This document shows positions 1-64,000 of a DNA stretch of 64,000 bases, piece after piece (position 1 is the first letter of the stretch; each line of letters begins with the position of its first letter). The notes beneath the pieces are model-generated. The model ran no database searches, was not told where the DNA came from, and saw only the letters and a list, made by a program, of their open reading frames with translations. The DNA comes from an uncultured Chloroflexia bacterium. Its GTDB lineage: Bacteria > Chloroflexota > Limnocylindria > Limnocylindrales > CSP1-4. The position numbers and the translations under genes were made by a program. The stretch is from NCBI GenBank assembly GCA_963845925.1, contig CAWJUA010000022.1, positions 145,863 to 209,862 of the forward strand, in the 5' to 3' direction.

Positions 1-275
1 ATCCCGCCGTCGCCCGGCTCCTCGCCCAGCGGATGCGGGCGAAGAAGGCCGGCGAGGACGAGCCCATCGAGCCGCTGACCGATCGCGAGAAGGACGTCCT
101 CCGGCTGCTCGGCCAGGGGATGAGCAACAAGGAGATCGGGTCGGCCCTGTTCATCACGGAGCGGACCGCCCGGACCTACGTCTCGAACATCCTCGGCAAG
201 CTCGGCCTCGCGTCGCGGACGCAGGCGGCCCTCTGGGCGGTCGAGCACAAGCTGGCCGAGCCTGCCCGGGACTGA
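1..275 (+). CDS. LuxR/NarL-family response regulator, C-terminal HTH part only (5' end lies outside the window)
   Basis: In-frame translation from the window edge. Contains the LuxR-type HTH signature (EKDVLRLLGQGMSNKEIGSALFITERTARTYVSNILGKLGL). Only the C-terminal DNA-binding domain is present. Confidence 0.7.
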   Translation, partial: PAVARLLAQRMRAKKAGEDEPIEPLTDREKDVLRLLGQGMSNKEIGSALFITERTARTYVSNILGKLGLASRTQAALWAVEHKLAEPARD

Positions 276-282
276 TGTCGCG

Positions 283-963
283 GTGACAACCGAGCCCGAT
301 CCGGCGGCCCCGACGGGGTCCGGTTCGGGTTCGGAGCGCGCCGCGGACGCCTCGTCCGCGCAGAGCTCCGCGCCACCGCCTTCGTCGCCTTCATCTCCGC
401 CGTGGTCGGCGCCCGGCGGCCCAGCCCGGACGAACCGCGTCGGGATCATCGTCGGCGCGATCCTCATCGTCGTCGGCCTGCTGTTCCTCGCCGAGCGGCT
501 GTTCGACATCGACCTGGGTCATTACGGCTGGCCGCTGTTCGTCATCCTGCCCGGCGTCCTGCTCTTTCTCGTGAGCCTGGTCGCGCCGCCGCGCGAGGGA
601 GTCGGCCTGGCGGTCGCGGGTGCAATCACGACCGTCGTCGGGCTGATCCTCGCCTTCCAGAACGCGACCGACCTCTGGGCTACGTGGGCCTACGCCTGGC
701 CGCTCGTCGCGCCCGGTGGCAGCGGCTTCGGGATGGCCCTCTACGGCCTCGTCCGCGGCCAGCCCGATTTCGTCGGCCTGGGTGTGCGCCAGCTCGGCGC
801 GGGCCTGGCGCTGTTCGTCGGGTTCGGGCTGTTCTTCGAGGGCGTGATCGGCCTGTCCGGCGACCCGTTCCTCATCGGCTCCGACTACCTGCCCATCGCC
901 CTGATCGGGGTCGGCGTCCTGTTCCTGCTCTGGGGCGTGTTCCGGGGTCGCCGCACGGCCTGA
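283..963 (+). CDS. Polytopic membrane protein of unknown function, encoded directly after the LuxR regulator
   Basis: 226-aa ORF with 5-6 hydrophobic helices, Gly/Leu/Val-rich and not the R/P/A junk typical of spurious GC ORFs. Starts 8 nt after the regulator stop. The Ser/Pro-rich N-terminal region is cytoplasmic-looking. Confidence 0.5.
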   Translation: MTTEPDPAAPTGSGSGSERAADASSAQSSAPPPSSPSSPPWSAPGGPARTNRVGIIVGAILIVVGLLFLAERLFDIDLGHYGWPLFVILPGVLLFLVSLVAPPREGVGLAVAGAITTVVGLILAFQNATDLWATWAYAWPLVAPGGSGFGMALYGLVRGQPDFVGLGVRQLGAGLALFVGFGLFFEGVIGLSGDPFLIGSDYLPIALIGVGVLFLLWGVFRGRRTA

Positions 964-1156
964 CGCGCCGCTCGATGCAACCCGCGAGGAGTCGCCGCGT
1001 CACATCCCATTGACAGACGTCATCTCCCGCCGCGACGGGCGACGATGGCGCCACGGGACGCGGCAGGCGACGATCACCGGGTGGACCGGGGCGATCTCCC
1101 CACCCGGTCCTCACTTCCGCCCCAGCCGTGCCCGCGGCCCCTCGCGCGGTCGCGAG

Positions 1157-1744
1157 CTAGTCGATCGCGACGATCCGATACTCGACGGCGCCCCGAGGCG
1201 TCGTGACCGCGACGACATCGCCGACGCTCCGCCCGATGAGCGCCCGTCCGACCGGCGACGAGTTGGAGATCCGGCCCTCGGCCGGTTTCGCCTCGGTCGA
1301 GCCGACGATCCGGTAGACCACGACCTCGCCGTCGCCGTCGACCTCCTCGACGCTGACCTCCGACCCGAGATGGACCCGGCCATCGGCTCCCGGCGCCTCG
1401 ATGACGACCGCAGTCCGGAGCATGCCCTCGATGTTCGCGATCCGGCCCTCGAGGAACGACTGCTCCTCGCGGGCCGAGGTGTAGTCGGCATTCTCCTTGA
1501 GGTCGCCGAGCTCCTTGGCGGTCTTGATCCGGAGGATGACTTCCGGCCGCTTCACCGTCGTCAGCGTCACGAGCTCCTCGCGGAGGCGGGCGATCCCCTC
1601 CGGCGACAGGTACGTGGCGTCGTCGGCAGGGCGGGTGGCCGGGCCACTCGCGGGCGGCCGCGCAGCCGGCGGGCGCGGAGCAGCCGGCGGGCGTGGAGCA
1701 GCAGAGCGCGGAGCAGCGGATCCCGATGCGCGCCCGGGGCGCAC
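1157..1744 (-). CDS. greA: Transcription elongation factor GreA
   Basis: C-terminal ~157 aa match GreA (LSPEGIARLREELVTL..RPEV..ELGDLKENADYTSAREEQSFLEGRIANIEGML..YRIVGSTEA..GRISNSSPVGRALIG..VGD). No ATG lies near the conserved N-terminus. The best start is a GTG at ~1744, which adds a Pro/Ala-rich extension. The exact 5' end is uncertain. Confidence 0.8.
   Translation of the reverse strand: MRPGRASGSAAPRSAAPRPPAAPRPPAARPPASGPATRPADDATYLSPEGIARLREELVTLTTVKRPEVILRIKTAKELGDLKENADYTSAREEQSFLEGRIANIEGMLRTAVVIEAPGADGRVHLGSEVSVEEVDGDGEVVVYRIVGSTEAKPAEGRISNSSPVGRALIGRSVGDVVAVTTPRGAVEYRIVAID
1662..1735. repeat. Imperfect tandem repeat, 3-4 copies of CAGCCGGCGGGCG(C/T)GGAG
   Basis: Direct tandem copies are visible at 1662-1698 with degenerate copies following. 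On the minus strand they encode the AAPRPPAAPRPPAARPPA low-complexity stretch in the putative GreA N-terminal extension. Confidence 0.4.
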
Positions 1745-1759
1745 GCCGCGTCGTCCCAC

Positions 1760-2450
1760 CCGCGGCCCGCGTCGGCGGCAGCCCGGACGCGCCCTCTGCA
1801 TCGCCCGGCGGCAGATCCGTGACCCGGGTCGGGGGGCTCGGCGCCGCAGGGTCTTCCGGGACGAGGAAGCCGGACAGCCCGTGGGCCTTGCGTTCGCCGG
1901 CAGTCGAGCGCAGGTTCGCGAACGGCAGGACCGGCGGCGCGGCGTGCAACCGGGCCCGCTCGTCCGGCGGGATCGCCTCGGCGAACGCGCCGAAGAGCGC
2001 GTCCTCGTACTCCTCGACCGCGGCGGTCCGGGCCCACCAGAGGCGGGTCCGCTCGAGGCCGACAAGGGTCTTGAGCCAGGTGCCGCCGGCGTACGGCTTG
2101 CGGTCGCCGAGGACCGTCGCCTCGATCGCCCCGACCCGGCCGGCGATGTTCGACGTGCTGCTGCCGACGTAGAGCACGGTCGTCGAGGGGATCCAGAACG
2201 AGGCGAGGCGGGCCGCAACGGCCTTCGAGGTCGGGGCCTCGCCGTCGAGGCGGAACGCCGGCAGCCGCTCGATCCACTTGCCGACGCGGGTGAGCTCGAT
2301 CGGCGCCGATGCGAGCGGCGCGGAGAGCTCGACGACGAACACGCCCGGCCCGGCGGCCGCGAACGGCCGGCCCCAGACCGCGGGGCCGTCGGCGAGGAGC
2401 CCGACCGAGCGGAGGAGCGTGGCCGCGGTCAACGGCGTCTGGACGGCCAT
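1760..2450 (-). CDS. Conserved hypothetical protein upstream of greA (3' end unresolved)
   Basis: ATG at 2450 lies 2 nt after the stop of the VOC gene. About 230 aa of protein-like sequence follow (MAVQTPLTAATLLRSVGLL..VLYVGSSTSNIAGRV..LWWARTAAVEEYEDALFGAF..). The frame carries no stop until 1074, so it overlaps greA in another frame. The true end therefore needs a frameshift or is mis-assembled. Confidence 0.4.
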
Positions 2451-2452
2451 CG

Positions 2453-2827
2453 TCACGCGCCTCCCGCGACGCGGCCCATGATCTCGTAGACGTTGCCGTC
2501 CGGGCCGACATAGTGGTTCCAGGCCGCGTCGCCGGCCCGCTGCGGTTCGCCGATGAACGCGATCCCGGCCGCGGCCATCGCCGATCGCGTCGCGACGAAG
2601 TCGTCGACGACGAGGCCCACGACCGGCGCCGCCCCGAAGAACGCGTGATCTTCTTCGCCCGGCCCGTAGACGTGGACCTGGCTGCCGTCGCTGGCCCGGA
2701 ACCAGACCGCCGCCGGCTCCTCGACGAACGGCTCGGCGCCGAGCAGGTCGCGGTACAGCGCCACGGTCGCCTCGAACGCCGCCTGGGACGGCGTCCGGAC
2801 GCCGAGGAAGCCGAGCCGCTGGATCAT
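2453..2827 (-). CDS. VOC / glyoxalase-bleomycin-resistance family protein
   Basis: MIQRLGFLGVRTPSQAAFEATVALYRDLLG..VHVYGPGEEDHAFFG..GLVVDDFVATRSAMAAAGIAFIGEPQ..NVYEIM has the VOC-fold pattern. The internal Met at 2827 is taken as the start. Confidence 0.65.
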   Translation of the reverse strand: MIQRLGFLGVRTPSQAAFEATVALYRDLLGAEPFVEEPAAVWFRASDGSQVHVYGPGEEDHAFFGAAPVVGLVVDDFVATRSAMAAAGIAFIGEPQRAGDAAWNHYVGPDGNVYEIMGRVAGGA

Positions 2828-2897
2828 CTGGTGGAGACCTCGCTGGCGGGTGCGATCCGCGGGGCGTTCGATGCGCAGGCGGTATCGTCCCCCCATC

Positions 2898-4370
2898 ATG
2901 GGCCGTCACCCCGATCCTCGTCCGGGCGAGGACGCCGCCGCCTCGTCCGACGAGCCGGTCGAGCCCGCCAGCCGTCCCCGCCGATCCCGCCTCGCCACCC
3001 GCCTCGTCGCAGTCGGGTTGACGGTGCTGCTTGGCGGCTGGGCGGCCGTGGCGGTCGCCGGAGCCGCGACCGCGGCCCTCGCGTCACCGATCGCTGCCGC
3101 GGTCCCGACGCCGGCCGTGACTTCGCCGTCGCCAGCGGCATCCGCGTCAGCCCGAGCCACCGCCTCGTCCGGGCCGTCGCCGTCAGCGTCGGCCGACGCC
3201 TCGGGCAAGCCGCCGTCCGCCCCGAAGCCGCCGGCGCCGGCGCCGGACGGCAACGGGCTCGCGAGGCCGCGCCTCACGACCACCCCGATCGGGACGCGGC
3301 TGCAGGCCCAGCTGGACCGCATCCGGGCGCGTCTCGGGATCCCCGGCGTCTCCGCCACGATCGTCTTCCGCGACGGGACGAGCTGGACCGGCGTGAGCGG
3401 CCTCGCCGACGTCGCCCGCAAGGTCCCGGTTGCCGACGACACCGCGTTCGCCGTCGGCAGCATCAGCAAGACCTACACCGCGGCCCTGATCCTGGCGCTC
3501 GCCGGCGACGGCAAGATCGGCCTCGACAAGCCGGCCGCGAGCTACCTGCCGGGCTTCGGCCTCGACAAACGGATCACGGTCCGGATGCTGCTCGACCACA
3601 CGAGCGGCCTCGACGACTTCTTCATCCACGGCGCGATCGACATCGCGCTCCAGAAGGCGCCGGCCGCCCACTGGTCGGTCGCCCGGACGCTGAAGTACGT
3701 CGCGAAGCCGTACTTCCCGCCCGGAAAGGGCTACCACTACTCGAACACGAACTACCTCTACCTCGGGCTGATCGCCGAGGCCGTGACGAAGATGCCGCTC
3801 GGAAAAGCGCTCCATGAGCGGTTCTTCGGGCCGCTCGGCCTCGACGCGACGTGGTACCAGGCGTCGGAGAAGCCGCGCGCCAGGACCGCCCATGGCTACC
3901 GCTTCGCCGGGACGTCGCGGACCGCGCCGGCGATCGATCTCTCCGATGGGACGGGGATCGTGCCGTTCACGTCGGTCGTCACCGCCGCCTCCGGCGCGGG
4001 TTCGATCGCGACGACCTCGAAGGACGCGGCGACGTGGGCCCGGCTGCTGTACTCGGGCCGCGTCCTCGGCCCGGAGATGACCGCCGAGATGCTGCGCGGC
4101 GTCGCCCTCACCTCAGTCTACAAGCCGCGCGTGCCGTATGGCCTCGGCGTCCAGTCGTTCCCGATCGACGGCCGGCCGACGATCGGCCACAGCGGGACGC
4201 TGCTCGGGTTCCGGGCCGCGATGCGCTACCTCCCGGGCGAGACGACGACGATCTCCGTCCTGACCAACCAGAGCCGGGCCGACCCCGGCGCGATCGTCCA
4301 GGGCCTGCTCTCGGTCGTGTTCGCGCCCGAGCCGCGCTGCTTCCGCTGCCAGGACGCGAGCGCCAGCTGA
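2898..4370 (+). CDS. Membrane-anchored serine hydrolase of the beta-lactamase / D-Ala-D-Ala carboxypeptidase (class C-like) family
   Basis: SxxK motif (SISKTY), YxN motif (YSNTNY) and HSGT-like box (HSGTLLG). An N-terminal transmembrane anchor is followed by an Ala/Ser/Pro-rich linker. Divergent from the VOC gene. Confidence 0.8.
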   Translation: MGRHPDPRPGEDAAASSDEPVEPASRPRRSRLATRLVAVGLTVLLGGWAAVAVAGAATAALASPIAAAVPTPAVTSPSPAASASARATASSGPSPSASADASGKPPSAPKPPAPAPDGNGLARPRLTTTPIGTRLQAQLDRIRARLGIPGVSATIVFRDGTSWTGVSGLADVARKVPVADDTAFAVGSISKTYTAALILALAGDGKIGLDKPAASYLPGFGLDKRITVRMLLDHTSGLDDFFIHGAIDIALQKAPAAHWSVARTLKYVAKPYFPPGKGYHYSNTNYLYLGLIAEAVTKMPLGKALHERFFGPLGLDATWYQASEKPRARTAHGYRFAGTSRTAPAIDLSDGTGIVPFTSVVTAASGAGSIATTSKDAATWARLLYSGRVLGPEMTAEMLRGVALTSVYKPRVPYGLGVQSFPIDGRPTIGHSGTLLGFRAAMRYLPGETTTISVLTNQSRADPGAIVQGLLSVVFAPEPRCFRCQDASAS

Positions 4371-4404
4371 TCGCTCGCCGCGGGCGACGTGACCTCGAAT
4401 CGCG

Positions 4405-5142
4405 TTGCGGCGAGGCACAACCGACGCACGATCCCGGGACCATCGTCTCCGGACCGGGTGGGACCCACGGCCCATTGCGGACGCCTTTGCCCGGCGCATG
4501 CTCGACCGACGCCAGAGGCACACGGGGATGCCGATCAGGGTCGAGGCCTACACCGCCGGGGGAGTCGCGACAGGCGTCGTCGCGCGGAGCGGACCGCTCC
4601 GCGAAGCCCTCGACGACGCCGGCGACCTGCTCGTGGAACGCGCCCACTGGCTGCCGCTGGACGGGTCCGGCGAGCAGCCCGCAGGTGAGCTCCGCCTGAC
4701 CATCGACGACCTGCTCCTGCTCGTCGCCGAGGAGGCCGAGGGCGGCCCCGTTCACGCCCAGTGGCACACGATCGAGCTCCAGGCCGGCCCGTACGAGGTG
4801 GTCGGCGAGATGCCGACGATGCCCGGGTTCGATCCCGGCCGCGCGCTCGCTCGTCCGACCGGCGAGTTCGTCTTCCTGCGCGACGCCCGGATCCGCCTCG
4901 TGGATCAGCCCGACGCCGGCGAGGCGAGCGCCGCGCGGCTCCTCGTCAACCGCTACACGGTGGACCGGGTCAAGGCCGACTTGATGCTCGGGTTCTTCTT
5001 CCCGGGCGCCGAGATGGTGCTCACGGGGGCAGCAGCGGTACAGGCGGCACAGGCTGCGGCGACCGCGGCGCAGCCCACGACGACCGAAACGGCAACGCCG
5101 GCGCCGAGCGCGCCGGCCGAACCGACCCCGCCGGCCGCCTGA
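4405..5142 (+). CDS. Hypothetical protein with an Ala/Thr/Pro-rich C-terminal tail
   Basis: Protein-like composition (PIRVEAYTAGGVATGVVARSGPLREALDDAGDLLVERAHWLPLDG..LLVNRYTVDRVKADLMLGFFFPG). The antisense 345-aa ORF is Arg-rich junk. The start could instead be the internal Met at 4528. Confidence 0.4.
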   Translation: MRRGTTDARSRDHRLRTGWDPRPIADAFARRMLDRRQRHTGMPIRVEAYTAGGVATGVVARSGPLREALDDAGDLLVERAHWLPLDGSGEQPAGELRLTIDDLLLLVAEEAEGGPVHAQWHTIELQAGPYEVVGEMPTMPGFDPGRALARPTGEFVFLRDARIRLVDQPDAGEASAARLLVNRYTVDRVKADLMLGFFFPGAEMVLTGAAAVQAAQAAATAAQPTTTETATPAPSAPAEPTPPAA

Positions 5143-5172
5143 CACGCGGCGTCATCGCCGCGCGCCGGACGA

Positions 5173-6587
5173 TCAGCCCCGGGCGGCTTCCGCCGAGCGG
5201 CGGACCGGCTTGCGGTGGAGGAGATGCTGCGCCCGCGGCGCGCCGCGACCCGCGCTGCTGCGGCCCCGTCCCGTATCGGGCCCACCGCGGAGCGGCTGCG
5301 GCGGCGTGTTCCGGTCGGGGATGAAGCCCTCCTCGACCGTCCACGGGATCGCCTTGCGGAGCAGCCGCTGGACGCCCCGCAGCAGGTCGGTCTCGTCGAT
5401 GCAGACGAGGCTGATCGCGTCGCCCATCTGGCCCGCGCGTCCCGTCCGGCCGATCCGGTGGATGTAGTCCTGCGGGTTCCACGGCAGCTCGAAGTTCACG
5501 ACGTGGGGCAGGTCCTCGATATCGAGGCCGCGGGCCGCGACGTCGGTCGCGACGAGGACCCGGATCTCGCCCGACTTGAACCCTCGAGCGCCCGCGTCCG
5601 CTCGGGCTGCGTCCGGTCGGAGTGGATCGCGACCGCGTCGATCCCGGCCCGGTCGAGCCACGACGCCAGCCGTGAGGCCGCGAGCTTGGTCCGGGTGAAC
5701 ACGAGCACCTGGCGGAGGTCCTGCGACCGGATCAGGTGGGCCAGCAGCTCCTCCTTGCGGTCGCGGTCGACCGGGTAGACGAGCTGGCGGATCGTGTCGA
5801 TCGTCGCGTTGCGCGGCGCGACCTCGACCTCGACGGGGTTCCGCAGGATCGTCTTCGAGAGGCGCCGGATGTCGTCGCTGAAGGTCGCCGAGAACATCAG
5901 GTTCTGGCGCTGTGCGGGGAGCAGGGCGAGGATCTTCTGGATGTCCGGCAGGAAGCCCATGTCGAGCATCCGGTCGGCCTCGTCGAGGACGAGAATCTCG
6001 ACCTGGCTGAGGTTCGCGACCCGCTGGCCGACGAGGTCGAGCAGGCGGCCCGGCGTCGCGACGAGGATCTCGATCCCGCCGCGGAGGGCCTTGATCTGGG
6101 GATCCATCGGGATGCCGCCGTAGACAACGGTCGAGCGGAGCGGCACGGAGCGGCCGTAGGTCCGGACGCTCTCGTCGACCTGCATCGCGAGCTCGCGGGT
6201 TGGGACGAGGATGAGGACGCGGACCGGGTGACGGGCCGGCGAGAAGGAGGTGTTCGCGTGATGCCGGAGCCGGTCGAGGATCGGCAGCGTGAACGCCGCG
6301 GTCTTGCCGGTGCCGGTCTGAGCGGCGGCGAGAACGTCGCGGCCTGCGAGGACGAGGGGGATGGCCTCCGCCTGGACGGGAGTCGGGATGATGTAGCCCT
6401 CCTCCTTGACGGTCTGGAGGAGATCGGCCGACAGGCCGAGCGAATCGAAGGTCAAGTGGTCTCCTGCGGGCCCGACCGCGGCCTGATCGTCAGGCGTCTG
6501 GCGGTGGGCTGTTGGGGCTGGGTCGACGGGCCGCCGGCCCGCGCAATCGTTGTAACGCGAACGAGCATACCCGATCCGGGGCGTCAA
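5173..6587 (-). CDS. DEAD-box ATP-dependent RNA helicase (RhlE/CshA-like), interrupted by an apparent single-base frameshift near 5580
   Basis: Motifs Q, I (AQTGTGKT), Ia (PTRELA), II (DEAD), III (SAT) lie in ORF 5496..6587. Motifs V/VI ([15 protein letters not shown]) continue in ORF 5173..5661 in another frame. The junction RALEG|[10 protein letters not shown] sits at a short A/T run. The likely start is the TTG at ~6455 (MTFDSLGL). The RG-rich C-terminal tail is typical. Confidence 0.85.
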
Positions 6588-6711
6588 CCCCTCGCCGCGC
6601 CTCGCAGGACACGTGAGTGCGCCGGCCCGGGTGTCCGGACCGGCGCGCCCGCGACCACGCCGGTGGGGGAAACCGGGGGCCGCGGGGGATGAATGGCGCG
6701 AAGTGCCCTGG

Positions 6712-6897
6712 CTACGCGGCCCTTCGAAGCGCGAAGAAGGCCGGGACCTCGCCGTGGAGGCACTTGTAGCAGGCGAACTGGGGCGAGACGTGCGCGCCGT
6801 TGTCGTGGGCGACGGCCAGCCGCGCCACGAGGATCTCGTGCTGGCTGAGGCGGCGCACCGGGAAGCGAATCTGCGAGACGGTGGCGGTCGTGGTCAT
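6712..6897 (-). CDS. Small hypothetical protein (61 aa) between the helicase and the secreted peptidase-like gene
   Basis: ATG-initiated ORF MTTTATVSQIRFPVRRLSQHEILVARLAVAHDNGAHVSPQFACYKCLHGEVPAFF with non-junk composition and a Cys pair. I recognise no homology. Confidence 0.25.
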   Translation of the reverse strand: MTTTATVSQIRFPVRRLSQHEILVARLAVAHDNGAHVSPQFACYKCLHGEVPAFFALRRAA

Positions 6898-7435
6898 GAC
6901 GAGGCGATCTCCTGGATGGACGGGCTGAGGTCGTATCGTCGCCGGGGCCGGGCCACGATCCCATGGCCGCACGTCCGGTGCCGGTGCTCGACGTTTGACG
7001 ACCACGCGGTCGGCGCACGTCGACTGGCGCCTGGCGTCTGCCCGATCGGACATCCGGGTCACGGCGGCGATGACCGCGCCCATCGGCCGGGTCGACTGAA
7101 TGCACCGAACCATTGGCGGCCGGGGACTGGCCCCTTCGGGCGAGCGACGGGCTTCCCACGAGTGGCATACTCCCCCTGACCCCCAGGCCACGAAGACAGG
7201 ACAAACAGAAGACCGCCGCCCCCACGGCAGAACCCTGTCGTCCGGCCGAGCGCCCCCCACGCCCGGCCACCCTTCAGGATCGGCTCACCCGGTCCCGCCC
7301 CCATCCCTGGCGTTCCGCTCTTTGGTGTGCCTGCGCGCGCGCCTGGAGTCGCGCCATGTCTCCCTCTGCCGCCGGCGGCCCACCACCGTCACCGCGACTC
7401 ATGCGCGGTGTTCCGGGAGAGAGGAGGCAAGAGCG

Positions 7436-8314
7436 TTGCCGGTCCACCAAGAGGGCGCCCAGAGGGCGTCTGGCCATCGAACCCTGCGGCTGCTCGTCAG
7501 CCTGGCGATCGCCGCCGTCTTCGCCACCACCGGCGCAGCCGCCCATTCCGCGGCCGCCGCGACACCGATGAAGGTCGTCATCGTCGTCGGGCCGGTCGGG
7601 TCGGCGACGTCGAACTACATCTACAACGCGAAGAAGCTCGCCGCCCAGGCCCGCTCGTACGGCGCGACGGTGATCGAGCTGTACAGCCCCCACGCGACGT
7701 GGTCGCGGGTCAAGAGCGCCGCCCAGGGCGCGAACGTCCTGATCTACCTCGGCCACGGCAACGGCTATCCCAGCCCGTACGGCGCGTTCAGCGCGAAGAG
7801 CAAGGACGGGATGGGCCTCAACAGCTACGACGGCAGCTCGTCCCACACCTACTACGGCGAGTACTACGTCGACCACGACATCCAGCTCGCGAACAACGCG
7901 GTGGTGATCCTCAACCGCCTCTGCTACGCGTCCGGCAACAACGAGTGGGGCGCGGGCTACCCGGCGCGCTCGACCGCGATGGCGCGGGCCGACAACTACG
8001 GCGCGGGCTTCCTCCGGGCGAACGCCAAGGCCGTCTTCGCGGAAGGCATCGACAGCGCCTCGTACATCCTCTACGGCCTGTTCAAGACCGACCGATCGAT
8101 GACCCAGATCTGGTGGAGCGACCCGGCCCGTGACGGGCGCTGGGACTTCGGGTTCAACTCGGCCCGGACGCCGGGTTACCGCGTCTCGATGGATCCGACC
8201 GACGGGTCGAACCGCTACTACCGGTCGCTCGTCGGGAACATCTGGATGACGGCGAAGGAGTGGCGCACGGCCGCGGCCGCGTCGGCACTGGGCGTGGCGA
8301 CGACTGGCCGGTAG
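7436..8314 (+). CDS. Secreted protein with a caspase/gingipain-like (peptidase clan CD) His-Gly...Cys arrangement
   Basis: TTG start at 7436 preceded by GAGAGGAGG. Signal peptide RTLRLLVSLAIAAVFATTGAAAHSAAAA. Beta-strand then HG (VLIYLGHGNG) and beta-strand then Cys (VVILNRLCYASGN), as in clan CD peptidases. The family assignment is tentative. Confidence 0.6.
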   Translation: MPVHQEGAQRASGHRTLRLLVSLAIAAVFATTGAAAHSAAAATPMKVVIVVGPVGSATSNYIYNAKKLAAQARSYGATVIELYSPHATWSRVKSAAQGANVLIYLGHGNGYPSPYGAFSAKSKDGMGLNSYDGSSSHTYYGEYYVDHDIQLANNAVVILNRLCYASGNNEWGAGYPARSTAMARADNYGAGFLRANAKAVFAEGIDSASYILYGLFKTDRSMTQIWWSDPARDGRWDFGFNSARTPGYRVSMDPTDGSNRYYRSLVGNIWMTAKEWRTAAAASALGVATTGR

Positions 8315-8421
8315 GCAGCGCGAGTCGCGTCGCCCTCGCCCGACCGGGCGTCAAAGGGCGCGGCAGGCGGAGTACGGCGCGGGCGCCTCGGAGCGAGCGC
8401 GGCGCGCCCGCGCCCCAGCGG

Positions 8422-8613
8422 CTACGCAAAGATCGAGGTCTGGCGGGGAAGGACCTGGATCGTCCGGCGGCTGGACCGCTCGATGATCGCCGGGTCGCTC
8501 GCCACGCGGGCGACGACGCCGAGGATCGTCTGGTAGCGGTCGGGCCGATCGACGCAGATCCGGAACGCCCGGATCGCCGGCTGCGGCTGCGACGGGAGGT
8601 GGTGGCTGTCCAT
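8422..8613 (-). CDS. Small hypothetical protein (about 63 aa)
   Basis: MDSHHLPSQPQPAIRAFRICVDRPDRYQTILGVVARVASDPAIIERSSRRTIQVLPRQTSIFA has balanced composition and high GC3. Competing ORFs here are R/S/P junk. Confidence 0.3.
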   Translation of the reverse strand: MDSHHLPSQPQPAIRAFRICVDRPDRYQTILGVVARVASDPAIIERSSRRTIQVLPRQTSIFA

Positions 8614-8818
8614 GGCCCACAGCATCGACCCGTCGTGCGTCGGGCCGTATCAACGGCAGGAGTCAATCGCCCGGGACGTCGGCGGTAGCGCCCGATTGGT
8701 CACATGACGTAGGACTCGGCGGGACTCGTCCGGCCGCAGACGCGCGGAGGCCCCGGTCCGCCCCGCCGCATCGCGGGTCGGCCGGGGCCATGAGGTTCCC
8801 GGTTGTTCCGGCCTCGGT

Positions 8819-8949
8819 CTAGGCGAACGTGGCCTGGGCCACGATCCCGAGGATCGAGAGCAGGATCATCAGCAGGAGCAGGGACCCGATGAAGGCCCCG
8901 CTCTGTCGCTGGACGTCGTTGATGTCGATCAACGGTGTCGATGCGAACA
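8819..8949 (-). CDS. Possible tiny single-TM membrane peptide (about 40 aa) downstream of the MFS gene
   Basis: GTG/TTG-initiated ..LIDINDVQRQSGAFIGSLLLLMILLSILGIVAQATFA*. A GC-rich inverted repeat (GGCCCCGG...CCGGGGCC) lies just upstream at ~8745-8790. Confidence 0.25.
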
Positions 8950-9194
8950 CGTCGTGCCTCCTTCCGGCCTGTGCCTGCGAGCGGCCGGGCTGGCCGCCGT
9001 TGCCAACACCGTAGGCGCGGCGGGCTCGGCAGCCAGTCGGCGGGCGTCGCCTCGAGCCGCTCGGCGAACGACCGCTCGGGGACTGGACGGATGTCGGGAG
9101 ACGGCGAACGCGGCGCCGCCGGCGCCCGGTGCCCGGAGGGGTGGGAGATCCCTCCGTGGCGACCGGCGCCGGCGGGTGCCGGAGAGGCCGCGGC

Positions 9195-10547
9195 TCAGTC
9201 GGCGGCGGACGTCGCGAGGGCCGGGAGGCGGCCCTCCTCGACGACCGGCCGCGGCTGCATGCCGCGGAAGCCAATGAGCGAGATGACCGCGCCGACGGCG
9301 ACGATCGCGCCGGCGAGGAAGAAGACATTGCGGACCCCGACGAGGTCCCCGGCGATCCCGGCAAATGCCATCGACAGGACGGTCGCGGCCGACATTGCCG
9401 CGTTCAGGACCGACATGATCCGGCCCCGCTCGGCGTCGACGACGTTCGTCTGGAGCAGCGTCACGACCGACGCCTGGAGCGGCGAGACGAACCAGCCGAC
9501 GAGGAACATCAGCAGCAGGACCTGCCAGATCGCCGTCACGGCGCCGGTCAGTGCGATGAGGACCGCCACGCCGACGAGGCCGATCGTGATGATCGCCGTC
9601 GGTGGGATGCGGGCCGCGATCGCGCCGATCATGCCGGCGGCGAGGATCATCGATGCGCTCTGGGCCATGTCGAGCGGGCCGAACCACGCCGGGCTGACCA
9701 CGAGGACGCGGGTCATCAGCGGCACGAACAGGACGTTGACCGCGCCCAGGCCGAGCATGACGACGGCGAGCGAGGCGATCGTCGTGGAGAGGAGCCGCGA
9801 GTGGGCCACGCGCGAGAGGCCGAGGGTGAGGCTGGCGAAGATGCCCGGGGTGGGTGCCGGGGCCGGCGCGGCGGTTGCGTCGGCGGAGGTCGAGGCGGGC
9901 GTCGCCGCCGGGCTCGGCGTGATCCGGCCGACGACGGCGGGCAGGCCGAGGATCAAGACGAACGAGGCGAGGAACGACAGCCCGTCGAGCACGAACGCCG
10001 GCCAGAACACGCCGGCCAGGCCGATGATCAGCCCCGCGAGGCCGGCCCCGACGATCCCCGCGATGACGCGCGTCGCCTGGGCGATGGAGTTCGCGGCGAG
10101 CAGGCCCTCGCGCGGGACGACCTTCGGGATGACCGCGCCGCGGGCCGGCGCGAAGAACGTGCCGATGCTCGATTGGACGAACGCGAAGAGGAACAGCAGC
10201 CACAGGCGGTCGGCGCTGCCGACGAGGACGAAGCCCAGGACGACGATCGCCCGGAGCAGGTCCGAGGCGAGCATGATCCGGCGTCGGTCGGCGCGGTCGA
10301 CGTAGGCGCCGGCGAACAGCCCGATCGTCAGCGGCGGGATCGCGAGGCAGATCGCCATCGCGGCGATCGCGGCCGTCGAGCCGGTGATCGAGTTCACGAG
10401 CAGGAGCAGGGCGAGGTTCGTCAGCCCGTCGCCGGCCTCGGAGACGAGCTGGCCGAGCCACAGCCGGCGGTAGTTCGGGAGGCGCAGGACCGCTCTGGCG
10501 GAGAGCGTGGCCGGCGCAGACGGCGCGGGCGCCGTGGATTCAGTCAT
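9195..10547 (-). CDS. MFS transporter (12-TMS, EntS/DHA3-like)
   Basis: 450-aa polytopic protein with the N-terminal LRLPNYRRLWLGQLVSEAGDGL motif of the EntS/DHA3 MFS subfamily. Its start overlaps the stop of the ArsR-type regulator by 8 nt. Confidence 0.85.
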   Translation of the reverse strand: MTESTAPAPSAPATLSARAVLRLPNYRRLWLGQLVSEAGDGLTNLALLLLVNSITGSTAAIAAMAICLAIPPLTIGLFAGAYVDRADRRRIMLASDLLRAIVVLGFVLVGSADRLWLLFLFAFVQSSIGTFFAPARGAVIPKVVPREGLLAANSIAQATRVIAGIVGAGLAGLIIGLAGVFWPAFVLDGLSFLASFVLILGLPAVVGRITPSPAATPASTSADATAAPAPAPTPGIFASLTLGLSRVAHSRLLSTTIASLAVVMLGLGAVNVLFVPLMTRVLVVSPAWFGPLDMAQSASMILAAGMIGAIAARIPPTAIITIGLVGVAVLIALTGAVTAIWQVLLLMFLVGWFVSPLQASVVTLLQTNVVDAERGRIMSVLNAAMSAATVLSMAFAGIAGDLVGVRNVFFLAGAIVAVGAVISLIGFRGMQPRPVVEEGRLPALATSAAD

Positions 10548-11217
10548 CGGATGCCTCCGGGTTGGTCGTCGTCGATTCCGAGGGGTAGATCGCGAGCAGG
10601 TAGCCGAACGGGACGGCTCCCGGCTCGACCTTGGAGGGATCGTCGGTGTCGAACTCCTCGAGGAGCTCGCGAAGCCGTCGGCGGAGCTCGGCGGCCCGGT
10701 CGGGGTGGAGCATCGTCAGGCCCCGGACGAGCAGCTCGCGGAGCGGGTCGTCCTCGGACTTGACCATGCCGCTCGCGAGTCCCCGTTCGATCTCGTCACG
10801 TACCGAGTCGAAGACGACCGCGAGGACGTCGTGAACGCTGCTCCGGACGTCGGCGCCGGCGCCCGAGAGCAGGGACCGGTCGAGCCGGATGGACATCGCG
10901 CTGATGCGGTAGCTGGTCTCGATGATCCCCGAGACGACGCGCGTGCCGGCGATACGGATGAGGTCGCGCTCCTCGAGGATGTTGATGTGGTGGTAGAGCT
11001 TCGTCGTGTTCGTGCCGAGGGCCTTCGCCAGGCGCTTGACCGTCCAGGCCTCGTCCGCCGCGGTGACCATCGTCTCGAGGATCCGGAGGCGGACCGGGTC
11101 GGAGATCGCCTTGAGCGTCTCGACGTCCGAGATCACGCGCTCGGCGAGCGGCTCGAAGGGCTCGACATCCTCGCCGCTGCCCGTTGCCGCCGCGCTCACC
11201 GCTGCCTGATCGTTCAT
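10540..11217 (-). CDS. ArsR-family (HTH_20-like) transcriptional regulator, co-transcribed with the MFS transporter
   Basis: HTH ISDPVRLRILETM...VKRLAKALGTNTTKLYHHINILEERDLI. ATG at 11217 with AGGAGC SD. The track ORF extends to a TTG at 11238. Confidence 0.8.
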   Translation of the reverse strand: MNDQAAVSAAATGSGEDVEPFEPLAERVISDVETLKAISDPVRLRILETMVTAADEAWTVKRLAKALGTNTTKLYHHINILEERDLIRIAGTRVVSGIIETSYRISAMSIRLDRSLLSGAGADVRSSVHDVLAVVFDSVRDEIERGLASGMVKSEDDPLRELLVRGLTMLHPDRAAELRRRLRELLEEFDTDDPSKVEPGAVPFGYLLAIYPSESTTTNPEASDD

Positions 11218-11230
11218 TCCGCTCCTATCA

Positions 11231-11246
11231 TTCAACAATCGTTGAA
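11231..11246. promoter_or_regulatory. Perfect 6-4-6 palindrome TTCAACaatcGTTGAA, candidate autoregulatory operator
   Basis: Lies 14 nt upstream of the ArsR-type regulator ATG (minus strand) and overlaps its 5' UTR. ArsR-family repressors bind palindromes of this kind. Confidence 0.4.
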
Positions 11247-11537
11247 CGTACAGTAGCGGCTAACAAGCAGATGTCAAGCCCTGGGCGGCTGCTTGTCGGC
11301 GTTGGGCACCGGAATTCCGCTGGGAGCGGCCAAACCCGGGGTAACCGGCCAATAGGGCCTCCCGACCCGGGCGGTTTCGGGCGAGCGCGTGCTCAGCCGA
11401 ACGGCGGAGCGCCCGCGCGAGGGCCCTGGGCCGACCGTATCGCCCTCCAAGGCCCCGAATTTGCCGGTGGGAGCGGAATTGGCGTCGCCAAGGCGGAACC
11501 AGTCGGCGTCCGCGAGTACGCGGCCGGCCCCCGCCGC

Positions 11538-14500
11538 TCAGCCTGGCGCGGCCGCGAAGCTCCCCGGCGAGCTGGCACGGGCCCCGGCGCCACTCCCCGT
11601 CGACCCCGGGAACGGTGCCGCCTCGACCGAGATCTCCTCCATCTTCGCCGCGTAGAACCCGTAGCGCCGGCGCGCCTCGCCGTGGCGTCCGGCCGCGACC
11701 AGCGCGGCGACCAGTCCCAGGTGGGCGCCCTCGTCGTACGGGTCGCGCTCGAGGATCCGGAGGTAGTAGCGGGTCGCGCCGTCGGCGTCGCCGTCCACCG
11801 CGGCGGCCTCGGCCAGCGACCGGGCGATCGAGATGTACGTCGCCTGGGCCTCCTCGCGCAGCGCCGACCGCCCAGTCCTCGTACGGGTCCTCCTCGAGGA
11901 AGTCGCCGCCGTACAGCGCCTCGGCCGTCTCCAGCTTCGACCGCGCGGTCCCCGCGTCGCCCGATGCGGGCCAGCCGTGCGGCCGCCGCCGCCTCGACGA
12001 GGAACGCCTCGACGTCGAGCTCGAGGTGGTCGAGGTCGAGCGCGATCGAGCCCTTGTCGGCCGGCACGAAGTACTCGGCCGGGTAGCGCTTGTCCGGGTC
12101 GAGGACGGACCGGACCGTGGCCAGCGCGACCGACAGCCGGTTGCCGAGCGGCTCGGGGTCGTCGTCCGGCCAGAGCAGCTCGAAGAACGTGTCGCGGGTC
12201 GTCGGCCGGCCGCGCCGCGCGACGAGGATCTTCAGCAGGTCGCGGGCCTTCTTCGACTGCCACGCCGTCGTCGGGACGGGCATCGCCGTCGCGGACGAGC
12301 CGGAACCGCCCGAGCGACTGGATCCGGAGCGTCGGCCGCGCCGCGCGGTCGTGATCGCCTCGACGATCTCGTCCGCGTCGGCGGCCGGCCCGCGGGCGCC
12401 CATCGAGCGGAAGGCCCGCTCCGCCTCGATCGCGGCGTCCCGCCCCGCGTCCCCGCCGGCGATCCGGGCGAACACGAGCCGGTTGCGGGCGTGGCCGTAC
12501 GGCGCCGGCGAGCCGGCACCAGATCCGAGGCGGCCTCGTCGACGAGCGCCGAGCGCCTCGTCGGGGTCGAGCGCGGTCAGCGCCGCCAACTCGAGCGACG
12601 CGGCCATCCCCGGATCGTCGCGGCGCGCCCGCGACACCTCGATCGCCTCGCGTGCGCGACGCTTCGGCCGCCTCGCGGTCGCCGAGGGAGAGCGCGACCC
12701 GCGCCGCGCCGAGCAGGACCGTCACGGCCGCGACGTCCCGGCCGATCGCCATCGCCCGCTCGGACGAGCTCGGCGGCCTGGGCCGGGTCGTCGAACACGA
12801 TCGTCTGGGCGAGCCCGATCAGCGCCGGCGCGAGGGCCTGGCTGTCGTTCGCGTCGCTCGCCGCGCGGACCGCGTTCTCGAACGCCGCCCGGGCGAGGAA
12901 CCCGTCGCCGCGCAGCGCGTGCATCGAGCCCTCGCGGGTCAGCGCCAGTGCCACGGACGGCGACCCGATCCGCTCGTAGATCGCGCGGGCCGCGGTGAAG
13001 TCGGCCATCGCCTCCTCGAACCGGCCGATGCCCTGCTTGGCCCGGCCGCGGTTGACGAGCGCCCGGGCGTGGAACGCGGAGAAGCCGACCGTGTCGGCGT
13101 GGCGGACGGCCTCGTCGAGGATCTCGAGGGCCGGCCTCGAACTGGCCGCGCTCGACCTCGAGCGCGCCGCGCGCGTTGCGGATCCGGGCGACCTGGAGCG
13201 CGTCGCCCGCGCGGTCCGCGGCCACGAGCGCGGCCGCGTAGTCGGACGACGCGCGCGAGGGATCGTTCGCGAGCTCGTGGAGCTGGCCCATCGCGGTGTG
13301 CGCGGCGGCCATCGCCCGCGGGTCGTCGCAGGCGACCGCCAGCGCGACGGCCTTCTCCGCCGCGACCCGGCTCGCCTCGACGTCGCCGCGGTGGGCGTGG
13401 GCCGAGGCGATCCACGCCTCGAGCAGCGCTTCGTCGGCCGGCTGGCTGCCGTCGACCTCGGCCCGGGCGTAGATCGCGAGGGCCTCGCCGTAGGCGCCGC
13501 GGACGCCGTGGACCACGCCCATGCGCCACGCGGTCGCCGCGTCGAGTCGCCCATCCGGCCCGACCGCCCGGCCGAACGCGGCGAGCGCCTCGCGCCACTC
13601 CCCGCGGGCCAGGCACGCCTCGCCGAGCGCCCGCTCGATCGCCGGCTCGCGGAGCTCGATCGGCACGAGCGCCGTCGCCTCGACGACCTGGCGCGTGGCG
13701 CCGCGCAGGACGAGCTCGCCGCCGTGGCGGCCGAGGAACCGGGCCAGCGCCGCCGGATCGTCGGCCTCGACGAACGAGGCCAGCGCCGCCTCGAGCCGGC
13801 CCTCGCCCTCGAACCAGCCGGCCGCCGCGTGGTGGAGGTCGCGGATCTCGGCCGGCGACAGCGGCAGCCGGGCCAGCGTGTACTCCCGGATCAGCCCGTG
13901 CAGCGAGAACCAGCCGGCCTCGCCCGGCAGCGGTTGGAGGAACAGCGCCCGCTTCGCGAGCTCCTCGAGCGTGTGGGCCGGGTTCGGCACGCCGATCGCC
14001 GCCAGCAGCGGCGCCGAGAACCGGTCGAAGTGGACCGCGCTCCTGACCAGCGCCCGGGTGTCGTCGGTGGCGTTCGCGACGACCTCCTCGGCGAGGTACG
14101 CGAAGATCGGGCCCTCCGGACGCTGGAGACGATCGAGGACCGCTTCGCGGTCGCCGCCGGGCGCGTTCCGATACGCCTCGAGCGCGAGGCGGACGGCCGC
14201 CGGCCAGCCGCCGGTCGCGACGTGGATCCGCGTCGCCGCGACGTCGTGCAGGTCGGCGTGATCGCGGTCGTCGCCGAGCAGGGCGTGGAGCAGCTCGTGG
14301 ATCTCGTCGGCCGAGAAGGCGAGCGCGGTCCCACCCAGGTCGAGCACCTGGCCCTGGCCCCGCAGCCGCTCGATCGCGAACGGGACCTCCGACCGGGACG
14401 TGACGAGGACATGGAGCCCGGCCGGAGCGAGCCGGACGAGCGCCTCGACGAAGCGGAGCGAGCCGGACGCCCCGGCGAGGACGTGGAGGTCGTCGAGGAC

Positions 14501-14989
14501 GAGCACGAGGTCGTCGTCGAGCGCGGCCTGGAGCGCGTCGACGACGAGCGCGGCCGCGGCCGACGCCTGGGCGACGATCGCCGCGTCGTCGGTCGCCTCG
14601 ATCGAGCTCTCGACCGCGTCCGCGGTGTCGTCGGCGATCGCGGGCACGCGGACGCGGAGCGCGGCGGTGATCCCGGACGCGAGCGCGCCGATGTGGCGGT
14701 CGGAGGCGTCGAGCGTGTACCAGGCGGTCGGGCGGGCCGCGGCGACGCGGGCGGCGAGCGTCGACTTCCCGAAGCCGGCGCCACCGACGACGATCGTGAG
14801 CCGGCGGTCCGTGCCGTCGAGCAGCCGCGCCTCGAGCTCGGGTCGGGCGAGCGTCCCGATCGGATCCGTCGGCGGCAGCAGCTTCGCCGACCGCCCGCGG
14901 CCCGCGCGCGTGACCTCGTCGCGCGCCGGCGGCGTCGCCCCGGCTGTTTCGGTCGTCGATTGCCTGACGGCGTCGGGGTCGGCGGTCAT
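11538..14989 (-). CDS. Very large regulator: STAND/MalT-like P-loop NTPase, TPR repeats, then C-terminal OmpR-type winged HTH + BTAD (SARP module). Broken by five or more apparent frameshifts (possible pseudogene).
   Basis: Walker A TIVVGGAGFGKSTLAA and Walker B LVLVLDDLH near the N-terminus (14.9-14.4 kb). Long TPR-like region follows. wHTH (WQSKKARDLLKILVARRGRPTTRDTFFELLWPDD..) and BTAD (AEALYGGDFLEEDPYEDWAV..YYLRILERDPYDEGAHLGLVAALVAAGRHGEARRRY) lie at 12.3-11.5 kb. The sequence hops between all three frames near 13140, 12715, 12655, 12320/12290, 11900 and 11850. Confidence 0.7.
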
Positions 14990-15110
14990 CGGGATCCCCT
15001 GCGAACTGTCGCAATGGTACGAGCCGCCAGCGCCCGCGGCCATAGACTCTCGGCCGATGCGGCCGGACGCTCATCAGGATGATCAAGGATTACAAAGTGC
15101 AAAGAGGACT

Positions 15111-15140
15111 TGACATATAGAAAGTCCATTGGCATATTGT
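15111..15140 (+). promoter_or_regulatory. Sigma-70-like promoter in an AT-rich island (TTGACA-N17-CATATT)
   Basis: The only strongly AT-rich stretch locally (gatgatcaaggattacaaagtgcaaagaggacTTGACAtatagaaagtccattggCATATTgt). It lies ~30 nt upstream of the GTG start (15173) of the DUF2089 gene, which has a GAGGA SD. Confidence 0.45.
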
Positions 15141-15172
15141 GGCCCATCACCTCACAAACCACGAGGAACCCA

Positions 15173-15602
15173 GTGCCGCACGACGTCATCTCCACCTGTC
15201 CCGTCTGCTCCAGCGAGCTGGCGGTCACCCGCCTCCACTGCTCGAGCTGCGGGACGACCCTCGAGGGCGACTTCAGCGTCGGCCGGTTCGGCCGGCTGTC
15301 GCGCGATCAGCTCGCCCTGCTCGAGAGCTTCCTCCGGTCGCGGGGCAACCTCCGCGACATGGAGCGCGAGCTCGGCATCTCGTACCCGACGGTCCGCTCG
15401 CGCGTCGAGCAGCTCGTCCGGTCGCTCGGCTTCGGGCCGCGCGGCGACGACGACGCGACCGACGACGCGACGGCCGCCGCACCCGCCGGCGACGCCGCCG
15501 GGAACCCCGTCCCGACAGGACATCCTCGAACGGCTCGCTCGCCATGAGATCGGCGCCGAGGAGGCCGCGGCGGCCATCCGGGCGCTTGGGAGGACCCGAT
15601 GA
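15173..15602 (+). CDS. DUF2089-family protein (zinc-ribbon + HTH) with a SHOCT-like C-terminus. Apparent frameshift near 15512.
   Basis: CPVCSSELAVTRLHCSSCGTTLEGDF...LSRDQLALLESFLRSRGNLRDMERELGISYPTVRSRVEQL. The C-terminal RQDILERLARHEIGAEEAAAAIRALG is in a +1 frame (ORF 15129..15602). The junction sits at a CCC run. Confidence 0.7.
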
Positions 15603-16682
15603 ACGCGACCGACACCACCCAGACGATCGAGCACGGCATCGGCGACCACGGCATCGTGACCGTCCGCCTCGCCGACTGGGACGCCGAGATCCGCGGCATC
15701 GACGGCGACACGGCCCGGGTCTGGAACGCGAACGGCGGCCCGCTGCCGGACGAGCTCCAGGTCGACCGGACTGCCGACGGCATCGCGATCCGGCAATACG
15801 ACAAGGGCCTGACGATCGTCCTCGGCCGGCGCTCGCGCGACGTCCGACTCGCGATCGAAGTCCCGAAGTCCGCCGCCGTCTCGATCCAGACCGCGAGCGG
15901 CGACGCCCAGGCGACCGGCCTGCGCGGCCCGGTCAATGCCCGGTCCGCGAGCGGCGACCTGATGCTCGTCGACGTCAACGGCGAGGTCCAGGCGGAGACC
16001 GTGTCCGGCGACGTCGCGATCCGCCTCGACGGCCCGACCGGCCTCGTCGTGAAGACGGTCTCAGGCGACGCGATCGTCGAGGGCAGCCGGGTCGACCGGT
16101 TCGCGTTCACGACGACGAGCGGCGACCTGCGGATCACGAGCGAGCTCGGCGCGGGACCGCACACGATCGCGACGGTCAGCGGCGACGCGATCGTCACGAC
16201 CCGCAACGGCATCCGGGTCTCGGCCCAGACCGTCGCCGGCGATCTCAGCAGCGACCTGCCGCACAGCTCCGAGGGCCGCGCCGGCCGCCGCTCGCTGATC
16301 GTCGGCGAGGGCACGACCGTCGTCCAGTTCCGCTCGGTGTCGGGCGACCTGCGGGTCGTCGGGCCGAATGACGGCAACCACCTCGTCGCCCCGACGCCGC
16401 CGGCCCCGCCCGTCGCCCCGACGCCGCCCGCGCCGCCGGTCCCGCCGCTCGCGGCCGCCTCCGCCGCGGTCGAAGCTCGAAGCGGAGCTCGAGGCCACCA
16501 ATGCCGAAATCGAGGCGGCTAATGCCGAAATCGAGGCGGCCAACGCGGAGATCGGGGAGACCGTCGCGGACCCGGGCGAGGACGCCCGCCTCGAGATCCT
16601 CCGCGCGCTCGAGCGCGGCGAGATCGGCATCGACGAGGCCACGAAGCGCCTCGCCGAGCTGGACGGTCAGTCCGATGTCTGA
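15599..16682 (+). CDS. DUF4097 / LiaG-YvlB-like putative adhesin (beta-helical SGD repeats) with a coiled-coil C-terminus. Apparent frameshift near 16472.
   Basis: Repeated ...SGD(V/L)x(I/V).. units (ASGDAQA, ASGDLML, VSGDVAI, VSGDAIV, TSGDLRI, VSGDAIV, VAGDLSS, VSGDLRV). A Pro-rich linker (APTPPAPPV x2) follows. The C-terminus KLEAELEATNAEIEAANAEIEAANAEI..RLEILRALERGEIGIDEATKRLAEL continues in another frame (ORF 16368..16682). Confidence 0.7.
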
Positions 16683-17070
16683 TCCGCTCGACCAGGTCCT
16701 GCGCCTCGTCGCCGAGGGCCGGCTGACCGCCGAGGAAGCCGCGCCGATCATCGACGCGCTTGAGGCGACCGGCCAGACCGGCGATGACGGCGACGAGCCG
16801 GTCGCACCCCTCGGCGCGACGGGCTCGCCCGGGGCCAGGTCGTCCGGCCGGCCGAAGGTCATCCGGATCGAGGTCTCGGAAGACGGCCGCAAGGTCGTGA
16901 ACCTCCGCGTCCCGATCTCGCTGGGCCGGATGGGCCTGGACCGCATCCCCGGCCTTTCGGCCGACAGCATCTCCAGCATCCGGCGGGCCCTCGACGAGGG
17001 TCTGACCGGCCCGATCCTCGCCGTCGACGAAGACAGCGAGGGCAACGGCGTCCGAATCGTCCTCGAGTAG
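16675..17070 (+). CDS. Hypothetical protein with an N-terminal SHOCT/DUF1707-like helix pair
   Basis: MSDPLDQVLRLVAEGRLTAEEAAPIIDALEATG... then VIRIEVSEDGRKVVNLRVPISLGRMGL... The ATG overlaps the stop of the DUF4097 gene (ATGTCTGA). Confidence 0.55.
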   Translation: MSDPLDQVLRLVAEGRLTAEEAAPIIDALEATGQTGDDGDEPVAPLGATGSPGARSSGRPKVIRIEVSEDGRKVVNLRVPISLGRMGLDRIPGLSADSISSIRRALDEGLTGPILAVDEDSEGNGVRIVLE

Positions 17071-17094
17071 CCACGAGCCCAAGGAGCAGGAACG

Positions 17095-17358
17095 ATGAAC
17101 GCGACCTTCGACGGAGCCCGGATCCATCAGCAGGAGCTCGATCGGGAGATCGAAAGCATCCGCACCGAGAAGTTCCTCAACGCCCAGGTACCGAGCCGGC
17201 CCGGCCCGATGGCCCGCGGCCTGGCGTCGGTGGGGCGGGGGATGATCAGCGTCGGGACGGCGCTCGCGAGCCGCGTCGACGCGGCTCCGGCGCGCTCGAC
17301 CGGACGGCGGCCAGGCCTGACCGTCAGGCCCTCGCCGGATCGCTTCGAGCGTCCTTGA
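17095..17358 (+). CDS. Small hypothetical protein (87 aa)
   Basis: Perfect SD (AAGGAG) 9 nt before the ATG. MNATFDGARIHQQELDREIESIRTEKFLNAQVPSRPGPMARGLASVGRGMISVGTALASRVD. Confidence 0.5.
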   Translation: MNATFDGARIHQQELDREIESIRTEKFLNAQVPSRPGPMARGLASVGRGMISVGTALASRVDAAPARSTGRRPGLTVRPSPDRFERP

Positions 17359-18573
17359 CCACGATGCCGCCCTTCATCACGATCGGCACGTCGGACAGCA
17401 CGCCGACGTCCGCCAGCGGATCGCCCGCCACGGCCACGAGGTCGGCGGCGAGTCCGCGCGTCAGCCGCCCGACGCGGTCGCCCCAGCCCATCAGCTCCGC
17501 GGCGACGACCGTCGCCGAGCGGAGCGCCTCCGCCGACGTCATCCCGTATCGGACGAGATAGGGCAGCTCGCCGGGCGTTGAGCCCGTGCGGGTAGACCCC
17601 GCTGTCCGTCCCGTAGGCGAGGCGGACCCCCGCCGCGACGGCCTTCCGGAACCCCTCCCGCTGGGCATCGGTCGTCTGCCGGTTCTTCTCGAGCGTCTCG
17701 GCCGGCCACCCGTCGCGCGCCCCGACCTCCTCGATCCAGTCGCCGTCGTAGATGTCCGCGACCCAGAACGTGCCGCTGTCGGCGAGCAGCGCGATCCCCT
17801 CGTCGTCGATGAGCGAGCCGTGCTCGACCGACCGGACGCCGGCCCGGATCGCGACCTTGATCCCCTCGGTGCCGTGGGCATGGGCCGCGACGAAGACGCC
17901 GTGGGCCGCTCGCCTCCTCGACCGCCGCCCGGACCGTCGCCTCGTCGAGCTCGACGACGTCCGGCCTCGTGCCGCGCGTGAGGACGGCGCCGGTGACGAT
18001 CAGCTTGATCAGGTCGGCGCCGCCGCCGACGAGCTCGCGGACCTTCTGGCGCGCCTCGGCGGGCGATCGCACGACGCCGAAGCGCAGGTCCGCGGGAAGG
18101 GTGACGTCGAGGGCCAGCCCGGTGACCTCGCCGCCGCCACCGGGCGAGGTGACGTAGGCGCCGGCGCACTGCATCCGCGGGCCGGCCAGCCAGCCGGCGT
18201 CGATCGCGTCGCGCAGCGCGACGTCGACGAACGCGCGGTACGTGCCGACGTCGCGGACGGTCGTGAACCCCGCCTCGATCGTCGCTCTCGCGTTCCGGAC
18301 GCCGGTCATCGCCTCCTCCGCGGCGCTCGTCGTCGTCGCCGGCACGCCGGCGAACTCCATGTCGCCGATGAGGTGGCTGTGGCAGTCGATGAGGCCGGGC
18401 AGGATGGTCAGGCCGGACAGGTCGAGGACGCGCGCGCCGTCGGGCGTCGCCTCGCCGTCGCCCAGGACGGCCTCGACCGCGCCGTCCGCGATGAGGAGCT
18501 GGCGACCGCCGAGGACCTCGCCCGCGTCGACGTCGAGGAGGTCCGCGCCGCGGATGACGAGGAAGTCCGCCAT
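17324..18573 (-). CDS. Metal-dependent amidohydrolase (imidazolonepropionase / Xaa-Pro-dipeptidase-like superfamily), split by an apparent frameshift near 17930
   Basis: N-terminus with the HxH metal motif (LIDCHSHLIGD) is in ORF 17539..18573. The middle (AAHGVFVAAHAHGTEGIKVAIRAGVRSVEHGSLIDD...) and C-terminus (LPYLVRYGMTSAEALRSATVVAAELMGW..DLVAVAGDPLADV) are in ORF 17324..18169 and a third frame. Confidence 0.75.
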
Positions 18574-18614
18574 GGCGGCCGATCCTAGCAGCCGTCCGAG
18601 GCTATGATCGGGCC

Positions 18615-19187
18615 GTGCCCCACGTCGAGAAGCTCCCGTTCACCGGCGACGACGAGGCCGACCGCCTCCTCGTCGACGAGCCGCTCGCGCTGCTGATCGG
18701 CTTCGAGCTCGACCAGCAGGTGACGCTCCAGAAGGCGTTCTCCGGGCCGCTCGAGCTCAAGCGCCGGATCGGCGGGCTGGATGCAGCCACGATCGCCGCG
18801 ATGGACCCGGAGCGGCTGAACACGGTGTTCCGCACGCCGCCCGCCCTGCACCGGTTCCCGGGCAACATGGCCCACCGGACGCAGGAGCTCTGCGCGTTCA
18901 TCGTCGAGCGCTACGGCGGCGACGCCGGCCGGGTCTGGTCCGAGGCGAAGGACGGTGCGGACCTGAACGCCCGGCTGCTCGAGCTGCCCGGGTTCGGGCC
19001 GATGAAGGCGGGCACCGTCACCGCGATCCTCGGCAAGCAGCTCGGCGTCGCCCCGGCCGGCTGGGAGCAGTTCGCGCCGGACCACATGACGCTCGGTGAC
19101 GTCGACTCGGCCGAGACGCTCGCGACGTACCAGGCCGGGAAGCGGGCCAAGAAGGCGGAGATGCGAGCCCAGGGCAAGCGCGTCTGA
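18615..19187 (+). CDS. HhH-GPD-type base-excision DNA repair family protein (putative DNA glycosylase)
   Basis: 190 aa starting with GTG. Helix-hairpin-helix-like LELPGFGPMKAGTVTAILGKQLGV. The family call is from overall similarity and is of moderate certainty. Confidence 0.6.
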   Translation: MPHVEKLPFTGDDEADRLLVDEPLALLIGFELDQQVTLQKAFSGPLELKRRIGGLDAATIAAMDPERLNTVFRTPPALHRFPGNMAHRTQELCAFIVERYGGDAGRVWSEAKDGADLNARLLELPGFGPMKAGTVTAILGKQLGVAPAGWEQFAPDHMTLGDVDSAETLATYQAGKRAKKAEMRAQGKRV

Positions 19188-19235
19188 TCCGGGCCCTCGC
19201 CGGCCATCGCTGCGCCAGGCGCGGATGGTAGACTC

Positions 19236-19252
19236 AGTTGCATCTTGCAACT
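19236..19252. promoter_or_regulatory. 7-3-7 perfect inverted repeat AGTTGCAtctTGCAACT upstream of the DUF385 gene
   Basis: Lies 23 nt upstream of the ATG at 19275. TAGACT immediately upstream could serve as a -10. Operator candidate. Confidence 0.3.
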
Positions 19253-19274
19253 CACTACTCCCGAAGGGACAGGC

Positions 19275-19643
19275 ATGAACGCCACCGCCGCCGTACCCGG
19301 GCTCGACGGACGTCGCCCGATCGACATCACCACCACCGGCCGCCGCACCGGCACCGCCCGCCGGATCGAGATCGCGATCCACAACGTCGACGGCCGGCTG
19401 TTCATCAGCGGCACGCCGTCGCCGCGGACGCGCGCCTGGATCCACAACCTCGAGGCGGACCCGCGGATGACCGTCCACGTGAAGGACCCGGCGTTCGCCC
19501 GCGACCTGCCGGCGACGGCCCGGGTCATCACCGACGAGGCCGAGCGGCGCGAGATCATGCCGTTCATCGCCGCGAACTGGCGCCGGACCGACATCGACCT
19601 GATGGTCGAGCAGAGCCCGCTGATCGAGGTCACCCTCGACTGA
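19275..19643 (+). CDS. Deazaflavin (F420H2)-dependent nitroreductase family protein (DUF385 / Ddn-like)
   Basis: PIDITTTGRRTGTARRIEIAIHNVDGRLFISGTP...WIHNLEADPRMTVHV... is typical of PF04075. Confidence 0.7.
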   Translation: MNATAAVPGLDGRRPIDITTTGRRTGTARRIEIAIHNVDGRLFISGTPSPRTRAWIHNLEADPRMTVHVKDPAFARDLPATARVITDEAERREIMPFIAANWRRTDIDLMVEQSPLIEVTLD

Positions 19644-19646
19644 CGG

Positions 19647-20531
19647 TCAGGGCCGGGGGTTCGGCGCGGGGCCCTCGCTCAGCGACACCGCGCCCGTCGC
19701 CGGATCGCGCCGCGCGGACAGCATCCGGCTCGGGGCATAGCGCACCTGGACGACCCACGCGCCGTCGACCCAGCGGATCGCGACGGACTCCCAGCTCTCG
19801 CGCCGGTGCTCGGTGAGCCACGCCGTGAACGCCGCGTCCCCGAGGACCGCGTCCATCGCGTCGCTCGCCGACGGCACCGGCGGGTGGTCCTCGACCGTGA
19901 CGACGATCCGGGCGGTGATGGGTTGGACCTGCGCCGCCGCCTCGAAGTTCGCGAGCGGATCGCCGATGTCGCGCCCGATGAACGGGAAGGCCACCGCGAC
20001 CTCGTAGTCGCCGGCCGGAGCGGGCGAGCCGGCCGCCGTGGTCGCCACCCAGACGATCGTCGCGTCGGCCTGCTCGCCGGGCTTCAGCTCGTTGTAGGCG
20101 AGCTCCAGGGTGCAGCCGAACGCGACGTCGACGTGGGCCAGGTCCGGCGGGACCGGCCCCCGGATCGCGTAGGCCTCGGGCAGCGCCAGCTGCTTGATGA
20201 CGTTCTTGTCGCCGTCCCAGACGTGACCGATCGGTGCAGCGCCGACCGTGAGGAGCGGCGTCACCGTGAACTGGCCCTGGAGCTCGCAGCCGCCGCCCTG
20301 CCACGTGACGACGCCGGGGGCGGCGTTGCGAACGGTCACGGCCGCGACGAGGTCGCCGCCCGCCGGGACCAGCGTCCGATCGACGCTGAGCGTCACGCCG
20401 ACGCCGTCGCCCGTCGCGATCGCCTGCGCCGGCTCAGCCGGCTGTGGATCGCCCGTCGCGCCCGGCGGCCCGGAGCACGCGCCAACCGCCAGGACGGCCA
20501 GGGCGAGCGGAACGAGGAGGGGCGCGCGCAT
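19647..20531 (-). CDS. Putative lipoprotein / secreted protein of unknown function
   Basis: MRAPLLVPLALAVLAVGACSGPP signal with a lipobox-like AVGAC. ATG at 20531 with an AGGCGG SD. The longer track ORF (to 21002) is upstream junk. Confidence 0.55.
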   Translation of the reverse strand: MRAPLLVPLALAVLAVGACSGPPGATGDPQPAEPAQAIATGDGVGVTLSVDRTLVPAGGDLVAAVTVRNAAPGVVTWQGGGCELQGQFTVTPLLTVGAAPIGHVWDGDKNVIKQLALPEAYAIRGPVPPDLAHVDVAFGCTLELAYNELKPGEQADATIVWVATTAAGSPAPAGDYEVAVAFPFIGRDIGDPLANFEAAAQVQPITARIVVTVEDHPPVPSASDAMDAVLGDAAFTAWLTEHRRESWESVAIRWVDGAWVVQVRYAPSRMLSARRDPATGAVSLSEGPAPNPRP

Positions 20532-20688
20532 CCACCGCCTGACGCCGCGAACGTTCGCCCGGTTTCGCCGGACCGCGACGGATGTCGCATTCGCCGCCTC
20601 GACATCCGCCCGATGCCGCGGCTCGCCGCCGCGGCGCGACGATCGGTCCACCAACACGAACCACGTCTTCGTCTCTGGGGAGAGCTCG

Positions 20689-21168
20689 ATGCGACACACC
20701 CGCACCGCCACGATCGCCACGGTCGCGATCGCCCTCGGCCTCGCGCTCACGGCCATCGGCATGAACCGCGCGCTGCCGCATGAGATCGGCGGGATCGGCT
20801 CGAGGCTCACCGTCGGCGCCGACACGTGGGCCAGCGGCACGGCGATCTCGCCGCCGCTCGTGTTCCTCGTCGTCACCGGCCTGCTCGCGGCGATCACAAT
20901 GCGCTCGACGCGGGGTGGCGCGCGCGCCGCGTCGTGGCTCGCGGTTCTCACGGTCGTCGCGATCGTGGCCGGCCTGATGGAGCCGGTCCAGCAGCGGATC
21001 ATCCTGTTCCAGGACCACGACCTCCTGCTCGCGCTGACGCTCTACGCGGCGTACGTGGCGTGGATCGCGCTCGCGGTCGCGTCGGTCATGCGGTCCCGCG
21101 ACACGAGCGACTCCCCGGCGACCGCGAGGGCGCTCGCCCCGGCGGTCGGCGCCGCCGCGGCGGCCTGA
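20689..21168 (+). CDS. Small polytopic membrane protein (159 aa) of unknown function
   Basis: MRHTRTATIATVAIALGLALTAIG.. has four hydrophobic helices. The upstream part of the track ORF is antisense of the lipoprotein gene. Confidence 0.5.
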   Translation: MRHTRTATIATVAIALGLALTAIGMNRALPHEIGGIGSRLTVGADTWASGTAISPPLVFLVVTGLLAAITMRSTRGGARAASWLAVLTVVAIVAGLMEPVQQRIILFQDHDLLLALTLYAAYVAWIALAVASVMRSRDTSDSPATARALAPAVGAAAAA

Positions 21169-21174
21169 CGGACT

Positions 21175-22260
21175 TCAGCGCCGGGCCGCTCCCGCCGTCA
21201 CCCGGCAGGCGTCGACCGACAAGCCGATCGACCGATACGGACAATCGGCCATGTCGAGCAGGTACAGCACCGCGCCGCGGTTCCGGCCGGTCTCGGTCGG
21301 GATCGCCTCGTCGTGGGGATACGCCGGCGAGTCCGGTGACATCTCGATCGTGAACGCGAAGATCCGGTAGCGGCCGTAGAGCCAGTCGCGGGACGTGCCC
21401 GACGAGATGTACAGGTCGCTCGCCTGCTCGGGCGTGTAGCCATTCGACTTCGCCATCGCCGTGCCCATCGCGACGAACGCGTTGTGGTCCTTCGCCGCCA
21501 TGTCGGACGGGACGTCGGTGAGCGTGTAGCCGTATGGCCACATCACGAGCCGGCCGGTCGTGTGGAAGCTGATCGAGGCCGTGATCTGCTGACGGCCGTC
21601 GACGACGCGACTCGCGATGAAGTCGCGGAAGGCCCGAGTCTCGGGCGCCGAGAATGCCTTCGGCCCGCGATAGCGCGACGAGCTGGGCGACGAGCTCGAG
21701 CCGCCGCAGCAGCCCCAGCGGTAGTCGTAGTTCCGGTTCAGGTCGGTCCCGATGGACGACGAGCCCGGCGTCGGCTGGCGGTTCTTGCGCCAGTAGTGGT
21801 ACGTCCGGCCGCCGATGTCGTACGTCGCGCCGTCGGGGTTCAGGGCGAACACGATCCAGATCTCGCGGGTGTCGACGAGGCGGGTGATCGTCGGGTCGGT
21901 GCCGTAGCCGGTCACGAGCCAGCGGAGGATCGCGAGCGTCATCTCGAGGCTCATGTGCTCGTCGGCATGGTGGAGGCCGTCGAAGACGACCTCGGGCTCG
22001 CGCTCGTCGACTCCGACGTTGTCCGAGACCTTCACGGCCCACAGCTGACGGCCCTGGTAGGACGTGCCGATCGAGAACCGCTTGACGATCGCGGGGTGGG
22101 CGGCGGCGGTCGCGGCGACCTCGGCTGCCATCTCGTTGTAGGTGTGGAATCCCGTGTCCCCGGGCGGAAACTCCGGGTCGGCCGCCACGGCATGGGGCGT
22201 CAGGAGCCCGGTGGCGGCGAGGAGGACGACGGGCAGCAGGCCGAGCCTGCGGGTTCGCAT
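21175..22260 (-). CDS. Secreted zinc carboxypeptidase, peptidase M14 family
   Basis: Signal peptide. HxxE zinc motif ([10 protein letters not shown]). NPDG and downstream His/Glu pattern of the M14 fold ([10 protein letters not shown]...). Confidence 0.8.
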
Positions 22261-22334
22261 GGCTCCATCCTGCCGCCTGGGTCGCCCGCGTCAAGCGGTC
22301 CCATCGTCCCGGTGCGGCGATCCGCCTCAGCCGC

Positions 22335-23204
22335 TCAGATCGGGTTGTGGAGCGTGTCGCACGAGTCGGGCGTGCCGGTCTGCAAACCGACGGTGAACCA
22401 GTGCTGGCGCTGCTCGGCCGAGCCGTGGGTCCAACCCTCCGGGTCGACCTGACCCTGGGTCTTCTGCTGGATCCGGTCGTCCCCGACGGCCGCGGCCGCG
22501 TCGAGCGCCTGGCCCACCTGCTCCTTGGTCGGTGCCTTCAGGAAGCCGGTCGAGGCCGCGTGGTTGACCCAGATCCCGGCGAAGCAGTCGGCCATCAGCT
22601 CCGTCCGGACGCTCCGGCTGTCGGCGCCGGTGCCGCCGCCGCCGCCCGACAGGAGACCCTCGAGGTCCTGGATGTGGTGGCCGTATTCGTGGGCGACGAC
22701 ATAGCCCTCGGCCAGCGGGCCGCCCTCGGCGCCGAATCGCGATTGGAGCTCGTCGAAGAAGCCCAGATCGATATAGACGGTCACGTCCGGCGGGCAGTAG
22801 AACGGTCCGACCTCGGTCGTCGCCGGGCCGCAGCCGGTGTCGACCGCGTCCGAGAAGATGACCGTCTGGGCCGGCTGATAGGTCCCGCCCTCCCGGGTGT
22901 ACTCGTCCTTCCAGTACGCCTGGATGCTGTCGACGAAGCCGACGATCCGGCAGTCCGTGCGCGCGTTCGCCTGGTCGCCGCTCTTGCATTCCTGCGTCGC
23001 CTGCGAGCCGATCGGGCCGTTCGCGGCACCGCCGCCGGCAGGGGCGAGGTCGGCGGGGTTGCCGCCGAGCAGCAGATACACGACGGCGATGACGAGGCCG
23101 ATCCCGCCGCCGCCGACCGCGAGCCCGCGGCCGCCGCCGTAGGAGCGGCCGCGAACGTCGGTGACCTGGTTCGGGTCCAGCTGGGCCCCTGAGTTGAATG
23201 TCAC
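22335..23204 (-). CDS. Putative neutral zinc metallopeptidase (YpfJ / PF04228 family) with an N-terminal TM anchor
   Basis: HEXXH motif (VAHEYGHHIQ) in the family-typical context (FYCP..., GYVVAHEYGHH). GTG start with a GGGAGG SD. Confidence 0.75.
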   Translation of the reverse strand: MTFNSGAQLDPNQVTDVRGRSYGGGRGLAVGGGGIGLVIAVVYLLLGGNPADLAPAGGGAANGPIGSQATQECKSGDQANARTDCRIVGFVDSIQAYWKDEYTREGGTYQPAQTVIFSDAVDTGCGPATTEVGPFYCPPDVTVYIDLGFFDELQSRFGAEGGPLAEGYVVAHEYGHHIQDLEGLLSGGGGGTGADSRSVRTELMADCFAGIWVNHAASTGFLKAPTKEQVGQALDAAAAVGDDRIQQKTQGQVDPEGWTHGSAEQRQHWFTVGLQTGTPDSCDTLHNPI

Positions 23205-23415
23205 GGTATGGCTACCTCCCGATCCCCCGATGCGCGGCCGCCATCGTCACGTGTGGAGGCGTCGGAACGCGCGTCGCCGGTCCATCGCCGCGCTGCAATC
23301 GCCTTGCGACTCGTCAGTGGTGTTTCGGGCTAGTTCCTGACAAGTTCTGGCCACTTCCTCCGGTAGTCTCGACGTATCGATGACGGGCAGGAAGGACACG
23401 GGGAAAGGGGCAGGT

Positions 23416-23616
23416 ATGCTCTCCGAAGAACTGCTGAAGACCATCATCTGGGACCGTGAGCGGCAGATCGCCGAGGCCCAGCGGATCCGCTCCGCCCAGG
23501 CTCCACGCGACGACGAACGCCACGGCCGGAGCTGGTTCCAGCACCTGTGGCCGACGCCGCCGAAGTTCGGCGGCCGGACTCACCCGGGCAAGGCGGCGAC
23601 GGAGTCGCTGCTGTAG
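23416..23616 (+). CDS. Small hypothetical protein (66 aa)
   Basis: MLSEELLKTIIWDRERQIAEAQRIRSAQAPRDDERHGRSWFQHLWPTPPKFGG. Weak support. Its end overlaps the convergent WYL regulator by ~36 nt. Confidence 0.3.
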   Translation: MLSEELLKTIIWDRERQIAEAQRIRSAQAPRDDERHGRSWFQHLWPTPPKFGGRTHPGKAATESLL

Positions 23617-24575
23617 CGGGCGATGATCGCCTGGGCCGCGGCGAGGATCGATTGACGCAGCCACTCCGGTTCGAGGACCTCGGCGTCGGCTCCCATGCGG
23701 AGCACGGCGCCGACGGCCTCGTCCATCCAGTCGAATGCGACGCGCAGCCGGACCAGCTCCGGGTAGTCCGGATCCGGCGTCCGGGTCGCGGCCGCCATGA
23801 TCCGCGAGCCGGCGATCCCGGCGAACGCGTCGAGGCGCTCCGGCGCCAACCGGACCGTGATCGGGAAGCGCTCGATCGAGCGCTCGTACGCCTCTGTCGA
23901 GCGTTCCCAGTGCTCGGCCAGGTCGAAGCCGTCCGGTCGGTCGAACCGGTCCGCGATGATCTGGACGTCCTCGACCCGCGACACCCGGTACGTCCGGAAC
24001 TCGCCGTCCGTCCGGCCGACGAGGTACCAGACGCCACCCTTCAGCACGAGGCCGAACGGATCGACGAGGCGCTCCACGACCCCGCCCCGCTCGCCGCGGC
24101 GGTAGCGCATGAGGATCGAGCGGTTGTCCCAGACGGACGCGGCGAGGACCTCGAGGTGGGGCAGGCTCTCCGACGCGCGGAACCAGCCCGGCGCGTCGAG
24201 GTGGAAGCGCTCTGCGACGCGACTGGCCCGGGCCCGGAGCTCCGGTGGCAGCGCGGCCATGACCTTGAGCTTCGCCGCGGCCACGACCGTCCCGAGGCCC
24301 AGCTCCGCGGCCGGACCCGGCAGGCCCGAGAGGAACACCGCCTCGGCCTCGTCCGCGGTCAGGCCCGTGAGGCGGGTTCGGTAGCCGTCGACGAGGCGGA
24401 CGCCGCCGTGCGGCCCGCGCTCCGCGTAGATCGGGACGCCCGCCTCCGCGAGCGCCTCGACGTCGCGGTAGATCGTCCGGACCGAGACCTCGAGCTCCTC
24501 CGCGAGCTCCGCGGCCGTCATCCGGCTGCGGGTCTGGAGCAGGAGGAGGACGTTGACGAGGCGGCTGGCGCGCAT
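23580..24575 (-). CDS. HTH + WYL-domain transcriptional regulator (YafY family)
   Basis: N-terminal HTH (RLVNVLLLLQTRSRMTAAELAEELEVSVRTIYRDVEAL) with WYL and WCX-like C-terminal domains. ATG at 24575. Confidence 0.85.
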   Translation of the reverse strand: MRASRLVNVLLLLQTRSRMTAAELAEELEVSVRTIYRDVEALAEAGVPIYAERGPHGGVRLVDGYRTRLTGLTADEAEAVFLSGLPGPAAELGLGTVVAAAKLKVMAALPPELRARASRVAERFHLDAPGWFRASESLPHLEVLAASVWDNRSILMRYRRGERGGVVERLVDPFGLVLKGGVWYLVGRTDGEFRTYRVSRVEDVQIIADRFDRPDGFDLAEHWERSTEAYERSIERFPITVRLAPERLDAFAGIAGSRIMAAATRTPDPDYPELVRLRVAFDWMDEAVGAVLRMGADAEVLEPEWLRQSILAAAQAIIARYSSDSVAALPG

Positions 24576-24597
24576 CGCCACAGCGTACACCGGTTGA

Positions 24598-24612
24598 TGA
24601 CAGCGAGTGTCA
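24598..24612. promoter_or_regulatory. Inverted repeat TGACAgcgagTGTCA in the WYL-regulator / DUF72 divergent intergenic region
   Basis: 5-5-5 palindrome in the 66-bp spacer between the divergent genes. Candidate WYL operator. Confidence 0.3.
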
Positions 24613-24641
24613 GGTATGACGCGAGAGGATAGGCTGACGGC

Positions 24642-25652
24642 ATGACACCCGACAACGACCCCGGATCGGCGGCGGCCTCGGCGCGCGTCGCCGCGCTCGA
24701 GTCCGTCGCCTCGGAGCCGCTCCAGCTCGACGGCGGCGGCCGGATCTTCGTCGGCACCGCGTCCTGGACGGACCCGACGATGACCGCGGCCGGCGTGTTC
24801 TACCCCAACGGCGCCGACAGCGCGGAGGAGCGGCTGCAGTACTACGCGGCGACGTTCCCGGTCGTCGAGGTCGATGCCACCTACTACGCGCTGCCGGCCG
24901 AGCGGACCTCGCAGCTCTGGGTCGACCGGACACCACCGGACTTCACGTTCGACATCAAGGCCCACGCGCTGATGACCGGCCAGGGTACGGAGACCCGGCG
25001 CCTGCCGAAGTCGATCCGCGAGGCCCTGCCGGAGGACCAGCAGGCCAAGGCCCGGATCTACACGAAGGACCTGCCGGCGGAGCTCCAGGACGAGGTCTGG
25101 CGGATGTTCCGGGACGGGCTGGCGCCGCTCGCGGAGCGCAACCAGCTGGGCTCGATCCTCCTCCAGTACCCCAAATGGGTGTTCCCGTCGAACGAGAACC
25201 GGGCGCTGATCGAGGAGGCGGTGGAGCGGCTCGACGGCTGGAAGGTCGCGGTCGAGTTCCGCAATGGCTCGTGGCTCAACGAGAAGAACGTCGAGCGGAC
25301 GACGCGCTTCCTCGCCGAGCGGAACATCCCCTTCGTGATGGTCGACGAACCGCAGGGCTTCAAGAGCTCGGTCCCGCCCGAGACGCTCGTCACGTCGTCG
25401 GATCTGGCGCTCGTCCGCTTCCACGGCCGCAACGCCGACACGTGGGAGAAGAAGGGCATCACGCCGGCCGAGCGTTTCCGTTACCTGTACTCGCGCGACG
25501 AGCTGGCGGAGTGGGTCCCGCGAATCCGGGAGGCCGCGAGCGAGGCCCGCGAGGTCCACCTGATGTTCAACAACTGCTACGCGAACTACGGCACGACGAA
25601 CGCCCGGGAGATCGCGGCGCTCCTCTTCGACCTCCAGGCCGGCCAGGACTAG
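24642..25652 (+). CDS. DUF72 (YecE-like) family protein
   Basis: Full-length match to the DUF72 pattern (GTASWTD..FYP....YYA..F..VE.D.TYY...VVRFHGRN). Divergent from the WYL regulator. Confidence 0.85.
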   Translation: MTPDNDPGSAAASARVAALESVASEPLQLDGGGRIFVGTASWTDPTMTAAGVFYPNGADSAEERLQYYAATFPVVEVDATYYALPAERTSQLWVDRTPPDFTFDIKAHALMTGQGTETRRLPKSIREALPEDQQAKARIYTKDLPAELQDEVWRMFRDGLAPLAERNQLGSILLQYPKWVFPSNENRALIEEAVERLDGWKVAVEFRNGSWLNEKNVERTTRFLAERNIPFVMVDEPQGFKSSVPPETLVTSSDLALVRFHGRNADTWEKKGITPAERFRYLYSRDELAEWVPRIREAASEAREVHLMFNNCYANYGTTNAREIAALLFDLQAGQD

Positions 25653-26911
25653 CGGGCCGGAGACTCCGCTTCGCGGGGCGCCTCGTCCGGCAGCGGCTTG
25701 TCCGCGCCGACACCGGTTCGCTCGATGAGCCACTCGATCGTCGTGCCCTGGACGAGCAGCGTGAACAGGACGATCCCGAACGTCGTCGCCTGGAGCAGCT
25801 CGCGCTGCGGGAAGTCGACCGGCAGTGACAGCGCCATCGCGATCGCGACGGCGCCGCGCAGCCCGCCCCAGAACAGGATGTGGAGCCAAGCGACCGGCAA
25901 GCCGCGGCGGTGCTCACGCCCGAGCGCGAGCCGCGCCGCGCCGCCAAGCATCACGTAGACGACGACCGCCCGGCCGACGAGGATCGCGACAATGCCCCAG
26001 GCGATCCACGGCAGCGCCGACACGACGTCGCCGAGGCCGATCGCCAGCCCGACCAGCAGGAAGACGACCGCGGTCAGCAGGAACGCCGCGAACTCCCAGA
26101 CGGTGTCGAGCGCCTCGAGCGACCGCTCGCTCATCCCGACCCGCCGGGCGTGGTTCCCGATGAGCAGTCCCGCGACGACGGTGGCGATGATCCCGGACTG
26201 GCCGAGCCGGTCGGCGACGATGTAGGTCCCGTACGCCGCCGCGACCGACAGCGTCAGCTCCACGAGGTGGTCGTCGACCGCGGCGATCAGCCGCGACGCA
26301 ACCCAGCCGCTGGCGAGCCCAATTGCGGTGCTGACGACGATGATCGTGACGACCGAGACGACGATGCCGCCCGGGGTCACGCTGCCGACGACGACCTGGA
26401 CTGCGATCGTGAACACGACGAGCGCCGTCCCGTCGTTGAAGAGGCTCTCGCTCTCGATGAGCGTCGCGAGGCGGCGCGGCGACCCGAGCTGCTTGAACGT
26501 CGAGACGACGGCGACCGGATCGGTCGCGGCGACCATCGCGCCCACGACGAAGCCCAGCTCGAGCGGGAGCCCGGTCGCGACCGCGAGGACCGCTGCCACG
26601 ATCGCCGCGCTGACGAGCACGCCCGGCGCGGCGAGCAGGACGACCCCGCCGAACGTCCGCCGGAAATCGTCGATGTCGATCCGGAGCGCCGCCTCGAACA
26701 CGAGGCCAGGCAGCAGCACGAGCAGGACGATCTCGGGGCTGACCGCGACGTCGACCGGGAGCACGACGCCGGCGACGACGCCGAGCACGACCAGCGCGAC
26801 GGTGTACGGGATCGGGAGCGCGAGGCGGTGGATGATCCAGCCGACGAGGCCGGCCGCCGCCACCAGGCCAACGAACAGCTCGATCGCCAGGGTCGTCGTC
26901 TCGGCCGTCAT
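25649..26911 (-). CDS. Na+/H+ (cation:proton) antiporter, CPA1 / NhaP-type
   Basis: 420 aa with 11-12 TMS and the characteristic LFNDGTALVVF segment. Confidence 0.85.
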   Translation of the reverse strand: MTAETTTLAIELFVGLVAAAGLVGWIIHRLALPIPYTVALVVLGVVAGVVLPVDVAVSPEIVLLVLLPGLVFEAALRIDIDDFRRTFGGVVLLAAPGVLVSAAIVAAVLAVATGLPLELGFVVGAMVAATDPVAVVSTFKQLGSPRRLATLIESESLFNDGTALVVFTIAVQVVVGSVTPGGIVVSVVTIIVVSTAIGLASGWVASRLIAAVDDHLVELTLSVAAAYGTYIVADRLGQSGIIATVVAGLLIGNHARRVGMSERSLEALDTVWEFAAFLLTAVVFLLVGLAIGLGDVVSALPWIAWGIVAILVGRAVVVYVMLGGAARLALGREHRRGLPVAWLHILFWGGLRGAVAIAMALSLPVDFPQRELLQATTFGIVLFTLLVQGTTIEWLIERTGVGADKPLPDEAPREAESPAR

Positions 26912-26964
26912 CAGGACCTGATCCTACGGGGTCGGCGCCCCGCCGCTCGCCCGGATCCGCCCCG

Positions 26965-27816
26965 TCAGGTGCGCTCCTGGCCCTCGCCGCCGCGGTCGCG
27001 CAGGAAGCGCTCGATCTCCGAGATCAGGTCGTCGCCGGACGGCAGCCGCTCCTCGTCGACCATCGCCTCGAGGCGCTCGACGTAGGACCGGGTGGTGTCC
27101 TCGAGCGCTGCCGCGGCGTCGAGCCGCTCGCGCAGTTGGCGGGCCTCCTCGATGAGCGCCGGGTCGACAAGGTCCGTCTCGACGTGGCGCCCGACCGCCG
27201 TCAGGAGCGCGACCGCGGCCGCCGGATACGGACCGGAGATGTAGTGCGGAACCTGGGCGTAGTAGCCGCAGGCCGCCACGCCGGCCGCCCCGACCGACGA
27301 CTCGAGCACGGAGATCGCCGCCGACGGCACCCGCAGGATGCCGGCCGGGCCGGGCGCCACATTGCCGAGCAGCAGTCCGGGCCTCGACGTCGAGCCCAGG
27401 ACGTTGACCGCCCGGGTGTGAGGCACGGCGGCCGGGATCGCTCCGAGGCTGATCCAGAGCGCGACGTCGAGCTCCCGGACGATGTCGACCACGTCCGCGG
27501 CGAACTCGCGCCAGCGGAAGTCCGGTTCGGCGCCCGACAGGACGAGCAGATCGTGGCCCGCGACGCGACGGTGGCGGAGCGTGAGGCCGGGCCAGGTGAG
27601 GTCCGCCAGCCGGCCATCATGGATCTCGAGCGTCGGACGGCGGCTGCGGTAGTCGAACAGGGTATCGGCGTCGAAGTCGACGACGATCGGGCCGTCGCCG
27701 GCGAGGTTGTCCGCGGCCGTCGAGGAGGCGTCGCCGGCGTCGATCCAGCTGTCGAACGCGGCGACGAGCACCGGGGCGCGGAGGTCCGGCGGGCGGTCGA
27801 TGCGGTAGCGGGTCAC
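26965..27816 (-). CDS. PAC2 (proteasome assembly chaperone 2-like) family protein
   Basis: PVLVAAFDSWIDAGDAS..., VLGSTSRPGLL, CGYYAQVPHYISGPYPAAAVALL match PAC2. GTG start at ~27816. The track ORF extends upstream as junk. Confidence 0.75.
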   Translation of the reverse strand: MTRYRIDRPPDLRAPVLVAAFDSWIDAGDASSTAADNLAGDGPIVVDFDADTLFDYRSRRPTLEIHDGRLADLTWPGLTLRHRRVAGHDLLVLSGAEPDFRWREFAADVVDIVRELDVALWISLGAIPAAVPHTRAVNVLGSTSRPGLLLGNVAPGPAGILRVPSAAISVLESSVGAAGVAACGYYAQVPHYISGPYPAAAVALLTAVGRHVETDLVDPALIEEARQLRERLDAAAALEDTTRSYVERLEAMVDEERLPSGDDLISEIERFLRDRGGEGQERT

Positions 27817-27894
27817 GGCCGAAGGATAGGCCGAACCGCGGCCGCGCCACGTCCGTCGTCCCGCCCGATTCCACCGGACGAGTAGGCTGGGCGG

Positions 27895-28452
27895 GTGACG
27901 TTCGAGGTGCCGGTCTCGGCAGTGTCGCGGTCCCGAACCCCGCGCGGGGTCTTCGTCGTCGCGGCCGTCTCGGCCGTCATCGTGCTGGGCGCGGCCGTCG
28001 CCGCGTTCGCCGCCCCGTCGCCCGCATCGCTCGGCGCCGCTGCGGCAGCCCACGCGTCGCCGCCGGCCGCGAGCCTGCCGCCCGCCCTCGCCGCGTTGGT
28101 CGGCCCGGCCGCGACCCCGCCGTTCGAGCCGGCGAGCTTCAACCGGCCGCTGCCGACGCAGATCGATTGCCATCGGGTCACAGCGGACCAGTGCCATCGC
28201 CTCGTCCGGGCCGCGCTCCGGATCCTGCCCGACGAGCTGCCGAAGGTCGGCTGGGCCGAGGCCTGGGGCTCGCTCGTCTGCAACGACAACTTCGATTGCC
28301 CGGCCGACTATCTGCGCGACGCGGACCCCGCCGGCAGCGTCGTCGTCGCGTTCGTCGACGGCAGCCAAGCGGTGACCGTCAACGTCGTCGACTGGGGCTA
28401 CGGGACGGCGGTCCGCATGGGCCTGCGCGCCTGGCTCATCCCGACGTCCTAA
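27895..28452 (+). CDS. Secreted Cys-containing protein of unknown function
   Basis: Signal/TM (VFVVAAVSAVIVLGAAVAAFAAPSPA). Four Cys in a CxxxxxxC...CxxxC pattern. GTG start. Confidence 0.5.
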   Translation: MTFEVPVSAVSRSRTPRGVFVVAAVSAVIVLGAAVAAFAAPSPASLGAAAAAHASPPAASLPPALAALVGPAATPPFEPASFNRPLPTQIDCHRVTADQCHRLVRAALRILPDELPKVGWAEAWGSLVCNDNFDCPADYLRDADPAGSVVVAFVDGSQAVTVNVVDWGYGTAVRMGLRAWLIPTS

Positions 28453-28985
28453 CCGCGCTCCTCGCTCCCGGCCTCGGCCCGGCCACTCGGCGGTCCGCCG
28501 TGCTCGCCGACGCCGGGGTGGATCCCGCGGGCGAGCCCGACGTCGTCGGCGACCCGCTCGAGCAGGTCGACGAGCTGCGCCTGCTCATCCGGGGAAAGTG
28601 CGGCCGTGAGCTCCGATTCGTGCTCGGCGGAGGCACGCTTCAGGGCCGTCAGCGCGTTGCGCCCGGCATCGGTCAAGTGGATGACCCACACGCGGCGATC
28701 GCCATGCGCCGCCTGGCGCTCGACGAGCCCGGCCGTCGCGAGCTCGTCGACGAGCCCGACGACCTTGCTGGCCGGGACGCGGATCGCCCGGGCGAGGTCG
28801 GCCTGGCTCATCGCACCGCCGGCGTCCAGCACGCGCAGGACGATTCCCTGGCGCGGCTCGAGCCCGAGCGGAGCGAGCCGGGCGGCCCAGCGCCGGGCGG
28901 ACTCGAAGCCGAGCTGGGACATGAGGAAGCCGACTCCCGGGGTGGGGAGGCGCCGCGCGGACGGCTTGGTCGGGTCGTCGGTCAC
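28449..28985 (-). CDS. MarR-family transcriptional regulator
   Basis: wHTH (MSQADLARAIRVPASKVVGLVDELATAGLVERQ..GDRRV). GTG at 28985, or ATG at 28922. Lies 34 nt downstream of the EamA gene, so the two are probably co-transcribed. Confidence 0.8.
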   Translation of the reverse strand: MTDDPTKPSARRLPTPGVGFLMSQLGFESARRWAARLAPLGLEPRQGIVLRVLDAGGAMSQADLARAIRVPASKVVGLVDELATAGLVERQAAHGDRRVWVIHLTDAGRNALTALKRASAEHESELTAALSPDEQAQLVDLLERVADDVGLARGIHPGVGEHGGPPSGRAEAGSEERG

Positions 28986-29019
28986 CGCAACGGATCGTAG
29001 TCCCGTTGACCGGCCGGGA

Positions 29020-29991
29020 TCAGCCGAGGACGGCCCCGATCGCGGCAGTCGACCGGGCGACAAGCCGCCCGACCGTGACCCGCAGCGCGTCCGGCCGCGG
29101 GACCGGCAGCCGGAGGACGAGGACGAGGCTCACGATCACGAGCGCGAAGCCCGCGAGAAGCTCGGGCCCGACGTGCTCGCCGAGGATCAGCCCGCCCCAG
29201 ACGATGCCGAACATCGGCACGAGGAACGTCGAGCTGCTGGCTGCCGTCGCCGTCGTCCGGGACAGGATCCGGAAGTAGACCGGCCAGGCGATCGCGGTCG
29301 AGACGACGCCCATCGTGACGAGCGACCCGGCCGCGGCCGGCGAGGGCACCGGTGGGATCCCGCTGAGCAGCGAGATCGGCAGGAGGATGACGGCCGCGGC
29401 GACGAGCTGGCCCGTCGCGAGGTCGAGCGGCGCGACGTCGCCCAGTCGCCGTCGGACGAACGTGCCGGCGAATGCGTAGCTGAGCGCCGCCCCGAGACCC
29501 GCCGCGACCGCGACGACGGTGGCCGGCCCGATCTCGATCGGCGACCCACCGAGCAGGAACACGACCGCCCCGAACCCCAGAACGAGACCGGCGAGGACGC
29601 TCGGCGCGAGCCGCTGGCGGAGCCACACCGCCGAGACGATCGCGGTGAAGAGCGGCGTCGTCGCCATCAGGAGCGAGGCCAGCGACGCCGGGAGGCTGAG
29701 CGTCGCGAAGGCGAGCAGCGAGAAGGGGATCGCCGAGAACGTCGCACCGACGATCAGGAACGCCGCCGGCTGGCGACGCGCGGCCGCTAGGGCCGAGCGG
29801 CCGCTGACGAGCGCGAGGACGAGGCCGGCGATCGCGACCCGGATCTCGGCCGTCCAGAGCGGCCCGATCTCGGGCGAGGCGACGCGGAAGAACAGGAAGG
29901 CGGCGCCCCACACCGCGCCCAGGTAGACGAGCAGGGCGAGGTCGGTCGGCGAGACGCGGGACGGGGCGGGAGTCGCTGGCGACGAAGGCAT
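29020..29991 (-). CDS. DMT superfamily transporter (EamA family, 10 TMS)
   Basis: Two EamA-like repeats. ATG at 29991 (MPSSPATPAPSRVSPTDLALLVYLGAVWGAAF). Confidence 0.8.
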   Translation of the reverse strand: MPSSPATPAPSRVSPTDLALLVYLGAVWGAAFLFFRVASPEIGPLWTAEIRVAIAGLVLALVSGRSALAAARRQPAAFLIVGATFSAIPFSLLAFATLSLPASLASLLMATTPLFTAIVSAVWLRQRLAPSVLAGLVLGFGAVVFLLGGSPIEIGPATVVAVAAGLGAALSYAFAGTFVRRRLGDVAPLDLATGQLVAAAVILLPISLLSGIPPVPSPAAAGSLVTMGVVSTAIAWPVYFRILSRTTATAASSSTFLVPMFGIVWGGLILGEHVGPELLAGFALVIVSLVLVLRLPVPRPDALRVTVGRLVARSTAAIGAVLG

Positions 29992-30056
29992 GCTCGAATG
30001 GTCGCCTCGCGACGCTCGCAGGACGAGGGCCAAGCGTGGTCGACGAGGCTGGACGG

Positions 30057-31076
30057 ATGACGGTCCGAACGGGAACCCGGATGCGACGAGCGGCGTACGA
30101 GAGCCGATGCGTAACGACCCGCCTGCCGACGCTCTGCGGCCTGCTCCTGCTCGTCGCCCTCGTCGCGGTCGCTTGGCCGGCGACGCTCGCCGCTGCCTCA
30201 CCGCCGGCCGAAGTCTCACCACCGCCGAGCGAGCAGCCGCCGGAGCGCCCGCCGTACGAGGCCTGGCTCGACCGACCGCTCCCGGCCGACGCCGCCCCGG
30301 GAACCGGGCTCGAGGTCGGCGTGACGATCTGGGACGCGCTCGGGCTCGAGATCCCGCGCCTTGGGGCGACGATCTTCGTCCAGGCAGTCCCGCCGGCCGG
30401 TGTCGGCGAACCGGTCCGTGTCGTCGCCATCCGCGACTGGCCGGGCCATTTCCGGGCCCGGATCGACGTCCCGCCCGGCGGGCTCGACCGCGTCGAAACG
30501 GGAATGCCGGGGACGGTCTGCGAGAACGACGTCTGCCGGCCGGACGACTGGATCATCCCGGTCGTCGGGGCCGGTCCGCCGCCGGACGCGCCGATCACGA
30601 CGCTCGCCGCGGCACGGATCGACGTCGGCGACCCGGCGCTGGCCGCGGACGAGCCGACAGACCTTTCGGTCGTGGTCCGGGCGCGGGCGAATTGGGAGAG
30701 CGTTCCGCTGCCGGCGCAGATCGTCGTCCGGGCTCGCGAGCCGCGCGGCCCGAACGTCGCGACGGCGACGCTGCCGCTGGCCGATCCCGCGACCGGCACC
30801 TACCGGGGGACGATCACGATCCAGCGGACCGGCGAGCTGGTCCTCGAGGCGGCGACGGACGCCGACGGTGGCGATGCGACCCGGTTCGGGACGTCGATGA
30901 CGCCGGTCTCGGTCGCCGCCGGGTCTGGAGGCGGTGGCGATGTCGCGCCGGCGGCGCCCGTCGCGGGCGAGCAGTCCGACGAGGGCCTGCCGGCGATCGT
31001 CGTCGTCCTCCTCGTCGGGGCCGCGGTCGTCGGGGCGGGCGTGATGCTCGCCGGCTTCCGGTCGGGCAGCCGCTAA
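30057..31076 (+). CDS. Exported protein with an N-terminal signal/TM and a C-terminal TM anchor
   Basis: LPTLCGLLLLVALVAVAWPATLAAA signal. C-terminal LPAIVVVLLVGAAVVGAGVMLAGF anchor. Divergent from the EamA gene. Confidence 0.5.
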   Translation: MTVRTGTRMRRAAYESRCVTTRLPTLCGLLLLVALVAVAWPATLAAASPPAEVSPPPSEQPPERPPYEAWLDRPLPADAAPGTGLEVGVTIWDALGLEIPRLGATIFVQAVPPAGVGEPVRVVAIRDWPGHFRARIDVPPGGLDRVETGMPGTVCENDVCRPDDWIIPVVGAGPPPDAPITTLAAARIDVGDPALAADEPTDLSVVVRARANWESVPLPAQIVVRAREPRGPNVATATLPLADPATGTYRGTITIQRTGELVLEAATDADGGDATRFGTSMTPVSVAAGSGGGGDVAPAAPVAGEQSDEGLPAIVVVLLVGAAVVGAGVMLAGFRSGSR

Positions 31077-31250
31077 CCGCCCGAGCGGTGCGTCCCGGCA
31101 CCATAATCGGTCGACGATATTCGCACGACTAACCCGCGTTACTCATCGAATATCGTGACAGAGGTGAGACAATAGCGGTGCATCCGTCACGACACGGGCC
31201 ATGTTTCCGGCGTCGCGCACCGAGTGCTCGCGCCAAAGGAGCGTGTGCCC

Positions 31251-33347
31251 ATGCCTGCTGCCCTGCAGGTGCTTTCGCCTGTCCTCGTCGCGGTCCTGGC
31301 CGGGCTCGCGATCGTCGTCGCGTTGCTCGTGGTCTGGGCGACCCGGTCGGTCCAGTTCATCTCGAACAACCGCGTCGGTGTCGTCGAGAAGCTGTGGAGC
31401 CGGCGTGGGTCGGTGCCCTCCGGGCTGATCGCGCTCCGCGGCGAGGCCGGCTACCAGCCGGACGTCCTCCGCGGCGGCATCCACCTCTTCCGGCCGTTCC
31501 AGTACCGCGTCCACCGGTTGCCGCTGGTGACGATCCCCCAGGGCCAGATCGGCTACATCTTCGCCCGCGACGGCGATCCGCTGCCGCCAACCCAGACGCT
31601 CGCCCGGTTCCCGGACGGCGCCGACTTCGGGGACGTCCGGTCGTTCCTGGCGAACGGCGGTCAACGCGGCCCGCAGCGCCGGATCCTGCGCGAGGGCACG
31701 TACGCCGTGAACCTCGCCCAGTTCGTCGTGATCACCGACGGCCGCGTCTTCGGCCTGCCGCTCGAGAAGAGCGACACCGCGCTCCTCGACGAGATGGCGA
31801 CGCTCATCGCCGAGCGTCACGGGTTCGAGCCGGTCGTGCTGACCGGCACCGACGACGTCCTCGGCGTCGTGACGATCCACGACGGCCCGTCGCTCGAGCC
31901 GGGCGAGATCATCGCCCCGACCGTCGGCGACGACGCGTCGAGCGCGGCCACGTACCACAACAATTTCCAGGATCCGGAGCGCTTCCTCGCCGCCGGCGGC
32001 CGCCGCGGCCGCCAACTCGCGGTGCTCGTCGAGGGCACGTACTACCTCAACCGGCTGTTCGCGACGGTCGAGGTCGTGCCGAAGGCGGTCGTCGAGGTCG
32101 GCACCGTCGGCGTCGTCGTCTCGTACACGGGCGAGCACGGCTCCGACCTGTCGGGCGACGCCTACGGCCACGGCGAGCTGGTCGGACGCGGCGAGCGCGG
32201 CGTCTGGGCCGAGCCGCTGCTGCCCGGCAAGTACGCGTTCAACACGTACGCCGGCAAGATCGTGATGGTCCCGACGACGAACTTCATCCTGAAGTGGAAT
32301 CGGGAAGAAACCGGGTCCCACAACTTCGACGAGAACCTGTCCGAGGTCGACCTGATCACCCGCGACGCGTTCGAGCCGAGCCTGCCGCTGTCGGTCGTCG
32401 TCCACATCGACTATCGCAAGGCGCCGCTCGTCGTCCAGCGCTTCGGCGACGTCAAGCGGCTCGTCGAGCAGACGCTCGACCCGATGGTCAGCGCCTACTT
32501 CAAGAACGTCGCCCAGACGCGGACGCTCATCCAGCTCATCCACGACCGGGCGGCGATCCAGGACCAGTCGAGCGTCGAGATGCGCGGCCGGTTCGACCGC
32601 TACAACCTCGAGCTCCAGGAGGTCCTGATCGGGACGCCGATGCAGGGCCACGGCGACGCCAAGCTCGAGGAGATCCTGACCCAGCTCCGTGCACGCCAGG
32701 TCGCCGAGGAGCAGGTCGAGACCTATACCCGCCAGCAGACGGCGCGGTGAAGGAGCGCGAGCTGCGCGAGGCCGAGGCCCGGGCCAAGCAGCAGACGTCG
32801 ATCACCGAATCCGAGCTCTCGATCGCGATCCAGGCCAACCACGGCAAGGCGGACCTCGCCCGGGCGGAGCAGCAGGCGGCCCAGATGAAGGCGCTCGCGG
32901 CGGCCGAGGGCGAACGGACGCGGCTCCTCGGGGCGGGTGAGGCCGCCCGCGGTGAGCTCGCTCGCCGGCGCCGAGGCGGAGCGCGCCGCTCGCGTCGGCG
33001 TGGCGCAGGCGCTCGCGATCGAGGAGCAGGTCCGGGCCTACGGCGGGCCGCGCTACCAGCTCACCCAGCAGGTCATGTCCCGGTTCGCCGAGGCGATCCA
33101 GCAGGCCGGCGTCGACATCGTGCCGAAGGTCGTGATCGGCCACGACCGGCGCGACGGCGAGGGCGACGGCGCGTCGCCGATCGGCGGCAGCGTCCTCGAG
33201 GCGCTTCTGGCGATCCTGCTCTCGGACCGGCTCGGGGTCGACGTCACGGGCGAGGGGAGCGAGGGCGCCGGTCGCACGCCGAGCGAGGCGGCCCGCGTCG
33301 TCCGCGAGGAGCTGCAGCGCCGGCTCGGCTCGGGCGAGGCCGCCTGA
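31251..33347 (+). CDS. Flotillin / SPFH-domain (band 7) family membrane protein. Two apparent frameshifts (~32745 and ~32945).
   Basis: AAGGAG SD, then ATG at 31251. N-terminal TM with SPFH domain. The EA-rich flotillin coiled-coil (AVKERELREAEARAKQQ..AEQQAAQMKALAAAEGERTRLL) and C-terminal part (SLAGAEAERAARVGVAQALAIEEQVRAYGGPRY...) lie in two other frames. Confidence 0.75.
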
Positions 33348-33370
33348 GCGTCGCTCGCGCGACACGCGAA

Positions 33371-33402
33371 AACGGCCCGGCCGCCGATGCGACCGGGCCG
33401 TT
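33371..33402. terminator. GC-rich hairpin between convergent genes (AACGGCCCGG-12 nt-CCGGGCCGTT)
   Basis: Perfect 10-bp stem, 24 nt after the flotillin stop and 13 nt after the beta-propeller gene stop on the opposite strand. No U-tract, as is common in high-GC actinobacteria. Confidence 0.45.
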
Positions 33403-33414
33403 CGGTGGGCGGCG

Positions 33415-34573
33415 TCAGTCGACGACCATCCCGAAGGGCGCCGCGCCGCCCGGGATCGCCACCGGCGAGCCGGCTCAGCTCGGTGAGGCCGGTCCCCTCG
33501 ACCGCGAAGACGCTGACCTTCGCCACGCCGGCGTCGACGACGTAGAGGAACCCGCCGTCGGGCGAGACCGATGCGTCGAACGGCCGGAGGCCGGTCGGGC
33601 TCGTCATGCCGGTCGATCCGGCCAGGGCCAGCGTCCCATTGGCCGCGACCGCGTAGCGCGAGATCGAGCTGACGCCGGTGTTGATCGCGAACAGGGCCGA
33701 CCCGTCCGGGCTCAGCGCGACCCAGCAGGGGGCCGTCTGGTTGTCCGCAAACGGCGAGCCGCTGATCGCGGTCAGCCCGCCGTCCGAGGCGACGTCGTAC
33801 ACGGACACCGATCCGTTGCCCGGGCCGTCGTGGGCGTTCGAGACGAACAGGCGGTCATCGTCGACCGGCGAGAAGGCGCTGCCGAACGGGCCGATCCGCT
33901 GCGCGGCGAACGGCGAGCCGGCTGCGGCGGTCAGACGGCCGTCGGTGCCGATCCGGAAGCCGTCGAGGTACGACGGACCGGCGTTCGGGCCGACCCGGGT
34001 GCCGACGAGGCGCCGGCCGTCCGGGCTGATGAGGACGTGTCCCGGAAGGGCGTTGTCCGGCAGGGCGACGGTCGAGTTCGCGATCGGCGTCAGGTGGCCG
34101 CCGGCGTTCAGCTGGAAGCCGGTGTAGTTGCTGCCGCCGGCGCCGCCGTTCGCGACATAGACGAGGCTGCCATGGACCGCGATGCTCGTCGGGAGGCGGC
34201 CGTTCGCGTCCTGGACCTCGACGAGGCGGAGCGCGCCGTTCGGCAGGATGCGCAGCACGGAGATCTCGTTGCTGCCGGGGTCCGTCGCGAGGAGGTAGCG
34301 GCCGTTGGCCGTCTCCTGGAGGCCGCCGGCCGAGCCGAACGGGGCGCCGGTGCCGACGCCACCGGCGTTGAACGGGGAGCCGGCGATCGGCGTGAGCGTG
34401 CCGTCGGCATGGCGGTTGAAGCCGGCGATCGTGTTGTGGCCGGCGCTGTTGTTGTTGACGTAGACGTGGCCGACGACCGGCGAGCCGGCGGCGAATGCGG
34501 CGCCTGCGGTGAGGCTCGCGGCGACCAGGGCGACGGTGGCCGCCAGGCCGAAGAGGCGGGCGATGCGGTGCAT
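33415..34573 (-). CDS. Secreted beta-propeller protein (YVTN / lactonase-like repeats). Apparent frameshift near 33480.
   Basis: Signal peptide. Repeated LYVANGG..SN / LFVSNAHDGPGNGSVSVYDV / LYVVDAGVAKVSVFAV blades. The C-terminal 20 aa (SPVAIPGGAAPFGMVVD*) are in a different frame ending at 33415. Confidence 0.7.
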
Positions 34574-34718
34574 CCGTGTGCTCCTCCATGGTGGCCGACA
34601 GGGTTCGTCGGCCCGTGGCGAGCACGTTGGCGAGGCGCCGTGTCGGGGTCGTGACCGGCCGATGACGGTTCGGTGACGAGGCGTGACGGCGGGCGTCGGC
34701 GGGCGTCGGCGGCGGCGG

Positions 34719-35048
34719 TCAGTCGCCGAGCGCGATCACCGTCTCGCCGCCGAAGGCCAGCGCCTCGCCGACCTGGAACGTGTCGGCGATCTTGTTCCAC
34801 GCCTCGAAGCCGGGATGGCTGTCGTGCTCGTGATGGCCCTCGCCGGTCGCGAAGACCGCCACGATCAGGAACTGCGTGGAACCCGCGACCGGCCGTGAGC
34901 TGATGTCGAGCCGCGAGATCGACGCCCTGAGCAGCGTGCCGCGCCCGGCCAGCTCTTCCCAGATCGGGACCTCGTGGGCGCGGAAGCCGGCGAGGAACTC
35001 GTCGACCTGGCCGGAGTCGACGTTCAGGACGACGCCGATGGTCTCCAT
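34719..35048 (-). CDS. Hypothetical protein (109 aa)
   Basis: Strong SD (GGGAGGAG) before the ATG at 35048. METIGVVLNVDSGQVDEFLAGFRAHEVPIWEEL... has a balanced composition. Confidence 0.5.
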   Translation of the reverse strand: METIGVVLNVDSGQVDEFLAGFRAHEVPIWEELAGRGTLLRASISRLDISSRPVAGSTQFLIVAVFATGEGHHEHDSHPGFEAWNKIADTFQVGEALAFGGETVIALGD

Positions 35049-35067
35049 GGCTCTCCTCCCGTGGATG

Positions 35068-36531
35068 TCAGCCCAGCCGGCGGAGCGCCGAGCGGGCAGC
35101 GAGCATGCCCGACACGCCGTGGACGCCGCCACCGGGCGGCGTCGATGCCGAGCACAGGTAGATCGCCGGGTTCGGGGTCGAATACGGGTCGAGGATCCGG
35201 AGCGACGGCCGCGTGAACAGCTGCCGCAGGTCGAACCGCCCGCCGGCGATGTCGCCGCCGACATTGTTCGCGTTGGCCGCCTCGATCCGGGCCGGTCCGG
35301 TCGCCGATGAGGCGAGGATCCGATCCCGGAATCCGGGCGCGAAGCGCTCGATCTGGCCGACGATCCGGTCCGTCGCGTCGACCGTCGAGCCGTTCGGGAC
35401 GTGGCAGTACGCCCAGACGGTGTGCCGGCCTGCGGGGGCGCGGGTCGGGTCGAACAGGCTCGCCTGGGTCAGCAGCACGAACGGCCGATCCGGGACGCGG
35501 CCGGCGGCGACCTCGGCCTCGCCGCGGGCGATCTCCTCGAGCGTGCCACCGAGGTGGACGGTCGCAGCGTCGAGCAACTCCGGCGCGCGCCACGGGATGG
35601 GGCCGTCGATCGCGAGGTCGAGCTTGAAGACTCCCGGTCCGTGGCGGAAGCCCTCGAGCCGGCGCCGATAGCCGGCCGGGAGGCGGTCCCCGGCGATGCC
35701 GGCGAGCCCGCCGGGCGACGTGTCGAACAGCGCGATCCGGTGGGGCGGCAGCTCGTCCGCGCTTGCCACCCGCCGGCCCGTCTCGACCCGCCCGCCGAGC
35801 GCCTCCAGCTCGGCGACGAGCGCGCGGGGCAGCATTCCCGCACCGCCCTCGGGGAGCGGCCAGCCGTCGACGTGTGCCGCGGCGCCGAGCACGAGCCCCG
35901 CCGCCGCGCTCACCGGCTCGGTCAACGGCAGGATCGAGTGGGCGGCGATCCCCGCGAAGAGCGCCCGGGCGGCGTCGCCCCGGAACCGTCGCGCGACCCG
36001 CGTCGCCGGCTGCAGTCCCAGCAGACCGAACCGGGCCATCCGCAGCGCCCGCGGCGGCGACAGCGGCACGTGGAACGGGGCGAGCAGGTCCGGCAACAGC
36101 GTCGGCGCCGCGTCGACCATCCAGCCGAGCAGGTTGCGGTACGCGTCGCCGTCGCCGCCCAACCCGCGGGCCGTCTCGTCGACGTCGCCACGGAGCAGGA
36201 CGGCGGAGCCGTCGTCGAGCGGGTGGCCGAGCGCCGCCGGCGGTCGGATCCAGCGCAGGCCGTGCGCCGCGAGGGCCGGCTCGAGGTCGGCGAAGAACGG
36301 CGAGATCCGGCCGAAGACGTGGATCGAGCTGCAGACGTCGTGGACGAACCCGGGCAGGGTCAGCTCGGCGGAGCGCGACCCGCCGCCGGGCTCGTCGGCC
36401 GCCTCGAGGACCGTGACCCGGAGACCCGCGCGGGCCAGCGTGATCGCCGCGGCGAGCCCGTTCGGGCCGGAGCCGACGACGATCGCATCCACCGCGTTGC
36501 GGTCGTCGGCCCGGCCAGAGCCGCCGGTCAC
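35068..36531 (-). CDS. FAD/NAD(P)-dependent oxidoreductase, phytoene desaturase (CrtI)-like family
   Basis: Dinucleotide-binding motif AIVVGSGPNGLAAAITLARAGLRVTVLEA. ~487 aa with C-terminal CrtI-family conservation. The GTG start overlaps the stop of the LMF gene (GTGA). Confidence 0.8.
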   Translation of the reverse strand: MTGGSGRADDRNAVDAIVVGSGPNGLAAAITLARAGLRVTVLEAADEPGGGSRSAELTLPGFVHDVCSSIHVFGRISPFFADLEPALAAHGLRWIRPPAALGHPLDDGSAVLLRGDVDETARGLGGDGDAYRNLLGWMVDAAPTLLPDLLAPFHVPLSPPRALRMARFGLLGLQPATRVARRFRGDAARALFAGIAAHSILPLTEPVSAAAGLVLGAAAHVDGWPLPEGGAGMLPRALVAELEALGGRVETGRRVASADELPPHRIALFDTSPGGLAGIAGDRLPAGYRRRLEGFRHGPGVFKLDLAIDGPIPWRAPELLDAATVHLGGTLEEIARGEAEVAAGRVPDRPFVLLTQASLFDPTRAPAGRHTVWAYCHVPNGSTVDATDRIVGQIERFAPGFRDRILASSATGPARIEAANANNVGGDIAGGRFDLRQLFTRPSLRILDPYSTPNPAIYLCSASTPPGGGVHGVSGMLAARSALRRLG

Positions 36532-37964
36532 AGCAGCGTGCCTCGCCCGCCCGCCCCGACGTCCGCCAGCCCGAACGGCGGCACGTACTCCGCCGCGAGC
36601 GTCCGCACCCACCAGCGGCCTGTCTCGCGCCACTCCCGCCACGTCGAGTAACGGTAGTGGAACAGCCGAGCCCGCACGACCTCCGGCGCCTCGTCCGGGA
36701 ACGGATTGCGCCGCAGCAGACGGAGCGTCGCCGCGTCGTTCTCGAGGAGGCGGACGAGGAACACGAGGAACCAGTCGCCGGCGTATCGCGGCGAGAGCGG
36801 GATGAACCAGATCATCCAGTCGAGTCGGTAGTGGTACGGCGCGACCTGCGGCGGCCGTCGTCCGGGGTCGCCGGGCTTGCCCTTGAACTCGTACTCGCGC
36901 CAGCCGTCGTCGGCCGCGCCGTCCGCCGCTCCCTCCACGACGACCTCGTAGCGCGTCCGCCCCACCGTCCCGAAGGCCCCGTAGGTGTTGACGATGTGGA
37001 ACGGGTTGAACGAGGCGTTCATCGCCTGGCCCGGGCTGGCCATGTTCCGGATCGGCCACCAGCTCAGCACGACGACGAGAGCCGCCAGCCCGATGACGAG
37101 GGCGCCGAACCAGGCCGGCGTCGGGCCGAACGTGCCCGCGGCGGCGACGCCCGCCGGGTCCGCGATGCCGGCGAAGCAGGCGAGGATCGTCAGCCAGTTC
37201 AGCCACGCGTAGTTGCCGCTGACGACGAGGTAGAGCTGGGTGAGGATCATCAGGACGGCCGCGACCGAGGCGAACGGCTGGGGCAGGAACAGGCCCCACG
37301 GCAGGACCAGCTGGGCGAAGAAGTTGCCGAGCACTTCGAGGCGGTGGAGCGGTCGCGGCAGGTGGTGGAAGAACCACGAGAGCGGGTTCGGCATCGGCTG
37401 CGTCTCGTGGTGGAAGTCCATGCATCGCAGGCGGCGCCAGCACTCGTCGCCGCGGAGCTTGATCAGGCCCGCCCCGAACTCGACCCGGAACGCGAGCCAG
37501 CGGAACGCGAGGATCACGAGCCACTGCGGCGCGGTCTCGGCGTTGCCGAGGAAGATCGCGAGGAACCCGGCCTCGAGGAGGAGCGACTCCCAGCCGAAGC
37601 CGTAGAACGTCCCGCCGACGTTGACGATCGACTGGTAGAGGATCCAGAGCGCGAGCCACGCGGCCATCGTCACCGGCAGCGGCGCCCGCTGCGGCAGCCC
37701 GATCACCAGCAGGATCGAGATCGCGATCCCGGCCCACGCGACGACTCGCAGCCGCCGGTCCGAGTAGCCCCAGTGGAAGAGGCTGGGCACCTCCAGGAAC
37801 CGCGTCCGGGCGAGGAGGCGGGTCGCCGGCTGGAGACCGCGCTCGCCGCTGAGCGCCGGGAACTGGTTCGCCGCGACGAGGAAGGCGATCGCGTAGATCA
37901 GCGCGAGGCCGCGCTCGATGACGAACCGGGCGATCGTGTAATCGGGTGCGTCGAGGGTGGGCAT
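36528..37964 (-). CDS. Lipase maturation factor (LMF / DUF1222) family polytopic membrane protein
   Basis: ~478 aa with multiple TMS and LMF-family segments (WGYSDRRL, FYGFGWESLLLEAGFLAIFL, NPFHIVNTYGAFG, YHYRLDWMIWF). Confidence 0.7.
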   Translation of the reverse strand: MPTLDAPDYTIARFVIERGLALIYAIAFLVAANQFPALSGERGLQPATRLLARTRFLEVPSLFHWGYSDRRLRVVAWAGIAISILLVIGLPQRAPLPVTMAAWLALWILYQSIVNVGGTFYGFGWESLLLEAGFLAIFLGNAETAPQWLVILAFRWLAFRVEFGAGLIKLRGDECWRRLRCMDFHHETQPMPNPLSWFFHHLPRPLHRLEVLGNFFAQLVLPWGLFLPQPFASVAAVLMILTQLYLVVSGNYAWLNWLTILACFAGIADPAGVAAAGTFGPTPAWFGALVIGLAALVVVLSWWPIRNMASPGQAMNASFNPFHIVNTYGAFGTVGRTRYEVVVEGAADGAADDGWREYEFKGKPGDPGRRPPQVAPYHYRLDWMIWFIPLSPRYAGDWFLVFLVRLLENDAATLRLLRRNPFPDEAPEVVRARLFHYRYSTWREWRETGRWWVRTLAAEYVPPFGLADVGAGGRGTLL

Positions 37965-38131
37965 ACCTGACCGTCGGCTGGGTCGACGCCCGCATCGTGG
38001 GCCACCGCCGGTATTGCTGTCATGCCCCAGCGCGGCTCGGGATGCGACGGCGGCGTAGCGAGATGTCACCGCGACGGTGCACGCTTATCGTCGGATCGAC
38101 CGCCACGCAGCACACCGGGGAGGAACGAAAC

Positions 38132-38969
38132 GTGCGGCTGCCCGAACGCGCCGATCAGCTCGCCTGGGGGATCCTGGGCGCGACCGCCGCCGCGACGTTC
38201 GCCGTCTGGATGTTCTTCTTCCCAGACTCGATCGCGGAGAAATTCGCCTGGGACGTCCATCCGCGGATGACGCAGCTGTTCATCGGTGCCGGGTACGTCT
38301 TCCGGACGGCGTTCTTCCTGTCGGTCGCGTTCGGGCGCGACTGGCGGCAGGCTGCGCTGGATGTTCTGGGGCAACCTCGCGTTCACGGGGACGCTGCTGC
38401 TGGCGACGTTCTGGCACGCCGGCGAGTTCAACTGGGATCCGTCGCAGACGATCGTCGGCCACCTCTGGCTGATCCTGTACATCTTCGAACCGGTCACGAT
38501 GCTCTACATGGTCCCGCGCGGCGTGTGGCGGCTCCCCGCCCCGACGGAGGGCGGCCCGATCTGGCTGCCGTTCCGCTGGTTCATGATCGCGGCGACCGGC
38601 CTGCTGCTCTCCGACGGCCTGCTGCTCGTCATCAACCCGGAGTTCGCCGCACTCCGGTGGCCGTGGGAGCTGAACCCGCTCGACGCGCGGATCATGGCGG
38701 CCTGGTTCCTCGGCTGGGCTGTCTGGCTCGGGACGATGGCGTTCGCCCGTGACTGGCTCGAGATCCGGCTGCCGGCCGCGCTCTTCATCCTCAACGGCGC
38801 GGCGCTCACCGCCGTCAACTTCCTGAACGGCGATCTGCTTAGCGGCACGGGGCCGGCGCATGCGTACCGGACCGGCCTGCTGCTGCTGACCCTGCTGATG
38901 GCGGGCTTCGCCGCGTACCAGGAGGTTCGCCGGGTCCGGAGCGTGCCAGCGCGCGAGGTGGAAGCATGA
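38132..38969 (+). CDS. Polytopic membrane protein of unknown function, translationally coupled to the P450 gene. Apparent frameshift near 38340.
   Basis: GGGGAGGA SD, then GTG at 38132. The N-terminal part (ORF 37946..38752) and the remainder (ORF 38286..38969) are in different frames. The stop overlaps the P450 start (ATGA). Confidence 0.5.
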
Positions 38970-40303
38970 CCTCGGGGCTGCCGCGGGCGTCGCTCGGCGA
39001 GAACGTCCGCTTCACGCTGACGTACCTGCTGCCGAGCTTCCTCCGGGGGATCGCGATCCCGTTGCCGTTCTGGACCGAGGTCGCGACGCGGTTCGACACC
39101 GGGCGCGGCGTGGCGACGGTGGAGCGTCTGACCAAGCGCTACGACGGCCGGCCTGTGATGCTCAAGAGCGTCCTCGGGCAGACGCTCCTCGTCCTGGCGG
39201 CCGACGATGTCCGCCGGGTCCTGGAATCACCCGTGTCCGTCTATGGAATGAACGCAACCGAGAAGCGTCGGCTGTTCTCCCCGTTCGTGCCTGATGCGCT
39301 CAACGGCTCACCTCCGGACCTCCGTGCCGAGCGCCGCCCGTTCAACGAGGCCGTCCTCGACTACGGACACGAGCCCCATCGCTTCGCGGAGCAATTCCTC
39401 AGGGTCGTCCACGAGGAGGTCGCGGCGATGCTGGCGGACGCCGGGGACCTCGACTACGAGCGGTCGCTCGCGGCCTTTCGAAGGATCGCCCGGCGCTGCG
39501 CCCTCGGCGATGCCGCCGCGGATGACACGGAGCTGAGCGAGGAGCACAGCCGATTGCGCGCCGACGCCGACTGGCTGGGGCTCAAGGTCTGGGCTCGACG
39601 CCGGGACGCGCGGCTTCGAGCGGCGATGGACGAACGGATCGAGCGGTACGTTGCCGCCGCCGAGCCCGGCACGCTCGTCAGTCTCTTCGCCTCCGCGCCC
39701 AAGGAGGCGGAGACCGATCCGAACGGCCAGGTGCCGTTCTGGTTGATGGCGCTCGACGCGGTTCGGACCGCGGTCTTCAACGCGCTGGCACTGCTCACGA
39801 CCGATCCTGCGGCGCACGAGCGCGCGCTCGCCGAGGTCCGCGCGGCGGACGCAGCCCACGGGCCGGGTACGGTCGCCGGCCTCGCCGACCTTGCCTTCGT
39901 GCGCGCCTGCCTGCTCGACAGCGTCCGGCTGTGGCCTGCGGCAGCGATGCTCGTTCGAGTCACGGCGGCCGAGACCGAGTGGTACGGCGAGACGCTGCCG
40001 ATCGGTTCGAGGGTCCTCATCCCCGTCGTCGCCCACCACCGCGCGCGTCGGCTGCCGCAGGCGAACCGGTTCGCTCCCGACCTCTGGCTCGATGGCTCGG
40101 CAGACGCCGACTGGCAGATGAACGTGTTCTCGCGCGGCGGCGCGCAGTGTGCCGGCCGGAATCTCGCCCTCCTGCTCGGCACCGCCAGCCTCGCGGAGCT
40201 GCTCCGGCAGGGGGAGTTCGAGCTCCTGAGGCCGAAGCTGGCCCCGGACCGGCCGCTGCCGTACGGAATGAACCCGTTGAACGTCCGGTTTGCCGTTCGC
40301 TGA
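38966..40303 (+). CDS. Cytochrome P450
   Basis: Haem-binding loop FSRGGAQCAGRNLA (FxxGxxxCxG). ExxR-like (LLDSVRL). 445 aa. Confidence 0.85.
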   Translation: MTSGLPRASLGENVRFTLTYLLPSFLRGIAIPLPFWTEVATRFDTGRGVATVERLTKRYDGRPVMLKSVLGQTLLVLAADDVRRVLESPVSVYGMNATEKRRLFSPFVPDALNGSPPDLRAERRPFNEAVLDYGHEPHRFAEQFLRVVHEEVAAMLADAGDLDYERSLAAFRRIARRCALGDAAADDTELSEEHSRLRADADWLGLKVWARRRDARLRAAMDERIERYVAAAEPGTLVSLFASAPKEAETDPNGQVPFWLMALDAVRTAVFNALALLTTDPAAHERALAEVRAADAAHGPGTVAGLADLAFVRACLLDSVRLWPAAAMLVRVTAAETEWYGETLPIGSRVLIPVVAHHRARRLPQANRFAPDLWLDGSADADWQMNVFSRGGAQCAGRNLALLLGTASLAELLRQGEFELLRPKLAPDRPLPYGMNPLNVRFAVR

Positions 40304-40390
40304 ACCCGCCTGACAGACCGTCACCGGGCGGCTCCGACAACGGCCGGGCGTTGTCATGGAGCCGAAAGAATCGGCCGGCATCCTTCCGGC

Positions 40391-40723
40391 ATGACTTCTC
40401 AACGCCGGCTTCCCGCCGAGCGCGATCGCGCGGTCGCCCGCCTCCACTCGCTGACCCGGGGCGCGGCCGTGGGCGGCGTTCTTGGCACGCTGCTGTTCGG
40501 CGCCGTGGCGGCAGCCTCGTATGACGGAACCGTTACGACGACGACGGCGGCGAACTCCAACGAGAGCGCGGCCCAGGTTGCCGCCGACAATTCGACGGCC
40601 AACGGAGCGACCGCGACGACGGACGGCGAAAGTTCGACCGACGACAGCCAGCTCCAGGCCACCCCGGCGCCCACGACCTCGACGACGTCGGGCGCCGCGC
40701 ACGCCTCGACCGGCGGCTCATGA
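40391..40723 (+). CDS. Small exported Thr/Ala/Ser-rich protein (110 aa) heading the ApbE operon. Candidate flavinylation substrate.
   Basis: N-terminal TM/signal (GAAVGGVLGTLLFGAVAAASY) and a low-complexity TS-rich tail containing ..DNSTANGATATTDG.., which resembles the ApbE target motif [ST]GA[ST]x[ST]. Its stop overlaps the apbE start. Confidence 0.45.
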   Translation: MTSQRRLPAERDRAVARLHSLTRGAAVGGVLGTLLFGAVAAASYDGTVTTTTAANSNESAAQVAADNSTANGATATTDGESSTDDSQLQATPAPTTSTTSGAAHASTGGS

Positions 40724-41700
40724 CCGACATCGCAGCGGCCGGCTGGCGGGCCATCGGCACCGGCGTCCGCGTCGTCGTCCACGATGGCAGCCTCGACGCC
40801 GCCCGGGCGGCCGTGGTGGACGTCCTCGACGAGGTCGACCGGGCCCTGAGCCGGTTCCGCGACGACAGCGAGCTGTCCCTGTTGAACGCCCGATCCGGCG
40901 AGGAGGTCGGCGCTGTCGCCGCTTCTCGGCGACGCGATCGCGGCCGGGCTGCGCGCGGCCCGGATCACGAACGGCGCCGTCGACCCGACGGTCGGGCGGG
41001 CGATGCGCCTGATCGGCTACGACCTCGACTTCCGGAGCCTGCCCCAGGACGGAGCGCCGCTCGAGGTCCGCTTCGAGGCCGTGCCCGGCTGGCAGACGGT
41101 CGCGCTCGCCGCGGACCGCCGCCGCGTCCGGGTCGCGCGCGGCGTCGAGATCGACCTTGGTTCCGTCGGCAAGGCGCTCGCCGCCGATCTCGCCGCGGGT
41201 CGTGCGCATGCGACGCGATGGGCCGCGGCGGCGTCCTCGTCTCGCTCGGCGGCGACATCGCCGTCGCGGGTACGCCGCCCGACGGCGACTGGCGGGTCCT
41301 CGTCGCGGAGGACAGCGAGGCGCCGGCCGACGGACCCGGCGAGGTCGTCGCGATCCGGACCGGCGCGATCGCGACGTCGAGCACGACCGTCCGGCGCTGG
41401 CGGCGCGGCGACCGCGCCCTGCACCACCTCATCGATCCTCGGACCGGCGCCCCGGTCGAGTCGCCGTGGCGGACCGCGTCCGTCGTCGCGGCCACGTGCG
41501 TCGACGCCAACACGGCCGCGACCGCGGCGATCGTCCTCGGCGACGCCGCGCTTGACTGGCTCGGGTCGACGGGCCTCGTCGCCCGCCTCGTCTCGACCGA
41601 CGGCGAGGTCGTCCGCGTCGGCGGCTGGCCGGAGCCGGCCGAGACGCGATCGTCTCCGGAAGCGGGCGCCCTCGTGTCGTCCGGACGGGCCGGCTCGTGA
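40720..41700 (+). CDS. apbE: FAD:protein FMN transferase (ApbE family). Two apparent frameshifts (~40913, ~41218).
   Basis: ApbE hallmarks IDLGSVGKALAADLAA, LVSLGGDIAV, HHLIDPRTGAPV, DANTAATAAIV. The central third (SPLLGDAIAAGLRAARITNGAVDPTVGRAMRLIGYDLDF...) lies in ORF 41003.. in another frame. Confidence 0.75.
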   Translation: MTDIAAAGWRAIGTGVRVVVHDGSLDAARAAVVDVLDEVDRALSRFRDDSELSLLNARSGEEVGAVAASRRRDRGRAARGPDHERRRRPDGRAGDAPDRLRPRLPEPAPGRSAARGPLRGRARLADGRARRGPPPRPGRARRRDRPWFRRQGARRRSRRGSCACDAMGRGGVLVSLGGDIAVAGTPPDGDWRVLVAEDSEAPADGPGEVVAIRTGAIATSSTTVRRWRRGDRALHHLIDPRTGAPVESPWRTASVVAATCVDANTAATAAIVLGDAALDWLGSTGLVARLVSTDGEVVRVGGWPEPAETRSSPEAGALVSSGRAGS

Positions 41701-42299
41701 GCACCCAGCTCCTGTGGTTTGCGACCCGCGGTGCCGGCATCGTGTCCCTGATCCTGTTCAGCGTCGTCGCCTGCCTGGGCCTGCTGGCCGTGGCTCGCGC
41801 CCAGTCGACGTGGTGGCCGCGGTTCCTGACCGTCGAGGTCCATCGGTCGCTCGCGCTGCTCTCGGTCGCGTTCCTCGCGGTCCACATCGCGACCGCCGTC
41901 TTCGACCCGTTCACCCACCTCGGCCTGGCGGCGGCGATCCTGCCACTCGCGTCGAGCTACCGACCGGTGCAGGTCGCGCTGGGCGTGGTCTCTGTGTACT
42001 TCGCCGCCGCGATGATCGTCACGAGCCTCCTCCGCGACCGCCTGGGTCACCTGGCGTGGCGGACGGTCCACTGGCTCGCGTACGCGGCGTGGCCGCTGGC
42101 CGTCGCCCACTCGATCACGGCCGGCAGCGACGGCATCGCGGTGTGGATGCTCGCGGTGACGGGACTGTGCGTCTTGGCCGTCGGCGCCGCGCTGTTCTAC
42201 CGACTCGAGGCCGGCCGGACGAACCGCAGCCGGCTGCCCGCGGTCGCAGCCGGCACCGCCGCCCCGATCCCGGCCGAGCCGGCCTGGCGGAACGACTGA
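41697..42299 (+). CDS. Ferric-reductase-like transmembrane di-haem b protein (MsrQ/YedZ-like, PF01794) with no fused FAD/NAD domain
   Basis: Six TMS. His pairs with 13-14 residue spacing in two helices (VHRSLALLSVAFLAVHIA and VHWLAYAAWPLAVAHSI) give the bis-His ligation of two b haems. Start overlaps the apbE stop. Confidence 0.7.
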   Translation: MSTQLLWFATRGAGIVSLILFSVVACLGLLAVARAQSTWWPRFLTVEVHRSLALLSVAFLAVHIATAVFDPFTHLGLAAAILPLASSYRPVQVALGVVSVYFAAAMIVTSLLRDRLGHLAWRTVHWLAYAAWPLAVAHSITAGSDGIAVWMLAVTGLCVLAVGAALFYRLEAGRTNRSRLPAVAAGTAAPIPAEPAWRND

Positions 42300-42300
42300 C

Positions 42301-43560
42301 ATGGACCTGCGCCTGCTCGCCGGCCCACCGGCCGCGGCCGGGACCGAATCGTTCGGCGACCATCGCGCCCGCCTCGGCGGGCGGCCGGACGGCCCGTCGG
42401 CCCGGGACACGATCCCGGCCCTCGAGGCAAGCGGGCTGCTCGGCCGCGGCGGGGCGGGCTTCCCGGTGGGGCGCAAATGGCGATCGGTCGCCGAGCAGGC
42501 CGCCCGGGCCGGCACTCGACCGGTCGTCCTCGTCAACGGCGCAGAAGGCGAGCCGCTCAGCTCGAAGGACCGGACGCTGCTCCGTCTTCGGCCGCATCTC
42601 GTCCTCGACGGGGCGCTGACCGCCGCCGACGCCGTCGGCGCCGACCGGATCGAGCTCTACATCGGATCCGAGCACCGCGACGCCCGCCTCGCGCTCCGCC
42701 GCGCGATCACCGAGCGGTCCGATATCCGGCTGCCGCTTCGAATCGTCGACGCCCCGGCCGCGTACGTCGCCGGCGAGGAGTCCGCGGCCGTCCACTTCGT
42801 CAACGAGGGCGACGCCCGCCCGACCACGACGCCGCCACGCCCCTTCGAGCGGGGGATCGGCGGCCGCCCGACGCTCGTCCAGAACGTCGAGAGCCTCGCG
42901 GCAGCCGCGCTGATCGCCCGCCGCGGGCCCGGCTGGTACCGCGAGACCGGCCGCGGCGCGACGCCCGGGACCGCGCTGATCACCGTCACCGGCGCCGCGA
43001 ACGACGGCATCCACGAGATCGAGATCGGCACGCCGATCGCGGAGCTGGCAGGGGCCGCTGGCGCCGGCGCGGGCCCCGACGACCGCCAGGCGGTCCTGCT
43101 CGGCGGCTACTTCGGCGGGTGGGTCGGCGCCGAGCGAGCGTGGCGCCTGCCGCTCGACCCGGTCGCGCTCCGCGACGCCGGCACCGCGTTCGGCTGCGGC
43201 GTCGTCGCGTTCCTCGGCAACGGCATCTGCGGCGTCCGGACGACCGCCCGGATCATGGACTGGATGGCTGGTCAGAGCGCGGCGCAGTGCGGCCCGTGCG
43301 TCTTCGGCCTCCGCGCGATCGCCGACGCAACCGGGCGAGTCGCCGCCGGCCATCCCGAGCGTGACGACGTGGCAAGACTCGAGCGCTGGGCGGAGCAGAT
43401 CGCCGGCCGCGGCGCGTGCCGCCATCCCGATGGCGCCGTCGGCCAGCTGCTCAGCTCGCTCCAGGTCTTCAACGCGGAGTGGAAGCTCCACCAGCGCCAC
43501 CGCCAGTGCAGCTTTGGGCACAGCGGCGGGCTGGATGCCGACGGGCGGAGGGTCGCCTGA
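42301..43560 (+). CDS. NuoF/RnfC-like NADH-binding FMN + [4Fe-4S] protein (Complex1_51K family), stand-alone
   Basis: GRGGAGFPVGRKW (FMN/NADH motif). Fe-S cysteine motif SAAQCGPCVFG. Further Cys at C-R-H. 1-nt gap from the upstream gene. Confidence 0.75.
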   Translation: MDLRLLAGPPAAAGTESFGDHRARLGGRPDGPSARDTIPALEASGLLGRGGAGFPVGRKWRSVAEQAARAGTRPVVLVNGAEGEPLSSKDRTLLRLRPHLVLDGALTAADAVGADRIELYIGSEHRDARLALRRAITERSDIRLPLRIVDAPAAYVAGEESAAVHFVNEGDARPTTTPPRPFERGIGGRPTLVQNVESLAAAALIARRGPGWYRETGRGATPGTALITVTGAANDGIHEIEIGTPIAELAGAAGAGAGPDDRQAVLLGGYFGGWVGAERAWRLPLDPVALRDAGTAFGCGVVAFLGNGICGVRTTARIMDWMAGQSAAQCGPCVFGLRAIADATGRVAAGHPERDDVARLERWAEQIAGRGACRHPDGAVGQLLSSLQVFNAEWKLHQRHRQCSFGHSGGLDADGRRVA

Positions 43561-43838
43561 TGCCGGCCGGCCCGCCGACGCGAACGTGGGATCGGATCGA
43601 CCAGCCAAGGCGAACCGGCTGGGGAATGTCGGACGCCCAACTCAAGGTCGACCGGATCGCCTGCGACGGCTACGGGATGTGCGCCGAGCTGCTCCCCGAG
43701 CTGATCGACCTCGACGACTGGGGCTACCCGATCATCCGCGAGGGCGGCGTCCCGGACGCACTCATCGATCACGCCCGCCGCGCCGTCGCCGTCTGCCCGG
43801 TGCTGGCCCTCCGGCTCGCCCGGGACGTGCGACCCTGA
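43560..43838 (+). CDS. Small ferredoxin-like [Fe-S] protein
   Basis: CDGYGMCAELLPEL...AVAVCP is a single-cluster ferredoxin pattern. The ATG overlaps the upstream stop (TGATG). Confidence 0.55.
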   Translation: MPAGPPTRTWDRIDQPRRTGWGMSDAQLKVDRIACDGYGMCAELLPELIDLDDWGYPIIREGGVPDALIDHARRAVAVCPVLALRLARDVRP

Positions 43839-43842
43839 GGCC

Positions 43843-44511
43843 ATGCGCATCCTGGTCGCGGAGGACGATCGCGGTCTCCGCGACGTCATCGTCCTCGGCC
43901 TGACCGACAGCGGCTACCACGTCGACGCGGTCGAGCGCGGCGACGACGCGATCGACCAGCTGCGGTTCTACGAGTACGACGTCGCGATCCTCGACTGGCG
44001 AATGCCCGGCCGCGAGGGGATCGACGTCGTCGAGTGGGCCCGTCGCCACAAGCGCCCGACGGCGATCCTCATGCTGACCGCCCGCGACACGCCGGCCGAC
44101 CGGATCCGCGGCCTCGACAGCGGCGCCGACGACTACCTCGTGAAGCCGTTCGACTTCGGCGAGCTCCTCGCCCGCGTTCGGGCCCTCCAGCGGCGGCCGC
44201 GCGGCGTCGATGGCGCGACGATCGACCGGGGCCGGCTCAGCCTCGACCCGGTCAGCCGGCTGGTGATGGTCGACGACCGCGAGCTGAGCCTGACCTCGAC
44301 GGAGTACCGGATCCTCGAGCTGCTGCTGCGGCGCTCGCCGGCCGTCGTCGACCGCAAGGCGATCGCCGAGCATGCCTGGGCCGACGAGACCGACCCGCTC
44401 GGCTCGAACGCGATCGACGTCCAGCTCAGCCGCCTCCGGGCGAAGCTGCCCGGCGCGGGAATCCGGATCGTCACGGTCCGCGGCGCCGGCTATCGGCTCG
44501 AGGAGTCCTGA
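43843..44511 (+). CDS. OmpR-family response regulator
   Basis: Receiver domain (DVAILDWRMPG, phospho-acceptor Asp) with a winged-helix C-terminus (YRILELLL..GAGYRL). 4 nt after the ferredoxin stop. Confidence 0.9.
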   Translation: MRILVAEDDRGLRDVIVLGLTDSGYHVDAVERGDDAIDQLRFYEYDVAILDWRMPGREGIDVVEWARRHKRPTAILMLTARDTPADRIRGLDSGADDYLVKPFDFGELLARVRALQRRPRGVDGATIDRGRLSLDPVSRLVMVDDRELSLTSTEYRILELLLRRSPAVVDRKAIAEHAWADETDPLGSNAIDVQLSRLRAKLPGAGIRIVTVRGAGYRLEES

Positions 44512-44513
44512 CC

Positions 44514-45737
44514 GTGGCCGTCGCGGCGCTGCCGAGCGTCCGCCGGGTCTCGATCCGCGTCGCCCTCCTCGCGACGGCGGTCGTCGCGGCCGCGTACCTC
44601 GCGGTCTGCGTCGGCGTGATCGCGATCGTCCAGCGCAACCTCACTGACCAGATCGACCAGCGGATCACCGCGTCGTTCGTCCGGCTCGACGACGACCACG
44701 GCCGCGACGACCACCCGTACCAGGCCCCACCGCCGGAGCGGTTCGGCGGCGCCCCGGTCGTGGTCTGGGCCGTCGATTCGGGTGGCCAGGTCCACACCGA
44801 CAGCGCGAACCCGGCCCTACCTGCCGAGTACACCAGCGTCCGCGGGCCGGTCACTGCCACGATCAACGGCGTCGATCTCAGGCTCGCCGGCCAGGCCGTC
44901 GGCGACGACTGGGTCGTCATCGGCCAGTCGCTCGAGGGGGTCAGCGAGACCCGCCAGAACGTGATCGTCGCGGAGCTGCTGATCGCGCCGTTCCTCCTTG
45001 GGGCGGTGTTCCTCGGCGCGCTCTGGATCGGCCGGCGGGTTGCCGCGCCGATCGAGGCATCGCGCCGCCGCCAGCTCGACTTCACGGCCGACGCTTCTCA
45101 CGAGCTGCGGACGCCGCTCGCGGTCATCGAGGCCCAGACGAGCCTCGCCCTGGCCGGCCAGCGGGACGTGGCCTGGTCCCGGGCCGCGTTCGAGCGTGTC
45201 GACGACGAGGCCAAGCGGATGCGAAGGATGCTCGAGGACCTCCTCTGGCTGGCCCGGTTCGACGCCTCGAAGCGGCCGGTCGACGTCGAGCCGGTCGACC
45301 TGGCGGTGATGGCCGGCCAGGCAGTCGATCGGTTCGGGCCGGTCGCCGAGACCCGGCGCCTCACGATCGAGGTCCACGCGCCGCCCGACGGCGCGGTCGT
45401 CGCGGCACCGCCCGAATGGCTCGATCGCCTGCTCGGCGTGCTGCTCGACAACGCCTGCAAATACGCGCCCGACGGCGGCCGTGTCGACGTGACCGTTGCG
45501 ATCGACGGGTCGCGCGTCGCCCTGACGGTGGACGACAGCGGCCCGGGCATCCCCGAAGGCGAGCGGACGCGGATCTTCGACCGGTTCCACCGGGCGACCG
45601 ACGAGGCCGGCGGGGCTGGCCTGGGCCTCGCGATCGCCGACGCGATCGTCCGGGCGACGGGCGGCCGCTGGCGCGTCGCGAGCTCGCCGTCCGGGGGCGC
45701 CCGGATGGGCGTCAGCTGGACGCGCGCCCTCGCCTGA
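44514..45737 (+). CDS. Sensor histidine kinase (HAMP-HisKA-HATPase_c)
   Basis: GTG start 2 nt after the response regulator stop. Two TMS. H-box SHELRTPL. N, G1, G2 boxes (LDNACKYAP, DDSGPGIP, GGAGLGLAI). Confidence 0.85.
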   Translation: MAVAALPSVRRVSIRVALLATAVVAAAYLAVCVGVIAIVQRNLTDQIDQRITASFVRLDDDHGRDDHPYQAPPPERFGGAPVVVWAVDSGGQVHTDSANPALPAEYTSVRGPVTATINGVDLRLAGQAVGDDWVVIGQSLEGVSETRQNVIVAELLIAPFLLGAVFLGALWIGRRVAAPIEASRRRQLDFTADASHELRTPLAVIEAQTSLALAGQRDVAWSRAAFERVDDEAKRMRRMLEDLLWLARFDASKRPVDVEPVDLAVMAGQAVDRFGPVAETRRLTIEVHAPPDGAVVAAPPEWLDRLLGVLLDNACKYAPDGGRVDVTVAIDGSRVALTVDDSGPGIPEGERTRIFDRFHRATDEAGGAGLGLAIADAIVRATGGRWRVASSPSGGARMGVSWTRALA

Positions 45738-45781
45738 CGAATCTCATCAAATCGAAAGGTTTGGGTGGCAGCCTGTCCCCG

Positions 45782-46123
45782 ATGAACCGCGCGACCCGGC
45801 AGCAGGTCACCCGCCGCTCCGTTGCGCTCGATCGCCTCGAGTCGATCACGACCGGGGCGGCGATCGCGGGCGTCGCCGGCACGATCGGCTTCGGCGCGCT
45901 GGCGGCGATCACGTTCTCCGGCACCGCGAACGCCGCGAACCCCGCGGACGGGCAGTCCGGCCCGAACGTCCAGACCGACCGGAGCGGCCCGAGCCGCGAC
46001 GACGTGATTAGCCCAGTTACCCCGAACACGAACGACGACAACGGCGCCCAGCCGTTCGTCGCGGCTCCGGCGCCTCAGACGAGCTCCCGCCGCAGCCACG
46101 CCACGACCGGAGGGTCGGGCTAG
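45782..46123 (+). CDS. Small secreted protein (113 aa) downstream of the two-component system
   Basis: MNRATRQQVTRRSVALDRLESITTGAAIAGVAGTIGFGALAAITFSGTANAANPADG... has a signal peptide/TM and an Asp/Asn/Pro-rich tail. Confidence 0.4.
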   Translation: MNRATRQQVTRRSVALDRLESITTGAAIAGVAGTIGFGALAAITFSGTANAANPADGQSGPNVQTDRSGPSRDDVISPVTPNTNDDNGAQPFVAAPAPQTSSRRSHATTGGSG

Positions 46124-46158
46124 GCCGGAGTCCGGTCCTCGCGATCGACCGTGAATTG

Positions 46159-46189
46159 AAACGCCGCCCACCGGATTGGTGGACGGCGT
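46159..46189. terminator. Hairpin AACGCCGCCCACC-ggatt-GGTGGACGGCGTT between convergent genes
   Basis: 13-bp stem with one mismatch and a 5-nt loop. Lies 36 nt after the small-protein stop and 24 nt after the sigA stop on the other strand. Confidence 0.45.
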
Positions 46190-46212
46190 TGCCGTATCTG
46201 GGTTGACGGGCG

Positions 46213-47772
46213 TCAGTCGCTGACGAATTCCCGGAGCTTGCGGCTCCGCGAGGGGTGGCGCAGCTTGCGCAGCGCGTGCGACTCGATCTGGCGGATCCGC
46301 TCGCGCGTCAGGCCGAACTCCTTGCCGACCTCCTCGAGCGTCCGCGGCCGGCCGTCGTCGAGGCCGAACCGCAGCCGGAGGACGCGCTCCTCGCGGCCCT
46401 CGAGGCTGTCGAGCACCCGGGAGACCTGCTCCTTGAGGAGCTGCTCGGTGACGACCTCTTCCGGCCGAAGCGCGTTCGGGTCCTCGATCAGCTGACCGAG
46501 CTCCGTGTCGCCTTCCTCGCCGACGGGCGTCTCGAGCGAGATGGGGGAGCGACCGTAGCGGCGCACCTCCTCGACCCGCTCGGCGGTGATCGCCATCCGC
46601 GGATCCTTGGACAGCTCGTCCGCGATCTCCTCGGTCGTCGGCTCCCGCCCGAGCGTGAGCGTCAGCTCGCGCGTCGTCCGGGTGACCCGCTGCATGGTCT
46701 CGACCATGTGGACCGGGATGCGGATCGTCCGCGACTGGTCGGCGAGGCCGCGCTGGATCGCCTGGCGGATCCACCACGTCGCGTACGTCGAGAACTTGAA
46801 GCCGCGCTGCCACTCGAACTTGTCGACGGCCCGCATCAGGCCGGCGTTGCCCTCCTGGATGAGATCCAGGAAGCCGAGGCCGCGGTTCATGTACTTCTTG
46901 GCGTTGGCGACGACGAGCCGGAGGTTCGCCGACGTCAGGTGGTCGCGGGCCGCCCGGCCCTTCGTCGTGAGGTCGTCGATCATCTCGGCGACCGTCTCGA
47001 CGTCGTTGCCGGCCTCGACCCAGCGGCGGACCGCCGGGATCGCGACCTCGTCGCGGGCCCAGGTGCGCATCGCCACGATCGGCTTCTCGTCACGGACGAG
47101 CGGCCGGCGGCCGTCGCCGTGGACCCAGTCGAGGAGCGCGCTGAATGTCTCCGCGTCGAGCTGCTCGTTATAGATCGCCCGGAGGTTGCGGGCCTTGCCG
47201 AGGAGCTCGCGCGCCTCGCCTTCGGCCGACGCGATCGCGTCGGTCAGGCCGACCTTCGGCGCGGTCGTGAGCAGGTCGAGCGCGCCATCGTCGGCGAACG
47301 CCGCCAGGACGATGCGGTGGGCCTCCTCGGCGAACGGCAGCAGGTACGCCGGGTTCTTCGCCCGGGTCTTGGCCTCGGTGTCGTTGAGGGTCCACTCGTG
47401 GATGTCGAGGATCGCGGTCCACGGCTCAGTGGCCATGCGGACGCCGAGCTCGATCGACTTCGCGAGGACGACCTCCTCCTCTGCGCTGAGGAGCGGGACG
47501 CGGGCGATCTCCCGGAGGTACAGGCGCGTCGAGTCCTCGACGTCGAGCGACTCTTCGTCGACGACCTCGGCCGGCTCCTCGTCCGGATCCGCGACGGCCG
47601 GCGTGGCCGTGGCCACGGGTACGACCGCCTCGGGCTCCGCGGCAGCCGCCGCGAGCTCCTGGTCGCCCGGCTCCGGGATGGCGTCGAGCGAAAGCGCGGG
47701 AACGAGCTCCGACTCTGTCGGCTCGATCCCTTCGGTTCCATTTTCAATGAAGGTGATCAACGGTGACTCCAC
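46213..47772 (-). CDS. sigA: Principal (group 1) RNA polymerase sigma factor, sigma-70 family
   Basis: 519 aa. Acidic region 1.1. Region 1.2/2 ([72 protein letters not shown]). Region 3 and region 4.2 ([28 protein letters not shown]). The long non-conserved insert is typical of RpoD/SigA. Confidence 0.9.
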
Positions 47773-47897
47773 TCACATCAGGGCGGCACACGGCGACCGC
47801 CGCCCCGACGCAGAACAATGATGAACAGCCGATCCGCCCTCCGCCGCAGCGGATCAGCCCCATATGCCGGTCCCGCCTCGAGCCGGACATACGTTCT

Positions 47898-47920
47898 GGC
47901 GTGTCAAGTCTTGACACGCC
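47898..47920. promoter_or_regulatory. Perfect 11-1-11 palindrome GGCGTGTCAAGtCTTGACACGCC carrying TTGACA on both strands
   Basis: Lies between divergent sigA (start 47772) and the MBL gene (start 48005). Each arm contains a TTGACA -35-like hexamer pointing outward. Two further inverted repeats flank it (GATCCGC..GCGGATC at ~47837-47861 and CAATACT..AGTATTG at ~47960-47982). Confidence 0.4.
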
Positions 47921-48004
47921 AGCGATGCCCATATCCTACCCGAAACGGGGTCGATTTGGCAACCCCTTTGTCAATACTCCCGACCAGTATTGCGAGTTCT
48001 TCAC

Positions 48005-48724
48005 ATGGCCGAAATCCGCGTCGAACGCATCCATTACGGCTTCCTCGTCGCGCCCGAGGGAACCCGCGATGCGGGCCAGCCGATCCCCGTCGTGGGCTAC
48101 GTCGTCCGCCATCCGGACGGGCTGTTCCTGTTCGACACCGGGTTCGCGCCGATCGACGACGGCACCCGCGAGCGGTATCACCCGCAGGCGGTCAACGTCG
48201 AGCAGGCGCTGGCCGGGATGGGCCTCCGGCCGAGCGACGTCGACGTCGTCGCGAACTGCCATCTCCACGCCGACCACGGCGGCGGCAACGCGGCCTTCCC
48301 GGGCACGCCGATCTACGTTCAGCGCCTCGAGCTGGAGGCGGCCGGCGAGCCCGAGTACACGAACCCGGCGGGCACGCACGACTTCCCGGGTGCTCGCCTC
48401 GAGGTCCTCGACGGCGAGGCGGAGCCATTGCCCGGGATCCGGCTCCTGCCGACGCCAGGCCACTCGCCCGGCCACCAGTCGCTCGCCGTGGCGTTCGACG
48501 GCGGCTGGCTGCTGCTCGCCGGCCAAGTGTTCACGACGGCGTCGGAGTTTGGATTCGCGCTGTTCTCGGACCGGCTCGCCCGGAGCGGCAAGCCCCCGAT
48601 CGGGACGGTCCCGGACTGGATGGAGCGGGTGGTGGCGCTCGACCCTGCGCGGGTCTACTTCGCCCACGACCTCCTCGTCCACGAGCGGGACACGGCGTCG
48701 CTGGGTACCGCCGAGCCGATCTGA
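48005..48724 (+). CDS. MBL-fold metallo-hydrolase (N-acyl-homoserine-lactonase / AiiA-like)
   Basis: HLHADHGGG (HxHxDH) with a downstream PTPGHSPGH His motif. 239 aa. Confidence 0.8.
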   Translation: MAEIRVERIHYGFLVAPEGTRDAGQPIPVVGYVVRHPDGLFLFDTGFAPIDDGTRERYHPQAVNVEQALAGMGLRPSDVDVVANCHLHADHGGGNAAFPGTPIYVQRLELEAAGEPEYTNPAGTHDFPGARLEVLDGEAEPLPGIRLLPTPGHSPGHQSLAVAFDGGWLLLAGQVFTTASEFGFALFSDRLARSGKPPIGTVPDWMERVVALDPARVYFAHDLLVHERDTASLGTAEPI

Positions 48725-48782
48725 CCAACCGCCGCCGCCGGACCGTTCGACCTGACTCCAAGTCCGGTCGCCGGGCCATCGC

Positions 48783-50054
48783 TTACGAGGGCGCGGACGT
48801 CGGGGCGGACTCGGGTTTCACCTGGACGACCATCTCGGGCCGGCCGGTCACGATGAGCCAGGCCGGCAGGACGACCACCGCCAGGACCGGCAGGATCGTC
48901 GGGTCGCCGATCATCAGCTCGCCCATGAACAGCGCCAGCCAGCCGCTGCGGGTGACCGCCACCAGCACGCCGACCACGCTCGCGGCGAGCGCCACCTCCT
49001 CGGGCACCTGCGGGACGAGCGCGTGGATGAAGAGCCCGAACGCGACGGCCGCGAACACCGACGGGAAGATCCGCCCGCCGCGGAAGCCGCTGCCGCTCGC
49101 GACGATCACCGCGATCAGCTTGATGACGGCCAGCAGCGCGAGGCTGGCGGGGGCGTAGTCGGCGTACGTCGCGGTCAGCTCCTTCATCTCGTCGAGGCCC
49201 TTGAACAGCGAGATCGGGCCGCCGATCACGCCGAGGATCCCGAGCACGAAGCCGCCAACCGTCAAGACAACGATCGGCGGACCGAGGCGGTGGAAGGCCG
49301 CGTGAACGACGGGGAAGGCGTAGATCGCGGCAAGTCCCAGCAGCGCCGCCGCCACCGCGACCAGCGACCCGGTCACGAGGTCGATGAGCTGGGGCGAGCC
49401 GTACGGTTCGATCGACAGCGCGAACGACTCGCCACCGAGCAGGAGCATCGTCAGGGCGCCCGCGCTCGCCGCGATCAGCGGCCCGAACAGCCGATCCCAG
49501 AGTGGCCGGCCGGACGTATCGGGGCTTTCGGTGAGGAGCAGTGCCGCACCGAGCGGCGTCCCGAACATCGCGCCGAGCGTCCCCGACAGGGCGAGACCGG
49601 CCCACGCGGGGACTGGGATCCGCGGCACGACCCGCAATCCGATCGCCGCCGCGAGGCCGATGTTCACCGCGAGGATCGGGTTCTCGGGCCCGAGGCTGAC
49701 GCCGCTCGCGAGCGTGATCACGAGCGCGACCGCGAGGCCCGGCAGCACGGCCAGGGGCAGCGGCGGCGCGGCCAGCTCGGTCGTCGCCGGGTCGGGGCCG
49801 GCGTGGCCCGGCACGAAGGTGACGACGAGCCCGACGACGAGGCCCGTCAGCGTCAAGACGCCGAGGATCCAGCCGGGCGAGTCCGACGCGATTCCCAGGT
49901 TCGCGGGCAGCGTGTCCCAGATGACGTCCTGGATGACCTTTGCGAGCTCGCTGACAACGAGGAGGATCAGCGCGGACGCGACGCCGACCACGATACCGGG
50001 CAGAACGAGCGGCAGGAGCTGGCTCGCCGGAGACGGTCTCGGTGCCTCTGCCAC
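48783..50054 (-). CDS. ClC-family chloride channel / H+-Cl- antiporter (short form)
   Basis: ~10-12 TMS. ClC selectivity-filter-like segments (GSGFRGGRIFPSVF, GxxLGPENP, GTLGAMFGTPLGAALL). Confidence 0.75.
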   Translation of the reverse strand: MAEAPRPSPASQLLPLVLPGIVVGVASALILLVVSELAKVIQDVIWDTLPANLGIASDSPGWILGVLTLTGLVVGLVVTFVPGHAGPDPATTELAAPPLPLAVLPGLAVALVITLASGVSLGPENPILAVNIGLAAAIGLRVVPRIPVPAWAGLALSGTLGAMFGTPLGAALLLTESPDTSGRPLWDRLFGPLIAASAGALTMLLLGGESFALSIEPYGSPQLIDLVTGSLVAVAAALLGLAAIYAFPVVHAAFHRLGPPIVVLTVGGFVLGILGVIGGPISLFKGLDEMKELTATYADYAPASLALLAVIKLIAVIVASGSGFRGGRIFPSVFAAVAFGLFIHALVPQVPEEVALAASVVGVLVAVTRSGWLALFMGELMIGDPTILPVLAVVVLPAWLIVTGRPEMVVQVKPESAPTSAPS

Positions 50055-50203
50055 GCTCCCTCCCGATTGCGTTTCCGGTGCCCGCCGGCACAGTATGCGA
50101 CGGCCGTTGGCTCGGAACGGCGGGCAACGGCCCCGTGCCAGCGCGTAGGATGGCGCCGCGAGCGAGTGCCGCCCCCGTCACCGCCGCGCAAGGGAGGGAC
50201 CGG

Positions 50204-50494
50204 ATGGGCTGCTTCAACGCCATCTTCACGATCATCCTGCCGCGGTTCGCGCTGCTCGTCGGCTGGTACAACGACCCGACGTTCTGGAACTCCCTCTTCG
50301 GCTCGCAGTTCCTGCTCGGCCTGGGCTGGCTCGCGATTCCGTGGACGACGCTGATCTACGGCTTCGTCTCGCCGAACGGGATGTCGTTCGTGAACTGGAT
50401 CTTCGTGCTGTTCGCGTTCCTGCTCGACATCGGGACGTACGGCCTGGGCTTCTTCGGCGGCCGCAAGGAGTACTCGAGCTACCGCGGTTCGTAA
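50204..50494 (+). CDS. Small membrane protein (96 aa)
   Basis: GGGAGGGA SD before the ATG at 50204. MGCFNAIFTIILPRFALLVGWYNDPTFWNSLFGSQFLLGLGWLAIPWTTLIYGF... has three TMS. Confidence 0.5.
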   Translation: MGCFNAIFTIILPRFALLVGWYNDPTFWNSLFGSQFLLGLGWLAIPWTTLIYGFVSPNGMSFVNWIFVLFAFLLDIGTYGLGFFGGRKEYSSYRGS

Positions 50495-50601
50495 CCTGGG
50501 CGGGGAACCTGCCATCGGTTGGCGAGTACACACGGTAGGTTGACGGGGCAGGGTTATCCTGCCGGAGCCCTGCTTCCTCGCTCCTGCCCACGAGGTTCTC
50601 A

Positions 50602-52287
50602 ATGACCGACGTTGCCGCTGCCGTGCCCGCGAACGAGACGCCGGGCGTCAACCTCAGCAATCGCCAGAAGCTCGAGATCCTCCTGGCGATCCTGCTCGCG
50701 CTGTTCCTGTTCGCACTCGACCAGACGGTCGTCGGCACGGCGCTCCCGATCATCGTCACGGACCTCAACGGCAACTCGCTGTACACGTGGGCAGTCACGA
50801 TCTACCTGCTGACGTCGACGATCAGCGGCCCGATCTACGGCAAGCTCTCGGACCTGTACGGCCGGCGTCCGATCTTCATCTGGGCACTGTCGCTGTTCAT
50901 CGTCGCGTCGCTCCTGTGCGGCCTCAGCCAGGAGATGTGGCAGTTCATCCTGTTCCGCGGCCTGCAGGGCCTCGGCGGTGGGGCGGTCTTCCCGGTGGCG
51001 CTCGCGGTGGTCGCCGACCTGTACTCGCCGGCCGAGCGCGGCAAGTACCTCGGGCTGTTCGGGGCGGTGTTCGGGCTCTCGTCGCTGCTCGGTCCGGGCA
51101 TCGGCGGGTTCATCACCGACACATGGGGCTGGCACTGGATCTTCTTCGTCAACATCCCGCTGGCCCTGGTCTCGCTCTTCGTCTGCTGGCGGCTGCTGCC
51201 GCCGATCAAGCGACCCGAGGCCGGCCGGAACATCGACTACCTGGGCGCCGCCGTCTTCACGGCGGCGATCGCGCCGTTCCTGATCGGGCTCACGAACAAG
51301 CAGACCGGCGAATGGACGGATCCCGCGGTCGGCGGGCTGATCCTGCTCGGCCTGGCGCTGGGCGCCCTGTTCGTGTTCGTCGAGTCGCGGGCCGTCGACC
51401 CGATCGTGCCCCTGGGCCTCTTCCGGAACCGGTCGTTCACGATCTCGGTCGCGGCGATGTTCCTCGCGGCGTTCGGGTTCTTCGCCGGGATCATCTTCCT
51501 GCCGCGCTACTTCCTCGTCGTCGAGGGCCTCAGCGCGACGCAGTCCGGGTACAGCTTCCTGCCGCTGCTGGCGGCGCTGATCGTCAGCGCCACGCTGTCG
51601 GGCCAGATCGTGGCCCGGACCCATCACTACAAGCTGCTGATCGTGTTCTCGATGGTCCTGCTCGCGATCGGCTCCTTCCTGATGACCAACCTCACCGCCG
51701 ACACCGACCGGCTCCAGCTCTGGCTGTGGATGGTCATCGCCGGGCTGGGCATCGGGCCGTCCTTCGCGGTGTTCACGCTGATCGTCCAGAACTCGGTCGT
51801 GCCGCGGCTCATCGGCGTCGCGACGGCCAGCCTGACGTTCTTCCAGCAGATTGGCGGGACCGTCGGGCTCACGATCGCCGGCACGCTGTTCGCGGACCGG
51901 TTTGTCGCCGAGCTGCCGAAGCAGATGGCCGCGGCCGGCGCCGATCCGCTCGTCGTCCAGGCGTTCGGCGCGGCGGGTGGGGCGGCCGGCAACGCGCTGG
52001 GTCAGCTCACCGGGACCGGTGATCTGGGCCAGCAGATCCTCGCCGGGACCCCGGAGCCGTTCCGGCCGCTCGTGCAGGCCAACCTCGACGCGATCGTGAC
52101 CGGAATCCACGATGCGTTCGCCCTGGCGACGGCGTCGGTCTTCTGGGTCGGCGTCGTAGCGGCCGCGATCGCGGTCGTGTTCTGCCTGTTCCTGCAGGAG
52201 CAGCCGATGGGGGCGGGGGCCGATGCCGCCGCCGAGGCCGAGTCCGCCGCCGAAGCGCCCGGGGCGGTCGCCGCGCCAGGCGGCTAG
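50602..52287 (+). CDS. MFS transporter, DHA2 (14-TMS drug:H+ antiporter, EmrB/QacA) family
   Basis: 561 aa with 14 TMS and motif A (GKLSDLYGRRP). C-terminal Ala/Gly-rich tail. Confidence 0.9.
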   Translation: MTDVAAAVPANETPGVNLSNRQKLEILLAILLALFLFALDQTVVGTALPIIVTDLNGNSLYTWAVTIYLLTSTISGPIYGKLSDLYGRRPIFIWALSLFIVASLLCGLSQEMWQFILFRGLQGLGGGAVFPVALAVVADLYSPAERGKYLGLFGAVFGLSSLLGPGIGGFITDTWGWHWIFFVNIPLALVSLFVCWRLLPPIKRPEAGRNIDYLGAAVFTAAIAPFLIGLTNKQTGEWTDPAVGGLILLGLALGALFVFVESRAVDPIVPLGLFRNRSFTISVAAMFLAAFGFFAGIIFLPRYFLVVEGLSATQSGYSFLPLLAALIVSATLSGQIVARTHHYKLLIVFSMVLLAIGSFLMTNLTADTDRLQLWLWMVIAGLGIGPSFAVFTLIVQNSVVPRLIGVATASLTFFQQIGGTVGLTIAGTLFADRFVAELPKQMAAAGADPLVVQAFGAAGGAAGNALGQLTGTGDLGQQILAGTPEPFRPLVQANLDAIVTGIHDAFALATASVFWVGVVAAAIAVVFCLFLQEQPMGAGADAAAEAESAAEAPGAVAAPGG

Positions 52288-53103
52288 CTAAGCCGCCGTC
52301 TCCGAGGCGACCGGTCCGACGCGGATCGAGACCACCTCGGTCGGCAGCGCCTTGCCCTTCAGATCGAGCGATCGCCGCTCGAGCGCGGGGTCCAGGCCGG
52401 CGGCCGCGGCCGCTGGAGTCGTCACGAGGATCTCGCCGGCGCGAGCGGTCGAGGCCAGGCGGGCCGTCGTGTTCATCGCGTCGCCAACGGCTGTCAGCTG
52501 GGTCCCGCCGCCCTCGCCAACCGCGCCGAACCAGGTCAGTCCGGTGTGGACGCCGGCGCCCAGCGGGACCCACGGCCCGGCGGGATCGTCGTGGCCGACC
52601 GCGACGAGGAGTGCCCTGGCGGCCTTCACCGCCTGCTCGGCGTGGTTCGACCCGGTGATCAGCGGGAAGAACAGCGCGACAAGCTCGTCACCGACGAACT
52701 TGTCCAGGCTGCCGTCGTGAGCGAAGACGACCCGCGTCGCGACGTTGTAGAAGCGGTCGAGCAGGGCCCGGAACTCCGTCGGCGACAGGTCCTCGGCGAT
52801 CGTCGTCGAGCCGCGGATATCCGCGAACAGCATCGACGCCTCGATCTCCGCGCCGCCGTGGTGGGTCGAGATGAACTCGAAGCACTGGTTGCACGTGTTG
52901 GGGTTCTGTGGAGCGCGGCGCTTGCCGATCACTCGCATCGCCGCGCCGCCGGGGCCAGTGAACGGGGCGGCGCAGAGGTGGCAGCGCGGCTCGGACGGCA
53001 AATGCTTGAACACGATCCGCAGGCGGCGCTCAAGCGTGTCGCCGTTCGTGAGGAAGTTCCGCCAGTAGTCCTCGCCGTAGACGCGCGGCGACTCAGCTGG
53101 CAT
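52288..53103 (-). CDS. Class III adenylate/guanylate cyclase with an N-terminal Cys4 zinc-ribbon
   Basis: Cyclase homology domain (FADIRGSTTIAEDL, FVGDELVALF, VGDAMNTTARLAS). N-terminal CHLC...CNQC. Confidence 0.8.
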   Translation of the reverse strand: MPAESPRVYGEDYWRNFLTNGDTLERRLRIVFKHLPSEPRCHLCAAPFTGPGGAAMRVIGKRRAPQNPNTCNQCFEFISTHHGGAEIEASMLFADIRGSTTIAEDLSPTEFRALLDRFYNVATRVVFAHDGSLDKFVGDELVALFFPLITGSNHAEQAVKAARALLVAVGHDDPAGPWVPLGAGVHTGLTWFGAVGEGGGTQLTAVGDAMNTTARLASTARAGEILVTTPAAAAAGLDPALERRSLDLKGKALPTEVVSIRVGPVASETAA

Positions 53104-53229
53104 GGATCCCGGCTCGCATCGCCCGAGTATGAGCGGGATCGGGTTCGCCGCAAACCTGACGGCCTGTGACAGGTGTCCGGGACTACAACTGCGTCACGAC
53201 GCGGGATGCCATCGAGCCAGGAGACGACG

Positions 53230-53749
53230 ATGGGAACATCCACGACTGATCTCGCCCCGCAAACGGACGCCGCGGATCACGACCCGGCCCACGACTTCGA
53301 CTTCTACTTCGGGTCGTGGCGCATCCACCACCACCAGCTCGTCGAGCGGCTCGCCGGGAGCGACACCTGGCGGGAGTTCGAGAGCACGTCCATCGCCCAG
53401 CCGACGATGGGCGGCCTCGGCAACATCGACGACAACGTCCTCGACCACCCCAACGGCACCTACCGCGCGATCTCGATCCGGGCCTACGACCCCGAATCGA
53501 GGCAGTGGGCGATCTGGTGGCTCGACGGCCGCAACCCGCACCACATCGACCCGCCGGTCATCGGCGGCTTCGAGGACGGCGTCGGGACGTTCATCGGCGA
53601 GGACACGTTCAACGGGCATCCCGATCCTCGTCCGGTTCCGCTGGTCGGACATCACCGAGACGACCTGCCGCTGGGAGCAGGCGTTCTCGACTGACCAGGG
53701 CGAGACCTGGGAGGTGAACTGGGTGATGGAGTCGACGCGGATCTCGTAG
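53230..53749 (+). CDS. Hypothetical protein (DUF-like, WxW/His-rich). Apparent frameshift near 53620.
   Basis: GGAGACGA SD, then ATG at 53230. The body is in ORF 53173..53694 and the C-terminus (ILVRFRWSDITETTCRWEQAFSTDQGETWEVNWVMESTRIS*) in ORF 53102..53749 in a different frame. Confidence 0.5.
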
Positions 53750-53784
53750 CCTTGTCGCCGAGGCGCGCCCGGCCGCTCGTCGGG

Positions 53785-54021
53785 TCAGTGGCCGCCGGGA
53801 GCGAAGGCGCCGAAGACCGCGGCGCCGCTCTCCAGCTTCCGGCGGTCCTCGTCCGAGAGCGGCTCCCGGCGCCGGGCGTCCACGACGCGCTCGACGCACG
53901 GTGCGCAGAGGAACGTCCGCTGGCCCTTCGCGTCGGTGACCTCGCGACGGTCGGAATAGAGCGGCGTCCCCGCGGCGGTGTCTTCGCCGCAGGACTCGCA
54001 GGGCTCGAGCTGTCGGATCAT
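53785..54021 (-). CDS. Small zinc-ribbon protein (CxxC...CxxC, 78 aa)
   Basis: MIRQLEPCESCGED..RTFLCAPCVERV has a balanced composition. Confidence 0.45.
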   Translation of the reverse strand: MIRQLEPCESCGEDTAAGTPLYSDRREVTDAKGQRTFLCAPCVERVVDARRREPLSDEDRRKLESGAAVFGAFAPGGH

Positions 54022-54150
54022 GGCCGTTCTCCCGTGCTCGCGTCTCCGTCCACGCTGCCCTGATCGGCCGTCGCCGTCAAGAGGCGTCGGCGGGACCTAC
54101 ACTCCTCCAGGGCGCGGCGAGGTTCGCCGGATAGCCGAGGATGGGCTGCC

Positions 54151-56142
54151 ATGGGTGCGACCGCGCCGGGGGTCCGCGACGAGGCCCGCTACGACTATGC
54201 GGCGATGTCGCCGGCGACGGTCACCGACGCGACCGACGCGGCGCTCGCCGAAGCCGAGCGCTTGATCGAGGCCGTCGTCAGCGCGCCGGACCCGCGGACG
54301 TTCGACTCCACGATCCGGCCGCTGGCCGCCGCCGCGGCGGTCGTGTGGGCGGCCGATGGCGTGGGCTCGAGCATCGGCTACGTCCACCCCGACGCGGCGG
54401 TCCGGGACGCGGCGAACGCCGCCGAGGAGCGCACCCAGAAATGGCGGGCGGGTCTGGCCCGGCGCGACGACCTGGCGGCCGCGATCCTCGCCTACGCCGG
54501 CACCGACGAGGCGGCATCGCTCGACGGATCGCGCCGCCAATCGGTCGACCTGTGGCTCCGCGACATCCGGCGAGCCGGGCACGGCCTCCCGCCCGAGCAG
54601 CGCGAGGAGTTCGCCGCCCTCAACGACCGGATCGCCGACCTCTGCGTCGCGTTCGGCCGGAACCTCGGCGACTGGCACGACGACATGGTCCTGGGCGAGG
54701 TCGACCTGGTGGGGCTGCCGCAGACATTCGTCGACCGACTGCCTGCTGGCCCGGAGCCCGGGAGCCGCCTCCTCGCCGCCGGATACGCGACGACCTTCGC
54801 GTTCATCGAGCAGTCCCCCCGGCGCGATCTTCGCGAGATCGCGTTCGCCAGGTACTACAGCCGAGCCGCCGCGCTCAACGCCCCGATCCTCGCCGAGATC
54901 GTCGACGCTCGCCGGCGCGCCGCATCGATCGTCGGCGCCGACTCGTGGAGCCAGTTCGCGAACGAGGCCCGGATGTCCGGCGGCCGGGCGGAGGTCATGG
55001 CCTTCCTCGAGGGCCTCATCGGGCCGCTCCAGTCACTCGCCGCCGTCGAGCAGGCCGCGATGCTCGAGCAGCTGCCCGCCGACGACCCTGACGCCGTCCT
55101 GCGCGCTTCGGACTGGATCTACCTCCACGAGCGCCAGCGAGAGTCGGTCGGCGTCGACTTCGAGCGGCTCGCCGAGTACTTCCCGGTCGACGGCCTGCTC
55201 GAGCGGATGATCGACCTGCTGAGCGACGTGTTCGGGCTCGCCATCTCAGCGCTGCCGGACGCGTCGGTCTGGCACCCGGACGTTCGCGTCTTCCGCATCG
55301 ACGACGCCGCCACCGGCGAGCATCTGACCGACGTCTACCTCGACCTCTTCAGCCGCGACGGCAAGCGGCCCGGCGGCTGGATGCAGTCGCTGCGCCTGCC
55401 GGACAACACCCCGGGCCGGCCGCGACGGCCCGCGGTGATCCAGCTCGTCCTGAACTTCGCGGCGCCGACCGGGACCGGCCCGACGCTCCTGCGCCACGAC
55501 GACGTCGCCGGGCTGATCCACGAGTTCGGTCACGTGCTGGAGTTCGGGCTTGCCCGGACCGACGGGGCAATGGTGACCGAGAGCTGGACGGAGATCGACT
55601 TCGTCGAGGCGCCGTCGCAGATCATGGAGCACTGGGCGTGGTCGCCGGCGGTCGTCCAGCGGCTCGGCCGCCATCACGCGACGGGCGAGCCGCCGCCGGA
55701 CGAGCTCGTCGCCGGGCTGCCCGCGGCCCGGCAGCTGAACATCGGCACGCAGACGCTCTTCTTCTTCATCTTCCGGGCCCTCCTCGACCAGTACCTGCAC
55801 GGCCCGGAGCCGGTCGATGCGATGGACGCGTACCGGCGCGCGTACGCGGTGACCGGCTTCCCGTTCATGGAGGGCACGTTCCAGCCGGGAACCTTCGACC
55901 ACATCACGGGGATCTACGACGCCGGGTTCTACAGCTACATCTGGGCCCAGGTCTTCGGCGACGACATGTTCAGCGCGTTCCTGGACGGCGGGCTGCTCTC
56001 AGCCGATGTGGGTGCGCGGTACCGGCGCGAGGTCCTCGAACCCAGCTGGGGCGTGCCCGGCCGGCGGCGGGTCGAGAACTTCCTTGGCCGGCCGCCGTCG
56101 GACCGGGCGTTTCTGGAGCGGCTCGGGATCGCCGACGGTTAG
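54151..56142 (+). CDS. M3-family zinc metallopeptidase (oligopeptidase A / peptidyl-dipeptidase Dcp-like)
   Basis: HEFGH zinc motif (GLIHEFGHVLEF) with a downstream Glu. 663 aa. Confidence 0.85.
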   Translation: MGATAPGVRDEARYDYAAMSPATVTDATDAALAEAERLIEAVVSAPDPRTFDSTIRPLAAAAAVVWAADGVGSSIGYVHPDAAVRDAANAAEERTQKWRAGLARRDDLAAAILAYAGTDEAASLDGSRRQSVDLWLRDIRRAGHGLPPEQREEFAALNDRIADLCVAFGRNLGDWHDDMVLGEVDLVGLPQTFVDRLPAGPEPGSRLLAAGYATTFAFIEQSPRRDLREIAFARYYSRAAALNAPILAEIVDARRRAASIVGADSWSQFANEARMSGGRAEVMAFLEGLIGPLQSLAAVEQAAMLEQLPADDPDAVLRASDWIYLHERQRESVGVDFERLAEYFPVDGLLERMIDLLSDVFGLAISALPDASVWHPDVRVFRIDDAATGEHLTDVYLDLFSRDGKRPGGWMQSLRLPDNTPGRPRRPAVIQLVLNFAAPTGTGPTLLRHDDVAGLIHEFGHVLEFGLARTDGAMVTESWTEIDFVEAPSQIMEHWAWSPAVVQRLGRHHATGEPPPDELVAGLPAARQLNIGTQTLFFFIFRALLDQYLHGPEPVDAMDAYRRAYAVTGFPFMEGTFQPGTFDHITGIYDAGFYSYIWAQVFGDDMFSAFLDGGLLSADVGARYRREVLEPSWGVPGRRRVENFLGRPPSDRAFLERLGIADG

Positions 56143-56154
56143 GCGACGGCTCGT

Positions 56155-56985
56155 CTACGGCGCGCGGACCGTCTCGGCAAGCCGGATCGCGTCGTCCACC
56201 GGGAAATCGGCCTCGTTGACGATGAGCCCCATCCCGTCCCCACCCACCGTCCACACGAGGGCGAGCTCGCCGTCGGGTGGATTCCGGTACAACGTCGCCG
56301 GCGCGCCGTTCACCTGGACGCCGCTGAGCTCGTCGCCGCCGGTCACGTTCGCCGGGCTGTCGAACGACTGGTAGAGGGCGATCTGGCCCTTGCTCGTCGC
56401 CGGGTCGGGTGGGCCGCCCTTCGTCCAGGTCCGCTGCCACCGCCCGCCCGGGCTCTCCTCGGTGTCCCGTTGCGCGGCGAGCGTCCAGCCGTCCGGCACG
56501 TCGATCGTCGCGAGCCCGTCGGGTGGCCGGACGAAGTGGACGTAGCCTGCAAGGTCCTCGACCCGGAACCCCTGAAACGGCCGATCGAGGCGAATTGCGA
56601 TCGACTGACCGTAGCCGACGAGGTCGCACGCGAATGGAATCTGCGGCGTGGGCGTCGGCGGCGGGGCGGGCGTGTCGTCGACGACCTTCACCCGGAGGAC
56701 GCCTTCTGACTCCCGGGCCCAGCCGAAGTAGTGGTTCGTGCACGGGTCGCTCGGGTCGTAGTCCTTGCCGCCGATGAACGTGACGGTCAGGGTCGATCCG
56801 TCTCCGCTGATCGCGGCGGTGTCGATCCGCACCGGCAGGCCAGGCGGCGGGTCGATGCTTGTCGCGGGCTCACTCGTCCCCTCGCCCGCGGAGCCGATCG
56901 CGCTCGGCGGGACCGTGGGCGACGGCGAGCCGCACGCCGCGACGGCGAGGACCAGGGCGGCCAGCGCCGCGGCGCGCCTGATCAC
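56155..56985 (-). CDS. Lipoprotein of unknown function
   Basis: MIRRAAALAALVLAVAACGSPS lipobox. Last gene of the hydrolase-VOC-lipoprotein operon. Confidence 0.6.
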   Translation of the reverse strand: MIRRAAALAALVLAVAACGSPSPTVPPSAIGSAGEGTSEPATSIDPPPGLPVRIDTAAISGDGSTLTVTFIGGKDYDPSDPCTNHYFGWARESEGVLRVKVVDDTPAPPPTPTPQIPFACDLVGYGQSIAIRLDRPFQGFRVEDLAGYVHFVRPPDGLATIDVPDGWTLAAQRDTEESPGGRWQRTWTKGGPPDPATSKGQIALYQSFDSPANVTGGDELSGVQVNGAPATLYRNPPDGELALVWTVGGDGMGLIVNEADFPVDDAIRLAETVRAP

Positions 56986-56990
56986 GGGGT

Positions 56991-57383
56991 CTAGGCAGTA
57001 TCGCCGGAGCCGCCGCCCATGCCCTCAGGCTGCATCGGGCTCATCAGCTGGAAGTAGTTGCCATCCGGATCTGCGAGCGTGGCGATCGACGAGCCCGGCG
57101 CGCCCTCGAACTCGTACGGCTCGCGGACGACGATGGCTCCGGCGGCCTTCATCCGCTCGAACTCGCCCGCGACGTCGTCGCTCTCGATGTTCCAGATGAG
57201 GCGTCCGGGACTGACGTTGCTGCCGCTGACCTCGGAGTGCGGTCCGACGCTCATGAAGCCCGTCCCGATCAGCCAGCCCGCGTAGCCACCGTCCGCCATC
57301 ATCGGCTCGCCCAGCAACTTCGTGTAGTAGTCGACGAGCCGCTGCGGGTCGGCCGAGCCGATGAGGATGCTGTTGAAGTTCAT
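56991..57383 (-). CDS. VOC / glyoxalase family protein
   Basis: VOC fold pattern (DPQRLVDYYTKLLG..GW..G...PGRLIWNIESDDV..EFERMKAAGAIVVREP..ADPDGNYFQLM). The ATG overlaps the upstream stop (ATGA). Confidence 0.7.
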   Translation of the reverse strand: MNFNSILIGSADPQRLVDYYTKLLGEPMMADGGYAGWLIGTGFMSVGPHSEVSGSNVSPGRLIWNIESDDVAGEFERMKAAGAIVVREPYEFEGAPGSSIATLADPDGNYFQLMSPMQPEGMGGGSGDTA

Positions 57384-60151
57384 CGTCGCCTCCTTGGGAC
57401 GGTCATTCTCCCGCCGATGGGTGGCGGCGTCTCAGGCGCCCGCCGGCCGCGGCGGTTCGTTCGTCGTGATGATCGGCGGGGCGTCGCTCGCCGAGCCCCC
57501 GCGGCCGGCCCGCCGCCGTCGACGTCGATGTCGTTGTCGACGATGTCCTTGGCGAGGCTGAACAGGACGATCGCGACGACCGCCCCGACCGTCGCCACGA
57601 GCCACGCGTCGCGCGAGACGCCCCACCAGCTCGAGCCCTCCGAGCCGAGCGCCACGATCGACGTCGCGGCGAACACGAGCAGCGTGAGGATCAGCCCCAG
57701 GACGTAGGGCCACGTCCGGACGGGCGACGTCGTGGGTGCTCGACGGAGGCCGCGCCGCTCGCGGCCGTCCCAGATGTCCCAGCGCCAGGTGCCCAGCCGG
57801 GCCAGCAGGTTGAAGAGAACGAGGACCGCGATCGCTCCGATGACGAACTGGTGGTTCGCGAGGTGGTTGTGGCCACTGTCGATGACCACGAGCACGATCG
57901 ACAGGGCGATCAACAGCATGCCGATGAGGACGGTGCCGAGGAACGCCGCCGAGACGAAGATCCCGACGCTCCTCGTGACATGGCCCATCTGGCCCTGCCC
58001 CAGCTTGGTTCCGCGCAGGAAGCCGCGCGCCGCGCGACCGGCGCCGCCGACGGCTGCAGCGAAGAGCCCGGCCCCGATCAGGAGCACGAACGGCCCCAGC
58101 GAAAGCCCCTCCCAGATCGCCGCCCGCTGCTCGGCGGTCAGCAGGATGAAGAACCCCGCGACGACCATCGCGAACGCCCCGATGCCGACCGCGTAGTCGA
58201 CGACCAGCAGGATGAACCGCGGCCCCGCCCCACGCTCCGAGTTCGACCACAACCGGTCGATCTGGCCCGGCAACAACGCGTTCGCGAGGAGCGCGATGAG
58301 GATCGCCTCGAGGGCCCACGTGCCCAGCGTGTAGAGCGGCGTCAGCAGGGAGTCGAACTGGAGGGCATTCGGGATGAGCGGGACGCCCTCCGTCGAAAGC
58401 CCGGCGATCCAGTTCACGAACCCGGCCGCCGCCTTGTCGACGATCTCGTTCCCGGGAATCAGCCCGAACAACTGCAGCGCGAGCTTTCCGAGCGTCGGGA
58501 CGAAGCCGGGCTCGCTGACCGTCGCCGCCGCGACGATCGCGACGAGCGGCAGCGACAGCAGTGCCCGCCGCCAGAGCGCGAGCAGGCCGACCCGCTCCTT
58601 TCGGCGGGACCGGAGGTAGGACTCGGCGCCGTCGCTGTAGAACCGCGAAGCGCCGCGGTCGCCGGTCGGGACGTCGAGCTCGCGCAGCAGCGGCACCACG
58701 AAGTGCTCGTCGTTGTCCCAGTAGCCGCCGTGGTCCTCGAGCAGCGACATCCGGTTGTAGACACGTTCGGCGGTGAAGCGCGGCCACGTGTCCTTGGTGA
58801 AGGTCTGCGGGAGCTGCGGCCGGCCCGACGGTGCGGGGTCGTCGGTGCCCCAGAAGTCGCGCCACTCGAGGTTGGGCTGGAGCCGGCCGATGTCGCCGGC
58901 CATCCGGTCGCCCGGCGGCGGCGTCGGTGGGGGATTGTCCGGGTCCGCGTCGTTCAGCCGCCAGCCGAGGTTGAGCGCCTCGCCGATCGTGATCAGCTTC
59001 TCGACCCGGAGGCCGGCGAAGGCCGGGTCGGTGAGCGTCGTGAGGCTGACCATCGTGCCGCCGGAGTGGGCAATGATCACGACATCCCGGCAGCCGTAGG
59101 CCCGGAGCGCCTTGATCGTCGAGAGCAGCCGGTACCGGACGTTCGCGCTCTGGCCGGCGTCACGGAGCAGCGTCCGGGCACCGCCGAACCAGTCGGTCAG
59201 GAAGCTCGAGGCCAGTCGCAGCACGACGGCATCCCGCAACGGCCCGAACGGGATGACCTTCGCGATTGCCAGCAGCAGGACGAAGAGCAGCAGGATGAAC
59301 GACGTCAGGACCGACACGATCGGCTGGAGGCTGATCCGGCCGAGGATCGCCCAGCGCCCGCTGAGCTTGTTCTCCTGGATGCCCTGGACGATTCGGCCGA
59401 CGCCGCCCTGCTCGCCGAGCCAGCTGATCATCGTCGCCAGTGACGGCGCCCGGACCTCCGACGCCCACCACGCCTCGGTGAACACCCAGGTCCGCTCCTT
59501 CGCCCGCGGGTCGTCGTCCGCGACGTCGCTCCGCCGCGGAACGCCGACCTGAATCACCGGGAACGTCTCGCCCGAGAAGTCGATGTTCGACTTGATCACC
59601 GGGTCGCGGACGGCCCCCGCGCTCGCGAGCGGCACGACGAGGCCCGGGTCCGCGGCCGGCGCGTCGCGCAGCAGCTGGATGATCGGGCGGGTCCAGTCGA
59701 GCAGGGTCTGGCCGGCGAGCTGCGGTCCGATGCCGTGGACGACGACGATCCCGGTCCGCTCCGGCCGCCAGGCGAAGTCGCGCTGCTTCTCGGGCCTGGC
59801 CGCGTTCGCGTCGGCGAGGGCCTTCGCGTATTCGGCGGCCGGCGGCGCCTTGACGGGCGGCAGCGAGCGGTTGCGCTTGTCGTCGATCGCCGGGTCGGCG
59901 GCCCGCTGGCGGCGGAGCGCGGAGGACGCCGTCGACCCGAGCGACGGCGCGGACGGGGCCGTGCGCTTCTCGCCGATCGGGAACTGCCAGGGCCGGTTGA
60001 CCTCGACGGCGGGCATCGGCTCCGGGAACCGGGCGCGCTCGCCCTCGAACAGCTCGCCGGTCGCGAGCTGCGTGTCGAGCTCCTTGTCGAGGGCGAGCCG
60101 GAGGGCGCGGTCGATCCCCGAGTCCGACAGGCCCGATCCGGTGAGGCTCAT
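57380..60151 (-). CDS. Large (923 aa) polytopic membrane protein with an N-terminal alpha/beta-hydrolase (lipase/esterase-like GHSxG) domain
   Basis: HG oxyanion box (GIVVVHGIGPQ). Nucleophile elbow (VVIIAHSGGTMVSL). A TM hairpin is inserted in the hydrolase domain and ~10 further TMS follow. A basic Arg-rich tail ends the protein. I recognise no named family. Confidence 0.7.
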   Translation of the reverse strand: MSLTGSGLSDSGIDRALRLALDKELDTQLATGELFEGERARFPEPMPAVEVNRPWQFPIGEKRTAPSAPSLGSTASSALRRQRAADPAIDDKRNRSLPPVKAPPAAEYAKALADANAARPEKQRDFAWRPERTGIVVVHGIGPQLAGQTLLDWTRPIIQLLRDAPAADPGLVVPLASAGAVRDPVIKSNIDFSGETFPVIQVGVPRRSDVADDDPRAKERTWVFTEAWWASEVRAPSLATMISWLGEQGGVGRIVQGIQENKLSGRWAILGRISLQPIVSVLTSFILLLFVLLLAIAKVIPFGPLRDAVVLRLASSFLTDWFGGARTLLRDAGQSANVRYRLLSTIKALRAYGCRDVVIIAHSGGTMVSLTTLTDPAFAGLRVEKLITIGEALNLGWRLNDADPDNPPPTPPPGDRMAGDIGRLQPNLEWRDFWGTDDPAPSGRPQLPQTFTKDTWPRFTAERVYNRMSLLEDHGGYWDNDEHFVVPLLRELDVPTGDRGASRFYSDGAESYLRSRRKERVGLLALWRRALLSLPLVAIVAAATVSEPGFVPTLGKLALQLFGLIPGNEIVDKAAAGFVNWIAGLSTEGVPLIPNALQFDSLLTPLYTLGTWALEAILIALLANALLPGQIDRLWSNSERGAGPRFILLVVDYAVGIGAFAMVVAGFFILLTAEQRAAIWEGLSLGPFVLLIGAGLFAAAVGGAGRAARGFLRGTKLGQGQMGHVTRSVGIFVSAAFLGTVLIGMLLIALSIVLVVIDSGHNHLANHQFVIGAIAVLVLFNLLARLGTWRWDIWDGRERRGLRRAPTTSPVRTWPYVLGLILTLLVFAATSIVALGSEGSSWWGVSRDAWLVATVGAVVAIVLFSLAKDIVDNDIDVDGGGPAAGARRATPRRSSRRTNRRGRRAPETPPPIGGRMTVPRRRR

Positions 60152-60265
60152 GCCGACCTATCTTGCAACGCCGTGTCTCGGGCCTGTCTCGCCGATGAGT
60201 TCCGCGGGGCCCGGGAGTCGGACAATCAGCGGCAGCCGACGCCGCCCCGAACCAGGAGGTCTCCC

Positions 60266-60664
60266 GTGGCAGCCCCCAACGTCGCCGCCTGGCCGAAGGC
60301 CATCAGCGCGATCACGCTCTTCGTCGAGGACCTCGCCGCGACGAGGGCGTTCTACCTGGAGGTATTCGGCCTGCCGGTCGCGTTCGAGGACGACGCCTCC
60401 GCGGTCTTCATGTTCGGCGAGACGGCGATCAACCTCCTCAAGGTCGGCGAGGCGCCGGAGCTGATCGCGCCCGCGCCGGTCGCCCCGCCGGAGGCCGGCT
60501 CGCGGTTCCAGTTCACGATCTCCGTCGACGACGTCGACGCGATGTGCGACGAGCTCCGACGCCGCGGCGTCGAGCTGCTCAACGGCCCGATGGACCGGCC
60601 GTGGGGCATCCGGACCGCGACGTTCCGCGACCCGGCCGGGCACATCTGGGAGATCGCGAAGTAG
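60266..60664 (+). CDS. VOC / glyoxalase family protein
   Basis: AGGAGG SD, then GTG at 60266. ITLFVEDLAATRAFYLEVFGLPV...GHIWEI. The upstream part of the track ORF is junk. Confidence 0.65.
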   Translation: MAAPNVAAWPKAISAITLFVEDLAATRAFYLEVFGLPVAFEDDASAVFMFGETAINLLKVGEAPELIAPAPVAPPEAGSRFQFTISVDDVDAMCDELRRRGVELLNGPMDRPWGIRTATFRDPAGHIWEIAK

Positions 60665-60691
60665 GCTGGGCCCTCCCAGGAGGAGTGCCCC

Positions 60692-61087
60692 ATGCAGCGT
60701 CACATCGTCCGCCCGGAAGGGCTCGCCGCGACCAGCGGCTACAGCCACGTCACGGAGTTCAGCGGCCGGCTCGTCGCGGTGTCGGGCCAGGTCGCGTGGG
60801 ACGCCGATGGCAACGTCGTCGGCCGTGGCGACGTCGAGGCCCAGGCGCGGCAGGTCTTCGCGAACCTCGGGACCGCCCTCGTGGCCGCCGGCACGGATCT
60901 CGCCCACGTCGTCAAGCTGACGGTCTTCCTGACCGACATCGGCGACGTCGCGACGGTGCGCCGCGTTCGCAACGAGTTCGTCGACCCGGCGTCGCCGCCG
61001 GCGAGCACGCTCGTCCAGGTCGTTGCGCTGGTCGACCCGGCGCTCAAGATCGAGGTCGAGGCCCTCGCGGTCGTCGAGGACGCCTAG
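60692..61087 (+). CDS. RidA (YjgF/TdcF) family reactive-intermediate deaminase
   Basis: Full-length RidA pattern (SGYSHVTEF..LVAVSGQVAWD..QARQVFANLGTALVAAGTDLAHVVKLTVFLTD..VR..F..PASTLVQV.AL). GGAGGAG SD. Confidence 0.85.
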   Translation: MQRHIVRPEGLAATSGYSHVTEFSGRLVAVSGQVAWDADGNVVGRGDVEAQARQVFANLGTALVAAGTDLAHVVKLTVFLTDIGDVATVRRVRNEFVDPASPPASTLVQVVALVDPALKIEVEALAVVEDA

Positions 61088-61217
61088 CCGGCTCGGACCT
61101 GCTCGCCGGACTCGAGCAGGCCGGTACGACCCGTCGTGGAGCACCTCGTCCCGGGATCAGGGACCGGCTGCGGGACGAGCGGTCGCCGGACCTGTCGACC
61201 GGCGACCGCCCATCGGA

Positions 61218-61400
61218 TCAGGTGTCGGCGTGGGCCGGGACCTGCGCGTAGTGGCGGTGGAAGAGCCAGACCCAGCCGGCGAAGCCGAGGCTCGCGACCG
61301 CCGGGAAGACGTACTCGCCGAGCCAGAGGTTGACGGCGACGTCGACCGCGACGACGGCCCACATGGCCCCGGCGACGGCGAGCACGAAGTTGCGAGACAT
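61218..61400 (-). CDS. Small two-TM membrane protein (60 aa)
   Basis: MSRNFVLAVAGAMWAVVAVDVAVNLWLGEYVFPAVASLGFAGWVWLFHRHY. Confidence 0.35.
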   Translation of the reverse strand: MSRNFVLAVAGAMWAVVAVDVAVNLWLGEYVFPAVASLGFAGWVWLFHRHYAQVPAHADT

Positions 61401-61518
61401 CGATCACCTGCAAGTGCGGAATCCCCGATTTCGCCACGGTAGCCGAAGGTACCGGTCGTTCAAGGCCCGGAAGTCCTATGTGGTTCGCCGCGGCAACGGA
61501 TTCGCGGGTCTCCCGCGC

Positions 61519-62283
61519 CTAGAGCGGGACGTCGAAGGGGCCGAGGAGCGGTCGTACCGACCGGGTGGCCGGCGGGCCGGCGACCGGCAGGACGAGCACG
61601 TACTGGCCGTCCTTCTCGACGTAGCGGACGGCGGGCCGGCGCCACGGCAGGAAGTCGGCCGCGAGCTTCGACACCGGGATCACGCTGTCCGGTCGCTGGC
61701 CGGCGCCCCAGATCGAGCTCGTCCGCGGATACCACGGGTCGACGACCCGGATGCTGTTCACCGTGAACCGCTCGCTCGTCGCCGGATTCGCGGTCGCCTC
61801 GAAGCCCGACATCACCCAGGCATGGGCGCCACGCCACATGAGCAATCCGACCGGCCGGCGGGTCAGCGCCATCGCCCGCACGGCCGTCGCGATGGCCTCG
61901 CCGCGTGAACGCACGGAGACGACGACGTACGGGCCCAGCCCCAGCTCGTTCAGCGCACCGGCCCAGCCCTCGGGCTCCGACCCCGGCCCGACGAGGCGGT
62001 CGCTCGAGAGCGAGCGGGCCAGGCGGTCGAGCTGGCGCTGCGAAGGCACGGCCGCGTCACGGGCGTAACCAGGCGTGATCAGGTTCGCCATCGTCTGGAT
62101 CGCCGCGGGGACGCACCAGTCGGCGCGGGCCTGCGAGACGAAGTCGCCGGGCTCGTAGAGATCGACGGCGAACGCGGTCCGCGCCCCGGCCGGCGCCGGC
62201 ACCGATACGAGGCCGGCGGCCGCGCAGACCAGGGCGGCGACGACGATCCGCCAGGCCGGCCGTCGCGCCGCGATCACTCCCAT
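61519..62283 (-). CDS. Secreted hypothetical protein
   Basis: Signal peptide (WRIVVAALVCAAAGLVSVPAPAGA), then a ~230-aa domain with protein-like composition. The longer track ORF begins upstream at an Arg-rich start. Confidence 0.5.
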   Translation of the reverse strand: MGVIAARRPAWRIVVAALVCAAAGLVSVPAPAGARTAFAVDLYEPGDFVSQARADWCVPAAIQTMANLITPGYARDAAVPSQRQLDRLARSLSSDRLVGPGSEPEGWAGALNELGLGPYVVVSVRSRGEAIATAVRAMALTRRPVGLLMWRGAHAWVMSGFEATANPATSERFTVNSIRVVDPWYPRTSSIWGAGQRPDSVIPVSKLAADFLPWRRPAVRYVEKDGQYVLVLPVAGPPATRSVRPLLGPFDVPL

Positions 62284-62297
62284 TCGCGGAGTGGGCG

Positions 62298-62966
62298 TCA
62301 GCCCGCGCGTAGCCGTTCGAGGCCGTCGAGGATCAGGTCGAGGCCGAAGGCGAATTCGACGTCGTCGTCGCACCGGCCAAGCACGCCTTCATGGCTGACC
62401 GACCCAGCGAGCTCCGCGATCCGCGGGAATTGACCGCTGAGGTACCGCGCTGCGATCGCGGCCTCCTCCGCCGTCGGGTCGGGCCCGGTCTCCTCGAACA
62501 GGTCCTGGGCGAAGCCGAAGATCCGGCTGCCGAGCAGGTGCAGCGAATGGTGCGCGAGCTCGAGCGAGAAGCCGCCGTCGCGCAGCGCTCCGAGGACGAA
62601 CTCGATGTGGACCATGCTGGCCGGTCCGCCCGTGCCGCGGTCCTCGATGACCCGGCGCGCCCACGGATGGCGGAGCATGACCGCCCTCGCGCTCATCGCC
62701 TGGGCGCGGACGGTGGCCTTCCAGTCGTCGCCCGGGGCGGGATGGTCGATCTGGCGAAGGATCGCCTCGAGCAGGCCATCGAGGAGGTCGTCCTTGTTGC
62801 GGACATGGCGATAGAGCGCCATCGCGTCGACGCCGAGCTCCTGGCCGAGCTTGCGCATGCTCAGAGCCTCGACGCCGCCTCGATCCGCGAGCTCGATCGC
62901 CACGCGGAGGACGCGCTCGCGCGTGAGCGGGGTTCGGCGCTGGGCTGGACTGGCTTCGCGGATCAC
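62298..62966 (-). CDS. TetR/AcrR-family transcriptional regulator
   Basis: HTH (RERVLRVAIELADRGGVEALSMRKLGQELGVDAMALYRHV). GTG at ~62966. Divergent from a DUF385 reductase gene. Confidence 0.8.
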   Translation of the reverse strand: MIREASPAQRRTPLTRERVLRVAIELADRGGVEALSMRKLGQELGVDAMALYRHVRNKDDLLDGLLEAILRQIDHPAPGDDWKATVRAQAMSARAVMLRHPWARRVIEDRGTGGPASMVHIEFVLGALRDGGFSLELAHHSLHLLGSRIFGFAQDLFEETGPDPTAEEAAIAARYLSGQFPRIAELAGSVSHEGVLGRCDDDVEFAFGLDLILDGLERLRAG

Positions 62967-63094
62967 CACGTCGCTGGACTGACTCCCGGGCTGGTTTGGG
63001 CGCTTGACAAGTGTAGGCCGATGTGGGACGTTTACGGCGTCGACTACAGTGTAGACTACGCTGTAGACACAGAGCCATATCGAGGAGACCCACG

Positions 63095-63568
63095 ATGACT
63101 GACGCCGCCCAGCAGCGCTCGCAGCCCATCCCGGCCTGGCTGATCCGCACGATCTGGACGCTCCACCGCGCACTCCTCCGGTTCAGCGCCGGGCGGCTCG
63201 GCCTGCGCCGTCCCACCGACACCACGTGGGGGATGCTCCGCCTGGAGACCGTGGGCCGCCGCAGCGGCCGTGTGCGGCGAGCGATCGTCGGCTACATCGA
63301 GGACGGCCCGAACATCGTGACGCCGGCGATGAACGGCTGGCTCGAGCCGGATCCCGCCTGGTGGCTGAACCTCCAGGCCAAGCCCGAGGCGACGGTCCTG
63401 TTGCCGGACGGGCCGCGGGCCGTCAGGGCGCGGGCCGCGGTCGGGGAGGAGCGGGACCGGCTGTGGCGGCGGTACGTCGATCTGGGCACATCGGCGTTCA
63501 ACGACAAGAGCGCGGCGTACAGATCGCACGAGACCGCGATCGTCGTCCTCGAGCCGCGGTCGGCGTAG
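63095..63568 (+). CDS. Deazaflavin (F420H2)-dependent oxidoreductase family protein (DUF385), divergent from TetR
   Basis: GAGGAGA SD, then ATG at 63095. RLETVGRRSGRVRRAIVGYIEDGPNIV..WWLNLQA.P is typical of PF04075. Confidence 0.75.
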   Translation: MTDAAQQRSQPIPAWLIRTIWTLHRALLRFSAGRLGLRRPTDTTWGMLRLETVGRRSGRVRRAIVGYIEDGPNIVTPAMNGWLEPDPAWWLNLQAKPEATVLLPDGPRAVRARAAVGEERDRLWRRYVDLGTSAFNDKSAAYRSHETAIVVLEPRSA

Positions 63569-63614
63569 CGTCTTGTCGCGCGAGGCCGCCGCGCGACGCC
63601 CGGAGACGGGAGGG

Positions 63615-64000
63615 CTACCCGGCCCCCAACGCGGCCACCGCCGCCGCCGCGCCGCCGACGAGCGGCTCGCCGTGACCGACGAGCAGCGTCTCGAACGCGA
63701 GGCCGCCCAGCTTGGCGATCGACCGTTTCGCCTCGTCCATGTCTGCGGTGGCCTGGGGCGGGGGAAGGACCGGCTTGCCGCCGTCGGTGCGCATCGCGTC
63801 GCCGACGACGAGCAGCCCGGTCGCCGGGTCGAGGACGGAGATGCTCCCCGCGGTGTGGCCCGGCGTCGTCACGACTCGTAGCCCGAACACCGCGTCGCCG
63901 TCGCCGACCGCCGCCAATGGCCGCGGCACGCTGATCACCGGGATGTCCTCGCGCCGGCGTAGCCGGCGACGTCGGGCGCGCGGTCCATGACGTCGGCCGC
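63615..64000 (-). CDS. MBL-fold metallo-hydrolase, C-terminal part (gene continues beyond the window end)
   Basis: VVTTPGHTAGSISVLD..LLVVGDA...ETLLVGHGEP is a C-terminal MBL motif. The reading frame stays open to position 64000. Confidence 0.7.
   Translation of the reverse strand, partial: GRRHGPRARRRRLRRREDIPVISVPRPLAAVGDGDAVFGLRVVTTPGHTAGSISVLDPATGLLVVGDAMRTDGGKPVLPPPQATADMDEAKRSIAKLGGLAFETLLVGHGEPLVGGAAAAVAALGAG

Follow-up and report, generated by a model that had tools for sequence, protein, structure and literature searches.

A conserved family of small membrane-anchored proteins encoded beside apbE in an MsrQ-like gene cluster of Chloroflexota, and its C-terminal heptad as a candidate flavinylation site

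Overall organization of the gene cluster

The stretch of DNA analyzed here (the window, 64 kb in length with a G+C content of 72%) carries a compact group of forward-strand genes, which opens with a small open reading frame, p1, and includes the gene of its paralogue, p2, downstream of a sensor histidine kinase gene (Table 1). The p1 frame lies immediately upstream of apbE, and its stop shares four nucleotides with the apbE start as ATGA; an earlier note on this DNA had described a 110-aa frame joined to apbE by a stop/start overlap, and both the frame and the identity of apbE are confirmed. The cytochrome gene starts within the end of apbE in a similar manner, as GTGA, and the start of the ferredoxin gene overlaps the stop of the NuoF-like gene. 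From p1 to the kinase, the genes of the window are separated only by overlaps or by gaps of a few bases. The order p1–apbE–Ferric_reduct–NuoF-like–Fer4_15–response regulator–histidine kinase–p2 is kept in all related loci with enough DNA. Furthermore, p1 and apbE overlap by four nucleotides, as ATGA or GTGA, in every locus examined, and the absence of the small frame beside apbE elsewhere, which the earlier note had named as evidence against its proposal, is not what these loci display.

The membrane cytochrome b matches Pfam Ferric_reduct with a score of 29.9 bits, the cut-off being 28, and contains four His residues that are conserved in all orthologues and are arranged as two pairs in two helices. 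The NuoF-like protein is regarded as a paralogue and not as NuoF itself, because its score for NCBIfam nuoF_fam falls far below the cut-off. Downstream of the ferredoxin gene, the OmpR-family response regulator is 88–96% identical across loci, and in the histidine kinase two hydrophobic segments flank an extracytoplasmic loop; HisKA and HATPase_c domains are found in the kinase orthologues.

A gene for an FMN_bind (PF04205) protein is present neither in the cluster of the window nor in loci L003, L004, L015, and L017. Conserved [ST]G[AGS][ST] sites are likewise absent from the orthologues of ApbE, the cytochrome, the NuoF-like protein, the ferredoxin, the histidine kinase, the response regulator, and a DM13 protein, and D..[ST]GA[ST] is found in none of the reading frames of the 64-kb window. 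The DM13 protein is membrane-anchored and is encoded divergently upstream of p1 in many relatives; the window has no such neighbor.

Table 1. Coordinates of the genes, protein segments, and DNA elements of the cluster in the window.
Feature	Position	Strand	Basis or remark
Conserved upstream element T[CA]A[CT]-N6-G[AC]AAG[GA]	40354..40369	+	Precedes p1
Small protein p1, new unnamed family	40391..40723	+	ATG..TGA ORF, 110 aa
p1 Arg-rich N-terminal segment, residues 5–23, predicted cytoplasmic	40403..40459	+	RRxPADRDRAVARLRxxT family consensus
p1 Gly/Ala-rich hydrophobic segment, residues 24–42, predicted single membrane anchor	40460..40516	+	
p1 variable disordered Thr/Ser/Ala/Gly-rich linker	40517..40699	+	Opens with conserved SYDG
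p1 C-terminal heptad H-A-S-T-G-G-S followed by stop, candidate flavinylation site	40700..40720	+	Ser110 as putative acceptor
apbE (FAD:protein FMN transferase), no signal peptide	40720..41700	+	Pfam ApbE 7e-32
MsrQ-like ferric-reductase-type membrane cytochrome b, 200 aa	41697..42299	+	Pfam Ferric_reduct 6.5e-7
NuoF-like NAD(P)H-binding FMN/4Fe-4S protein	42301..43560	+	Complex1_51K 1.8e-32, NADH_4Fe-4S 6.7e-16
Single-cluster 4Fe-4S ferredoxin	43560..43838	+	Pfam Fer4_15 3.8e-14
OmpR-family response regulator	43843..44511	+	Pfam Response_reg and Trans_reg_C
Sensor histidine kinase	44514..45737	+	tblastn and alignment
Second copy of the upstream element	45744..45759	+	Precedes p2
Paralogue p2, 113 aa, same architecture as p1	45782..46123	+	BLASTP 38% identity, E 1e-13 to p1

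Architecture of p1 and its paralogue p2

From the N-terminus to the C-terminus, p1 consists of an Arg-rich segment, a hydrophobic anchor, a linker, and a short terminal motif. In the Arg-rich segment, residues R11, A14, R17, and L18 are invariant in the family alignments, and the 25 residues preceding the anchor contain on average 6.2 Lys and Arg versus 2.0 Asp and Glu among family members. The anchor has a mean Kyte–Doolittle hydropathy of 1.7 over 19 residues (124 family members), with an invariant F36 and with G37 and A40 invariant or nearly invariant in the family alignments. An AlphaFold2 prediction from a 60-sequence alignment yields one helix at residues 8–42 and a disordered remainder, with a mean pLDDT of 52 and values below 50 at residues 47–88 and 94–99. 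The N-terminal membrane anchor predicted in the earlier note is thus retained, at residues 24–42. According to the charge distribution and the positive-inside rule, the tail of p1 is predicted to be located outside the membrane.

In the family alignments, the linker exhibits zero column conservation, and its length varies between close relatives. Across 124 members, the tail is composed of approximately 22% Thr, 15% Gly, 15% Ala, and 13.5% Ser; that of p1 consists mostly of Thr, Ala, Ser, Gly, and Asp, and the low-complexity Thr/Ala/Ser/Asp tail reported previously is recovered. Searches of Pfam, NCBIfam, and PDB sequences with p1, p2, and the family alignment return nothing meaningful. In particular, neither an FMN_bind domain, the lack of which had already been noted, nor any other Pfam domain is found in p1, and its motif is not situated inside an FMN_bind, DUF2271, DUF3570, NqrB/RnfD, Flavodoxin_4, or FMN_red domain (Pfam/NCBIfam/PDB). 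Interpretations of p1 as a Tat signal, a sortase signal, or a GlyGly-CTERM signal, and as a ubiquitin-like GG terminus or a RiPP precursor, were rejected on the basis of the sequence pattern and the neighborhood. Among 270 members, proteins in which the anchor is fused to FMN_bind, or p1 to ApbE, were also sought and rejected, the long entries all being mis-called starts or frameshifted read-throughs.

The paralogue p2 ends with HATTGGS-G (46097–46120), in which the heptad occupies 46097–46117. Proteins of the p2 type end one residue longer (…GGSH, …GGSG), and many end in …GGSH, hence with a second His. In L003, L004, L008, L015, L017, and L022, as in the window, p2 is located directly 3′ of the histidine kinase gene. 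The exact p2 sequence is present in public collections, where it belongs to a 34-member cluster that is called "hypothetical protein" where named.

In addition, p1 and p2 share the upstream DNA element of Table 1, which is situated at a fixed distance of 27–28 nt before the ATG of p1 and p2 in approximately 20 loci. It can also be written as GTCA[TC]…C.GAAAGGA, with a weak TGAC further upstream. Three matches to the element occur in the 64-kb window versus 0.3 expected, of which two precede p1 and p2 and one resembles an ordinary Shine–Dalgarno site. A search of the whole window against Rfam gives no match, and a hand-drawn leader hairpin was rejected, RNAalifold having given no consensus structure. 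The element is probably a shared promoter or leader part, and as such would imply co-regulation of p1 and p2.

Conservation of the C-terminal heptad

A first homology search retrieves 17 relatives of p1, and a profile search extends the family to 253 proteins, none of which has a Pfam domain or a name beyond "hypothetical protein". At a threshold of E ≤ 1e-3, a HMMER scan of 1.84 billion cluster representatives finds the family in 386 clusters (50% identity), mostly from metagenomes; the named species-representative genomes with the family are mostly MAGs of Candidatus Limnocylindrales (Chloroflexota). The alignment is divided into three zones, with the N-terminus, anchor, and SYDG conserved, the linker unconserved, and the extreme C-terminus sharply conserved.

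The family C-terminus reads H-A-x-[S/T]-G-[G/S]-S-stop, and the heptad ends 119 of the 124 fetched homologues. Among new, more distant cluster representatives, 119 of 137 end with x-x-x-[ST]-G-x-S plus 0–2 residues. In these 119 sequences, position 1 is occupied by His (92), Gln (14), Arg (8), or Lys (2), position 6 by Gly (112), Ser (4), or Ala (3), and position 7 by Ser in every case. Position 4, which corresponds to T107 in p1, is Ser or Thr in all matches. H104, G108, and S110 are invariant in the 23- and 60-sequence alignments, and Gly5 and Ser7 of the heptad are essentially invariant across the family, making the heptad the most conserved family feature after the anchor. The non-matching entries are mostly contig-end fragments or frameshifted calls. 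When a single tail is shuffled, [ST]G[AGS][ST] appears exactly at the C-terminus in 0.6% of the shuffles. Since p2 keeps the motif without any overlapping gene, the overlapping start or ribosome-binding site of apbE does not account for the motif.

The minimal motif recognized by ApbE consists of seven residues, D-x-x-[S/T]-G-A-[S/T], with FMN attached to the last residue; a flavin tag of seven residues is enough, and performs best when placed at a terminus of the protein (PMC12052999). The family heptad has the same register. In p1, it shares with the canonical motif the Ser/Thr as the last of seven residues, the [S/T] at position 4, the Gly at position 5, and the linkage to apbE, and it differs in having His instead of Asp at position 1 and Gly instead of Ala at position 6. 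The putative acceptor is always Ser in the family, not Thr, and Ser is accepted by ApbE, although less well than Thr (PMC12052999). Replacement of Asp by Ala is reported to have a minor effect, and the yield drops by half with G→A or with A→V (approximately 50% flavinylation for A→V); the published substitution at position 6 is A→V, not A→G (PMC12052999). The replacement of His by Gln, Arg, or Lys while Gly5 and Ser7 stay constant is more consistent with the acceptor site of an enzyme than with a metal ligand. Within the heptad, the variability is greatest at position 1, where the published mutation mattered least.

ApbE without a signal peptide

No N-terminal hydrophobic segment, signal peptide, or lipobox is found on the ApbE of the window, of all the loci, or of 120 orthologues. 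In 83 of these 120 orthologues, ApbE starts approximately eight residues before a conserved W-R-A-[LI]-G-T core, and the in-frame sequence upstream of apbE contains no hydrophobic segment. A 431-aa "long" ApbE (P0241) was considered as a signal-bearing form and rejected, being a mis-called start. A search for outgroup ApbE proteins returned only orthologues, with 64–99% identity.

The lack of a signal peptide, together with the predicted location of the p1 tail, places the enzyme and its candidate site in different predicted compartments. Either modification of the tag takes place in the cytoplasm and precedes translocation, or the flavin-tag model is wrong, as far as these predictions go. The earlier note had overlooked the missing signal peptide, which poses a compartment problem for a simple model. 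Cytosolic ApbEs do exist (PMC12052999).

Comparison with known flavinylation systems

The system class, an MsrQ-like, NuoF-like flavinylation cluster, is already known. In MsrQ-like clusters, apbE is usually paired with an FMN_bind gene, and a NuoF-like gene is present in 31 of the MsrQ-like clusters (Meheust et al. 2021, eLife, PMC8238504). The present cluster resembles these systems in the position of apbE beside a PF01794 di-haem membrane protein and, as in the NuoF subtype, in a cytosolic NAD(P)H module (PF01512/PF10589) with a presumed electron flow from the cytosol to the outside. There are also differences. The cluster has no FMN_bind (PF04205) gene, and a domain-less protein of 100–120 aa with a terminal heptad is the only candidate substrate in it; ApbE is without a signal peptide; a ferredoxin, a two-component system, and a second small-protein copy are fixed parts of the cluster; and the host lineage is Candidatus Limnocylindrales (Chloroflexota), compared with Actinobacteria for the MsrQ-like NuoF subtype. 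Because the published survey included only ApbE and FMN_bind genes with a signal peptide or lipobox, clusters of the present type may have gone uncounted (PMC8238504).

The candidate site itself can be compared with three further cases. Like the engineered flavin tag (Tong et al. 2021, via PMC12052999), the p1/p2 motif is a terminal heptad with the acceptor last and without a flavin-binding fold, but the engineered tag D-x-x-[S/T]-G-A-T is derived from NqrC-type sites, whereas the heptad of p1 and p2 is [H/Q/R]-A-x-[S/T]-G-G-S. In FMN_red proteins, an unstructured C-terminal extension with the motif is flavinylated, as confirmed experimentally (Huang et al. 2024, mSystems, PMC11334425). The motif of p1 and p2 is likewise carried on a disordered C-terminal tail and not in an FMN_bind fold; however, the FMN_red tail folds back onto its own non-covalent flavin pocket (PMC11334425), and p1 and p2 have no such domain. 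The cytosolic ApbE of Klebsiella pneumoniae also lacks a signal peptide, but its substrate is a cytoplasmic multidomain fumarate reductase with FMN_bind (PMC12052999), in contrast to the tail of p1, which is predicted to be extracytoplasmic. A full-text literature search found no description of a natural domain-less flavin tag or of the present small-protein system. To our knowledge, all known ApbE substrates carry the motif on or beside a flavin-binding fold, and the only domain-less ApbE substrate we know of is the laboratory flavin tag.

Relative to these systems, the new elements are the small-protein family, whose terminal heptad is the sole substrate candidate of the cluster, the ApbE that, by sequence prediction, has no signal peptide, and the fixed presence of the ferredoxin, the two-component system, and the paralogue.

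Proposed role of p1 and p2

The reading that we favor, with an even chance of being correct in our estimation, is that p1 and p2 are natural flavin-tag substrates that replace the FMN_bind protein of MsrQ-like electron-export systems. Each protein would span the membrane once, with a cytoplasmic N-terminus, one anchor helix, and a disordered Thr/Ser-rich tether of approximately 65 residues. The terminal Ser, namely Ser110 in p1 and Ser112 in p2, would receive FMN from FAD through the co-translated ApbE. As ApbE has no signal peptide, the unstructured tag would be loaded in the cytoplasm, ahead of translocation of the tail, and such loading before export is attractive because export of FAD would be unneeded. 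Electrons would pass from NAD(P)H via the FMN/4Fe-4S protein of the NuoF type and the ferredoxin to the two haems of the MsrQ-like cytochrome, and from there to the tethered flavin. The latter may deliver them to an acceptor outside the membrane or may report the redox state to the adjacent histidine kinase; p2, being next to the kinase, may couple redox state to signaling. What we infer in this model is the covalent attachment of FMN, the topology, the sequence in which modification and export occur, the path of the electrons, and their final acceptor.

A more specific form of the proposal is that a bare C-terminal seven-residue tag takes the place of a folded flavin domain, is carried by a flexible and possibly O-glycosylated tether, is loaded in the cytoplasm and then threaded across the membrane, and carries the electrons of the cytochrome to distant acceptors. 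With all of its parts taken together, this form is rather unlikely and is put forward tentatively. In the flavin-tag model, no flavin-binding fold is present in p1 or p2 to tune or shield the isoalloxazine ring.

Weighing of alternative explanations

An explanation that we consider unlikely assigns p1 and p2 to the cytochrome and the kinase as accessory or assembly subunits, with an unflavinylated C-terminus that acts as a docking tip or as a tip contacting metal or haem, the ApbE substrate being elsewhere. Such a role would remove the compartment mismatch of ApbE. The conserved Gly/Ala positions of the anchor could serve helix packing, SYDG is conserved at the predicted interface, p2 directly follows the kinase gene, and the heptad His is highly conserved, with its second counterpart in many p2 proteins (…GGSH). 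Three family members also give weak matches to the Rv2743c membrane-protein family (E 0.0065), but these are far below threshold. The tip contacting metal or haem is further opposed by the replacement of His by Gln, Arg, or Lys in approximately 20% of the distant representatives, while Gly5 and Ser7 are constant. Nor would an accessory subunit explain why p1 and apbE are strictly coupled by four nucleotides in every locus, and neither the cluster nor the 64-kb window offers an alternative substrate. The Thr/Ser-rich tail could point in another direction, in which p1 and p2 would belong to the mucin-like, O-glycosylated proteins of the cell surface, as substrates or partners of genes of the GtrA and PMT_2/YkcB type, with a motif that serves that pathway or surface attachment. 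Weak matches to Pfam Mucin are obtained in the Thr/Ser-rich tail of 6 of 23 members, and p2 is followed by GtrA and PMT_2/YkcB_C genes in L004, L015, L017, and L018. Yet the window, L021, and L022 retain both p1 and p2 without GtrA/PMT_2 after p2, no homologues of these genes are found anywhere in the 64-kb window, and the invariant terminal G-x-S heptad and the apbE coupling are left unexplained, which makes this explanation quite improbable. A glycosylated tether and a flavin tip could be compatible with each other.

Flavinylation within the linker was the version put forward in the earlier note, with FMN on Thr74 of an internal ..NGATATT.. site in DNSTANGATATTDG (p1 residues 66–79, nt 40586–40627). 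G-A-T is indeed present at residues 72–74, with Asp66 nearby, but the string does not conform to a flavinylation core, as Asn and not Ser/Thr precedes G-A-T, the Asp lies eight and not six residues ahead of the Thr, and a strict [ST]GA[ST] occurs nowhere in the p1 ORF. In shuffled tails, GA[ST] arises in 41% and [ST]GA[ST] in 18% of cases, in line with the reservation already expressed that the match could be chance in a Thr-rich sequence. The conservation of the motif in homologues, which had been suggested as a check, fails, since the string is kept only above 80% identity (P0001, P0002), being absent from all other homologues and from p2. Consequently, modification at Thr74 is very improbable. 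The idea of a minimal ApbE substrate stands as far as it concerns a small, membrane-anchored, domain-less protein coupled to apbE, and falls with regard to the internal, unconserved site; in its general form it emerges strengthened, and the site could instead be HASTGGS at the C-terminus, judging from the alignments. The remaining alternative, that p1 is a spurious frame opened by chance in DNA of 72% G+C, would be in keeping with the many long spurious ORFs of high-GC DNA and with the absence of the exact p1 sequence from the called proteins of the public collection. Against it stand hundreds of homologues in which both the N- and C-termini are conserved as protein, near-identical contigs in which all linker indels are in-frame, a paralogue in the same window, and the constant spacing between the conserved upstream element and the ATG. 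A spurious frame is thus hardly credible, and on this sequence evidence the ORF is a genuine gene.

Implications

If the flavin-tag reading is true, a widespread natural family (386 clusters) shows that nature also uses a minimal flavin tag, a function is assigned to a set of "hypothetical" small proteins, and some "orphan" apbE genes are accounted for. It would also raise the question of where flavinylation takes place relative to export. Should the more specific tether form hold, p2 could feed redox information to the neighboring histidine kinase.

Reading frame of apbE in the window

In the window, Pfam ApbE matches apbE in two separate parts, between which the gene continues in a different frame. 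The indels were located against L019, L021, and L022. Compared with the 96%-identical short-read contig L019, apbE of the window contains one additional nucleotide at 40913 and two at 41208–41210, which put approximately 98 codons out of frame, including the DPTVG…GS[VT]GK region. If this disturbance were real, p1 of the window would be without its enzyme. The first insertion is missing from two near-identical long-read contigs, which have just one surplus nucleotide (+1) at the second site; elsewhere in both contigs, the gene calls are fragmented. The disturbance is probably an assembly error rather than the mark of a pseudogene.

Shared upstream element and flanking genes

The genes for the small membrane-anchored protein p1 and its paralogue p2 are each preceded by a conserved DNA element, GTCA[TC]..C.GAAAGGA, separated from the ATG of both small-protein genes by a fixed 27–28 nt across about 20 loci, with a weak TGAC approximately 18 nt further upstream. 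The small-protein genes carrying the element possess no Shine–Dalgarno sequence adjoining the ATG, and neither a consensus RNA structure nor an Rfam match was found for the element itself, which is probably a promoter or leader common to p1 and p2.

Directly after p2, many relatives encode GtrA and a PMT_2/YkcB_C glycosyltransferase, and this adjacency suggests that the Thr/Ser-rich tails may be O-glycosylated outside the cell. In the window, a sigma-70 gene occupies this place, and no GtrA or PMT_2 homologue exists within its 64 kb. Synteny of the cytochrome P450 gene upstream of p1 extends to L001, L021, and L022, the closest relatives, but not to more distant ones, which have a lactonase or DM13 gene there. 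In several relatives, a divergent gene upstream of p1 encodes a membrane-anchored DM13-domain protein, which is absent from the window. DM13 is a putative redox domain, and the protein, in which no flavinylation-like motif was found, is possibly a downstream electron acceptor.

Features around p1 and p2 in the window and in related loci
Feature	Sequence	Position	Remark
DM13-domain protein gene	L001	7191-7898	
DM13-domain protein gene	L005	206-928	
DM13-domain protein gene	L006	3192-3806	
DM13-domain protein gene	L015	9124-9876	
Cytochrome P450 gene	window	38966-40303	ends 88 nt upstream of p1
Conserved element	window	40354-40369	before p1
Conserved element	window	45744-45759	before p2
Sigma-70 gene	window	46213-47772	opposite strand; in place of GtrA/PMT_2
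GtrA + PMT_2/YkcB_C region	L004	6203-8637	after p2
GtrA + PMT_2/YkcB_C region	L015	16454-19126	after p2
GtrA + PMT_2/YkcB_C region	L017	10356-13096	after p2

Reading frame of apbE and length variation in p1

The window apbE (40720-41700) follows one frame, is frame-shifted for about 98 codons, and then resumes the original frame. Compared with the 96%-identical contig L019, it carries one additional nucleotide at 40913 and two at 41208-41210; in the near-identical long-read contigs L021 and L022, the insertion at 40913 is absent and the second site has only one extra nucleotide. The shifts are probably an assembly error; possibly, the window copy is a pseudogene.

Between contigs elsewhere 90–99% identical, the Thr-rich linker of p1 varies in length while remaining in frame, by 6–9 nt and 3 nt at approximately 40535 and at 40620-40622, respectively, which is typical for a low-complexity coding repeat. 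Some public metagenomic proteins (P0023, P0095, and P0210) fuse the p1 N-terminus straight to p2 or ApbE; such joins suggest deletions or recombination between paralogues, or assembly artefacts.

What the first reader, a model, noticed from the sequence alone, without database searches (positions are those of the whole stretch)
56155..60151. Operon encoding a 923-aa polytopic membrane alpha/beta-hydrolase with a VOC enzyme and a lipoprotein
The first gene has a lipase/esterase-type catalytic core (HG box VVVHGIGPQ and GHSxG-like IIAHSGGT). A transmembrane hairpin is inserted in the core and roughly ten further TM helices follow, ending in an Arg-rich tail. This is an intact ORF with no frameshift. 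It is translationally coupled (ATGA) to a VOC-family gene and followed by a lipoprotein gene. I cannot assign it to a named membrane-hydrolase family, although PGAP1-like, LCAT-like and DUF families are conceivable. A membrane-embedded lipid or cell-envelope remodelling hydrolase is a plausible function.
Basis: partly seen in the sequence, partly recalled or inferred. Interest (0 to 1): 0.55.

Follow-up and report, generated by a model that had tools for sequence, protein, structure and literature searches.

The report
Undescribed membrane-embedded serine hydrolase family
The large gene encodes a real membrane-embedded lipase-like serine hydrolase from a family nobody has described (about 2,000 sequence clusters, mostly in uncultured Chloroflexota), but its arginine-rich tail and its overlap with the next gene come from a one-base frameshift, and the three-gene "operon" is only a local arrangement.

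Summary

The window has a 1-nt deletion after codon 886 relative to its close relatives. Residues 887-923, the Arg-rich tail, are therefore an out-of-frame read-through of the ancestral stop and spacer, and this also creates the ATGA overlap. The VOC and lipoprotein neighbours occur only in a narrow clade.

The most likely function is a lipid-ester hydrolase or acyltransferase acting at the inner leaflet. The substrate is unknown.

The parts
57380..60151 (-). Gene for the polytopic alpha/beta-hydrolase as read (923 codons plus stop). Codons 1-886 are in the evolved frame.
   Evidence: ORF list. GC3 is 0.95. Full-length homologs are 890-960 aa. AF2 model has pLDDT 86.5 and pTM 0.88.
59777..60151 (-). 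N-terminal domain (residues 1-125), found only in the long subfamily. It is folded, soluble and of unknown role.
   Evidence: Present in the >=889-aa members and mostly absent (0-31% occupancy) in the 580-800 aa members. pLDDT is 91-98 over residues 11-60. No hydrophobic segment.
59366..59776 (-). Hydrolase core, first half (residues 126-262). It holds strand beta3 (132-139), helix A, extra strands, strand beta4 (220-226) and the invariant TEAWWA motif (225-230).
   Evidence: Secondary structure of the model. E226 and W229 are present in 91 of 91 sequences.
59732..59737 (-). H139-G140, the HG oxyanion-hole motif directly after strand beta3.
   Evidence: H139 is present in 89 of 91 sequences and G140 in 91 of 91. 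Its position follows strand 132-139.
59156..59365 (-). Membrane helical hairpin inserted between beta4 and helix B (residues 263-332). It consists of a hydrophobic helix (266-299), a tip with invariant P301, and an amphipathic return helix (309-330) carrying the conserved DWFG(D/G)xRxLL motif.
   Evidence: Peak hydropathy is 3.04 at residues 278-296. Helices are from the model. The hairpin is present in all size classes. P301 is in 91 of 91 sequences, G323 in 90, Q334 in 90.
58652..59155 (-). Hydrolase core, second half (residues 333-500). It holds beta5, the nucleophile elbow, beta6, beta7, beta8 and helix F.
59057..59071 (-). Nucleophile elbow A361-H362-S363-G364-G365. Ser363 is the predicted nucleophile.
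   Evidence: Ser363 is present in 90 of 91 sequences; the single exception looks like a one-residue alignment shift. hhalign puts LipA Ser77 on S363. It follows strand 356-362.
58838..58840 (-). Asp438, the predicted catalytic acid after beta7 (WxDFWxxxDP motif).
   Evidence: Present in 91 of 91 sequences. hhalign puts LipA Asp133 on D438.
58730..58732 (-). His474, the predicted catalytic base in the loop after beta8 (DHGGYWxNDE motif).
   Evidence: H474, Y477, N480 and E482 are each present in 91 of 91 sequences. Its position follows strand 459-464. It is not covered by the LipA alignment.
57515..58633 (-). C-terminal membrane domain (residues 507-879). Eight TM helices at about 523-545, 603-626, 643-670, 686-715, 721-757, 764-787, 813-835 and 847-867, plus two short amphipathic helices (550-584) in the first outer loop.
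   Evidence: Hydropathy. Model helices. K+R distribution in the loops. Only TM1, TM6 and TM7 are present in all size classes.
57740..57790 (-). Conserved cytoplasmic motif after TM6 (residues 788-804, TWRWDIWDGRERRGLRR). It is the only strongly conserved element of the membrane domain.
   Evidence: W794, D795 and E798 are invariant in A1. In A2, W794 is in 84 of 91 sequences and D795 in 77 of 91. Occupancy is 100% in every size class.
57493..57494 (-). Site of the 1-nt deletion relative to close relatives (GGGACTGCGGCC in L085, GGGGCT-CGGCG in the window), after codon 886.
   Evidence: DNA alignment.
57383..57493 (-). Out-of-frame read-through tail (residues 887-923, Arg-rich). It crosses the ancestral stop codon, the 48-nt spacer and the ribosome-binding site of the VOC gene. 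It is not an evolved feature.
   Evidence: pLDDT is below 50 over residues 880-923.
57432..57491 (-). Ancestral reading frame of the tail (ASDAPPIITTNEPPRPAGA plus the TGA stop at 57432-57434).
   Evidence: Translation. Identical to the tail of P0362. GC3 is 0.95.
57389..57395 (-). AAGGAGG ribosome-binding site 5 nt upstream of the VOC start codon. It is conserved in L085.
   Evidence: Sequence. Alignment.
56991..57383 (-). VOC (glyoxalase/bleomycin-resistance/dioxygenase superfamily) gene, 130 aa.
   Evidence: Pfam Glyoxalase_6 at 2.3e-10 and Glyoxalase at 5.5e-07, both above their cut-offs. Only weak matches to glyoxalase I structures. It is syntenic with the M3 peptidase gene rather than with the hydrolase gene in the 70-78% identity relatives.
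56155..56985 (-). Lipoprotein gene, 276 aa. It has a signal peptide, a disordered linker and a beta-rich domain with a Mog1/PsbP-like fold.
56932..56943 (-). Lipobox V-A-A-C (residues 15-18). Cys18 is the predicted lipidation site.
   Evidence: Sequence. A lipobox is present in 23 of 25 homologs.

Best explanation
The gene at 57380..60151 encodes a membrane-integral serine hydrolase of the alpha/beta-hydrolase fold. It belongs to a family that has not been described.

Shown:
- The fold is alpha/beta-hydrolase.
- The HG oxyanion motif (H139-G140) follows beta3, the nucleophile elbow AHS363GG follows beta5, Asp438 follows beta7 and His474 follows beta8. All are conserved across the family.
- A helical hairpin is inserted straight after beta4. 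By the architecture of this fold, that is on the same edge of the sheet as the active site.
- The domain is followed by 8 TM helices. Only TM1 and the TM6-WRWDxWDxRERR-TM7 unit are universal.

Inferred:
- The catalytic domain sits on the cytoplasmic face with its active-site side against the membrane.
- The hairpin and the TM bundle form the lateral path by which a membrane-resident acyl ester (a phospholipid, lysolipid or other lipid-linked molecule) reaches Ser363.
- Ser363, activated by His474 and Asp438, forms an acyl-enzyme that is resolved by water, or possibly by an acceptor.

Other conclusions:
- The Arg-rich tail and the ATGA overlap with the VOC gene result from a 1-nt deletion after codon 886. 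This is most likely an assembly indel, possibly a recent mutation. The evolved protein is about 906 aa and ends ...ASDAPPIITTNEPPRPAGA.
- The VOC and lipoprotein genes are probably co-transcribed here, but this arrangement belongs to one narrow clade and is not part of a family-wide system.

Rough confidence by step: fold and triad 0.9; cytoplasmic orientation 0.7; frameshift origin of the tail 0.95; lipid-ester substrate 0.45.
For: - Catalytic residues: G140, D438 and H474 are in 91 of 91 sequences, S363 in 90 of 91 and H139 in 89 of 91, at 22-63% identity.
- Topology: none of 54 members has a hydrophobic segment before the core. K+R in the loops is 2.6, 5.5 and 7.5 (inside) against 2.0 in 53 aa, 1.3, 0.5 and 0.9 (outside).
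- Architecture classes: the hairpin, TM1 and TM6-motif-TM7 are universal.
- Family size and anonymity: 2,091 clusters at E<=1e-3, 1,382 at E<=1e-10 and 324 at E<=1e-30. No Pfam, NCBIfam, PADLOC or PDB-sequence hit is significant.
- Frameshift.
- Neighbourhood.
Against: - I could not read the model coordinates. The triad geometry, the position of the hairpin relative to the TM bundle and any substrate cavity are therefore untested.
- The hairpin tip carries about 2 K+R per 12 residues. This fits a re-entrant or monotopic hairpin as well as a fully spanning one.
- The return helix is polar (R312, D320, R326, R330).
- No conserved partner gene gives a clue to the substrate.
- The cytoplasmic orientation rests only on sequence rules.
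Confidence: 0.55

Rival explanations
1. It is a bacterial PGAP1/Bst1-type enzyme: an extracytoplasmic lipase domain on a polytopic membrane domain that deacylates a lipid anchor on the outer face of the membrane. This would be cell-envelope remodelling.
For: - The only Pfam hit is PGAP1, at the nucleophile elbow (E 0.0032). 34 of 54 members give weak PGAP1 hits.
- The overall plan is similar: about 900-1,000 aa, a lipase domain plus a multi-TM domain, and a Ser-Asp-His triad (PMC10761859).
Against: - The score is below the Pfam cut-off (17.7 against 24.3 bits) and covers 38 residues.
- There is no N-terminal TM anchor or signal peptide in any of 54 members, and the positive-inside rule puts the domain in the cytoplasm.
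- There is no jelly-roll domain: everything after residue 507 is helical.
- The membrane hairpin is inside the core, which the PGAP1 description does not mention.
Confidence: 0.06
2. It is an acyltransferase rather than a hydrolase. The acyl-Ser363 intermediate is resolved by a lipid or other acceptor (in the manner of LCAT/PDAT or mycobacterial Chp1), and the enzyme builds a lineage-specific membrane lipid at the cytoplasmic face.
For: - The catalytic machinery would be the same, and an active site shielded by the membrane favours acceptors other than water (inference).
- Several family-invariant polar residues lie near the active-site loops: E226, Q334, N466, Y477, N480, E482.
- Membrane-associated alpha/beta-fold acyltransferases on the cytosolic face are known, for example Chp1 (abstract of PMC3318749, listed).
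Against: - There is no Pfam LCAT hit or any other acyltransferase hit.
- There is no neighbouring lipid-biosynthesis gene.
- Sequence alone cannot separate this reading from hydrolysis.
Confidence: 0.15
3. The substrate is a protein or peptide rather than a lipid. The enzyme would be a thioesterase or deacylase of acylated membrane proteins, or a serine peptidase acting on membrane proteins.
Against: - The closest motif-level resemblance is to the minimal lipases LipA and PGAP1.
- No peptidase-family HMM matches.
Confidence: 0.1
4. The three genes form one functional pathway: the hydrolase, the VOC enzyme and the lipoprotein act on the same substrate, as the operon reading implies.
For: - The genes are on the same strand with short gaps (48 nt in the ancestral frame, then 5 nt).
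- The same order is found in L085 (93% identity) and L090.
- A lipoprotein homolog lies next to the hydrolase gene in the P0018 contig (54% identity) and in L086, where it is upstream.
- L089 has the order lipoprotein, soluble Abhydrolase_1, Glyoxalase_6.
Against: - Among 80 reference-genome loci of the family, the VOC gene follows the hydrolase in one and the lipoprotein in none.
- In the 70-78% identity relatives, a convergent sigma-70 gene and an F420H2-dependent quinone reductase gene lie between the hydrolase and the VOC gene.
- The lipoprotein also occurs without the hydrolase.
- The lipoprotein is extracytoplasmic, whereas the catalytic domain is predicted to be cytoplasmic.
- Small VOC genes are abundant in these genomes: two flank this gene alone.
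Confidence: 0.1
5. It is a conflict or defence effector: a membrane-disrupting lipase that is activated on infection.
For: - The Cryobacterium homolog lies among IS transposases, a YobI-ATPase gene, an AAA_13/SMC_N ATPase gene and a DEAD/ResIII/restriction-endonuclease gene.
- The P0009 locus has an FRG-domain gene and a weak PycTM hit nearby.
Against: - PADLOC gives no hit.
- The short-form members sit in conserved housekeeping synteny: methylmalonyl-CoA mutase-like, threonine dehydratase-like, thioredoxin-like, ArsR-like and trigger-factor-like neighbours (names assigned by eye from the sequences).
- The window's own neighbours are metabolic.
- There is no adjacent sensor or cyclase partner.
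Confidence: 0.04

Closest known systems
PGAP1/Bst1 GPI inositol deacylase (Pfam PF07819; cryo-EM structures described in PMC10761859)
   Same: It is a lipase-type alpha/beta-hydrolase domain with a Ser-Asp-His triad, mounted on a polytopic membrane domain that hosts it. The total size is similar. The xHSxGG elbow is similar, and it gives the only (sub-threshold) Pfam hit.
   Different: - PGAP1 has an N-terminal TM anchor, a luminal (extracytoplasmic) lipase domain, a two-lobed jelly-roll domain and 10 TM helices.
- This protein has no N-terminal anchor and no beta-sandwich domain.
- It has a membrane hairpin inside the catalytic core, 8 C-terminal TM helices and a predicted cytoplasmic orientation.
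Bacillus subtilis lipase A (LipA, PDB 1i6w/1isp) and the other minimal lid-less lipases of Pfam Lipase_2 type
   Same: It has a minimal alpha/beta core. The motifs are very similar: VMVHGIGG against VVVHGIGP, and IVAHSMGG against IIAHSGGT. hhalign matches Ser77 to S363 and Asp133 to D438. Foldseek gives target TM-scores up to 0.49.
   Different: - LipA is a 181-aa secreted soluble enzyme with no membrane elements.
- The hhalign probability is only 78.6% over 82 columns, and His156 is not covered.
- There is no Pfam Lipase_2 hit.
DDHD-domain intracellular phospholipases A1 (Nir2 DDHD domain, PDB 9jyx) and the DUF915-type 'cell surface hydrolases' (3fle, 3lp5)
   Different: Sequence identity is 13-14% and no HMM matches. 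They are peripheral or soluble proteins without TM hairpins or TM bundles.
Mog1/PsbP-like envelope lipoproteins (RseB/MucB, LpqN, Apa, DcrB, Tsi3, TplEi), compared with the downstream lipoprotein
   Different: There is no sequence-family match. Only about 40% of the protein is aligned. Neither a ligand nor a partner can be inferred.

Membership tests
alpha/beta-hydrolase fold superfamily (serine hydrolases) | Central mostly parallel beta-sheet flanked by helices, detectable as a structural match to known members | tested here: met
alpha/beta-hydrolase fold superfamily (serine hydrolases) | Nucleophile in a sharp elbow (small-x-Ser-x-small) after beta5, acid after beta7, His after beta8, in that order | tested here: met
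   AHS363GG follows strand 356-362, D438 follows strand 429-435 and H474 follows strand 459-464. Conservation is 90, 91 and 91 of 91 sequences. The LipA alignment supports the Ser and the Asp.
alpha/beta-hydrolase fold superfamily (serine hydrolases) | Triad residues within hydrogen-bonding geometry; catalytic activity | not testable with these tools
PGAP1 (Pfam PF07819; GPI inositol deacylase) | Score at or above the Pfam gathering threshold for the PGAP1 domain | tested here: not met
   The score is 17.7 bits against a cut-off of 24.3, covering residues 353-390 only. The best E-value among 54 members is 7e-4.
PGAP1 (Pfam PF07819; GPI inositol deacylase) | N-terminal TM anchor followed by an extracytoplasmic (luminal) lipase domain | tested here: not met
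   None of 54 members has a hydrophobic segment before the core, and the loop charges indicate a cytoplasmic domain. The PGAP1 architecture is taken from PMC10761859.
PGAP1 (Pfam PF07819; GPI inositol deacylase) | Jelly-roll beta-sandwich domain between the lipase domain and TMH2-10 | tested here: not met
   The model has only helices from residue 507 onward, apart from two 2-residue strand marks at 841-846.
LCAT/PDAT-like acyltransferases (Pfam PF02450) | Match to the LCAT family model | tested here: not met
   There is no LCAT hit at E<=1 for the query, and LCAT is not among the 14 families matched by the 54 members.
Lipase_2 / LipA-type minimal lipases | Homology detectable by profile comparison, with the catalytic residues aligned | tested here: inconclusive
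   hhalign gives probability 78.6% and E 1.7e-5 over 82 columns. Ser and Asp are aligned but His is not covered. There is no Pfam hit.
VOC superfamily (second gene) | Match above the Pfam threshold to a glyoxalase/VOC model | tested here: met
   Glyoxalase_6 scores 41.5 bits (cut-off 23.6) and Glyoxalase scores 30.4 bits (cut-off 20.6).
VOC superfamily (second gene) | Specific enzyme identity (for example glyoxalase I or FosA) | tested here: not met
   The NCBIfam equivalog scores are 17-23 bits against cut-offs of 120-250. PDB glyoxalase I matches have E about 1e-4 to 3e-5.
Bacterial lipoprotein (third gene) | N-terminal signal peptide ending in a lipobox [LVI][ASTVI][GAS]C | tested here: met
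   The sequence MIRRAAALAALVLAVAAC|G has VAAC at residues 15-18. A lipobox is present in 23 of 25 homologs.
Anti-phage defence systems (PADLOC-DB) | Match to any model of a known or candidate defence protein | tested here: not met
   None of the three proteins hits any family at E<=0.01.

The most novel reading that the evidence does not exclude
This is the founding example of an undescribed family of polytopic membrane serine hydrolases. The family has about 2,000 sequence clusters, mainly in uncultured Limnocylindria/Chloroflexota, with distant cousins in Actinomycetota. In this reading, membrane hairpins inserted into the loops on the active-site side of a minimal lipase core, together with a conserved TM6-WRWDxWDxRERR-TM7 unit, build an intramembrane substrate path. 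The enzyme would be a cytoplasm-facing bacterial counterpart of PGAP1, evolved independently, that remodels or turns over a lineage-specific membrane lipid.
Probability: 0.3. Interest if true: 0.6.

Novelty: new variant of a known kind. Interest (0 to 1): 0.42.

Why it matters
- Limnocylindria are abundant soil and freshwater bacteria that are represented here only by metagenome-assembled genomes, and their membrane biology is essentially unknown.
- This family has no Pfam, NCBIfam or PDB representative. It puts a lipase-type active site against the inner face of the membrane by an unusual route: a membrane hairpin spliced into the catalytic core. The family is a candidate for a new Pfam/InterPro entry.
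- It is also a tractable target for finding a lipid-remodelling activity. A homolog exists in a cultured Cryobacterium strain, although that homolog is distant.
- The finding also carries a practical warning. An apparently intact ORF, a striking Arg-rich tail and an ATGA overlap were all produced by a single-base indel. That indel could only be seen by comparison with relatives and by codon-position composition.

Tried and rejected
- Sequence search of PDB with the single protein and with the family profile gave only noise in the TM region.
- The Foldseek AFDB50 library was not available. Foldseek against PDB gave no hit at E<=1e-3, and its top-ranked YcjX and PEP-carboxylase hits have rmsd 16-25 A and are spurious.
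- My first clustering of neighbouring ORFs was swamped by spurious ORFs of GC-rich DNA. I redid it with a GC3 filter. The recurring neighbours of the short-form members are housekeeping genes, mostly on the other strand, so they reflect lineage synteny and not an operon.
- PADLOC gave nothing.
- Rfam gave only sub-threshold miRNA noise.
- The promoter and terminator scan found no promoter-like site and one terminator-like site inside the coding region, no more than expected by chance.
- Three literature searches found no description of this family.
- I considered that L090 carries a decayed hydrolase pseudogene. I rejected this because every gene in that locus is split across frames, which indicates an indel-prone assembly.
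- I considered the Arg-rich tail as a positive-inside or nucleic-acid-binding feature. I rejected this because it is out of frame.

Full report
**1. What is in the sequence**

The window has about 72% G+C throughout. Long ORFs in such DNA are not evidence of genes, but these three have coding-type third-position GC of 0.95, 0.92 and 0.91, and all have homologs.

In the sequence as read, the stop codon of the large ORF overlaps the start of the next gene (ATGA), and the lipoprotein gene starts 5 nt after the VOC stop codon.

The unit is bounded downstream by a convergent M3 peptidase gene (54151..56142). Upstream it is bounded by a divergent pair, a second VOC gene (about 60269..60664) and a RidA-family gene (60692..61087).

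**2. The frameshift**

The nine closest homologs (64-93% identity) all carry a short, non-basic C-terminal tail of the canonical type; in the closest one it reads ...DIDVDGGGPAAG-TAASDAPPIITTNEPPRPAGA. The window protein changes to ARRATPRRSSRRTNRRGRRAPETPPPIGGRMTVPRRRR directly after GGGPAAG.

The window still encodes SASDAPPIITTNEPPRPAGA* in another frame, ending at the stop codon at 57432-57434 (this is the end of the ORF 57432..58865).

A DNA alignment with the contig of the 93%-identical relative shows one missing base in the window, between 57494 and 57493 (GGGACTGCGGCC against GGGGCT-CGGCG). The downstream DNA is nearly identical, including the ancestral TGA, the spacer, the AAGGAGG ribosome-binding site and the VOC start codon.

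Third-position GC over the tail is 0.95 in the ancestral frame, the same as the rest of the gene. It is 0.65-0.68 in the frame as read.

The exact 923-aa sequence is on record from a single 240,493-bp contig. Eight other members of its >=90% identity cluster have the canonical tail. One of them (P0362, 906 aa) matches the window's alternate-frame translation exactly. Other members on long ENA contigs are broken into fragments or carry independent frameshifts. A related locus (L090) has every one of its genes split across frames.

My inference is that the deletion is more likely an assembly indel than a real mutation. Either way, residues 887-923 and the ATGA overlap are not evolved features. 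The affected region is a disordered, poorly conserved tail (pLDDT below 50 over residues 880-923), so the enzyme itself is not compromised.

**3. Fold and active site**

An AF2 model built on 54 homologs is confident (pLDDT 86.5, pTM 0.88).

The order of secondary-structure elements is canonical:
- strand 132-139, followed by H139-G140;
- helix A;
- strand 220-226 (beta4);
- strand 356-362 (beta5), followed by S363 and helix C;
- strand 385-389;
- strand 429-435 (beta7), followed by D438;
- strand 459-464 (beta8), followed by H474;
- helix F.

In 91 family members of 22-63% identity, G140, D438 and H474 are invariant. S363 is present in 90 of 91, and the single exception looks like a one-residue alignment shift. 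H139 is present in 89 of 91.

A profile alignment to it puts Ser77 on S363 and Asp133 on D438.

Further family-invariant residues define a family signature near the active-site loops: E226 and W229 in TEAWWA, P301, G323, Q334, N466, Y477, N480, E482 and R520.

I could not read the model coordinates, so the triad geometry is untested.

**4. Membrane elements and topology**

Helices 238-351 are inserted between beta4 and beta5. They include a 34-residue helix (266-299) whose residues 278-296 are the most hydrophobic stretch of the protein. After it come a tip with invariant P301 and an amphipathic return helix (309-330) with conserved polar residues.

In the alpha/beta-hydrolase fold, the loops at the C-terminal ends of the parallel strands carry the catalytic residues and the lids (established knowledge). 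A hairpin emerging after beta4 is therefore on the active-site side, which suggests that the active site faces the membrane (inference).

After helix F come 8 TM helices, plus two short amphipathic helices in the first outer loop.

None of 54 members has a hydrophobic segment before the core. In 31 long-form members, K+R is enriched in the loops predicted to be inside (2.6, 5.5 and 7.5) compared with those predicted to be outside (2.0 in 53 residues, 1.3, 0.5 and 0.9). The predicted topology is therefore N-in and C-in, with a cytoplasmic catalytic domain.

The hairpin tip carries about two positive charges. Whether the hairpin spans the membrane or is re-entrant remains open.

**5. The family**

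A profile search of 1.84 billion representative proteins finds 2,091 clusters at E<=1e-3, 1,382 at E<=1e-10 and 324 at E<=1e-30.

There are three size classes:
- About 580 aa: core, hairpin, TM1, TM6, the WRWDxWDxRERR motif and TM7.
- About 770 aa: these have most of the TM helices but lack the N-terminal domain.
- 889 aa or more: these add the N-terminal domain (residues 1-125) and have 8 TM helices. The window protein is in this class.

In one genome per species (GTDB), 130 relatives were found. The best 80 are all from Chloroflexota/Limnocylindria MAGs, apart from one labelled Patescibacteria. That scan used family-specific motifs, so more distant lineages could have been missed.

A search outward from a distant member reached a hypothetical protein of a cultured Cryobacterium strain. 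It matches the family profile at 99.8% probability with all motifs intact, and it has what looks like a second hydrophobic insertion after beta6.

No member tested reaches any Pfam threshold. Weak hits scatter over PGAP1, DUF900, DUF3530, Abhydrolase_1, Lipase_3 and Palm_thioest. NCBIfam, PADLOC and the PDB sequence searches give nothing significant. Source annotations are 'hypothetical protein' or generic COG labels. Three literature searches found no description of the family.

**6. The 'operon'**

The order hydrolase, VOC, lipoprotein, with the M3 peptidase gene convergent, is shared with the 93% relative. There the gap between the hydrolase and VOC genes is 49 nt and the genes do not overlap. 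It is also shared with L090.

The arrangement differs in other relatives:
- In the 78% and 70% relatives, a convergent sigma-70 gene and an F420H2-dependent quinone reductase gene lie between the hydrolase and the VOC gene. The VOC gene stays beside the M3 peptidase gene.
- The 64% and 49% relatives have unrelated neighbours.
- Among the 80 reference loci, the VOC gene follows the hydrolase in one and the lipoprotein in none.

A lipoprotein homolog does recur next to the hydrolase. It lies directly downstream in the 54% relative and directly upstream in the 78% relative. It also occurs without the hydrolase, once next to an ordinary soluble Abhydrolase_1 gene and a Glyoxalase_6 gene.

I conclude that the three genes are probably co-transcribed in this organism, but that the arrangement belongs to one clade and gives little information about function.

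**7. Most likely mechanism, and its rivals**

Shown: a lipase-type alpha/beta-hydrolase core with a conserved Ser-Asp-His triad and HG motif, integrated into the membrane by an internal hairpin and a TM bundle.

Inferred: the domain is cytoplasmic with its active site toward the membrane. An acyl ester of a membrane-resident molecule enters laterally. Ser363 forms an acyl-enzyme, which is resolved by water or by an acceptor.

I give about 0.45 to a lipid-ester substrate. The rivals are:
- acyl transfer instead of hydrolysis (0.15);
- a protein or peptide substrate (0.10);
- a true three-gene pathway (0.10);
- a PGAP1-type enzyme on the outer face (0.06);
- a defence effector (0.04). This last reading is suggested only by the mobile, defence-like surroundings of the Cryobacterium homolog and by an FRG gene beside one relative. 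It is contradicted by the lack of PADLOC hits and by the housekeeping synteny of the short-form members.

**8. Comparison with known families**

The protein works like PGAP1 in general plan: a lipase domain hosted on a polytopic membrane domain. It fails PGAP1 membership on the Pfam threshold, on orientation, on the N-terminal anchor and on the jelly-roll domain.

At the motif level it is closest to minimal lipases of the LipA type, but homology at family level is inconclusive.

It is a member of the alpha/beta-hydrolase superfamily with an architecture that is absent from the Pfam, NCBIfam, PADLOC and PDB libraries searched and from the papers found. I rate it a new variant of a known kind.

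**9. Verdict**

The genes, the motifs, the hairpin and the polytopic domain are real. The claims of 'no frameshift', an Arg-rich tail and translational coupling are refuted as evolved features.

The protein is a membrane alpha/beta-hydrolase of no named family, but there is no conserved operon, and a role on the cytoplasmic side is more likely than cell-envelope remodelling.

Interest is moderate (0.42). This is a sizeable, wholly uncharacterised enzyme family with an unusual way of embedding a lipase core in the membrane. However, it lies within a very well-known superfamily and I found no evidence about its substrate.

Noticed in passing
window 60269..60664 (+) and 60692..61087 (+): A second VOC gene (Pfam Glyoxalase, 1.6e-21) and a RidA/L-PSP gene (9.2e-32) lie divergently upstream of the hydrolase gene. 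This pair is kept next to the hydrolase gene in the 70-93% identity relatives (L081, L082, L085, L086). It is therefore more stably linked to the hydrolase than the downstream VOC gene is.
   Followed up: partly
L087 (Cryobacterium sp. HLT2-28, SOFH01000022.1) 1-14400; homolog at 6001-8400: The distant actinobacterial homolog P0319 sits between IS110-type and Mutator-type transposase genes, a YobI-ATPase gene, an AAA_13/SMC_N ATPase gene and a DEAD/ResIII/restriction-endonuclease gene. This looks like a mobile or defence island. The protein also has what looks like a second hydrophobic hairpin inserted between beta6 and beta7.
   Followed up: partly
L090 (JGI 3300044699 contig, 75.5 kb), whole locus: Every gene in this locus matches the window proteins in several reading frames: hydrolase, M3 peptidase, upstream VOC, RidA and the 284-aa ORF. 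This indicates an indel-prone assembly rather than pseudogenes. Several members of the hydrolase's 90% cluster on long ENA contigs are likewise fragments (34, 154, 162 and 740 aa).
   Followed up: partly
L089 6001-8230: In a genome that lacks the polytopic hydrolase at this position, the lipoprotein homolog is followed by an ordinary soluble Abhydrolase_1 gene (277 aa) and a Glyoxalase_6 gene (72% identical to the window's VOC). This is the same trio of protein types with a different hydrolase. It could be coincidence or a hint of a recurring association.
   Followed up: no
locus of P0009 (JGI 3300041967, no DNA returned): The 64%-identity relative is directly preceded, on the same strand, by an FRG-domain gene and an unannotated 542-aa gene. 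A weak PycTM hit lies a few kb upstream.
   Followed up: no
window 61519..62373 (-): A 284-aa ORF has no Pfam match but is conserved (77-84% identity) in L081 and L090. Its N-terminus is Arg/Pro-rich and is followed by a hydrophobic segment, so it may be a secreted or membrane-anchored protein.
   Followed up: no
window 52288..53103 (-): A 271-aa protein has a class III adenylate/guanylate cyclase catalytic domain (Pfam Guanylate_cyc, 3.9e-11), preceded by a Cys-rich N-terminal segment that may be a zinc ribbon.
   Followed up: no
window 57740..57790 (-), residues 788-804 of the hydrolase: The motif TWRWDIWDGRERR, on the cytoplasmic extension of TM6, is the only strongly conserved part of the membrane domain. 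It is kept even in the 580-aa minimal forms. It may contact the catalytic domain, but I could not check this without the model coordinates.
   Followed up: partly
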